This document shows positions 1-64,000 of a stretch of DNA of 64,000 nt, piece after piece (within the stretch, counting starts at the first letter, position 1; every line of letters begins with the position of its first letter). Location: the NCBI RefSeq assembly GCF_033153115.1, contig NW_026889774.1, positions 21,266,001-21,330,000 of the forward strand, in the 5' to 3' direction. The stretch comes from Saccostrea echinata. Its lineage: Eukaryota. The translations under genes and the position numbers were made by a program. The notes under the pieces were generated by a model. The model was not told the DNA's origin and ran no database searches. It saw nothing but the letters and a program-made list of their open reading frames with translations.

Positions 1-572
1 CTTTCATTCTTCACTTGTGTAATCCATATTACAAGCCCCTCCTTTAGATACCAACAATTATAGCCTATTGACCTTGGAGTTTGACCTACTTTTGGAAAAC
101 TTTAACCTTGGCCATTTCTTTTGAACAGTTGGTTCTAGGGCTTTCATACTTCACATATGCAATCCTTGTGACAAGACCTTACTTTGGATACCAACAACTT
201 TGACCCTTTGACCGTGACTTTGGAGTTTGACCTACTTTTGAAAAACTTTAATCTTGGCCATATCTTTTAAACGGTTGGTGCTAGGGTTTTCATATTTCAC
301 ATGTGTATTTCTTGTGAGTAGTCCTTTCCTTGGGCACCATTAATTTTAACCATTTGACCTTGACCTTGATGTTTGACTTACTTTTGAAAAACTTTTAAAC
401 TTTTACATATCTTTTCAATGGTTGCTGCTAGAGCTATCATATTTCACAGGTATATTTCTCGGTACAAGACCTTACTTGGGGTACCAGCATATTTGATTTG
501 CATTTGAGAAAGTTTAACCTTCGCTATAAGTTGCCATACGGGAGCATCAGTGTTTCACAAACACATCTTGCT
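1..572 (+). mobile_element. 3' part of a non-autonomous Helentron/HINE-like element with internal ~148-bp tandem repeats
   Basis: Repeated unit 'ttgaccttggagtttgacctacttttgaaaactttaaccttggccat' at ~68, ~215 and ~360. Ends in hairpin 'gtgtttcacaaacac' + 'atcttg'. Confidence 0.65.
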
Positions 573-1037
573 TATTTTTCATTATTATTTTAAATACCCT
601 TGTCACTCTAATCTTTATTCATTCTGACAAAAATCAACATTAAATATATAGCTGAGGACTGCTACATGTATGGCACAAAGATAAATTAATAAGTATCTAT
701 AGGAATATTTTTTTTGAAAATTTGAAATAAATTTAGCAATAATTTGGACTTTCTGTAGGCGTTGACATGCCATGCCAAGCTATCCATAGCAAAGGGAAGT
801 CGGGTTAAATTCATTGAGTTTGGTCGGTGCAAATACCGTTTTCTTCGATTAGGTTAAGCTTACGGCATCGTTCGAAACGTCCTATAATGAAGTTTTATTT
901 TTTACTGGTATTTTTTTTTGCAGTGAAGGAATTTAAGCATTTATAAATCAAGAATCTGTTGCCTTAATCATGTTTTACCCCCATCCGTGGTCCATATTTT
1001 ACCATTTGTTTAAATCTGCTCACATCCAGATAATTAC

Positions 1038-3167
1038 CTTTTTTAATCTGGTCTTCTTCAATGCCAACATCAATCACTTTTTGCTTTTCCCCAATTAACG
1101 ATTTTATTTCCTGTGATAGCGGTTGTAACGTTTCTGTGTTTTTTACATAAAGTAACCCTAAAAATGTCAAAATTAAAATTCAAAATCTTTATTTAAACAT
1201 ATCAGATATTGAAAACTGATATCAATAGTGTTAAGGTAGTCCGATTCTCAGGATCTGAAAATCAGCTTTCAAGTAATTGAAAATGCTCACAAAAATTCCT
1301 CTGATTTCACAGAGTAACGTGAATTTACCCATGGTATTTCTTCAAAGTTCATCATTAAAGTTAATCATATTATATGGGGGAAATTATCAAATCTTAAATA
1401 TATTTTCAGGAAATGCGAATAAAAACACCAGCTATGCATTTTCTATTTGAAAATTGATCAACAAATATATTTTAGAATAAAAAAATATAGGTATCCAGGC
1501 ATTTGGAGAAAATTGCATCTTTTTTATGCTTATACAATATTTTAGTTCTTCTATTTACTTCAGTCGTTATATAATTCATAGTATACAATGCTTGTGTTTT
1601 CATTGCTAGACATCACAGATAACGTCTAATTTCATATCATGCTAATAAGCATTGGTATCGAAAGCTAAATTAAAGGAAATTCGATTTCTCTAAAAATGAT
1701 TTTTTTTTTCTTTTATGGGGTACAAATGTCAACTTCTTTAAAAGACCTTTTGTAAGACTTGTAGAGAAGCTTGAATCATATTGAGATGCATAAATTGAAA
1801 ATTGTTGCACGAAAAGATCTCAGTTTTAAGCTTCATTTTGAGACTTTTTAAATAAAATAATAAATTTAAGAGTTCTCCTTCCTGGCTGAGGATCGGACAT
1901 CCTTAAACCACAAAGCACCTGACGAATGGATGGTGTACATTGTAACTCCCCTTCCCCCAACCTTCCGCAAAAATAAAAAAATAATTATTAGACGCGATTA
2001 CTTAACAAAAATACATGAATTCCTAGCCTGTCATGCTTATATTCCGATATCTGATGTCATTTTCCATTTTTGTTCAGTTTTAGAGATTGACCCTTTACGG
2101 TATACATGTTCAAAAATACTACATACCGTAAAGGGCCAATCTCTAAAACTTCACAAAAATGGAAATATTGGGATATAGGTATGATAGGCTTAGAATTCAT
2201 GTATTTTTTATAAATATCCGTTCTAATAAATTTTTTAGAGGGTTGGTAGGGGATTTCAACGTCCATTCTTCAGGTGCCTGTGTCTTAAAGTACCGAAGTT
2301 CACAATACATGAAACGACTGTGAACGTTAACAAGGGGCCCAGGGGCCTTGACGGACACCTGAGTATCATGGGTTTCTGAGTCAACCCCACCGGAAACTAG
2401 AACTCTTAACTCATGTACATAAATTTTATAAATTAATGAAGACTGTATATTCACTATCCTATTCGTGGAGTTGGTTCCTATATTATTAGGAATAGAAAAT
2501 ATTGAAAAAAAAAATATTTTAAGATTTCAGTTTTTGTAGACAGCTACATTTTTCTCTTAAATGGTCTTTAAATGGCCTTAAATGGTTTGCCCTTAAATAT
2601 TTTATGATTAGAGAAAAAAGGGATTTTAAAAGAAGCTATGTAATGATACCTTTTTAAAAACATTTACATATATTACCAATAACGGAGCCTGAATCATGCA
2701 GGCTAGGGGCTTCAATATTGAGGGCTACGTGTTTATTATAATGATGCCAACAGTTCGATTGATTGATATCAGAAGTAAAAAAAAAAAAGAAAAGAAAAGA
2801 TTTTTGTTGATTGCATTAGTTTTGATGATTTTTACCGTATTCTTCAAACCGTAGGGTAAAACGAAATTCACCATTTTTGTTACCCTTTACTCATAAAGGG
2901 TTTAAATCAGAAGTATTGTTTAGTCATTGCAGTGAAGAAAGTGAAAATACATACGACTGCTACACGACCACGACGGCAAACAAAACAGACTGCAATCCAT
3001 TCAAGTTTTCTGGAAATAGGGGCTTAGTAATACTTAGTGATACATTTAACAAACGTATGTTTTAAAGTATCGGAAAATAAACGGAAGTTCAAAACTATAA
3101 AGAACTTTTTAACATATCATAATTATAATTGTATTTTCCTTTACAACTTACCTACTTTCCTCGTCAT
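1038..3167 (-). CDS. 5' part (exons 1-2) of a tandem paralogue of the TIR-like/caspase gene; continues beyond the window start
   Basis: Exon 1 3167-3152 (ATG ACG AGG AAA GTA G|gtaagt); exon 2 1157-1038 (tag|GG TTA CTT...AAA AAA G|gtaatt). Gives MTRKVGLLYVKNTETLQPLSQEIKSLIGEKQKVIDVGIEEDQIKK, 33/45 identical to the N-terminus of the gene at 20404, with the same exon sizes (16 and 120 nt). Confidence 0.8.
1235..1902. mobile_element. Non-autonomous DNA transposon with TTAA target duplication (Kolobok/piggyBac-like MITE)
   Basis: ttaa|GGTAGTCCGATTCTCAG ... CTGAGGATCGGACATCC|ttaa: imperfect TIRs and TTAA on both sides. Confidence 0.7.
2005..2210. repeat. ~200-bp imperfect palindrome (hairpin MITE)
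   Basis: 'aaaatacatgaattc...tttagagattgaccctttacggtat' mirrored by 'ataccgtaaagggccaatctctaaa...gaattcatgtatttt'. Confidence 0.75.
2328..3040 (-). mobile_element. Degenerate Helentron/HINE-like element
   Basis: Terminal motif 'aacaaggggcccaggggccttgacggacacctgagt' is the reverse complement of the HINE 3' end seen at ~35580; (cgac)n-like tract near 2965. Confidence 0.5.
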
Positions 3168-3189
3168 TTTGTGTATACATGTATAGCCT

Positions 3190-3203
3190 ACTTTCGTTTC
3201 ATT
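3190..3203 (-). promoter_or_regulatory. ISRE/IRF-binding element (AATGAAACGAAAGT) upstream of the paralogue ATG
   Basis: Plus strand ACTTTCGTTTCATT fits the ISRE pattern TTTC(N1-2)TTTC. An identical copy sits at the same distance from the other paralogue's ATG. Confidence 0.6.
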
Positions 3204-3271
3204 ATTTACCTATACGTAATTATATTTTAGGCACATCATGACATAAGTTACCAAATTTAGTATAGATAAAA

Positions 3272-3354
3272 GCCAGTCTGATTAAAAATCATACCTCTAT
3301 TACCTCTGTTTTTTTTTCATATTGATTGTCAATGTATGATTTTAATCAGACTGG
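3272..3354. mobile_element. Tiny hairpin MITE
   Basis: 'ccagtctgattaaaaatcatac' ... 'gtatgattttaatcagactgg', flanked by near-duplicate ataaaag/atgaaag. Confidence 0.55.
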
Positions 3355-4339
3355 ATGAAAGCCAAATGCCGAAATCCCAAGGATTTGATCTACAACAAAG
3401 AATATATCTTAGAGAACAATCTACTAAGGATTAATAATTCTTAAAACATGCAGTATTTAATTTAATCCAAAAGTTTGTAAAACTAATGTTCTCAATAATA
3501 AAAGTTTATATCTGTGTTTTACCGCCGCAAGACACTAGATTTTGTCAATGTAAGGCCCATATTTGTTAATATCTATCCTTGGAGGCAGGTCGATTCTAGG
3601 GAAAATCAAAGTACTGAAAGTACTCATGGGAGTTGAACATTGTAAAGTGAAAGATTTAACAGGAAGTAAAGGAGCTATAATGTCGGAACATTTTTTCATG
3701 CTTTAGATACAAGTCAACTATTGCAGATTTGATAGAGATACAACATCAAACATAAGAAATAATTTCAAAAACATTTGAATAACGAAGATCATGGGCCACA
3801 ATACTCACCTGAGTAACTTTAATGACTTTAACCGTGTTGTTCTTATTCAGATTTTCAAAAACTTTTACCACTTAATATTCCCATGTAGGGACGTAGCATC
3901 GTTTTTGAAAGGGAGGCCTCGAAAATTCTAACTCGAAAATTTTATTTTTTGGGTGTGGGGATTTCAGACCTTTTGAAATGTTAAGGAAAGTTTGGGCGTA
4001 GAGCAGGTCTGACCTGGTGTTGAAAATGAGCAAATTTACCACTACCTGATTAAGTCTTAAATTCGTGATACTTTATATGAATTTCACCTGTTAATTCCAG
4101 GGCATAGTCACAGCACAAAATGTAACAGGAAAGGAAGGAGAAAACTGCGACGGACCAGGCCCGAATTCGAATCCCGGTCTTGTCTCGCATTTTTCTCTCT
4201 TCTGTTTAATTTGGTGCCATACCCATTCCCTGAGAATGACAGGTAAAAAACCTACCAGGAAAGAACCTGGGTTGGTGTTTTGGGCGTGAAAACCTTTAAG
4301 GAGGGAGTGATGTGACAGTCAGATGGGTTCGATAGCTGG

Positions 4340-4430
4340 TGGCCAGATAGTTCAGTTGGTAGAACACCTGACTAGAGATTGAGGGTGCCCGGGTTCGAAT
4401 CCTGGTCTGCTCCGCATTTTTCTCTCCTGA
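4340..4430 (+). mobile_element. tRNA-derived repeat head (SINE-like), not a functional tRNA
   Basis: A-box 'tagttcagttggtaga' and B-box 'ggttcgaatcc'; the tail 'cgcattttttctctc' is repeated at ~4187 and 'ccgttgcactttctcc' at ~4696. Confidence 0.5.
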
Positions 4431-7400
4431 AGCATTTTTTTTCTAAATCTGAAATCTATGAACTCATGCTAGTATCTAGAGCACTTTCGGTCATCTCATT
4501 CTCACTCAAAAGTCTTATTGATTCTTGATATAAACTTATGTCTAGCACCTTGACTAGAACTTAATCTATCAACTCTAGGGCTTATGTAGCTCTTCTTACG
4601 CTATCAAAAACTGGATCTAGCGAAGTCAAAGTTTCTTTTCAAAATCCTGGTCACGGCACCAAAATGTGCAATGTATGTTTGAACCTGTTCTGATCCGTTG
4701 CACTTTCTCCTTTCTGGTTACATATATAAAGTGTACAGAAATAATTTTGACCAAATCTACTACTGAACACTTAACGTCATGAATTTAATTGAGCCAAGAA
4801 GTTCATTTGCACCTATAGTTTACGACACCCTTGGGTGAAAAGTAGTGAAAGTATCCAAACCACATCATATATTATATAAAATAGACGCATGGCGTAATTT
4901 TACACCTTTGCATGTAAAAACTTACCAGCTTCATAAAAGGAACACCAGCCATGGCTATGTTCAAGTAAGTGCTGCCATATGTACGTCTTAGATATGTAGT
5001 GGATACAATATTGACCGAAGTGCTATTTTAGACCATTCGTACGGAAAAGTAGGCAAATAATTGATGCCAGGTAATCTAATATGTGCTCCAATTTCTTTGC
5101 ATGTACCATCAACTTGAGATTTATAGTTGTACCCTAAAACTGGTCGAGGTTCATAGAAGTTAATGTTTACCTAGTATATAAGCATTAAATCCATCAATTC
5201 TGGACGTCAACTCTTTTTGTCTTTACGGTAGAAGACTGAACCAATCATATTGAAAAAAAAGTATTATTTAAAATATTACTTTTCACAAATATTCTGGATT
5301 CCTGGTAAGCTTCTGTTCATATAGTTATAATATTTATGCACACGCATTTTTTCTTTTAATAAATATCGTTTTTAACAGCAAATAAGCATATAATTAATTT
5401 ATATTTTCTAGGTTTTTTGTTCTATGCATATGAGACACGTAATGAATTAATTTTGTTCCGAATCCGGTGTTTAATTTATCCTGCAAAAAGACTCGGTGAA
5501 AAAACTATATTTAGATAACTCGTCTACCTTGATAAGCACCAATACATGTATATGTCATTTTCCATAGAAAACTCACTGAATCCAACCTCTACCTAACACT
5601 ACCGATTTTAGTATGAATGAGGTTTTATCATTTTATATACTTATTTGGTGAACCGTTTTCATTAACTAAAGTGTACTTTATCATGCTCTTCAAACGAGTC
5701 ATTCATTATCACCAGAATGTAATTCAAGAAATTTACTCTGCATATAACTAAAATTAATTCAGAGGATTATATAATCATTTAATGTATATATTGAGCATAA
5801 AATGTCAAGAATAAATTGAAAAAAATATAAGCATATTTAAATAATGATCACAGGTAGGTATTAGTAAACGATGTATTAAAAGAGAACAGTTAACATGAAA
5901 AGTGATATAAGATATTAACAATTAATAAATACACATTCTGTTGTTATTCATTAATATCACTAAAACATATTTTAGACTGGCATATAAATTGCATCATGAA
6001 CAAAGAAAAAGAGATCAAAACTTGAACACTTAAATATATGTAATTATAACAAGACATGGAATATATACCCAATCAGCAAATGCTGACAGAAAAAGAGCTT
6101 TATAACTAGTACCTATACGGCATAATGAGTTCAGATTATGAGATCACACCTTGAGCAAGAAAAGCAACCATGTATATGTTTGACAGCTATACGTGTACTC
6201 TTTTATTGATTGAAGTACTTATTTGATAAGTAAACTTATCTCTGACACCAACTTTACAAAATTTGTATAAAATTTGTACCTAAGAATCAGAAGTCTTCAG
6301 TGTAATAGACTGGTACCCTGAAGCTAATTACACTTATGAATTCTCTGGAAAAAAAAACAAAAAACTTTTGTACCTTCTAGCAGCGGTGACTGAAATCAAA
6401 GACAAGAGAACTAGTGCTAGTCTTGTAAGAGTTCTAGGTAATCTCGTATTCAATAATAAGAAAAGAATGTCAGTGAATGATGCTTAATAAATGATACATA
6501 TACTGAAATTGTTAAATATAACTTATTTAAAACAATTGTACATACAAAAGTAAGAAGAAATTCTGATTCAACAAGTGTGAATTGCAATGTATTTGATTTT
6601 CTTTCCAGATAAATATTTGGCAACATGTGTAAAAATCAGTGGGTGCAGTTCAGATTGACTGGGAATTAAACAAGTATTGGAGAAAAGTGTTTATATACAC
6701 CTTGGTGTTAGAATAAACTGTAATGACTTGCTTTCTGACACAATTAATTGAAAGTTAGAGGTATTTACTGACAATGGGTTGTAAAATGCCCATCCTCAAT
6801 GAAGGAAAACGGAATCAGACTATAAATGAGAAAAAAAATAAACAAGTGACTATATTGCTTATTTAATTGCAAAAATATTAAGAGATGAAGTTTATTTTTT
6901 TTTTCGGGGGGGGGGGGGTGGCAGAAGTAATAAAAACTAGATGTGTTTGTAACTCTCCAATATCCCCAAGGCTTGGTCAATTAATAATGGGGCAAAATTT
7001 AACTTTATTCAGAGAAGTAAGGAGCCATTTACATTCCCTGATAATAACCTAGCTGCGTGCTAGTAAAAATTGCTAACATTCCACCCTATCAAAATTATGG
7101 GCCAGACAAAACTTTTACACTTTCAAAACGGGATCATAGCTTTTGACAATTGTCATTATGTCAAGGTCATTGCACACCCCCTGATCATATCTTTCCACTG
7201 TGAATTAAAGGACATATTTCTAAATTACAGTCATTAGTTCACATTTAAAACTCCTGTGACCTTGACATTTTAAATAACCATAAGTCGGGGTAATACACAC
7301 CCTCTAGTACATTTACACTATGTATGAAATTTTCGTGTTCTTCACTTCAGAAATGGTGTTTGAGATTAATACATTGTATATAAAGTTGTGGACAAGTAAA

Positions 7401-7944
7401 TAGACAGAGGCACAAGGCAGACAGGCCTAACTAATAGTTTTCAATTTTGCAAGCATAAAAATTAAAAAGTCAATATTCTTCTCAAGAATTACATTGACTA
7501 AATTATCAAAACTTGTTAAGAATAATTAGAATTACTATAAGCAAGCTCACAAATTAATACCCCTGCTGCAATTTTTTTTTTAAAAGTGCCCATTCACCTT
7601 AAACTTGCCAAAATGATCTTGATTAAAAAATAATGACACATCCTTGAGTCATACGTAATCGTTTAGTGAAACATAGGCATCCAATGTTTCTCCAGTAGGA
7701 ATTTACAGACCTGACATATGAATTTTACACTTTTTCTGCCAGTGACTTTGAACTCACCACAATGACTTTGGGTCAAGGTTATGACATACTTTTAACTCAT
7801 GAATAATTATTGTTTGAAGTTTTAACTTCCAGCAAAAATTTTATATTTTTTGCCAGTGTTCTTGAAATTGCCAGAATGACCCTGGTTGAAAGTCATGACA
7901 CACCTTTCAGACATAAGTAATATTTGTGTGAAGTGTTTATTCAT

Positions 7945-8220
7945 AAACAAGATACCCATGGGCCGCAATGCTTACCTGAGTAGCTTTGGCCTTTCTTCTT
8001 CAACAACATTCTTTTCCTATATATTCCTTTGTAAAACTTTGATCACCAATTGTAGCACCAGCCTACCTACGGGGGTCATGATTTGAACACACTTTAATCT
8101 ACACTACCTGAGGATGCTTCCATATAATTAGGACTAATCATGGCTTTCCTGTTCTTGAGAAGTAGATATCGATTTTAAAGATTTATTTCTATTCCTATGT
8201 AAAACTTTGATTGTCCATTA
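7945..8220 (-). mobile_element. Helentron/HINE fragment (Cg170-like repeat unit)
   Basis: 'aaacaagatacccatgggccgcaatgcttacctgagt' terminus and 'atctacactacctgaggatgcttcc' unit, shared with the element at 34783-35582. Confidence 0.6.
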
Positions 8221-8483
8221 CAAAGTTCTAGCTACCTATATTTATATATGCACAAACAGATGGAAGACAGACAGACAAGGTGGAATAGGTGATCTCTATG
8301 TAATAATACCCAACAAACTGAGTTTGCAGGGGATATAATTATTGAATGTGCAATAAATGGGAAAAAATCTTTTTAAAAAAGTTAAAAAACGGGAAATAAA
8401 AAAAATAATTCTACTCATCAGAAATTAATATTTCATACAAATTTTCATATTTGCATTTTGATGTTTTTAGGGGTCTTCTTTGT

Positions 8484-11400
8484 TTACTGGTTCCTAATCC
8501 ATTTCAAAAAGTCCTTCAATTCTCCATCCGGGTCTCCCTCATAAAGTTCTTTGGCATTTTTTATCTCCTCTGGCCATATAATGACATCCCTACTGAGCTT
8601 GTGATACAGACAGGGTACTGACTTATGACCACTGCTCTCACTGGTGCCTGTATCTGTCTCATATTTATAAGCTATTCTCCCAGAGACCTTTGTTAGCTCC
8701 GCCAGTAGATCAATTTTTTCTGGTTTTGTCTCCAAAGTTTCTTTCAGCTGAGTCTCCAGGTTTGTAATCAGCCACCCTCCTTGTTTATCTCTATTGTAAG
8801 CCTCTTTTCCTGAAAATATAGAATCAATTATTATTTATTAAAAGATATTAAGCAATATCCACACGCTGAATGTTTATTACTTGTATAAACAAATACCTGG
8901 AGCAGAGGCAAACATGACTAAAGCATCATTGACACAAGGTGGCGGATCACTTATTATAGGCTCTGGGAAAAAGAAATCCAGAATCTCTTGTTCAAATCCT
9001 TTACATTCCTCCTTTATTTCATTTATCTGATCAATTGTGAGGCCTTCTGAAAGTAAAGTCTCAAATAATTTGATGGCTATCTCATTGTCTGTTCCCTGTG
9101 CTTCCAGCAGTGAAATGGTTCTATGTTCCATGAGATATTTGTTGTAATCCAAAATATGTCTGTGCAGCACTGCAAGCTTTGCTTTTTTATTCCACTGTAA
9201 AAGAAAGATTTTATCTTGTTTTGAATCCCCTCACAACCATGAACAAAACTCAAATTATGAAACTGAACATCCACAACATTAAACAATGCCAGAATATTAA
9301 ATCAGTAATTAATTATATAATCTTTTTCATTAATATGTATTTTAATTTTAATGTATTTCAAAATTTTACTAATTCTTGTAATGTAATTTCATGGGTGATT
9401 CTTGTTTACAGAAGATTCAATGAACCGATATGTGAACATTATGTGGAAGTTATCGTTCGTAGGGATGTAAATTCCAGGGTTAGGATGATCCACAAAATCC
9501 ACAAACATTGGTCCCCATGAACAATGTTGATTTCACTAAATTTTATACTTGCCTCCTGGATTTGCTTTAATCTGGCCTCTTTATCTTCTTCTGTCTGCTT
9601 CGTTGTACTTCGCTTGGCATCTGTTGTATCCTGATGTGAAGTATCGCTTGAGGCATCTACAGAATCAGGGCTCTTTAGACCAGCCCTAATATCATTTTCT
9701 GCTGTCAAAACATTAACCATCACTCCAGGATCAAAGTTCTCATGTCCATCTAAACCAAATCGACTCCTGCATGACTGAAAAAAAAAATATTTATTGGACT
9801 TTTAACAACTGTTCAAGAAATATATATTTTCTTCACAAAGTTGTTAAATACATGAGAGAATGATAATAATTCTTGCTCAGAAAAATGAGAATTTTATATA
9901 TGCTTCTCTAAAACATAGGTAGTCAGAGATTATGTAGCTCATCTCAATGGATATTATCCTTAAGTAAGGCACAGTCCAGACCTAACAAATAATCTAGTAT
10001 TATCCATCCCTAGATGCAACATTTATGCAAATTTTGTGCAGGAAGGGCTTGCAGTTACTTGGAAATGGACTTGCTCGAAAAACTTTAATATGGTCACTCA
10101 TCCAGAAAATACAGACCAGACCTAGCATCAAAATCAAGTTTGGAAGTCATATTCCTTGATGCATAATCCATACATGTTTGGTTCAGGAAGGCTTTATAAA
10201 TACTTGCAATTGGACCTGCTAAAAAATTAACCTGGTCACTCATCCAGAAAACGAATGTCAGATCCAGGATCCGAAACATGTCCAGTAGTGTACTAGATGC
10301 ATCATAAATCTAAGATTGGTCCAGGTAGGGCTTAAAATTACACTTGAATGAACGTGCTCCAAAATCATTAACCTGGTCACTCCTCCAGAAAATTCAAGCC
10401 AAACCCAGCTTCTGAAGCAAGTCTGGTAGTGTGCATTCTTGGATACATCATCCATGCAAGTTTGGTCCAGATAGGGCTTGAAGTAACACTGAAATCAACC
10501 TGCTCAAAAAACTAAAACCTGGTCACTCATCTGGAAATACAGGTCAAATCCAGCATATGAAGCAAGTCTGGTAGTGTGTATTAAAAGATGTATAATCTAT
10601 GCAGTTTTGGTCACACGAGGCTTACAGTTTATCTAAAATGTTATTTTAAAGCTTACATTATTTTAAAATGAACCATCCAAAAAATGTAGGTCAGATACAG
10701 CTTCTGAAGCAATTCTGATAGTGTGCATCCTTAGATGTATCATCAAATGCAAGTTTGGTCAATGTAGGGGTTATAGTTATTTGAAAATGAGAATGGCTTC
10801 AAAGACTTTAACCTGATTAATAAGACCTGCTCACTCAGAAAATGAAGGTCAGATCCAGCATCTTAATTAAGTTTTGTAGTGTGCATTCTCAGATGTATCA
10901 TCCATGCAAGTTTGGAAATGAGACCTGCTCTAAAAACTTTTGCCTGGTCCAAAAACATAAACCTGCTCAAAAAACATTAAGCTGGTTATTCTTTGGCCGA
11001 AAATTCACCTTCTGAAAACTGACTGGTACAATGAAACATACTAGAAGCATCATCTATGCATCTCTTATCAATATAGGGTGTGAAAGTACTTGCTCCAAAT
11101 ACTTTAACTTGGGATGCCGGCGCTGAAGACATTTAGGGTATTATATAATCTCCCCCAACTTCACTGAGGTAAGTGAAAAACAAAAATCATTCAAAACACA
11201 ATTTATCCTTAAATTTACACAGATTTAAGATTTAAGTATTTAACACTAGACAGAATGCAAGTTTTGGCTTGAAGAAGTGCATGGGAATATATCTTGAATG
11301 AGGGTTATTAAATACATGTGCAGTAAAAACTGTCTTATCCGACACCTGTGAAATTCATTTCACTGTAAATTACGACCTTTATTTTAATTCCATTTTAATA

Positions 11401-14400
11401 ATGGTCTTTACACTGGGTAATCCAACACCCTGCTAATCCCAACACAAAATGTGTCTCCCAGTGCATGTCAGATTAGACAGGTTTCACAGTATACATAATG
11501 GCAAAGCAACAGGATTAAATAAATAAAAATATTACCTGAATAAAAAAAAGACAGGGTTTGCCTTCAAGAGCCGAACAATTGTGTTGGTCAAACATTCTGA
11601 TAATGTCTCTTGTTAAAAGAGACTTTCCATTATGGAAGAACAACTGATGTACCATTTCAGTCCTAGGTTTCTTTTGAACTGTGATCCCAGATGGGTGCTG
11701 CTCATGGGGCTCTTTGTTATCCTCTTTAATAACCATGGGTACTTCCTGTCCGTGTGTACTGATGATTAGTACAAAGAAGCTGGGCTTCAGTTTCTTACAC
11801 CAATTTATTCCTATGTCATGTCAAAAAAAAAAATGAAATATTCACATGTATAATTATGTAAATCATAGTATAATGAAAAAGACTGGAGTAAAGTATCAAT
11901 AAATCTGACTAGTTATAAACTAGATTATAAATAGAAAAAGTAGCAATTACCTTCTTGTAAAAATTGTATTGCTTGTTCAGCAGTTGGATTAAGTTTCTTT
12001 TTCACAAAACATCCCAAGTTTTCAAAACTATCCTTCATCTTCTGAAATTCCTTTGAAGAAGAATGCCTGTTCTCTAAAGACACCTCAGCTTTTTCAGAAT
12101 CGGCATCAAATTCCAATAAACCAATGTAGAGACACAGGCCAGGATTTTTAAGGGGATAACTGTTATCCTCCTCCACTTTGTCATCAGTGTTTGTTCCGGC
12201 GACAAAGCTATGCAATACAAAATGAAAAATTATGCAAGGCCATCTTTAAAAAATTGTTTGTTTGCCCTCTCCTGACCGACTGGCTAAAAATAGTCTGACT
12301 CATTATCTGACTGATTTATCTCCAGGAAATTATATTTTTTTCCTTTTCATTTCGAATTTTTCTCATCCCTTCATATTTTGAAAATTCAGCATTGATGTTG
12401 AAACTTTCTAGGAAATTTTTTTTTCCAACCTACCTACTGACCCAATTTTTTTTTTAACCCTGAATCGGTAGAGGGCAAACAAAAATTATTTTAAAATGGC
12501 CCAGAGTATGATTCTATGCAGCATTGAAGCAGTGGCAGAACCTTCCATGTCTGAATCTATACAGACTTTTTAAACAAGAATAGGAAGAGCTAAAAGATCT
12601 AACAAAGAGGTAAAAACACTGTAATTATCTATAATTTATCCTTCACATTTCTTGAAAATATCTTGGACCAACAATCTTTTAAGGTATAAATTTAATGGCC
12701 AGATCCTGAGATATTCTACATCTAATTAGAAGTTCTATATAAATTGAAAAAGGAACTCATACTTAATGCCAGATTCCTTTGAGATTTCATCTTCATCATT
12801 TGGTTTTGTAGAAAGGTCTGGAGCTTTCCCTTGATTGAAATTTTCCAAAACCTCAACTTTTAGAAACTGTGGTTCTTTGTTCTCTGTTGGAGTCTGAACA
12901 GGGGTAACAGTATCTACTTGGTCTTTTGAGCTACTGGAACAATTTTGATTGTTGAATTTGTCCACAATTTGTTTGGCTAGGGTTTCGATGCTTTCTTGAT
13001 TGTTGTTTTCCATTGTAACAACCATGTGACATGTTTTTGATCCATGTTCAAGGTATTTTTCATCTTCACTTATCACAGTGGCTTTTGAGGTGAAAGAAGG
13101 AAAAGAAGTCAGAAGGTGCTGGTTTATGTTACAAACCACAACCAAAGTGAACTCAATTCCATCATCTTCTTCATCATCATCCAACAGCTCTGAATATGAA
13201 AACAAAATTAGATATGTCATATATGAAAAACATCCTTTAAGGAGGCTGGGGGGTCAACAAATTAACCACAAATTAACCACCAGATTTAACTTAATTTTTT
13301 AGATATGATATCTTAAGCTGTCAACTATCATTTGGCAAAGAAAATTTTCAAAAATTTTAGTTTTAAAAATTGATCATTTTCTATATCTTCATATGGAGCT
13401 CTTCCTCTAAAGGAGATCAATATAGTCTAAAAATGGCCACAACCCCCCAGTCTCTTTAAAAGACAACTTAGGAAAGAATAATCTTAAAAACACCCCTGAA
13501 AAGACAATTTAAGAAAGAATGATCTTAAAAACACTTAAAAATAAGTCTGCCATTTTGAAACAAGAGGCTCAAGGGCCTTTACAGTCACCTGCATATAATA
13601 CAACAATTTAGAGGATCCATAGAAGTATGAAATAAATTGATAGATGAAACTTTATTATCCAAAAGCAAGAAAAATAGGATGATCCACAAAATAATTAGTC
13701 TAGTAACAGTAACAGCTCATAAAGTATAAGTTCCTCTTGCCCCCATTTATCACTATCACCATGTAAACTATAACCTCTCACATCATATTTATATGCAGTT
13801 AGTTGGAGATTTTCAAAGAATAAAAAAATTAACACATTTTCACTATATTACAGGTATCAATAGATCCCACCCTTACACCAGAACATCTGATTCAGGGGCA
13901 ATGAAACTCACATTTCTTTTAAAGAATTATTAGAAAGTTTTAATTTAAATTCATTGTGTGAACCACTGTGGTATAATAATAAAATAAAGATTCAAAATAA
14001 ATATGTATTTTGTAAGCAAATGTTTGATAAAGGGTTCCACATAGTACATGACTTATTCAATATAGAAGGTAATTTTATTAGCTATGAAAGTATCACAAAA
14101 TATTATTTAGTAAAATTACCATTTACCACACATGAGGGTCTGAAGCAAAGTATTTTGAGTGCATGGCCAAATATCAAGCAATTGTCATATAATACTACTG
14201 TCAAACCATATCAACCTGAATTTATAAAAATACTTTGTAAGAACAAAAAAGGATCCAGAAATATTTATGATTATTTAATGTCAAAAATACAGCACAAACC
14301 AATTTGTGAAAACAAATGGGCTACTGATCTAAAGTTAAGAGTCAAATTTCAACTGGAAACATGTTTATGCAAACTTTAAATTGATAACGAAAGACTCGGG

Positions 14401-17400
14401 ACTTATGTGGTTTAATTATAGAATTATTCATAGAATATTAGGTACTAATAAGTACTTATATTTGTCTAAAATTAAAAATTGAACACTTTGTTCAATATGT
14501 AAATTAGAACCAGAATCAATTAAGCATATATTTTTCTACTGTCCACAGGTTTCTATGATTTAATGGCTAGAATTGTCAGATTGGATTTTTCAAAAGTCTG
14601 GTAAAAGAATTGAATTTGATGTGAAAACTGTTATTTTTGGTTATCTGGAAAAAGATCACATGGTAATAAATTTGATAATCCTGTTGGTGAAGAAATACTT
14701 ATTTCAACAATCAAGAAAAAACAATAATATTGTCTTTAATGAAATTTCAAAATATTTAAACAATTACTATACTTTAGAGGAAAAAATGTCAGAAAATACA
14801 TTTTATAAAAATAGATGGTCCAAGTGGAAATGTCTTTTTAATGTGTCTAATAGTAACTCTTAATATTATGAATGAATATGTATTGTAAATCAGGTATTTA
14901 TGTTTATTTGCATGTGTATGTATATATATACATATATATGTATGTGTATGTATCTGTCCAACAGGTATGAGAGTGGGAGAGAGAGGTGTATATGTTTTGC
15001 AATTACATAAATAAAAAAAACCCTCGCATTTCTGGAAGAAACCCCTTGCTCATCATAACTATACACTTAGTTTATTTGTTTTATAACCAGGAGCTTAAAA
15101 GAATATTTTCAAAGAAATTATGCATTTTCACTATATAATCAAAAGAGCCCCCCCCTTTCACCAGAACCCCCGACCATGTGCAGGAATTTCACAATTTTTG
15201 AAGAGGCATCCTTGTTATCATAACCATGCCTTTAGTTTGTTTACATAATACATAGGAGCAGAGAAGAAGATTTTCAAAGAATTAATGCATTTTCACTATA
15301 TTTTCAATAGAGCACCCTTCCAACAACAGGACCCCTGACCCAGGGGCCATGAAATTCACAATTTTGGAAGAGGCATCCTTACTCATCATAACTATATACT
15401 TGGTTTGTTTGTTTGATAGATAGGAGCAGAGAAGATTTTCAAAGAATTAATGCACTTTCATTATATAATCAATAGGTCACCCACATGGCGCAGTGGTTAG
15501 AGCATCTGCTCATGAGTCGCAGAGTAAGGAGCTTATCCTTACGTCGTGGGTTCAAATCCACTGCAGGAAGTGGAGATCGGTCCTTGGGATGAGACCATAT
15601 AAACCCAGGTGCCAACTTGCAGAAGGTGTTGGCACAAAAAAGATCCCTCAATGCTCAATGGCCCTGAGTGCCAAGTATTGGTATAAATTTGCAGCCCTCC
15701 ACTGGCAAGTGGTGGAGTCTCCATATAAGTGAAAAATTCTTGGGTGAGACATTAAAACAAACAAACAAAATATAATCAATAGAGCCAGCCACCCCCCCCC
15801 CCCTTCGCAGAACCCCCTCATCCTGGGGCCAGAAATTTCAAAATTTTAGAAGAGGCACCCTTGCTCATCATAACTATGTACTTAGTTAGTTTGTTTAATA
15901 CACAGGAGCAGAGAAGAAGATTTTCAAAGAAATAAAGCATTTTCACTATATAATCTACATAGCCCCACCCTAGAACCAGAACCCCTGACCCTGGGGCCAT
16001 GAATTTCACAATTTTGGTAGAGGATTCAGTGCTTATTACAATCATGAATGCCAACAGTTTGACTGCTTGTTGTCGGGGAGTAAAGAAGATTTTTAAGGAT
16101 TGCATTAATTTTGGTGGTTTTAGCCCCACCCCTCAGGCACCAGGGGGGCAGAGACCATGAAATTCAGAATTTTTGTCCTCCTTCACTCATACATGCTATA
16201 TGCCAAAAATGTTGAAATACTTTGTATCGCAATTACCTCACAGTTATTCAGGGGCATGAATTACTTGCGTTAGTGACAATCAAATGATTTGAACAATTAG
16301 TATGCCGAAAGTACTATGTATTGCAAAGGGATGAACTTCTAATAGTAGGTTGTCTAATTTGGAATGTTTAAATTTTTTTTTATCAGCTTCCAAAAGTAGC
16401 GATAATCAGAAAGAAATGGTTGAATTTAATTAGAAGAGTTGGCTTACTGAAAAAGTATCAAAAAAAATTAACACATGAGGACTAGGTTCTCTTAAAATTT
16501 ATAAGTGTGGTACAGGGAATGTTCTGCAAGATTCTTTCATATCTGTCCTTTAAAAATCCACAATGCTTATCTCGCATAGCCTGGTTCTCTGTCCCTGTTA
16601 TGCCTCGTATACTCCGCGATACTGCCTTGGCAAGGATGAGCCAGGGAACCAGGCTAGATATCACGTTGTATGGAACAGCACATTGCCCCCAGTTAACAGA
16701 CATTTCCTACCTTCACCGAGAAAGAGTTCCATTAAATAAAGTAATCGCAATATCAAGTATTGGTTCAGCAGTTCCAGAGAAGAAGCTGAAAATGTTCAAA
16801 TGGTAACACACTACGCAAGATGCACAACCCACGACAACGGACAAAAAGGGATAGCAATAGGTCACCTGAGTGACTTAAGTGACCTAAAAAAGCTATGCAA
16901 CTGTGTCTTGCATCTTGCTGAAATGTAATCATTTCAAGGTTATAACAATTCTGGTCTTGAGCATCCTTTGTGTTGAATATAAACTATGACCTTTCACAAT
17001 CCTAGCATTTATATACCATACAGTGGGTTTCTTTAGTGGGTGTAAAATTTGGCATTTTGCTTGCTCAAAGGTATGCCAATAATTTTGGAGAAACTTTTTT
17101 GGCAGACACTCAGTTACATAAGGTTGTAAAAGAAAGGAAGTTCACCTTCTAGATGAGTTTAAGTATGTTGAATTTACGTTTGAATACTGATTTAGACGAG
17201 AGTTTGAGTTAAAATCAACATCAGATGAAAGTGTATTGTTTAACAGCAGACTGATCGAAGTTAATTATGTTCTCCTATTCAGTACTTATACACAACGGTG
17301 CAAATTTAGTGATAATTTTTGCGGGCTACTTAAAACCACTAAAATAAGTTAGCACACTGCTAAATATATGGTATCATTGTCCCAAGAACGTCTCAGCCAT

Positions 17401-20400
17401 GTGACCTTGAGTTTATGCAAACAGCCATGAATCATGACAGACCTCTTGGTCATAACCAATCTTCATGTCGACTATGAGTCTATGACCAAATATGCTCTCC
17501 TTGCATTTCCAAGTCCTTCAAATTTTGTCACTTCTGAACCTGTGACCTTGACCTAGTCTTAATGACCTTTATTTAAGGTTGTGACGCATCCTATGTTCAT
17601 AATGAACCCTCAGGCCAAGTATGATCCTCTTTATATTATTCCCTTACAAATTATGAAACAAAGAATTTTATACTTCAAACTCAGTGACCTTGTCCTTGTC
17701 CAACTGACCATAGTGTAGGGTTGTTACACTCTCTGGTCACCAACATTATTTGTACTTTGAAACTTATGGTGAAGATACATTTAAACAACCTGTGACTTGA
17801 CCTTGTCCAAATTAATCTGGGTTAAGGTCATGACATACCCTCCAGTCACAACATTTGTCTTGAGTATATACGTGTATAAGCTTCTAACATTTATAACACC
17901 CTCACAGTAGCTCAGTTGGTAGAGCACTTGCTCCATAATCGAAAGGTTGTGTGTTCGAATCACAGCCGAGACTGACCTAAGTCGATAAAAAATAGGTAGC
18001 AACTGTTCCTTCACCAATTGCACATTGGAGCTAAAGTTGTGGGTCTTTCGGATGAGACCTTAAAAACCAAGGCTACGTGTCACGGTAGGCATTGGCACGA
18101 TAAAGAACCCTCACTGCTCAATGGCCCTTAGTGCCAAGTAAAGGTCTAAATTTGAAGCCCTTCATCGGTATATGGTGACGTCTCTATATGAGGGAAAAAT
18201 TCTCGAACGGGACATAAAACAAAACACAATCAATCAATCAAATCTAACATTTATACATTTCAAGTTGTGACTAGAACAATAATTTATGCACAAAATATTT
18301 TTAAAAATGTAAACCCTAAAAACAGCATCACCTCTAGTATGCACAACTCATTGCAGCTGCATCAATTGTAAGTTGTAAAACATACCATATTCTCCCAATT
18401 TAATGCTTGATTGAATGAAATCTAACCATGTTCCATGTGACTCATGTATACATCAGAAATATTGTAAGATATTTTACCTTCCAGTTTGTTGTGGATTTTA
18501 TTTGATTGCTCTTTCCAAAATGTCTCCCAGAAAACATTGTCTGTGATTACAATCAGTGAGGTTACTGACTTCAGATTTTTACCAATGTGCTTTGCAATTG
18601 AAGTGAGATTTCCTGAAAAATTATATTGTAATTTAAAAATAATTTTCAAATGACAATGCTATATACAGTATCATGTACATGTATTGGTGTTGTATAGAAG
18701 GAATTCCCCCATAGTCATGCAGCTTTCCCCTCCCCCCTCCCCAGTATATCTGTACTCTAAAACAGGATTCTCCCCCAGCAGAAATTTCACACTAGAGCCA
18801 CACTTCCCTTTCCTTTTTTCCCCCCCCCCCCCAAGAGTACGATTTCCCCCAACCTTATAAACACTAAATTTTAGCTCTCAGGGCCATTATAATCCACAGC
18901 AACAATACTTCGGCTAAAGTTTATATGAAAGTCAACTAGTTATTTTAATGGAAAATTGAGTGTTTTCGACTCATAAATTGTTCATCTTAAATATAAATTC
19001 TAAAAATATCTTTCAAAATATCTTTCAAATTAAATCATAGAGTTTAAACTCAAAATTGACTCTCAAAAGAAATTGCAATCAGTGATAAAATTCAATGTCT
19101 CAAGTCAACACCTCTCGTGGCGCTGCACAGTGGTGCCTGTATATGTCATAAATTTTTCAATAGATATTAGGCCACCTTTAAAAATTTAATTTGTTTTCCC
19201 TCTACAATATCAACCCAGTAGAGGAGTCTTAGACATTGTTATTCCATAGACTAGTTTTAATTCTCATATAAACAGAAACTGTGCTTTTGGATATTAAATG
19301 AATAATACTTTAATGGTGAGGAAATTGGCACTGGGGAAATTACACTCTCACTGACTCCATATAATTAATAACTGTCAGAGTAGCCCCTCCCCAAGGGAAA
19401 ATAGAATCCAGTGTAGGATTTGATGCAAATGTATATATCAAAGACATGCCACTGAATAAAATCCAAACTAAGAATGTAGGGGAGAAGCCATGTGCAATAT
19501 TGTTGGTTAATTGGAGGATAGCCACTCTTCCCTTGAGGCTTCACTGGGGAAAACTCACTATAGCCAGCTTTCCAAGGGAGAAGTCTCACTATACACAGGC
19601 CTCTGAATTTCTATCAATAAGCCCTTACATGATTGATTAGAGTAATATATATATACCCCTCTATATTTATATATAGAGGGGGTATATATATATTACTCTA
19701 ATCAATCATGTAACGGCTTATTGATAGAAATTCAGAGGCCTGTGCACTATATGAGGCTGGTACACAGGTACATGTCTTACATAGAATTTAAAAAAAAGGG
19801 TATAGTATCTAAATCTGATGTGATTTTACAGTGAAAATATAGGCCCAATGAAAAGTATTATCCTCTCTGTAAAGCAATAATTCAAGAATTCTACCTTCTT
19901 GACCATGTTTTCACCTCAATGATCCCAGTCCTATTAAGTTTAAACTGCACAGCAACATTATTACCTGGTTTTATTTTGTCCTCTTCAATGCCCGCATCAA
20001 CCACTCTTTTCTTTTCCTCAATCATAGATTTTATCTCATTTGATAGCGGTTGAAACGTTTTTGTGTTCTTTACATATAGTAACCCTGTTAAATGTCAAAT
20101 AAAAAAAATGAGAGATTTATTTTGTCTTCATTTTTTTCTTCCTCTAAAACCTAAACATAACAACTCATAACAGATATAAAAGTTAACTCATCTGAACAGA
20201 ATTAAATCACTACCAACATTTAAAATGGCTGTATAACAATAGGTGTTTCGTCGATCCCAACTTTCGCAGTATCATTTACAAACGTAATTTGTTGTACACT
20301 TTAAAACAATGGTTAAATGTCGGAAGTTCAAAGTTATAAAGAACTCAGAAAGATATAATAATTATATTTGTTTCTTTTTTTAACTTACCTACTTTCCCTG

Positions 20401-20404
20401 TCAT
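8484..20404 (-). CDS. Caspase-family cysteine protease (peptidase C14), 691 aa, 9 exons, with a non-CARD/DED (TIR-like) N-terminal domain
   Basis: Exons 20404-20389, 20084-19965, 18612-18478, 13189-12763, 12207-11951, 11810-11536, 9774-9553, 9194-8897 and 8809-8484 total 2076 nt with all phases compatible (one GC-AG intron). p20 motifs: YPLKNPGLCLYI, LENRHSS, FFVLIISTHG (catalytic His), NCSALEGKPCLFFIQ|SCRS (catalytic Cys). p10 motifs: DALVMFASAPG, GGWLI, DLLAELTKV, KSVPCLYHKL. Confidence 0.9.
9990..11175 (-). repeat. ~140-145-bp tandem repeat array (HINE-type internal satellite) in caspase intron 6
   Basis: Unit 'acctggtcactcatccagaaaat...tctggtagtgtgcat...catccatgcaagtttggtc' recurs at ~10092, 10232, 10374, 10520 and more degenerately beyond. 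Confidence 0.7.
11321..11490. mobile_element. Tc1/mariner-type MITE
   Basis: 'cagtaaaaactgtcttatccgacac' ... 'atgtcagattagacaggtttcacagt' inverted termini. Confidence 0.5.
12237..12502. mobile_element. MITE with ~40-bp TIRs (second copy at 51870-52092)
   Basis: 'ggccatctttaaaaaattgtttgtttgccctctcctgaccga' ... 'tcggtagagggcaaacaaaaattattttaaaatggcc'. Confidence 0.7.
13241..13455. mobile_element. TTAA-flanked MITE (near-identical inverted copy at 47598-47801)
   Basis: ttaa|GGAGGCTGGGGGGT ... ACCCCCCAGTCTCT|ttaa. Confidence 0.8.
13918..15020 (+). mobile_element. 5'-truncated, decayed non-LTR retrotransposon (L1/Tx1-type ORF2 C-terminus)
   Basis: ORF remnants EPLWYNNKIKI, WFNYRIIHRILGTN and the C-x2-C...ESIKHIFFYC zinc-knuckle region, with stops and frameshifts. 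Followed by a (TA/TG)n tract and an AATAAA-polyA tail; flanks ctcacatttct/ctcgcatttct resemble a TSD. Confidence 0.8.
15476..15769 (+). mobile_element. tRNA-derived SINE
   Basis: A-box 'tggcgcagtggttagagc', B-box 'ggttcaaatcc', (aaac)n tail and 13-bp TSD atataatcaatag; core shared with the SINE at 17896. Confidence 0.85.
17896..18242 (+). mobile_element. tRNA-derived SINE
   Basis: A-box 'tagctcagttggtagagc', B-box 'gttcgaatc', (caat)n tail and 13-bp TSD tctaacatttata. Confidence 0.85.
19594..19744. mobile_element. 151-bp near-perfect palindromic MITE with a 7-bp TSD
   Basis: cactata|CACAGGCCTCTGAATTTCTATCAATAAGCC...GGCTTATTGATAGAAATTCAGAGGCCTGTG|cactata. Confidence 0.85.
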
Positions 20405-20425
20405 TTTAAAAAGTCTACTAAGACT

Positions 20426-20439
20426 ACTTTCGTTTCATT
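20426..20439 (-). promoter_or_regulatory. ISRE/IRF-binding element 22 bp upstream of the caspase ATG
   Basis: ACTTTCGTTTCATT, identical to 3190-3203, while the spacer to the ATG has diverged between paralogues. Confidence 0.6.
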
Positions 20440-20448
20440 ATTGGCCGA

Positions 20449-47801: not shown

Positions 47802-50138
47802 TTAATGTAAGCTCCTATTATTTATTTCTTATAAAGATCATTTCTCCCCTAGTTTGATGCATTACATTGAAAATATATGTTGACCTCAACTGCTGGCACA
47901 AGTTCGGATATTCTTGTATTCTACAGAGAAATTGCATAATAGTCATTGCATAAATCAGATTCCTTTTTGTTTCAGCATTAAAATTCTTATCTTGCTTGGG
48001 AAAAAATATATAAAAATTTCATTACGCAAGCATGACAAGAAATCTAATGTGACAATTTGTTAATTGAAATCACGAGATAAAATTATGCTTTTATAATTCG
48101 ACGTTTCCGTGTTACTCAGAATGCTTGCATTTGATTTATTTTTGTGTCAACGCAATGAAGCTTTTATTTTTGTACTTTTTCCCCTAGAGCTTCCCAGTTG
48201 ATTCTTAAGACTCGCTGCATATCCGGTTCATTTAAGAAAAATATATATTGAAATTTGATCAAATCAATCATATATATCTATTTTTATGAAAACATGACTA
48301 TTCTAGTATGTATTCATTGAAGTCGAAACATTGATAAAACGCCATAGATCTTTTTATTGACGATAAATCATAAAAAAGGAATAATTCATTTCATCTAATA
48401 AATCATTTATCTATACACTAGTCGACAAAAGTTATTAAAAAGATCATCATCTGTCTTTACAATATGAGTGCAAATTTTGATGATGTAAACTTTTTCTTTC
48501 AATGAACTCCTTTTCAATTTCAGATTCTTACTCTTGAATAACACACTGATAAGTTCAGACGAAAACCAAAAAAAAAAAGTGAAACAAATCGATTTTTTGA
48601 TACTAGTATATAGACCACTAGTTGTTTTTCCTTCGAACATAATACGTTCTTTTTATAATTCAATTTGTTAATTACTTTATAATACAACAAATGATCTCTG
48701 CTTACTCTTTGTTTCAAGGATGACCAACAAGTTTGAAAGTTGCATTTTAAATTGTCATTAAAGAAATACCTTGTTTTTTTCTGTTTTCTGCTTCCGTGTA
48801 AACTTTTCAAATTATGCAACTGTCTCGTTTCAGAGAGCTTTGACAAATTAATTTTGGTTTCTTTAATTATTGCATAAAAATTAATTTTAAGACAAGAATA
48901 TGGCGTTAATACAACTTATTTCGGCCATTTTGTACAGTGAAGGGTAAGTTTTGCCTTACGTTTCTTAGATTAACAACATATTTTCACGGTTACCGTAGTT
49001 TAAAAGGCACGTGACTTAGATATATATAATGATTAATAATGTTTCATTTCGGTTTACATTTTGTTTAAATACTAAACTGACGAAATCTAAAAAAAGTAGA
49101 TTGTAACCTTAAGCCTAGAATTCTTTAATGAAAATTCAAGAATTTCAGACTATAATAAATCTTGCTGTGACCCATATTAACATCACTGATGTGTTAAGTA
49201 ATATATCTAAAATATAATGAATGGTGATTATCGAGGTATTTAGTAAAACATGAAGCCTTATTTAACAATTCAGAAAGCGCGATTAGCCTTGTTCACTTTA
49301 ACCTTGAAGTTTATTTTGTTTTTTGAAATCTTAAATGTTGCATGCATTCTTTGTATTTGTTCAAGGGACATACACGTTTAAATTAATATATATTTACTGC
49401 TGTGGTAGCTTGAATAGGTTAAATCTGTATGATCCATCTCTATAAATACATTTTTTTGTAACTGTAAACAACAGTAATCTGGCAACGAGATAAAAATTCA
49501 ACAAGTGCTGTCCAACATTTTGCACGTAAGCCAGGATTTCAATATCTAAATATAATAAATATATGCAAAATCTTAGTAAATATTTGATTTCATTGTTCTG
49601 TTTACATGAAATATATGTAGAAATAAGAATATTTTAAAAATCTCGTAGTAGTATATGATGAAATTGAATATTTTACTACTTTTGTGGAGAGATGAAGCAC
49701 AATTTATTGATGATATCAAAAGAATACCTCTTTTTAGAGATTCTGGTATAGATCTACTTGAACTTTTACTGCCAAACGCCTGAATTGATGTATATTTCAA
49801 ATATTAACTTTATGTATGAAAACAAACATGCTTGTCTACCAATGTTAATCTATAGTAAATTAACTGATGTTAACAGTTGTAATCAGTTAAGGTAAAAACC
49901 TTGTAAGTTGTAAGAACTTGTGTTTTAACTTTTCTTTATGTTTTTTTTTGAATGGAAAATGTTCAAATCAAAACAATATCATAATACATATCTTCATATT
50001 CGTGAACTCTTCACATTGATTAGCAATTAAAGCAATGTAGATTTTTTCAACTTTAAACGCTTAGTACTTTGTTTTTCAGATCAACCAACGAAACAAAAAG
50101 GAACAAAAGCTGTCTCATAATTTCCAAAGAACACAGAA

Positions 50139-53100
50139 ATGTCTCTACGTATATTCCTAGGAATTTTAGTATTTATTCCATTTTCTCAAGGTAACTACCT
50201 TAAGTAATATATGACCTTTATCTTTGCATATATTTTGTAAAATTTACTTGGAATACAAATCTATATTTTCTTCTTAGCCAAACTATTGTGATCCTGTAAA
50301 AATGCAATATTTAATTATCTCTTTACACCTATAAAATGTTTTTGAACTTTTAGAAAATTATATTGTATAAAGATGAAAATATTCAGCTCATGTAATATGG
50401 AGATAACTAACAGTAATCAACCTCAAAAGTCCATTGAATCAAAACAAATCAGGAGCAGAGCAAACACGGACCTCCAAAACACCAGTGGTGGGATCATGTG
50501 CCACGGAAGAATGAGCATCTCCTGTCGACCGATCACACCCTCCGTGTGCTCATTGTCATGATCGGGCAAACGGAAAAATCCGCAGACAATTCAGTGTTAA
50601 AATAATGCCTAATGAAAAAACGTCAGTCAGCACTCGGCTTAATGATAGATTGTATTTGCTGACAACAACGTCACTGTATCGACCATAGAACTTGCGAAAT
50701 GATGACTCTAGACGAGACTGTTGATATCCTTGTTTCATCAACTTGTTTGTCAATAACTTGCCTCGTTTTAGAAGTTGTTCGTACGTGGAGCATGCTCTTG
50801 CGTATCGAAGTAACTGGGAGATATACATGTATTTCATTTTAACATAGACTATCTGCCATTCTACCTCCAGAAAAACATGTTCAAAGATGAACATAAATCA
50901 CTTTAGATTTGCTTACTTATTTGGGGAGAAGGATGTCACTAAATAAACGCATAAGAAACAAACAACTTTATTAGTCCCCTACCGGTGAAACCGGAGGGGA
51001 CTATAGGTTTCCTCTGAGTCTGTCCGTCCGTCTGTCTGTCTGTCCGTCTGTCTGTCTGTCGGTCTGCCCCACTTGGTTTTCCGCATCTTTTTCCTAAACG
51101 CTTGCAGATATTGAGCTGATTTTTGGTATGTGAGTGTATCTTGATGAGTTACAGATCAAGTTTGCATTTCGTTCCGCTTCATTGATTTTTGACGGAATTA
51201 CGGCCTTTTCAATTTTTACGGGTTTTCCGCAATTTTCTTCTAAACGCTTGTAGATATTGAGCTGATTTTTGGAATGTGGCTTTACCTTGATTAGTTATAG
51301 ATCAAGTTTGCATTTCGTCCCGCTTCATTAATTTTTGACGGAATTATGGCATTTTCAATTCTTAACGGGAACCAGATTACACTTGCTGGTAGGGGACTTG
51401 TATTGCTAATGCAATACTCTCAGAATGCTTGTTCAGTGAGCAAGGCGTTATGAATAGCATTTGCTCTGCTGACATATTTTCCACGATGAGCTATCGCGTA
51501 TGATGGAAAATATGCCAACAGAGCGTTTGCTATTCATAAAGCCATGATCACAGAATATCGTTATTAATTATATTAGCATTTTATGGTTTGATAAGAATGA
51601 AAGTGGAAAGGCTGACTGTGCTTTGTTCACAGCTGCATGTTAGGCATAGGCTAAAACATGAATAAAAGTAATGCATGAAAATACTAGTAAATCAGAAGTG
51701 ACCATTACACTTTAATTCCATCTGCATCATATACAATAAACACGATACTTCTAAACACAAATCTCGTGATAAATGAGAAAGATAGAGATTGGCGCCCCCA
51801 AATATCTAAAATCAAACTATTGTATGACCATATGAAGAAGAACATTACAATCTAAAATTTTATCTTTTAGGCCATCTTTAAATTTTTTTGTTTGCCCTCT
51901 CCCGACCGCCTGACTAAAAACTTATTTAACCCCAGGAAACGATATTTTTTTTCTTTTTATTCCTGAATTCTCTCATCCTGTCAATAAGTATTTTGAACTT
52001 TTCTGGAAAAAATTTAACCATCTACCTACCGACCCAATGATTTTACCCTGAGTCGGAAGAGGGCAAACAAACATTAGTTTAAAGATGGTCTTAACACGAA
52101 TTAAGAGCATATTTAAATGTCAGATCTAGTCAATGTATGCCTTTTGATAATAAACTTTCATAAGATTTTCATTTTTATTATTTACCAACATGATTTTATA
52201 ATGCTTATCTCGAAAATTATTTTAAAAATCAGGACAATGGCAAACCGGTGGTGGAACTAACGGTAATCCAGGAGGTGGTGGAGGAGGCCAGGACGTCTTG
52301 AACGGCCAATCAGCACCGGCTCAGAGGCCAAGCTTAAGACAACAGCAGCAACAGCAACTACAACAACTTCCTGGGTTCCCCCAACAACTACAACAAACAG
52401 CTGGGTTCCCACAACAACTACAACAAACGCCTGGATTCCCACAACAACTACAACAAACGCCTGGGTTCACTCAACAACTACCTGGTCTCCCACAGAATTT
52501 TCAAACATTACCCCAACAAAACAACTTTTTAGGTGAGAGAGGACAAATGTTACTTCTGACCAACGGAGCTGCAAGTATTATGATAGCTAATAGGGATCGC
52601 CTCCCCCGGGAAAGAATCCGGAGGGTAGGGGTCCCAGTGTCTCTTATTCGTGCTTTTGCTATTCAGCCTGAAGTTTTGCTTCCACGCTCGCTTGCAGCTA
52701 ATGCACAACCTACTAATCAAACACCAACAACAGCACGAGGTATGTTTTTTTTTACTACAGCTTTATATTTAGCCATATAAATTTTATGCTATATAACATA
52801 TATGTATATCAATATCTTAACATTATCTTATATCAAGATTTAATTATTATAAAAGACGGAATGTGCATAGCTTGCCTTTCTGGGTTGCTTTAATGCTTTT
52901 GATATTGTAACGCTTCTACTATGCCCTTTGTGAATTTTGAATGGAAAACATTAGATGCCAGAGTATCCAAACTGTTCAAACATTCGACATTTTCTGTCAG
53001 TCCTGTGGGTAATGGGTGATATTAAATTTTTCACTATGCACAATATCAAATATTTAACCACCGGTATATTGCACACATATACACATATAAATATGAAATA

Positions 53101-56100
53101 TCCCAGAATTAGCACGTTGTTGCCAAGCTTTTTCCTATTGCTGAGTCTAAAATTTTTTTATATTTAATTTGAAAGTACATGTAATCACCAAGAAAAGCTT
53201 TCAAAATATTTTTGTAGACTGTTTGTTAATGTAAATATATATATGTTTACATAACAGCTTGATCGTTGGGCGAGCGCAGTTATTATCCCCTCCTCTCAGG
53301 AAGCCCCTGAGCTTTTTGCAATGAAATTTTATATCACAACTCCCTATATGACGTAAAGAAGACCCCCATTGATTGTGAGGTCAAAAGGTCAAAGGTCAAG
53401 GTCAGAAATTTTTAATTGCAAAAATGATTTCCAGATGACAATTTTAGTTCTCCTTCTCTTTTTCAATGAAGTTATATATCACATGGTAACTCCTAGTGAC
53501 TAAAAAAAACCCTTTTGATTTTGAGGTCAAGAGGTCAAGGTCAAAAATTCATATCTTGTATAAAATGTTTTTCTGGTATTAAGTCTAGTACTTTTGGAGG
53601 TTCTGCAATTAAAGAAGATGGGTGAACAAGGCGTGCAGAATGCCTATAGCTTCAGATATTAATAAAATCATATTCAATTTGTGAATTAAGTATTTAAAAT
53701 AAAGTTCTCATTATTGAAATTTATGAAATTATGATTAACAAAACTTTTCTGAGAAAAAAGATCTCGGAAAAATTATTCTTTTATTAAAAAAAATAAAATG
53801 GTATTCGTGAGATTCGAACCCCTATCAATAAAAACCCGGAGTATCATATTGTTTTGAGACTAACACGCTAACCACTTCGCCACGCAGCTACTGACGAATA
53901 GTGGCATTTAAATCATGTTTGTGATATGACCTTGACTTAATGGACTTCAAGTATTTCTCGGAAAGATACGAATGCTTTGTCATAAAAGTGTACTTTTAAG
54001 GTATAGTGGGTCTTTGCTCCATGTTTTTGTAAACCAAAAAATGTATATTTTTATGCAAACTTTTAGGATCAACTTTCAAAAAAATGGAGCGAAGACCCAC
54101 TCACATCGAAAAATTTTGTTAAAGTGTGAGAAAATGATCCTTTTTGTCCTCTTTAGTGTGTGTATGCTATTTCGTAGGCAAATAATTTCAGTCTTTGTGA
54201 GATTTTTGCAAATTGTAGAGATTTAGCATAAAATAAACTTTAATGTTAGATGAAATATCAAAGAAAATTTTTATATAATTGAGATTTTATTTTCCACTTC
54301 ATGTTTGTCGCACTATAGGCACTTCGCCCGCCTTGTTCACCCATCTTCTTTTATACCTTTATTCAAAAGACTTTAAAAAGGCTTCCTATTGATTCTGAGG
54401 CCAAACGGTCAAAAACCCAAATCAGAAATTTGTATATTGCATACATACATTTCAGGTGATAACTTAAGTTGTCTGCAAGCTTTTGTAATGAAACTTAAGA
54501 CATGAATTTCTTTCATTTAAAACAACTCTAAATGACTTTAAGGCAAAAAGCTGAAATATCAAGGTTGTCCTTTTTTCTCCGTCTGCATATTTCTAACTTC
54601 TTCCATCTTCCTCTTTTCCTTTAATTAAGCAGGGAAACAATTCTCTGAATTAGGTTTCATTTATTTCAGTTGATTTAAATGAATTTAAATAAATAAGTGC
54701 TTAGTAGAACTCATAGCTTAGCTCATGTTACTTTGTTAGGTAAAAGTTCCGTGGTTTGTGTGTGTGTGTGTGTGTGTGTTTAGATTCATAACTTTCTTAT
54801 CAATATTCACACGTTTACTATGAACTAAACATTTTCTCACATTTTAAAGACACCCCAAAACTCGAAAGGTTTAAATTTCTTGGACTTTTCCGACAAATCG
54901 GGACACCTCCCCCCAGAAAAATTTGATTTGATTTGAAGTTTTTTATGACAGAAAGATTATAATCCTATATTTTCTTACAAACCTTTTAAGTAAGTTGTTT
55001 CTATGATGTAAGGACTAAAACATTTTTCATATGGACGCAATATATATACTTTTCGATTTCGACTCGAATTCACCCTGTTCACACACTATTCTACATGCTT
55101 CGCGCCTCTCGCTGCGCTCGCTTTTAATTTAAATCAATCTGGTTAAAATTATATCCCTAAGCGATATATGTGAGCGGATCAAAGGATATGATTTTAATAA
55201 AATTAAATATAAATATGTTTTCCTCCAAGGAACATATTTGAAACATGAGGTTTTAATTTGTTGACGGTGTGTAAAGCTCGCTGCGCTCGCTCTAATCATA
55301 ATTATGCTTTTATTTAATTACGACAGGTGGAGGAAACCCATTCCAAAGACCATTTTTCCCCCCACCTAGGGGACGTAAGTGTCATTCGATAGCTTCAGTT
55401 CATCAATAGTAGCATGAAAACACGTTTCATTGATAAGATTATTCAGTAATTGTATAATTTCGGCCATAACAAATAAGCCTCTTTTCAGTTTTGTATTATA
55501 TAAGTATTTCACATTTTTTTCGTTAAGAAAGGTCAAATTAATTTTTAAGTAGCATACTTTAATTAAAAAAAAATCATAATTCGATAAATATATCAAATAC
55601 CTTACTTTTATCTCATTCATGAAGCATTTCCCCCATTTGGGCAACCTGGACAAATTCCATTTGTGCCATTTAGAGGTATGAAAGATCATCTTTTTTCATA
55701 TTTTCACGGATCAGTTTTGTATTTTTGAATGATAAATATGTTTCGTTTATCAAAGACATGCATTGAATTTCAGAAAACTTAGTTCATTCTTCCAAATAAC
55801 AATAATTATCTTTCACAGGAGGCTTTCCTCCATTTTTGCCATTCCCAGGTATTTGTGATCACACGAGCACCTTTGTATTAAACCTTAAAAGCACCATAGA
55901 ATATTACAAACCATATATTAGTCACTTTCTATACACCATCTGTATTATATCTAGTGTGACTGAAGCTGAAGTACGAGTTTAAAGATTAGAATGTTCCTTA
56001 GATTGAATGGTGTTTCTATCTGGTGAACACAATTGTGTACTGTATAGAGATTTAAATTCGCAGGTGTATAATTTTGACAATTTTCCCTATGGCACTTAAT

Positions 56101-59100
56101 TCAGGGTGTCTGAACTTACACAAACTTCAAGTTTGTTTTGTATTTATGATAATTTTTAAACATAATAAATTATTTTCTGTTTCCTGAATATGTAGATTTG
56201 TAAGGAGCACTTATGAAGCGAAAATTAATCCTGCGAGTTATTCTTTTCTTATACAGTATGCATTTTAAACTTATGTACTGGAAAATCACATATTTTCGTG
56301 GGGTCAAATTTTCATGGTTAAAGAAAAAAATCCTGGTTTGTGGGGATTTGAAGTTTAATATGTTTTACATTTCACTGAGGTCATGAATTCGTGGGTCTCT
56401 TCATACCAAAAAAAACAAACAAACAAACAAACAAACAAACAAAAAACAAAAAACAAAAAAAAACAAAAAAAAAACAAGCCAACCAAGAACATAAATCCCA
56501 CGAAAATTGTGATTTCACAGAATATATATAAATATATATATATTGGTGGTGTCAATATATATCATATCGGATTCATTTCAAACAATTTAACTTTATGTAA
56601 CCAGAATGCCTTTAACGGTTGAAGTTTTTCAACTTTTAAAAAGGATATATAGTTTTTAATATTTAGAAAATCAATACTTAGATATAGAATTTAGTATCTA
56701 GTGAAGAGCCATTATAATTAAATAAAAGATGTATATAAATGGATAATTTTGAGATGAAGAAAGCAATGGTAATGACAACCACCTCTGGTTCATGCTATTC
56801 GGACTTTTTTTAATACTACAAGTTAAAAGGAATACTTTTTTGAGAGGGGACTTTGTTAACAGGTCAACTATTTTTAAATTAAAGGTGAAAATTAAAAAAA
56901 AAACGATAACAAACAAACAAAAACAAACCTAAGAATTCACGTGGACAATTGTTTATTTTTTGATTTCCAGAATTATTTTTTTTTTAATTTGTTTTAAGAA
57001 AAAGAAAATAAAAGGCATTAAATTAGTACATAAAGTTTTTTTTTTTTTGTGAAAAAGAAAAAGACCTGTTGATACATTAAAAAACCTCACTGCTTTATTA
57101 TATGTTGCACTTCCAGTTTCGATAAGCTTTTTATATTAGATAACGAAGTATTCAAAGTAAAAAAATTCTTTTTTTGTATGTGTGTAACATTTAAATATTT
57201 AAAAGTATCCAGCTTTTTACCAGTAGGCATACAAAACTTTCTTTGACATACAAAATGCTTTTAGTTATTGTCAACCCAATAAAAAGTTGATATATCTGTA
57301 ATGCACTGCGGCATGGAGTGTACAGCTGTAAAGATTTATCCATATATTATTTGTTTTGTAAGAGATAAAGATAAAACTTGGGATTATGCCAATTATATTC
57401 CCAGTTTTCTGTTTTCAGGCAGACCACCCTTCCTCCCACAATTAGGCGGTAAGTAAAATCTAGTATATGAAGCATGGAGATATTAATTATGTGTAAAAAA
57501 AAATACAAAGAAATAGCATATTACTTAAGACAAGTTATACCTTGTTTTAAATATAGTTTTTAATTACAATATATATATAATTAAGTCTTTTAACATTTAT
57601 TAAAAAACATTTTCATTTACATAGAGTTCCAAATATCATTGAATGCAGAACTTTCAATTATGTCACATTTAATTATGTATAGTATTTCCTCTTAAACTAA
57701 TCTAAATTCTCTAAATGATATATATGAACTTTAAATTTCAAATAAACATTGTTACTATGAATGCTTCTGTCAGGAGATTTTAATGATTTAAATTTCAGGA
57801 AGGCCAGGATTTCCGGGATCTTTTACAGGTAAGGAGATTATTTTCATAACTTAAAATGCCAATTAAAACAATTCTATAATGCCCATTAAACTGAATTCTG
57901 GCTCTTATAGAGATGAAACTTATTTTCGTATAAATTTAGATAATTTTGCAGGGCAACAATTTCAATTCCAACAACCACAGTTTTTGAATGGAGCTGGAGG
58001 TACATGTACGAATCTTATAGAGAAAGCTTTTCTTCTGATAATCATTGCATCCAATTCAATAAAAACAAATTATTGATTATTATTTTTATAAAATGCATTG
58101 CTCCTTTTAAAACACACTCCTTTGATAGTTATGTTTCTTGCAAAGAAAAATTTGTCATACGATTGACTAAAAAACTTTCAAAATAGTAAATTGATTAGAA
58201 TTGAAAGAATTCAGAATGTTAAATGCCATTTACGGGAACATTTGTGTTAAAAGTGCAATTGTACATAAGGGTTCTCAGTTTTAGTATGATAAAAATCGTA
58301 AACTATATGATTGGGTCATAGTGTAAAGGCGAAACATAATGTGTAATATCATGTTTTGGAATTTTCTGAAAAAAAAAATCATTAGTAACATGAGTAAATC
58401 ATTTAGTTTTTATACTCACCTAAATATTCGAATAATTCATTTTATTATGGATTGTATTACTATGTTAGAATACTCGTCCTTGTAGGACAGGGAGGGCAAG
58501 GACAAGATGGACTTGGTAAGACTATAAACATTTAAATTTTATTTATTTATTATGATTTGATAATTTTGTTTTTACTGTTTACTGATGGATGCTTTAATTG
58601 AACATTAATCAGTCATTTATTACTAAATTTTTCTAGCTTTTGATTCGATACCTCCGTTATCACTTCCTATAGGTATGAATATACATGGATTGAATGTACT
58701 TTATCACTTTTGTTTTAGTACTTTCACCTGTTATTCAGCACTTAGATTTTTTCCCATACATGTACTTATATAAAATGCTTGTTTTATTTATCGAATGATC
58801 ACAACATCTCTTTTTTTCTTTAATAAATATGTTCTACCACTTAAACTATGAATAAAGATAAAACAAATATTTGCTACATGTATGTGATATCAGAACTTGA
58901 GGAAAAAGCATTGAAAAAAGAGTGTCATTTGATTGAATAGGAACAAGCAGTTATATATTTAGTGTAGTATATATTACAAAAACACTTGCTTGATAGATCT
59001 CAAAATCTTATATTTATTTCACAACTATACAGTTTATTTTTCTATGAAACATACCTTTGTCATCGCATATTTTAATAAAAATGTAAATGCATGAAGGGGC

Positions 59101-59333
59101 TTACATATTCGACATTCATAGAAAAGTCTAGGAATCTTTAAAACAATACCAGTTCAGCTAGCTTAAATGTATAATGAAAAATATACATATTTGATATCGC
59201 ATAAGAATACATTGCATTGTATCAGTTTATCAATATTTTTATTAAATTATCTTTTGTCGTTTGGCTTCCCTTATGGTGATGGGTGCATTTTTTAATGTTA
59301 CCCAAAGCTACGCAACACCTCTTAACAATGTCT

Positions 59334-59412
<79 letters not shown>

Positions 59413-62400
59413 CTGTATATTTCTTTAAAATGAAAATGAGTAAGCTTGTACTTTTGTATAAAGGTTTACAGAAATGTGTTTGTAAATAACAATTTTGCTT
59501 TCTTTCTTTGTTTTAATAATATATATTCACTGCACTATATTTATTTGGTCCAGGCACACAAGGACAGTTCCCAGGAAACGGTAAGTTACTAATATACAAT
59601 TTTTCATATATGCAACAGATTTCTATCAAATTGGTGTTCGGCTTTTGACGTTTTTGAAAGTGTACTTTTATCCATTCTATCCTTTTTCGAAAAGAAAATT
59701 GGACATTCTAAATTGTCTGATCGAAGAATATTGTCCTATTACAGTCCCATCTACTTTCAAGACTCCCAAAGTCACATTTTACTGAAGGGGGTACCCCATC
59801 CACCCGTCCATCTGCTTCCTTCGTGTCTGCTTTTGCGGTCTTTTCCATTCTTAATTCTTAATTGCATACATTTAAATGTTTTAGTATTTAAAGTCTTTTT
59901 CACGGTGTTGGAGGTACTGTGTAATAGTGACAGAGGTGAAATGTTTTAAAAATTACAAATAATTAGCTTTAAAAATAATAAATCTGCTATTCTAGCTCAA
60001 CAACAAAGAAACTTTCCTCAGTTTAATCGAGGTACAATGCACCTGCTAATCAGTGCATAAATGTATGTGCTAAAAATCTTGTAAAAATGCTTGTTTGATT
60101 TTTTTTCTGTCTTATGTTCTAAATAGTACATTTAAGAGAGAGCTTTATTTGAATGATATTCACAGGGTTATTATAAAATTATTAGGACAAAAAGATTTAA
60201 GACAATATAATACCCAAAGCACGGTTTTAAAAATTACAAATAATTAACCTTAAAAGTAATAAATTTGTTATTCTAGCTCAACAAGGAAACTTTCCTCAGT
60301 TTAATCAAGGTACAATGCACCTGCTAATCAGTGCATAAATGTTTGTGCTAAAAATCTTGTGAAAATGCTTGTTTGATTATATCTGTTTTATGTTCTATAT
60401 TTTAAGAGAACGCTTCATTTGGGTAATATTCACAGGGTAATCATAAAATTATTAGGGAAAAAATTAAGACAGAGTGTAATATCCAAAGCACGATTTTAAA
60501 ATTATAAATAATTAGCTTTAAAAGTATAAGTTTGCTATTCTAGCTCAACAACAAGGAAACTTTCCTCAGTTAAATCAAGGTACAATGCACCTGCTAATCA
60601 GTGCATAAATGTATGTACTAAAAAATCTTGTAAAAATGCTTGTTTTGATTTTTTTCTGTCTTATGTTCTAAATAGTAAGAGAGAGCTTTATTTGAATGAT
60701 ATTCACAGGGTTATTATAAAATTATTAGGACAAAAAGATTTAAGACAATATTAATATAATACCCAAAGCACGGTTTTAAAAATTACAAATAATTAACCTT
60801 AAAAGTAATAAATTTGTTATTCTAGCTCAACAAGGAAACTTTCCTCAGTTTAATCAAGGTACAATGCACCTGCTAATCAGTGCATAAATGTATGTGCTAA
60901 AAATCTTGTGAAAATACTTGTTTGATTATATCTGTTTTATGTTCTATATTTTAAGAGAACGCTTCATTTGGATGATATCCACAGGGTTATCATAAAATTA
61001 TTAGGGAAAAAATTAAGACAGAGTGTAATATCCAAAGCACGGTTTTAAAAATTATGAATAATTAACTTTAAAAGAAATAAATTTGCTATTCTAGCTCAAC
61101 AACAAAGAAACTTTCCTCAGTTTAATCAAGGTACAATGCACCTGCCAATCAGTGTATAAATGTATGTGCGAAAAATCCTGCGAAAATGCTTGTTTGATTA
61201 TATCTGTTTTATGTTCTAAATGGTAAGAGAAAGCTTCATTTGGATGATATCCACAGGGTTATTATAAAATTATTAGGACAAAAAGATTTAAGACAGAGTG
61301 TAATACCCAAAGCATATAAAACAAATCCTTAAAACTTTTCTTCAGAACTTTTGTTGGTGATATCACCTTAGTATTTGTAATGCCTTTTTGTGAATCATAT
61401 ACATGTATAATGATATGTTTATTTCAACGAGTTCAATAAAATTTTTAACACCTTCGGTTTTTGAGGATGAAATCAAACATTTGTTTGTCTGTTATTGATG
61501 ATTATTAACAAAATCATAACTTTACTCCTTTCAACGGTAAATGATAATTTGAAATACACTAGGGTGTACGCCAAATTATATCGAATCAGGATTAAGATCA
61601 TTTTACAATTATACAATTATTGAGGATTGTTAATTACAGAGGATCTAAATAATTTCAAGAAATTAGAATAAAAATTATCACTTTTAAAAAGAGTAGGTCT
61701 ATCAAAAACAAAACAACAGATTTTTTTACCAGTTGTCAACTGAGTACTGTAAATGAAACAATATTTTTCTATCTAAATGCTCTTTGCACAATATATTGAT
61801 TATATTTGAAAATTCAAAAGTCTGCTGTGAAAACTTTTTAAGATTTATGTCATTTCTTCTCAATGTATTAGTCAATGTATGACTGAAAAATAGTTCATTT
61901 GTTCTAGCTCAACTTCAAGGAAATCCTCCGCAGTTTAATCAAGGTACAATGCACCCGCGAATCATTGTATACATGTTAGTGGCAACATGCGTGTGAAAAT
62001 GCTTGTATTGGATAATATTCACAGTGTAGTTAGTGTTTTTGATTATTTTCGGTAGGTTGTTGATAGTATAACACCTCAATAAAAGTTCCTTTTTTAAAAT
62101 GTTTTAAAAGAAATTTTTATCCTATGTTAATTCCAGTGATTTCAAAATGCTTAAAGACATTTCAATTCATAATCTAGAATAATCAAATTTTTATCACAAT
62201 TAATTATATTTAGATGATAACAATTAACCAGATAAGAAAAGTAAATAATTATAAATATCTAACTTATACAATTTGATGTTACACCTAACGACATAATTTC
62301 AATTAGGATATTATATTATTGCTACGAAGAAATACAAGTAAAATCAGAATTGTGAAGATTATTCACAAGATTTTAAGTATAAGATTTTAAGTATAAGTAC

Positions 62401-62888
62401 TGATGTGCAATTGACAATGAATACTGTAAATAAAACACAATTTCTGCCCAAATACATTTTGCGCAATGCTTTTAGGAATTTTCATGTCAGAATATATTTT
62501 CATTTTCGTAAACATTAAGAAGAAAGCTATTATATTTTAGCATTCAAATTTCTGCTGCAAAAATATTTGTGCAATTCATTTTTCAGTTTTTTTCATTGTA
62601 AAGCTGAAAGATGTTATTCATTTGCTATTCTAGCTCAACAACAAGGAAACTTTCCTCCATTTAGTCAAGGTACGATGCACCTACTAATCGATGCTTACAT
62701 GTAATGTCAAAATTTCTCTGGAAACACTTGTATTGTTAACTTTTGTCTCAAGACAAGAACAAAATCAGGAAGATTCAATTCGATAATAGAATGTATTCAG
62801 AATTTAGAAAGAATTGACCTATAAGATAAGTATTATTAATTTGTAATTCTAGCTCAACAACCAGGAAACTTTCCTCCATTTAGTCAAG
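50139..62888 (+). CDS. Secreted Gln/Gly/Pro/Phe/Asn-rich low-complexity protein encoded by a micro-exon array (3' end not identified in the window)
   Basis: Signal-peptide exon 50139-50190 (MSLRIFLGILVFIPFSQ G), then exon 52233-52739 (GQWQTGGG...(PGFPQQLQQT)n...). Phase 1-1 AG/GT-bounded micro-exons follow at 55327-55374, 55625-55675, 55819-55848, 57419-57448, 57799-57828, 57940-57999, 58486-58515, 58637-58672, 59554-59580, 59996-60031, 60277-60309, 60544-60579, 60826-60858, 61095-61130, 61908-61943, 62634-62669 and 62853-62888. All are multiples of 3, stop-free and of consistent composition. Confidence 0.85.
50390..50825 (-). mobile_element. Penelope-like retroelement 3' fragment
   Basis: 'YISQLLRYARACSTYEQLLKRGKLLTNKLMKQGYQQSRLESSFRKFYGRY', closely related to the 38.8-39.4 kb copy. 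Confidence 0.8.
50969..51432 (+). mobile_element. Short Helentron/HINE-like element
   Basis: 5' hairpin 'agtcccctaccggtgaaaccggaggggact', (gtct/gtcc)n, two ~148-bp internal repeats, and 3' 'ggtaggggact...gtattgctaatgcaatac...cttgtt'. Confidence 0.75.
51870..52092. mobile_element. MITE (family of 12237-12502)
   Basis: 'ggccatctttaaatttttttgtttgccctctcccgac' ... 'gtcggaagagggcaaacaaacattagtttaaagatggtc'. Confidence 0.75.
53612..54350. mobile_element. Non-autonomous TIR DNA transposon (Kolobok-like) containing a tRNA-like segment
   Basis: 22-bp perfect TIR AAGAAGATGGGTGAACAAGGCG / CGCCTTGTTCACCCATCTTCTT, with ttaa/ttta flanks. Confidence 0.75.
59341..59409. repeat. (TA)n microsatellite
   Basis: Pure TA run. 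Confidence 0.95.
59943..61315 (+). repeat. ~270-280-bp tandem repeat, each unit = intron + one micro-exon; dimeric higher-order period ~549 bp
   Basis: Exon starts at 59996, 60277, 60544, 60826 and 61095 with alternating 36/33-nt exons; diverged copies at 61908, 62634 and 62853. Confidence 0.9.
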
Positions 62889-64000
62889 GTACAATGCACC
62901 TACTAATCAATACATACATGCAAAATTCTTTGGAAACACTTGTAATGATTATTTCTGTTGCACGTTCTGAACAAAATCGGGAAGTTTCAAGATTAAAGAA
63001 TGAATTCGAATTTCAAAAGAATTAACCTATAGGAGAGAACAATTTCCAAAAGTCTCATTAAAAATATCAGAGTTCATTAGTTATTTTGTACAGTGTATAT
63101 GTTTAAATATTTCAAATTTGCATTATGAACCTAAGATTTATTATTTGCAATTTTAAAATTAGTAAATGTCTTTAAAAATAAGATTTAAACAACAGTTATT
63201 CCCATTAAAGCACGGATTTTTGCATGAATTTTTATCCTAGAATTCTTCAGGACTCCTAAATAAATATGTTTTGATAGGTTATGATCTAACGAGTATATAA
63301 ATAGGATTATTTTAGGGGCATCCCTGCCCTGGGGTGGACATTTACAAACTTACAAAAATAAGGAAACCTGTTTTTGACAACCTGTTTCATGCTTTTTTTA
63401 GTCAGAATAGCTCAGATGGTTATAATGCTGACATTTGAAACCGCAGAAACGTTTTTAGAGTTGTGGTTCGAATCCACCTGACCAAACTTTTCACAGTTTT
63501 TAATTCTGGTCTTTTCAAGCACTATTTTAATTTTTTAAATAAATATGTGTGCATTTTCCTTCAATTATATATTTTTAATGTATGTTTATACGTGATAAAA
63601 AGGACAATCAAAAGAAAGAAAATCATAAATTCTATGTAACTTGCATGCACTCAAGCTGGAATATACACCAATATTATTATTCTCATTTATTCCAAGCTCT
63701 CTGATTGGCTTAAACTTGATCACATGACCAGATATATAACAGGATATAGACTTGTGTTACTATTTAAAGATTCTGAAATGCAAATCGACTTATGTTTCTA
63801 AAAATGGAGATAATCTTATGTAAAACAATAATAGTCCTGACTTCACAATAGCTAATACAGTGTATGGCTTAATTGATGTTTCTCAAAAAAAAAAAAATAT
63901 ATATATACTTCAATTCTTATTTTTAATTGTGATGTTTAGTAATCATTGGTAAGACCTAACATTATGCCTTGAATAATAAGGACCTATTTCATATTAAAAC

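Follow-up and report, generated by a model that had tools for sequence, protein, structure and literature searches.

A conserved alpha/beta prodomain, possibly a degenerate TIR domain, on a Cg3/7-type oyster caspase

Introduction

Which kind of domain precedes the caspase encoded in this stretch of the Saccostrea echinata genome (64,000 nucleotides of contig NW_026889774.1, hereafter the window), and how might it act on the protease behind it? An earlier note, made from the sequence alone, had proposed a prodomain of TIR/SEFIR fold in place of a CARD or DED. Bivalves encode hundreds of TIR proteins. The accessible parts of the literature describe molluscan TIR clades that are strongly diverged and uncharacterised (10.64898/2026.04.30.722052) and bivalves without clear caspase-1 and caspase-9 orthologues (PMC7836458). 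Unusual prodomains have been recorded before on invertebrate caspases: the same partial sources list TNFR and LRR among the prodomains of amphioxus (PMC2575513), ankyrin, kinase, ROC and two TIR domains among those of annelids and flatworms (PMC11463336), and DSRM prodomains on oyster caspases.

Gene structure and transcript support

Positions 12940..20404 of the window are the 5' half of a minus-strand caspase gene of nine exons, running from 20404 to 8484, which splice into a single 691-aa open frame with GT-AG ends at seven of eight introns and GC-AG at the eighth. Exon 1 (20389..20404, minus strand, as are all exons given here) supplies the start codon and aa 1-5, and relatives P0002, P0004 and P0006 have the same N-terminus. 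Exon 2 (19965..20084) encodes aa 6-45 with predicted strand A (GLLYV), helix A, strand B and a region resembling a BB loop. Exon 3 (18478..18612; aa 46-90) shows the strongest conservation within the front domain and carries predicted helix B, strand C and the helices bearing W74 and W78. Exon 4 (12763..13189; aa 91-232) contributes an acidic loop, predicted strands D and E and helix E, followed by a disordered linker, with the front domain ending at about aa 172 (window position 12945). Directly behind it lies a DxxD motif, DQVD (aa 180-183; 12912..12923, minus strand), which is likely, judging from its sequence, to be a candidate cut site for removal of the front domain. The earlier note had placed DQVD in a linker ahead of p20 and spliced exons 1-4 into the caspase frame, and the 691-aa open frame bears out both. 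The NCBI model XP_061184087.1 (LOC133192159) is identical to the spliced product from residue 26 onward; exon 1 has no counterpart in it, and relatives from S. cucullata and Ostrea edulis start with exon 1-2 sequence.

Splicing was examined in contigs from sequencing runs, presumed to be RNA, which omit the introns exactly; the joints among the matches listed are those from exon 3 onward. A 1159-nt contig from run X1 joins exons 3, 4, 5 and most of 6 exactly at the predicted sites, and hence answers the question that the earlier note had put to transcripts, whether the front exons are joined to the caspase exons. Ahead of exon 3 this contig has 121 unlisted letters; exon 2 measures 120 nt. Exons 4-5-6 were also joined in runs X2 and X4, and the joints further on were seen in three of four runs (6/7) or in all four (8/9, and 7/8 with its GC donor). 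Furthermore, three Logan contigs of 2.2-2.5 kb each code for a whole relative of 652-682 aa including the front domain, and the fit of entire proteins into such lengths suggests spliced sequence. Spliced contigs carry the front domain and the caspase as a single fusion.

A caspase of the Cg3/7 type

Peptidase_C14 was the only Pfam match in the 691-aa product, and the p20 and p10 parts of a caspase fold were both found. Exon 5 (11951..12207; aa 233-318) begins p20 and holds S1 residue Arg280; exon 6 (11536..11810; aa 319-410) holds catalytic His338-Gly339 and Gln410. Catalytic Cys412, within QSCRS, lies in exon 7 (9553..9774; aa 411-484), which has the GC donor and also starts the inter-subunit linker with DSVD and DTTD. 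The helical part of this linker, 154 aa in all, and the first p10 strand are in exon 8 (8897..9194; aa 485-583), and exon 9 (8484..8809; aa 584-691) completes the p10 subunit, with AYNR placing Asn589 in the Arg341 column, and ends at the stop.

All 15 family members retain the catalytic dyad as HG and Q-[AS]-C-R-S (15/15 each); the pentapeptide is QACRS in 11 and QSCRS in four, and the QACxG form is absent. The S1 pocket, which we take to consist of Arg179, Gln283 and Arg341 in caspase-1 numbering, keeps its first Arg and the Gln, while the column of the caspase-3 p10 Arg (SWR) holds Asn, with an Arg one position later. The inter-subunit linker, partly predicted helical, spans 133-163 aa across the family and contains DxxD in 15/15. 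In the available text on the long-linker group, linkers of 63-286 aa occur together with QACRx, and QACRS is a published variant (PMC11543851). On these sequence features the caspase is of the long-linker Cg3/7 group type. The long linker, QSCRS and the Asn in the Arg341 column had gone unmentioned in the earlier note.

The Pacific oyster caspase 3/7 AMZ04158, named Cg3/7 in the PMC7836458 supplement 1, falls in the 90% cluster of P0009, a full-length family member. As far as the consulted portions of PMC7836458 and PMC11543851 go, Cg3/7 and the bivalve and gastropod caspase-3/6/7 group with long linkers share sequence kinship, QACRS, AYNR, linker length and tandem duplication with the family described here. 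DEVDase activity is reported second-hand in PMC7836458 for Cg3/7, which has the same p10 Arg-column motif. The Cg3/7 clone (541 aa) differs in beginning at a Met within the front domain's last strand, so that about 140 domain residues are missing, and copies A and B of the present locus have QSCRS instead. Cg3/7 was filed as an executioner from this clone, which starts inside the front domain, and its natural regulation has therefore probably never been assayed. A 680-aa entry with a 257-aa N-terminal part in the seen section of PMC11543851 Supplementary Data 1 would fit P0008/P0009, as we infer from lengths alone. The word TIR occurs in neither main text (PMC7836458, PMC11543851).

Distribution and conservation of the front domain

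The 691-aa gene is copy A of three tandem copies. Copy B starts, in the same arrangement, with exon 1 at 3152..3167 (minus strand; ATG and GTAAGT donor) and exon 2 at 1038..1157 (minus strand), its remainder lying left of the window; copy C is situated some 16-22 kb beyond the left edge of the window and extends to approximately position -21900. Both B and C contain front-domain exons. The survey for the architecture that the earlier note had suggested yielded 15 proteins in a family-profile search, the named ones coming only from four oyster genera (Saccostrea, Ostrea, Magallana and Crassostrea), and P0042, a divergent full-length C. virginica member, also has the front domain (E 5e-30). The tree covers family members only, has no outgroups and is unrooted.

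Searches further afield stayed within this family. Among 1.84 billion representatives the profile found five matches: three named oyster proteins, P0016, an unnamed single-exon fragment, and P0017, which was rejected as a homologue, being a repeat artefact. A GTDB scan with the front domain confirmed 0/210 pattern matches. Within the genome no stand-alone front domain was found, queries with exon 2, exon 3 and P0016 returning at least three loci, all of them tandem copies, and exon 4 at least two; neither genome nor representative searches revealed an animal donor of such a domain. The nearest paralogous caspases (C10, C54 and C9) gave no match to TIR, SEFIR or the front domain at E < 0.1 across 98 kb. 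They have the long linker too, and C10 additionally ACRSRF. The missing front domain in these paralogues would be consistent with its acquisition through 5' domain shuffling, in oysters or in their ancestors.

Comparison of the Saccostrea/Ostrea branch with the Magallana branch gives identities of 42% in the front domain, 28% in the adjoining linker, 56% in p20 and 73% in p10, and dN/dS between copies (0.32 and 0.21) indicates purifying selection on the front domain. The front domain is thus constrained, and not filler. Directly behind it, 11/15 rows of the family have a DxxD, ten of them identified by script and the eleventh, P0008, by inspection.

Predicted fold

An AlphaFold2 model of the S. 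cucullata relative P0002 (mean pLDDT 71.8) places strands at residues 4-11, 33-39, 62-70, 104-110 and 143-149. The five strands, with helices between them, come out as the earlier note had read them from the sequence; its individual strand and helix assignments also match both the model and the register in which the TIR profiles align (see below). Alpha/beta alternation with five strands appears in both predicted models, as a parallel flavodoxin-like fold. A death-fold prodomain (CARD, DED or DD; a six-helix bundle), which the earlier note had argued against, was rejected on these five strands and on the lack of any death-fold Pfam match.

TIR structures were among the top structural matches of the predicted front domain, and flavoproteins and FMN reductases headed the Foldseek, VIA and Atlas lists; the structural match gives no separation of TIR from flavoproteins, LacI-type or SGNH domains. 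A viral structure library gave nothing at E < 0.01, Atlas feature matches to phage hypothetical proteins (0.83-0.85) stayed under lead level, and a second Atlas query with the front domain returned no match.

Sequence relationships and what they leave standing

The Pfam search proposed in the earlier note did not recover the family it named, the TIR, TIR_2, TIR_3 and SEFIR profiles matching 0/16 front-domain rows at E 10. The front domain may bear a resemblance to BCAP-type TIR_3; no TIR_3 match was found by Pfam in the front domain, nor in the genome. Reference profiles were then built for oyster TIR (29/30 rows kept after dropping cut or stop-bearing loci), oyster SEFIR (8/10), two independent bacterial TIR_2 sets (21/30 and 22/27) and six non-TIR alpha/beta families (FMN reductase 18/25, receiver 21/25, B12 19/25, NDT 9/13, DHQase 17/20, flavodoxin 13/13). 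True TIR and SEFIR sets detected one another at probability 78-99.7; the best probability of the front domain against any reference profile was about 1. In block shuffles only the two bacterial TIR sets stood out among the ten (4/100 and 7/100; with more rows, 3/83 and 4/83), oyster TIR and SEFIR scored at chance, and in global alignment mode the TIR profiles had no advantage. Of the TIR/SEFIR fold originally proposed, the flavodoxin-like fold and the place of TIR among the top structures have thus stood; a separation from flavoproteins, LacI-type and SGNH domains, and kinship to SEFIR or the oyster's own TIR profiles, have not.

The leading alternative is that the front domain is a non-TIR flavodoxin-like unit, either an autoinhibitory cap or a small-molecule or redox sensor, and that cutting at DQVD lifts a brake. 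The rank of flavoproteins and FMN reductases in all three structure lists suits it, as do the non-significant TIR homology and the activity reported in partial sources for the Cg3/7 clone, which has lost most of the front domain. Set against this, the profiles of flavodoxin, FMN reductase, receiver, B12-binding, NDT and DHQase were all at chance level (35-75 of 100), the flavodoxin-type phosphate loop rich in Thr and Gly, present in control sequences, is missing behind strand A, and the searches found no animal donor. We regard this reading as doubtful, yet it is the most serious competitor to a degenerate TIR domain.

Individual motifs give a mixed picture of the TIR relationship. The register was identical in all three TIR profiles, starting in the BB loop and covering helix B, strand C and the Trp, in alignments that are not significant; in the same non-significant alignments W78, kept in 11/11 rows, stands ungapped against the Trp of TIR S-x-W. 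GLLYV in strand A is invariant (11/11), and oyster TIRs have FISY or MISY there, with Tyr alone in common. The D-x-x-PG BB loop, taken in the earlier note for a TIR hallmark, proved peculiar to this copy (Asp 1/12, Pro 1/12, Gly 3/12 in these columns). A long acidic loop precedes strand D. Of nine oyster TIR/SEFIR loci, one has its BB loop interrupted by a phase-1 intron, as at the exon 2/3 boundary here, but about four codons off when counted from strand C.

The W+4 column is Ser or Thr in 11/11 rows, in keeping with the Ser noticed earlier, and holds the catalytic NADase Glu in 0/11. This bears on a second alternative, in which the front domain is a TIR-derived receptor for a nucleotide signal, or an atypical enzyme, and a small molecule switches the caspase on, as in bacterial TIR-to-caspase signalling. 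The nearest sequence signal is bacterial TIR_2, and conservation is strong near strand C and W74/W78; in TIR enzymes the pocket lies around strand C and the Trp region. According to the excerpted source, a TIR product activates a caspase-like protease in bacterial type IV Thoeris (10.1101/2024.10.24.620036), which likewise has TIR and caspase in a single pathway, but as separate, nucleotide-coupled proteins, whereas the oyster gene has one chain and no NADase Glu. With that Glu absent throughout, and the W+2 Glu also lost in divergent P0042, this alternative seems unlikely.

Lastly, the family's own caspase domain matched the front domain out of register with a score equal to that of TIR (6/100, 5/83), hence a score of this level proves little. 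The match would be in keeping with the front domain being a decayed caspase duplicate, a built-in pseudo-caspase (c-FLIP-like in one chain) with the parallel alpha/beta core in common, and the last helix does resemble, by eye, the caspase I-x-x-x-F-x-x-x-x-C helix; we consider this origin improbable. Fold, register and animal signalling context together make descent of the front domain from a TIR domain the better supported origin, with somewhat favourable odds, and we assign it to no TIR family.

Comparison with other TIR and caspase architectures

Against the TIR domains of SIGIRR (7fcl), the 'Cryptic TIR' 5for, which we take to be BCAP, and RRS1/RPS4 (4c6t), identity is 8-10% with no profile match, and the front domain differs in having no conserved BB-loop Pro-Gly and in the long acidic loop ahead of strand D. 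The SIGIRR, BCAP and RRS1/RPS4 TIR domains are scaffolds. Compared with the CARD/DED initiators caspase-8 and -9, the oyster protein has an alpha/beta prodomain, and its catalytic domain is that of the executioner-like Cg3/7 group.

The earlier note had held a TIR-caspase fusion to be outside the standard animal architectures, but two are already listed for the earthworm Metaphire vulgaris in the accessible part of PMC11463336. They share the proposed layout, a TIR-type domain ahead of a caspase in a lophotrochozoan host. According to the same text, routine domain scans had detected the earthworm TIRs, which are species-specific and may be gene-model chimeras. Unlike these, going by the descriptions, the oyster domain escapes Pfam, is conserved across four genera and has transcript support, and we assume independent origins of the two architectures. 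In the portions seen of the open-access literature on caspase, TIR and SEFIR architectures, including PMC6289776 and PMC8195603, the front domain is not described. The apparent novelty lies in a conserved alpha/beta prodomain, backed by transcripts but missed by profiles, on an oyster caspase that had been studied from a clone lacking it.

Proposed role of the front domain

Our main reading, to which we give a probability of about one half, is that the first 172 residues are a separate, conserved flavodoxin-like domain, most likely a degenerate, non-enzymatic TIR, serving as recruitment prodomain on a Cg3/7-type caspase. What we observe are the gene structure, the fusion, the conservation and the catalytic residues, and DEVDase activity is in print for a relative; we infer recruitment, partner and order of cuts. 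The front domain would dock on TIR assemblies (TLR, MyD88-like or orphan TIR adaptors) or on itself, and clustering would bring the caspase domains together, with the long linker then cut at its DxxD sites. A cut at the DxxD behind the front domain could release the active protease. An executioner-type DEVDase would in this way have gained initiator-like wiring through domain shuffling. Candidate partners are plentiful in the genome, with at least 150 TIR_2 and at least 10 SEFIR matches, none singled out. A more specific proposal, which we put forward tentatively as a possibility well short of even odds, is that a cryptic TIR couples TIR assemblies, or a nucleotide signal made by TIR, to an executioner-type DEVDase directly, bypassing any death-fold adaptor, in a conserved and transcribed oyster lineage.

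Should the front domain prove to be a TIR scaffold, it would provide a concrete link from bivalve immune receptors to a caspase, a shortcut in one protein from Toll-type sensing to cell death in which immune complexes directly switch on a protease. Even if it is not a TIR, it would be an unnamed, conserved alpha/beta caspase prodomain.

That the front exons are mis-predicted or come from a different transcript, the real protein being the 540-570 aa short form annotated for several relatives, is largely refuted and very improbable: the models of P0003, P0005, P0035 and P0044 and the Cg3/7 clone do begin at an internal Met, and joints 1/2 and 2/3 are not among the contig matches listed, but X1 links exons 3-4-5-6, the Logan contigs code for whole proteins with the domain, the domain is under purifying selection and the short-form starts lie within the predicted fold. 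Short isoforms may nevertheless occur alongside the long form.

Linker, active site and gene structure of the caspase

The minus-strand caspase gene (copy A) encodes a long inter-subunit linker (window 8897-9774, aa 414-570). In the structure model of P0002, a relative from S. cucullata, a helical block is predicted within the linker at about aa 470-566 (pLDDT 55-80); the linker is only partly disordered. The predicted block is conserved within the family to which copy A belongs, and it may represent an unnamed regulatory domain. Outside oysters, a long-linker caspase of Mercenaria (XP_045211959.2), a candidate for a related front domain, is listed with an N-terminal end of 284 aa in Supplementary Data 1 of PMC11543851.

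The column of p10 which holds the S1 arginine is occupied by Asn in copy A (AYNR; window 8484-8809) and by Gly in the C10 copies (FGR), while two further paralogous S. echinata loci, C54 and C9, carry Ser/Trp-type motifs without Arg. Judged from these residues, the S1 pocket may have been remodelled in the long-linker group of Cg3/7-type bivalve caspases, or some members may be inactive.

The intron after exon 7 is of the GC-AG type (donor at window 9553), with splice joints seen in all four sequencing runs, which are presumed to be RNA. A similar donor site is apparently read through in the P0002 model, adding 11 residues.

Of the tandem copies B and C, the first two exons of B are at window 1038-3167; the remainder of B, together with copy C, lies left of the window. 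The NCBI protein model of copy B (P0005, 540 aa) leaves out its front-domain exons, which are intact. Copy C has the pentapeptide QACRS and is without a DxxD behind the front domain.

Neighbouring genes and repeats

Directly upstream of the caspase start codon is a short tandem repeat with the inverted core GCACGACGGTCGTGC (window 20440-20565); related copies occur 2.5 kb further, at window 22940-23090. On the plus strand, window 25122-27726 and 32674-32913 hold exons from a gene for a zinc-type alcohol dehydrogenase/quinone oxidoreductase, with Pfam matches to ADH_N and ADH_zinc_N. This gene is arranged head to head with the caspase; a further piece at 32.7 kb resembles a first exon and points to a second copy.

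Caspase intron 3 contains broken plus-strand frames (window 13891-14863) with no Pfam match, which resemble a LINE-type retroelement at its 3' end. ARAGORN called two plus-strand tRNA-Ser genes (window 4341-4413 and 15479-15569), both inside high-depth repeats, and these are more likely tRNA-derived SINEs than tRNA genes. A similar stretch lies near window 17900-18200. Finally, a plus-strand Gln/Pro-rich open frame of 184 aa with short repeats (window 52226-52780), for which Pfam gave no match, is probably an exon of another gene.

What the first reader, a model, noticed from the sequence alone, without database searches (positions are those of the whole stretch)
20315..20440. Conserved ISRE plus ETS site at both caspase paralogues: candidate IRF-induced antiviral genes
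Seen: ACTTTCGTTTCATT occurs 22-23 bp upstream of the ATG in both copies (20426-20439 and 3190-3203). CGGAAGTTCAAA occurs ~84 bp from the ATG in intron 1 of both (20321 and 3082), while neighbouring non-coding sequence has diverged. Established: TTTCGTTTC is the core of vertebrate Mx/OAS-type ISREs, and bivalves have IRFs and a poly(I:C)-inducible interferon-like response. Inference: these caspases are IRF target genes, fitting an innate-immune role for the TIR-like fusion.
Basis: partly seen in the sequence, partly recalled or inferred. Interest (0 to 1): 0.7.

Follow-up and report, generated by a model that had tools for sequence, protein, structure and literature searches.

The report
IRF-type site at oyster caspase genes
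Two duplicated cell-death protease genes of a rock oyster keep a short DNA switch, of the kind read by interferon-regulatory factors, right beside their start codons; it probably gives steady expression with only a mild rise during viral infection, not a strong antiviral burst.

Summary
Both motifs are where stated. The genes are oyster caspase-3/7 (long-linker group) paralogues; copy B equals RefSeq LOC133192159 of Saccostrea echinata from residue 26.

The claim that the flanks have diverged is only partly right. The motifs sit in a 128-bp block that is 78% identical. The sharp upstream edge is made by a 2,614-bp Mutator-like insertion in copy B, whose 9-bp target duplication overlaps the motif. 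Paralogue conservation alone is therefore weak evidence.

Better but indirect support: the annotated N-terminal extension of the Magallana co-orthologue (proteins 48% identical) reads E-S-R-L at the same codon offsets where copy B reads E-S-S-L, which implies the same GAAAGTAG core.

In a published OsHV-1 dataset both Pacific-oyster co-orthologues share a co-expression module with two IRFs, but rise only 1.2-1.5-fold in 2 of 12 contrasts each. One IRF rises up to about 9-fold.

The ETS site is 107-110 bp away, so this is no ETS-IRF composite. The N-terminal domain is flavodoxin-like; TIR identity is unproven.

Best reading: a real IRF-type element giving basal, mildly inducible expression (0.55). 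Binding and the transcription start are untested.

The parts
20426..20436 (-). IRF-type element of copy B, GAAACGAAAGT on the sense strand, 21 bases before the ATG
20424..20442 (-). 19-bp run identical in both copies; holds the element and a possible 4-codon upstream ORF (M-K-R-K-stop, 20438-20424)
20389..20404 (-). copy B exon 1, coding part (ATG, 16 nt), donor GTAAGT
   Evidence: homologue starts MSGKVG, MTGKIG, MTDKIG
20321..20332 (+). ETS-type box CGGAAGTTCAAA in intron 1 of copy B, end of a longer conserved intron stretch
8484..20084 (-). copy B exons 2-9 (20084-19965, 18612-18478, 13189-12763, 12207-11951, 11810-11536, 9774-9553, 9194-8897, 8809-8484): 691-aa caspase-3/7-group protein with His-Gly and QSCRS sites
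20443..23056 (.). 2,614-bp Mutator-like non-autonomous element with 79-bp inverted arms (84%), inserted 6 bp upstream of the first GAAA of the element
20434..20442 (+). left target-site duplication TTCATTATT, overlapping the motif's flank
23057..23065 (+). right target-site duplication TTCATTATT
23085..23178 (-). displaced upstream sequence of copy B, homologous to 3341-3430 of copy A (66/97)
3190..3200 (-). IRF-type element of copy A, 22 bases before the ATG
3152..3167 (-). copy A exon 1, coding part (ATG, 16 nt)
3082..3093 (+). ETS-type box in intron 1 of copy A
1038..1157 (-). copy A exon 2; later exons lie outside the window

Best explanation
GAAACGAAAGT is a working IRF-binding element in the core promoter or short 5' leader of an oyster-specific caspase-3/7 gene family. 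With an ETS site at the start of intron 1 it forms a compact promoter around exon 1. Resident IRF and an ETS factor keep the genes on in the steady state; when viral sensing raises IRF levels, the caspase transcripts rise modestly and lower the cell's threshold for death. SHOWN: motif form and position, gene identity, shared ancestry of the block, the insertion in copy B, weak co-induction of the Pacific-oyster co-orthologues (published table). INFERRED: conservation in Magallana (from a translated extension), IRF or ETS binding, transcription start, and any effect on antiviral cell death.
For: Two of the window's 4 strict ISRE hits and 2 of its 3 CGGAAGT hits lie within 85 bp of these ATGs (one ancestral event, not two). 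The 19-bp run is the longest exact word shared between the compared caspase regions, while the spacer beside it is at random level. Magallana Cg3/7A models begin MEIESRLGLWAR-M, and copy B's leader reads NESSLSRLFK-M in frame: E, S, L at codons -9, -8, -6 in both. E-S-R occurs at 10 of 127,996 six-frame positions in the window. The two proteins are 48% identical and sit on either side of a 0.69 branch. The preceding E-I is compatible with GAAA-NN-GAAAGT, the two-base-spacer form. Both co-orthologues (G27507, G27508) are in the fed 'yellow' infection module with IRF genes G746 and G748, and are up in 2 of 12 contrasts each (PMC12803857 Tables S7-S9). Oyster IRF2 and IRF8 activate ISRE reporters (PMC5557890); CgIRF1 binds ISRE (as cited in PMC13524488). 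IRF1 sustains basal expression through GAAA sites (PMC7819612). A reporter with the same TTTCGTTTC core was already active without interferon (PMC11871823).
Against: The paralogues are not saturated, so the identical runs have P up to 0.15. The neighbouring oxidoreductase pair shares exact runs of 21, 20 and 14 bp in apparently non-coding DNA. No Magallana DNA was seen: only 15% of background-weighted back-translations of EIESR form a strict ISRE, the match was noticed after the fact, and a second allele has a 12-nt longer spacer. Induction is 1.2-1.5-fold and absent in 10 of 12 contrasts. 15 of 17 caspase-named rows in the fed list share that module, so membership is not specific. A reporter with the same ACTTTC end was not interferon-responsive (ISRE7). 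Use of exon 1 in copy B is not shown: RefSeq P0001 starts in exon 2.
Confidence: 0.55

Rival explanations
1. Shared ancestry only: the motifs are unchanged stretches of a moderately old tandem duplication and carry no IRF function.
For: Four-fold sites differ at 3 of 13; the block and its flanks align; P of the runs is 0.04-0.15 at 75-80% background. The upstream edge is an insertion. The control pair shares 21-, 20- and 14-bp runs. Neither motif is enriched in the window.
Against: It does not explain the E-S-(S/R)-L match at identical offsets in Magallana, nor that the two longest non-coding runs both fall on known motif types while the spacer between motif and ATG has drifted.
Confidence: 0.15
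2. One reading: these caspases are classical, strongly dsRNA- or virus-induced IRF targets.
For: Same motif evidence as the best reading; module shared with IRFs. Whole-animal sampling at 3-12 h could dilute a strong response in one cell type or at a later time (inference).
Against: Values of 0.26-0.63 in 2 of 12 contrasts per gene, against 0.49-3.24 in 12 of 12 for IRF G746.
Confidence: 0.12
3. The site is functional but read by another GAAAG-binding factor (Blimp-1/PRDM1-like; consensus recalled, not tested) or by a repressing IRF, or it is part of a basal promoter unrelated to immunity.
For: Weak inducibility. The long-linker caspase group is highly expressed in gill, palps and haemocytes and responds to abiotic stress (PMC11543851). 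The element ends in GAAAGT, not the GAAACT of the Mx ISRE.
Against: Two GAAA half-sites at ISRE spacing appear to be kept, and expression moves with IRF, not against it.
Confidence: 0.1
4. What is conserved is a 4-codon upstream ORF (M-K-R-K-stop) that damps translation of a death protease.
For: The identical run covers exactly 4 bases of context plus ATG to TAG, with A at -3, in both copies.
Against: No synonymous change between the copies. In Magallana the same letters appear to be read in another frame as an N-terminal extension without the stop. It requires the site to be transcribed, which was not shown.
Confidence: 0.08

Closest known systems
Vertebrate ISRE / IRF-E (chicken Mx promoter AGTTTCGTTTCT, PMC6794983; IRF1 GAAA sites, PMC7819612)
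   Same: Two GAAA half-sites with a one-base spacer, TTTCGTTTC core, close to the gene start.
   Different: Ends in GAAAGT rather than GAAACT (10 of 12 match); only 21-22 bases from the ATG; target genes rise only weakly; binding not shown.
Oyster IRF-ISRE signalling (CgIRF2, CgIRF8 in PMC5557890; CgIRF1 on the CgIFNLP promoter as cited in PMC13524488)
   Same: Same host group; supplies factors able to read such a site.
   Different: Those tests used mammalian reporters or CgIFNLP; no caspase promoter appears in the passages read.
Cg3/7 (AMZ04158, XP_034299640) and Cg3/7A (XP_011451826), bivalve caspase-3/7 long-linker group (PMC7836458)
   Same: One oyster clade at 100/100 support, tandem pair, His-Gly and QxCRS sites, long linker.
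   Different: The Saccostrea and Magallana duplicates arose separately. Copy B has QSCRS. The group is described without a prodomain motif, but an ordered 170-aa alpha/beta domain is present.
IRF1 control of mammalian CASP1, CASP7 and CASP8 (recalled; no call)
   Same: An IRF site near the start of a caspase gene sets basal level and adds modest induction.
   Different: Not orthologous caspases; oysters lack true interferon; any parallel would be independent.
ETS-IRF composite element EICE (definition recalled)
   Same: An ETS core and an IRF core near one gene start.
   Different: The cores are 107-110 bp apart and split by exon 1, not adjacent.

Membership tests
ISRE / IRF-binding element | two GAAA half-sites, 1-2 bases apart, followed by G/C and T/C | tested here: met
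   GAAACGAAAGT in both copies
ISRE / IRF-binding element | full Mx-type sequence AGTTTCGTTTCT | tested here: not met
   ACTTTCGTTTCA, 10 of 12
ISRE / IRF-binding element | lies at the promoter or transcription start | tested here: inconclusive
   21-22 bases before the ATG; contigs cannot show a start
ISRE / IRF-binding element | more conserved than its flanks between paralogues | tested here: inconclusive
   19/19 against 52-71% in flanks; P 0.001-0.15; control pair has similar runs
ISRE / IRF-binding element | conserved in orthologues | tested here: inconclusive
   indirect positive from the translated Magallana extension; no orthologous DNA obtained
ISRE / IRF-binding element | gene induced by virus or dsRNA | tested here: inconclusive
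   co-orthologues up 1.2-1.5-fold in 2 of 12 contrasts each; poly(I:C) table could not be mapped to these genes
ISRE / IRF-binding element | bound by an IRF and needed for activation | not testable with these tools
   needs EMSA, CUT&Tag or reporter mutants
ETS-IRF composite element (EICE) | ETS and IRF cores adjacent (GGAA-NN-GAAA; recalled) | tested here: not met
   107-110 bp apart
bivalve caspase-3/7 long-linker group | groups with Cg3/7 and Cg3/7A | tested here: met
   oyster clade 100/100; accessions named Cg3/7 and Cg3/7A in the supplement of PMC7836458
bivalve caspase-3/7 long-linker group | His-Gly and QxCRx sites with a long linker | tested here: met
   HG and QSCRS; PF00656 E 4e-24 spread over residues 231-634 for a 233-position model
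TIR domain (N-terminal domain) | flavodoxin-like alpha/beta fold | tested here: met
   Ostrea N-terminal model pLDDT 84.6; RPS4/RRS1 TIR Z 11.3, rmsd 3.5, 138 aligned
TIR domain (N-terminal domain) | closer to TIR than to other flavodoxin-like folds, or a TIR profile match | tested here: inconclusive
   tied with a flavoprotein (Z 11.5) and an FMN reductase (Z 11.1); 0 of 8 members hit a Pfam TIR model; Atlas feature score 0.79 is a lead only
Mutator-like transposon (20443-23056) | 9-bp target duplication and long terminal inverted repeats (definition recalled) | tested here: met
   exact TTCATTATT on both sides; 79-bp arms at 84%
Mutator-like transposon (20443-23056) | encodes a MuDR-type transposase | tested here: not met
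   longest stop-free frame 99 aa; non-autonomous, so the family is inferred from the ends only

The most novel reading that the evidence does not exclude
Oyster caspase-3/7 genes are direct, ancestral members of a native mollusc IRF regulon, with the element kept at a fixed offset across oyster genera. They encode an unrecognised TIR-fold prodomain that could couple innate sensing straight to a death protease. Copy B is a natural experiment: a Mutator-like insertion has cut away all upstream DNA and left IRF site plus intronic ETS site as the whole promoter.
Probability: 0.15. Interest if true: 0.62.

Novelty: new member of a known kind. Interest (0 to 1): 0.35.

Why it matters
Oyster IRFs have mostly been tested on mammalian reporters, so native target elements are scarce in the papers read. 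A 130-bp promoter with one IRF site, one ETS site and a natural insertion right at its edge is a small, cheap substrate for defining the mollusc IRF motif and for asking how antiviral signalling reaches cell death in an animal without interferon. The principle is known from vertebrates and the measured induction is small, so this would add an example, not change the picture.

Tried and rejected
No genome is held for this window, so no genome-wide motif enrichment or copy count could be run.

Orthologous DNA: two metagenome scans found nothing. No RNA holder was listed on record. Of 4 runs laid on 19760-20600, X2 gave no cover; X3 (RNA is a guess) gave one contig from 20084 spliced to exon 3 and no cover of exon 1 or the motif; X10 had low depth over about 20340-20426 whose pieces were not printed; X11 gave a contig whose loose end reads as a start codon plus exon-1-like codons joined to exon 2. 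None covers the motif in a relative.

Expression: the poly(I:C) study PMC7064767 uses CGI ids that I could not map (15 caspase rows). LOC ids were absent from the files searched in PMC8917759 (5 of 16 files not searched) and PMC6182001. PMC12705076 supplements were not readable. These unseen tables may bear on inducibility.

Alternative first exon at the motif: rejected, no donor follows it in copy B. EICE: rejected on spacing. Bacterial promoter scan: irrelevant here. Full-length model was poor (pLDDT 50) and matched only caspases. No TIR hit by sequence in Pfam or PDB; the N-terminal region search found 4 proteins, 3 named oyster proteins and 1 unnamed. Earlier scan notes: nothing in 4 look-ups.
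Full report
OBSERVATION. Both motifs are exact at the stated places. Both genes lie on the minus strand. ATGs at 3167 (copy A) and 20404 (copy B) open a 16-nt coding exon ending in a GTAAGT donor, in frame with a 120-nt exon 2. On the sense strand the element reads GAAACGAAAGT, 22 and 21 bases before the ATG; the ETS-type box lies in intron 1, 107-110 bp from it.

THE GENES. One exon of copy B is 100% identical to RefSeq LOC133192159 of Saccostrea echinata. A 9-exon model gives 691 aa without internal stop and equals that protein from residue 26, so RefSeq misses the true start. Relatives begin MSGKVG, MTGKIG and MTDKIG, which supports the ATG, and a contig of run X11 joins such a start to exon 2. 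The protein has a caspase domain with His-Gly, QSCRS and a long linker. Its Pacific-oyster relatives are Cg3/7 and Cg3/7A of PMC7836458. A 16-row tree puts all 13 non-outgroup rows in one clade (100/100), with separate duplications in Saccostrea and Magallana (the outgroups are long branches). Copy A has only two exons in the window; that it is LOC133192950 is an inference.

IS THE CONSERVATION SPECIAL? Only modestly. The motifs lie in a 128-column block at 78%. By segment: motif run 19/19, spacer 12/23, exon 1 14/16, intron up to the ETS box 37/52, ETS box 12/12, next 60 bp 40/70; random pairs average 0.48. Four-fold sites in exons 1-2 differ at 3 of 13, so the copies are far from saturated, and the two runs have P between 0.001 and 0.15 depending on the background assumed. 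The neighbouring oxidoreductase-like pair (8 of 21 four-fold sites differ in the 2 of 6 stretches that could be counted) shares exact runs of 21, 20 and 14 bp in apparently non-coding DNA, though over several kilobases. In the window, 2 of 4 strict ISRE hits (2.8 expected) and 2 of 3 CGGAAGT hits (2.6 expected) are these sites; they count as one ancestral event.

THE UPSTREAM EDGE IS A TRANSPOSON. In copy B a 2,614-bp element (20443-23056) has 79-bp inverted arms at 84% and an exact 9-bp target duplication that overlaps the motif's flank. Those ends are typical of Mutator-like elements (recalled); it has no long ORF. Beyond it, homology with copy A resumes: 66/97 identical, 1 of 200 shuffles as high, 0 of 200 in the narrower test. 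Its end is also found joined to other flanks in runs X3, X10 and X11. Whether it is fixed is unknown.

EVIDENCE FROM ANOTHER GENUS. I obtained no orthologous DNA. But 10 stored Magallana protein models of the Cg3/7A type carry an N-terminal extension, MEIESRLGLWAR (5) or MEIESRLGLKVSLWAR (5), before the shared Met. Copy B's leader translated in frame ends NESSLSRLFK. With the shorter allele, E, S and L fall at codons -9, -8 and -6 in both, and GAAAGTAG plus one base can only give E-S-S or E-S-R. E-S-R occurs at 10 of 127,996 six-frame positions in the window, about 0.1% even if any of 16 codons is allowed. The proteins are 48% identical, a distance at which unconstrained DNA should not align (inference). 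The preceding E-I fits GAAA-NN-GAAAGT. Caveats: noticed after the fact, codons unseen (15% of weighted back-translations give a strict ISRE), the models are not independent, and the longer allele shifts the offset by 12 nt.

EXPRESSION. In PMC12803857 (OsHV-1 cohabitation; I read sections 11, 41 and 48, passages, and rows of Tables S5, S7, S8, S9, S11) G27507 (105345395) and G27508 (105345396) are in the fed 'yellow' infection module with IRF genes G746 and G748 (kME 0.66 and 0.68 against 0.92 and 0.80); only G27508 is in the starved list. Their values, which the text indicates are log2 changes against 0 h, are 0.40 and 0.63 (G27507) and 0.26 and 0.38 (G27508), each non-zero in 2 of 12 contrasts; G746 is 0.49-3.24 in 12 of 12. 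15 of 17 caspase-named rows among the 2,327 fed genes share that module (30 of 32 rows shown). So these genes move with IRF, weakly and not specifically. The poly(I:C) study PMC7064767 (passages; searches in its supplements) could not be mapped.

MECHANISM. Most likely (0.55) an IRF reads this site, an ETS factor reads the intron site, and together they keep the genes on and let them rise a little when IRF rises. Basal control by IRF1 through GAAA sites is described in PMC7819612 (passages). Oyster IRF2 and IRF8 drive ISRE reporters (PMC5557890, passages). In PMC11871823 (section 17) a reporter with the same TTTCGTTTC core was active without interferon, and one ending in ACTTTC did not respond, so a motif match does not prove inducibility. 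Rivals: shared ancestry (0.15), strong antiviral induction (0.12), another factor or a repressor (0.10), and a 4-codon upstream ORF that coincides exactly with the conserved run (0.08).

THE 'TIR-LIKE FUSION'. The Ostrea N-terminal 178 aa, folded with 7 relatives, gives a confident alpha/beta model (pLDDT 84.6). A plant TIR heterodimer scores Z 11.3, tied with a flavoprotein (11.5) and an FMN reductase (11.1); no Pfam TIR hit. The fold is TIR-compatible; membership is open. PMC7836458 (abstract, passages, second parts of sections 7 and 10, supplement search) says these caspases have no specific prodomain motif and never uses the word TIR. The cloned Cg3/7 protein lacks about the first 140 residues.

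NOVELTY. Searches for ISRE, oyster, promoter and IRF, for six accession ids (0 papers; LOC105345396 was not among them), for invertebrate ISRE motifs and for the motif letters listed no paper on an IRF site at these genes; most were seen as listings only, and the library lacks most subscription papers, including the original Cg3/7 paper, which I saw only as cited. PMC11543851, PMC13524488, PMC6794983 and PMC12705076 were seen as passages; PMC8917759 and PMC6182001 only through supplement searches. IRF control of mammalian caspases is recalled, not checked.

VERDICT. A real, probably functional IRF-type element at a known caspase family: a new member of a known kind. Interest 0.35.

Noticed in passing
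window 20443-23056: Mutator-like non-autonomous element with a 9-bp target duplication sits immediately upstream of the motif in copy B; its arms are built of 33-bp tandem units and its end is joined to other flanks in three runs.
   Followed up: yes
window 20404-12900 (minus), residues 1-170: Ordered flavodoxin/TIR-compatible prodomain on oyster caspase-3/7 proteins; not noted in the family survey read, and missing from the cloned Cg3/7 sequence (541 aa).
   Followed up: partly
window 20404-20026: RefSeq LOC133192159 lacks the first 25 residues; the start is in a 16-nt coding exon.
   Followed up: yes
window 9552-9195 (minus): Intron 7 uses a GC donor (GCAAGT); the S. cucullata model P0053 reads through the matching place, probably a mis-model.
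   Followed up: partly
window 20438-20424 and 20404-20389: The motif (ATGA...GAAAGTAG) resembles the coding part of exon 1, as if one arose by a short duplication; exon 1 thus adds a third GAAAGT half-site.
   Followed up: no
window 20084: The only X3 contig on gene B begins exactly at the exon-2 acceptor. Magallana LOC105345396-type models have two alternative starts (MSVG, MFAG), so alternative first exons are possible.
   Followed up: no
window 24445-29365 and 32612-39929: Tandem pair of quinone-oxidoreductase-like genes, head to head with caspase B; the second copy gave no match for one exon and an out-of-register match for another, so it may be decayed.
   Followed up: partly
window 25783-26392 and 34153-34261: Apparently non-coding block with exact runs of 21, 20 and 14 bp shared by the oxidoreductase pair, split by a 510-bp palindromic insertion in the first copy.
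   Followed up: partly
window 3210-3354: Copy A has about 115 extra bases upstream of the motif, with a perfect 15-bp inverted repeat (3273-3287, 3340-3354); possibly another insertion.
   Followed up: no
window 1976-2236, 19594-19744, 25807-26317, 30093-30246: Long palindromic insertions, the first three in introns, probably miniature transposons.
   Followed up: no
window 13891-14863 (plus): Two open frames in intron 3 that look like LINE retrotransposon remnants (recalled resemblance; the first had no Pfam hit).
   Followed up: no
window 52226-52780 and 59943-61314: A glutamine-rich 184-aa frame without Pfam hit, and a tandem array of about 280-bp units.
   Followed up: no

Follow-up and report, generated by a model that had tools for sequence, protein, structure and literature searches.

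The Saccostrea echinata locus is a genuine spliced gene on the plus strand of this true oyster, as judged from its splice signals and from the assembled contigs of four sequencing runs, and its small in-frame exons are spliced in and out in several combinations. We modelled the gene as 37 coding exons specifying a protein of at most 903 aa, in which every one of the 35 internal exons has a length divisible by 3. Its coding sequence begins within the window (the whole 64,000-nucleotide stretch that was analysed) and extends about 25 kb beyond the window's end, where 17 further internal exons and two alternative 3′ ends were predicted.

Exon map of the gene

The earlier note had proposed a signal peptide followed by at least 17 small symmetric exons. 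All 17 exist, with AG/GT borders, lengths in multiples of 3 and phase 1-1 (Table 1), and the exons predicted past the window bear out its "at least"; the terminal exon that it sought there was placed at exon A, together with the alternative end B. Its exon lengths agree with ours in 16 of 17 cases, the exception being E8, given as 60 nt and found to be 48 nt in all four runs. The E8 joint (57820-57944, with 4 letters compatible with both sides) was present in each of these runs, and the acceptor at 57952 scores 9.4 against -0.3 for that of the 60-nt version at 57940. Furthermore, the small exons do not follow the signal peptide directly, as a 300-nt exon missing from its list (E2) intervenes. 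A longer E2 is possible (donor 52739, 507 nt, in frame), with a single X1 contig (depth 3.95) crossing the donor. A non-coding exon lies upstream of E1 (50080). Of the 35 internal exons, 23 measure no more than 36 nt; with two exons as long as 300 and 915 nt, such micro-exons hold only 28% of the coding sequence, and exons of 66 nt or less hold 46%.

Table 1. Features of the gene in window numbering, which is continued past position 64000
Feature	Position	Strand	Description	Support
E1	50080..50190	+	Start codon exon (ATG 50139), predicted signal peptide, phase-1 donor	Joined to 52233 (acceptor AG) in 4/4 runs
E2	52233..52532	+	300 nt, Gly/Gln-rich, internal GFPQQLQQT repeats, no micro-exon	Joined to 55327 in X1, X2, X3
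E3	55327..55374	+	48 nt, skippable	Present in X1, X2, X3; absent in X4 (E2 to E6)
E4	55625..55675	+	51 nt, skippable	Contig joints
E5	55819..55848	+	30 nt, skippable	Present in X2, X3; absent in X1 (E4 to E6) and X4
E6	57419..57448	+	30 nt	Every path seen
E7	57799..57828	+	30 nt	Every path seen
E8	57952..57999	+	48 nt, acceptor 57952	4/4 runs
E9	58486..58515	+	30 nt, Gly/Gln spacer	4/4 runs
E9b	58637..58672	+	36-nt cassette, FDSIPPLSLPI	Bypassed in RNA contigs, 4/4 runs
E10	59554..59580	+	27 nt	4/4 runs
R1-R8	59996..62888	+	Repeat exons, QQQGNFPQFNQ type	Splice signals, contig pieces
R1	59996	+	36 nt	
R2	60277	+	33 nt	
R3	60544	+	36 nt	
R4	60826	+	33 nt	
R5	61095	+	36 nt	
R6	61908	+	36 nt	
R7	62634	+	36 nt	
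R8	62853	+	36 nt	
Intron leaving the window	62889..64000	+		
R9	64091-64123	+		Predicted
R10	68934-68969	+		Predicted
R11	69645-69680	+		Predicted
D1, D1b, D2-D13	71592 to 83050	+	14 phase 1-1 exons, 18-66 nt and one of 915 nt	Predicted
915-nt exon among the D exons	79537-80451	+		Predicted
Terminal exon A	83147-83346	+		Predicted
Alternative 3′ end B	84334-84396, 85567-85674, 88991-89014	+		Predicted

The exons past the window were predicted by combining splice signals with an open frame and with the orthologs, which are about 40% identical; RNA support there covers only R11 and the beginning of D1. As a control, we scanned this part of the window, the sequence on either side and the minus strand for candidate donors by splice site and composition. 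The plus strand from 50190 to 64000 gave 17 candidates, 16 of them symmetric phase 1; the 50 kb upstream gave 4 (none symmetric), the 73 kb downstream 5 (1 symmetric) and 163 kb of minus strand 34 (10 symmetric), in a scan that is lenient because its composition filter was derived from these same exons.

The repeat exons form an array of 11 copies, R1 to R11, of which R1 to R5 lie inside a tandem array of a 272-bp exon-plus-intron unit (five copies, 86% matches). R2 and R4 have one and the same sequence, and near-identical copies are told apart by only 1-3 letters. Contig pieces matched R3, R5, R6 and R7 letter for letter; none among those listed covered R1 or R8, of which only R1 was bridged by a joint. 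A dead copy that has lost its AG was also found. E9b is a duplicate of D1b, with the intron copied too, and a similar peptide is present in the proteins of Ostrea edulis and Magallana gigas.

Splicing in contigs and in ortholog models

Exon joints were read from the contigs of runs X1 to X4, which represent at most three samples from two studies and reveal joints, not full-length isoforms; the runs were taken as RNA by guess, none of the seven listed as carrying the locus being recorded as RNA. The complete chain, from the E1 donor (50190) through E2 to E10 at the acceptors in Table 1 (E9b bypassed) and then into the repeat exons, was assembled in X2, with partial stretches in the other three runs. 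E6 was entered from E5 (X2, X3), E4 (X1) or E2 (X4), and an E2-E6 joint of X3 was inferred from an alignment start at 57412. D1 was entered from E10 in X1, with all 11 repeats skipped within a single 1586-nt contig, from an R3-identical exon in X4, and from R11 in X2 and X3. X1 and X3 are one sample, yet their exon usage differs: no repeat exon was used in X1 and several were in X3. The only exons to vary were E3-E5, the FDSIPP-type exon and those of the repeat array; E6-E9 and E10 were retained in every path seen. The claim of skipping without frameshift is thereby upheld, by the contigs and by ortholog isoform models, but the earlier note's extension to any subset of exons goes beyond the paths seen, all of which keep E6-E9 and E10. 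Several joints occur rather than those of a single constitutive isoform, in agreement with combinatorial splicing.

Orthologs were found in O. edulis (XP_056010904, 905, 914, 915) and M. gigas (XP_065933102-146 series), with about 40% identity over the whole model and a common signal peptide, cassette types and C-terminal domain. RefSeq numbers isoforms up to X32 in O. edulis and X50 in M. gigas, all predicted models that may be chained from short reads. The 16 M. gigas models examined each carry a distinct pattern of 12-13-aa cassettes of the same two types, and six separate short cassettes vary among them. Of the three genomes compared, this one alone has the repeat cassette expanded to 11 copies. 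In M. gigas, aromatic residues make up 13/73 of cassette positions and Gly 4/73, against 4/113 and 45/113 in the segments between. The skipped exons of Saccostrea are Gly-depleted (p 0.002) and their aromatic enrichment is not significant (30/169 vs 7/62, p 0.31), all such p-values being inflated by duplicated modules.

The protein and its relation to known systems

The protein is rich in Gly, Gln, Pro, Asn and Phe, and its main form (A) has no Lys, Cys or Tyr. The three species, about 40% identical in sequence, keep a common composition (G 19-22, P 13-15, N 10-12, F 5.5-8%, Cys and Tyr absent; Lys 0-0.4% in the orthologs). Charge is not conserved, because pI spans 4.6 to 11.3 across orthologs and forms. 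The predicted signal peptide has a hydrophobic core (KD9 3.39) and an SQG-QW ending kept in both orthologs; by a hydropathy check rather than a dedicated predictor, this N-terminal stretch is conserved in the three species and no later one occurs. The protein is predicted to be secreted and disordered, with no membrane anchor. It matched no Pfam family. The alternative C-terminal domain (end B), of 35 aa, is 60-70% identical in both orthologs, was found once in the genome, and is predicted by modelling to form a single helix.

RefSeq labels the orthologs "collagen alpha-5(IV) chain" (M. gigas) and "collagen alpha-1(IV) chain-like" (O. edulis). Type IV collagen was rejected, since the longest Gly-X-Y run is 4-5 triplets and there is no Pfam collagen or NC1 domain and no Cys; on sequence grounds the name is an automatic mislabel. 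DOPA adhesive proteins are Tyr/Lys-rich, and this identity was discarded on the absence of Tyr in all three species. A candidate paralog on contig C28 was rejected: its DNA matched at 73% across 112 nt of the Gln repeat, and tblastn of the protein model against 20 kb there gave no match; the gene is apparently single copy. Only Ostrea and Magallana proteins came back from three protein searches, two of which scored just the best 8000 candidates. Run against 1.84 billion representatives, a C-terminal domain profile gave six matches: the M. gigas protein, four unnamed fragments whose domain is almost the same as in that protein, and a repetitive protein of Vibrio, which was judged spurious. The ESM Atlas gave no usable match, which indicates neither novelty nor absence, and searches of the literature open without subscription turned up no paper on the gene or on oyster micro-exon genes.

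P/Q-rich SCPP enamel proteins such as amelogenin also have small symmetric exons and alternative splicing, but SCPP introns are phase 0 and the oyster exons phase 1-1. Those enamel proteins and the repetitive shell matrix proteins of molluscs resemble the oyster protein in being secreted (by prediction, for the oyster protein), lineage-restricted and low in complexity. The repeat of the Schistosoma polymorphic mucins (SmPoMuc) is a Ser/Thr glycosylation unit, whereas the oyster repeat is built of Gln, Phe and Asn at a single locus, with no trans-splicing evidence in the oyster. What the two have in common is a small exon that is repeated in tandem and whose copies splicing varies; SmPoMucs carry 0-20 copies of a 27-bp exon (PMC4015677). 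In schistosome micro-exon genes (MEGs), as described in papers later than DeMarco 2010, a signal peptide and small symmetric exons yield a pool of similar secreted proteins by skipping (PMC4350168, PMC4015677, bioRxiv 2023.06.21.545858). The oyster gene has all of these features, the signal peptide being predicted, and the resemblance of design that the earlier note drew stands. Membership does not, in that 28% of oyster coding sequence lies in micro-exons (36 nt or less) against up to 75% in MEGs (PMC4350168, PMC4015677), and no homology was found in the three protein searches. MEG proteins are also small and are described there as flatworm-restricted, whereas the oyster protein has 900 aa, comes from an apparently single-copy gene and belongs to a mollusc.

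In tropoelastin (ELN), every intron is phase 1:1, and cassette-like alternative splicing is proposed to modulate assembly and matrix properties (PMC12554196). The oyster protein is similarly low-complexity, Gly/Pro-rich and, by prediction, secreted and disordered, with phase 1:1 introns throughout and cassette splicing. Tropoelastin alternates hydrophobic and Lys cross-linking domains, and coacervation and elastic recoil are among its traits. Form A of the oyster protein has 0 Lys and thus no such cross-linking domains; Gln/Asn/Phe take the place of Val/Ala, two of the exons are large, the C-terminus comes in two alternative versions, and no homology was found. As an analogy of architecture, tropoelastin is closer than the MEGs, and the gene belongs to neither family.

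Proposed matrix assembly and alternative readings

As the likeliest reading, we give an even chance to a model in which in-frame exons are skipped, the predicted secreted, disordered protein self-assembles into a hydrophobic extracellular matrix, and splicing sets the stickiness of each variant. The exon structure, phase 1-1 borders, splicing and skipping described above provide its first step. Second, inclusion of the same two types of cassette varies among the ortholog models, where these cassettes are aromatic-richer and Gly-poorer than the exons between them. The third step is the predicted signal peptide, lack of a membrane anchor and a putative short helix, in one of the two C-termini, as the only fold. 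Phe/Trp-bearing cassettes would be stickers between Gly/Gln spacers, so that how readily a variant condenses or gels would depend on how many cassettes it carries (0 up to 11 repeat exons here), much as exon usage may modulate tropoelastin. The last and weakest step is that the matrix may be the mantle-secreted organic shell framework rather than mucus or cement. Against the model, form A lacks the Lys, Cys and Tyr that cross-linking could use, and has few acidic residues that could bind calcium.

A more specific version is put forward tentatively, as somewhat doubtful: an independently evolved splicing code of elastin or MEG style, in which conserved aromatic stickers of a single gene, multiplied by exon duplication to as many as 11, together with a C-terminal helix that can be switched, would be dialled by tissue and set the assembly of a secreted matrix that has no cross-links through Lys, Cys or Tyr. 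The variety of matrix proteins in molluscs is commonly attributed to gene duplication and domain shuffling. A third route, one disordered protein tuned by combinatorial micro-exon splicing, is testable here, and variants that carry anything from none to 11 of the near-identical cassettes would provide a natural dosage series for studies of sticker-and-spacer assembly and for the design of protein materials. A MEG-like gene design is present in a free-living mollusc, and a wrong collagen label had concealed a gene with 50 numbered RefSeq isoforms.

It is unlikely that the splicing is neutral, with a disordered secreted filler tolerating gain and loss of small exons and of tandem-duplicated copies, and with isoforms functionally equal. 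The recent 272-bp duplications, the dead copy without its AG, differing cassette numbers between genera and orthologs only about 40% identical are all consistent with neutrality. However, the same two cassette types vary in two genera with adjoining Gly-rich exons retained, and the sharp difference between X1 and X3 fits regulation.

Less probable still, the protein would serve at the host-microbe interface as a variable component of surface or mucus and owe its diversity to splicing, like schistosome MEGs and SmPoMucs. The signal peptide, small symmetric exons and skipping common to MEGs (PMC4350168, PMC4015677), and the likeness of the SmPoMuc tandem exon to the 11-copy array (PMC4015677), suggest it; but one genomic copy was found rather than a family, what distinguishes the variants is how many near-identical modules they carry and not new epitopes, Ser plus Thr (about 13%) is low for a mucin, and Pfam shows no lectin or other binding domain. 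We consider it very improbable that much of the skipping reflects exon-number polymorphism between animals and assembly collapse over repeats: the repeat exons hardly differ from one another (R2 and R4 not at all), the contigs are assemblies in which 9 of 24 aligned X2 records fit two places, and the RefSeq isoforms are predictions, yet the E3-E5 and E9b skips lie in unique sequence where one exon meets the next exactly, both the E2-E6 and the E5-E6 joint seem to be present in X3, the E10-D1 joint of X1 lies inside one contig, and six separate cassettes vary in M. gigas.

Trypsin would cut the protein into only 4-13 peptides in the range of 7-35 aa. Peptide motifs of the protein were unmatched in the supplements of the shell-proteome papers PMC10543319, PMC5854119 and PMC9456362, which is no test of absence because Table S10 of PMC10543319 (two parts of 166 rows covered) lists IDs and names, not sequences. 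One entry in the covered parts, CNI_014465-RB, has a signal peptide, 79.5 kDa, pI 8.4 and a Gln/Asn-rich-like name, and occurs in the foliated and chalky layers; from these descriptors, not from sequence, it fits the oyster gene loosely.

Exon architecture and extent of the gene

All 17 small exons claimed in the earlier note were present in the sequence, with AG/GT borders, phase 1-1 and lengths divisible by three. The lengths needed amending for exon E8 (48 nt, not 60), and a 300-nt exon 2 also precedes the small exons. A splice-site and composition scan, with its composition filter tuned on this gene's own exons, picked out 17 possible donors between window positions 50190 and 64000, 16 of them symmetric phase 1. 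The same scan gave 4 candidates (0 symmetric) in the upstream 50 kb, 5 (1 symmetric) in the downstream 73 kb and 34 (10 symmetric) on the minus strand over 163 kb. Contigs from four public sequencing runs (X1-X4), presumed to be RNA, connected exons directly, leaving out the GT..AG-bounded introns, and thus the gene yields spliced transcripts. Searches of the 923-Mb genome, one using exon 2 as query and one the C-terminal exon, turned up no further copy.

The gene extends about 25 kb past the window end. The longest model with the 3' end termed A has 37 coding exons, 903 aa and a span of 33 kb. Each of the 35 internal exons has a length divisible by 3. Of these, 23 measure ≤36 nt and 33 measure ≤66 nt, the remaining two being much larger at 300 and 915 nt; 28% of the coding sequence lies in exons ≤36 nt. 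Beyond the window, RNA support is limited to R11, one of 11 QQQGNFPQFNQ-type repeat exons (R1-R11), and the start of D1, a downstream internal exon. The alternative end B contributes a poly-Pro exon plus a 35-aa domain, and this domain shows 60-70% identity to its counterparts in the orthologs from Ostrea edulis and Magallana gigas. The choice between end A and end B is exactly what separates the O. edulis models X21 and X22. AlphaFold2, given a 3-sequence alignment and a query whose final 12 residues were intron read-through, predicted one helix in the end-B domain (residues 18-43 of 47, mean pLDDT 77, pTM 0.41), amphipathic by hydrophobic moment.

Features of the gene beyond the window and of its neighbours (window numbering, continued downstream)
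Feature	Position	Strand	Basis
Caspase-like gene exons	8484-13253	minus	three open frames match Pfam Peptidase_C14
Two open frames beside caspase-like gene	13891-14863	plus	no Pfam match
R9, R10, R11	64091, 68934, 69645		predicted: splice signals, open frame, ortholog similarity
D1-D13 including D1b (14 exons)	71592-83050		predicted: splice signals, open frame, ortholog similarity
Terminal exon A	83147-83346		predicted: splice signals, open frame, ortholog similarity
End B exons	84334-84396, 85567-85674, 88991-89014		predicted: splice signals, open frame, ortholog similarity

An in-frame 207-nt extension of exon 2 (window 52533-52739) runs to a strong second donor, with an Arg-rich, non-repetitive product. 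It is crossed by one X1 contig (depth 3.95), and its last 42 nt (52698-52739) could instead be a separate exon. Since 56 (X2) and 158 (X4) contig letters precede window 50078, the transcript probably begins in one or more non-coding exons 5' of 50080. High-copy repeats matched by many contigs of other transcripts occupy window 50400-51440 in intron 1 and 53250-54400 in intron 2. Long intronic (TA)n microsatellites lie just 5' of E10 (window 59332-59418) and just 5' of the 18-nt exon D3 (909-998 of L004, a downstream stretch with its own numbering). By eye, an array of ~178-bp repeats was spotted in the R9-R10 intron (~1320-3800 of downstream stretch L003), and a further repeat array occupies 3230-4960 of L005; both are probably mobile-element satellites.

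In-frame exon skipping here and in ortholog models

In-frame skipping, also proposed in the earlier note, was borne out by several exon combinations at contig joints into E6, after E10 and into D1. The four runs represent at most three samples from two studies (X1 and X3 are one sample), and their contigs reveal joints, neither levels nor whole isoforms. Among the joints listed, E5 was joined to E6 in X2 and X3; contig loose ends matching the respective exon ends gave E4-E6 in X1 and E2-E6 in X4. An X3 contig alignment begins at 57412, as does the E2-E6 joint of X4, and this joint is probably present in X3 as well. E9b was bypassed (E9-E10) in 4/4 runs and its inclusion was seen in none. E10 was followed in X2 by an R2/R4-type exon and in both X3 and X4 by one of R3/R7/R10 type, and X1 passed from E10 directly to D1, skipping all 11 repeats within one 1586-nt contig. 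D1 was otherwise entered from an R3-identical exon (X4) or from R11 (X2, X3). Joints between repeat copies with 21-letter sides could not be tied to a particular copy and were left out of the skip count. E6-E9 and E10 were present in every observed path. We are confident that the architecture and the skipping are real; that polymorphism or an assembly artefact lies behind the apparent skipping is improbable.

Full-length relatives were found in O. edulis and M. gigas only, each ~40% identical. RefSeq isoform numbers reach X32 in O. edulis (4 models seen) and X50 in M. gigas, where 33 proteins fall into two clusters and the 16 listed were examined. These 16 models had 16 distinct patterns, with the differences confined to a 140-column stretch; the variable parts were six 12-13-aa cassettes (short segments present or absent between models) and one 50-aa duplicated block. 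Two cassettes resemble the S. echinata repeat exons (QQPWNIPRFNQ) and two resemble E9b/D1b (VDTLPPFSFLPT), and cassette types are conserved between species. The ortholog isoforms are predicted RefSeq models, in which single skips are better supported than combinations of skips.

The 11 repeat exons have intron flanks in common, and R1-R5 sit in a tandem array whose 272-bp unit is present 5 times (86% matches). A decayed twelfth repeat exon lies at L003 ~7503-7545 (~70503 in window numbering), its acceptor AG replaced by AA. These findings indicate exon gain by tandem duplication and exon loss by splice-site decay, with phase 1-1 keeping the frame through both. The E9/E9b and D1/D1b pairs are an older duplicate, intron included.

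Protein composition, possible function and known relatives

A hydrophobic N-terminal core is kept in all three species, with no further hydrophobic stretch. Mature form A, the protein with end A, contains G 18.6, Q 17.1, P 13.4, N 10.4, L 8.9 and F 8.2%, and is without Glu, Lys, His, Cys or Tyr. Pfam scans of two ortholog proteins, along with three segments from the S. echinata gene, gave no family. The RefSeq name 'collagen' given to the orthologs is wrong; the longest Gly-X-Y runs are just 4-5 triplets. The protein is predicted to be secreted and disordered, with a switchable C-terminal helix. In M. gigas, aromatic residues made up 13/73 positions in cassettes versus 4/113 between them, and Gly 4/73 versus 45/113. 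The corresponding S. echinata values for skipped exons were 30/169 versus 7/62 for aromatics (not significant) and 15/169 versus 16/62 for Gly (p 0.002).

Aromatic cassettes may act as stickers and the Gly/Gln stretches between them as spacers, in which case splicing would set the readiness of the protein to condense into an extracellular matrix. We give this reading, a self-assembling matrix protein tuned by splicing, an even chance. That the splicing is neutral is rather unlikely, and that it diversifies a protein acting at a host-microbe interface is less likely again. A DOPA glue or lysine-cross-linked elastomer is unlikely because Tyr, Lys and Cys are absent, as is a crystal-binding acidic shell protein because acidic residues are few. 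For a splicing-tuned matrix, the hydrophobic framework of the shell is tentatively the likeliest location, ahead of mucus or cement.

Tropoelastin is closest in working: its introns are all phase 1:1, as in the oyster gene, and its exon usage is proposed to modulate the matrix (PMC12554196). It differs in that the oyster protein fails the elastin lysine test. The likeness to schistosome micro-exon genes (MEGs) drawn in the earlier note held for design (PMC4350168, PMC4015677 and bioRxiv 2023.06.21.545858) but not for membership, as the oyster gene failed the coding-fraction and homology tests. The Schistosoma polymorphic mucin SmPoMuc shares the tandem exon array (PMC4015677). The oyster gene belongs to none of these three. 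It was undescribed in the literature searched, which for shell covered parts of PMC6337334 and of the supplements of PMC5854119, PMC9456362 and PMC10543319 (plus two parts of Table S10); other supplements may carry the protein under a different name. What is new is the oyster gene itself, whose micro-exons are skipped in several combinations and whose cassette types are conserved; elastin and MEGs had already made such a design known.

Neighbouring features

The Peptidase_C14 matches of the caspase-like gene (E 5e-4 to 4e-3, in 3/8 frames scanned) were all below the curated cut-off. The two open frames beside it resemble the C-terminal region of LINE reverse transcriptases.
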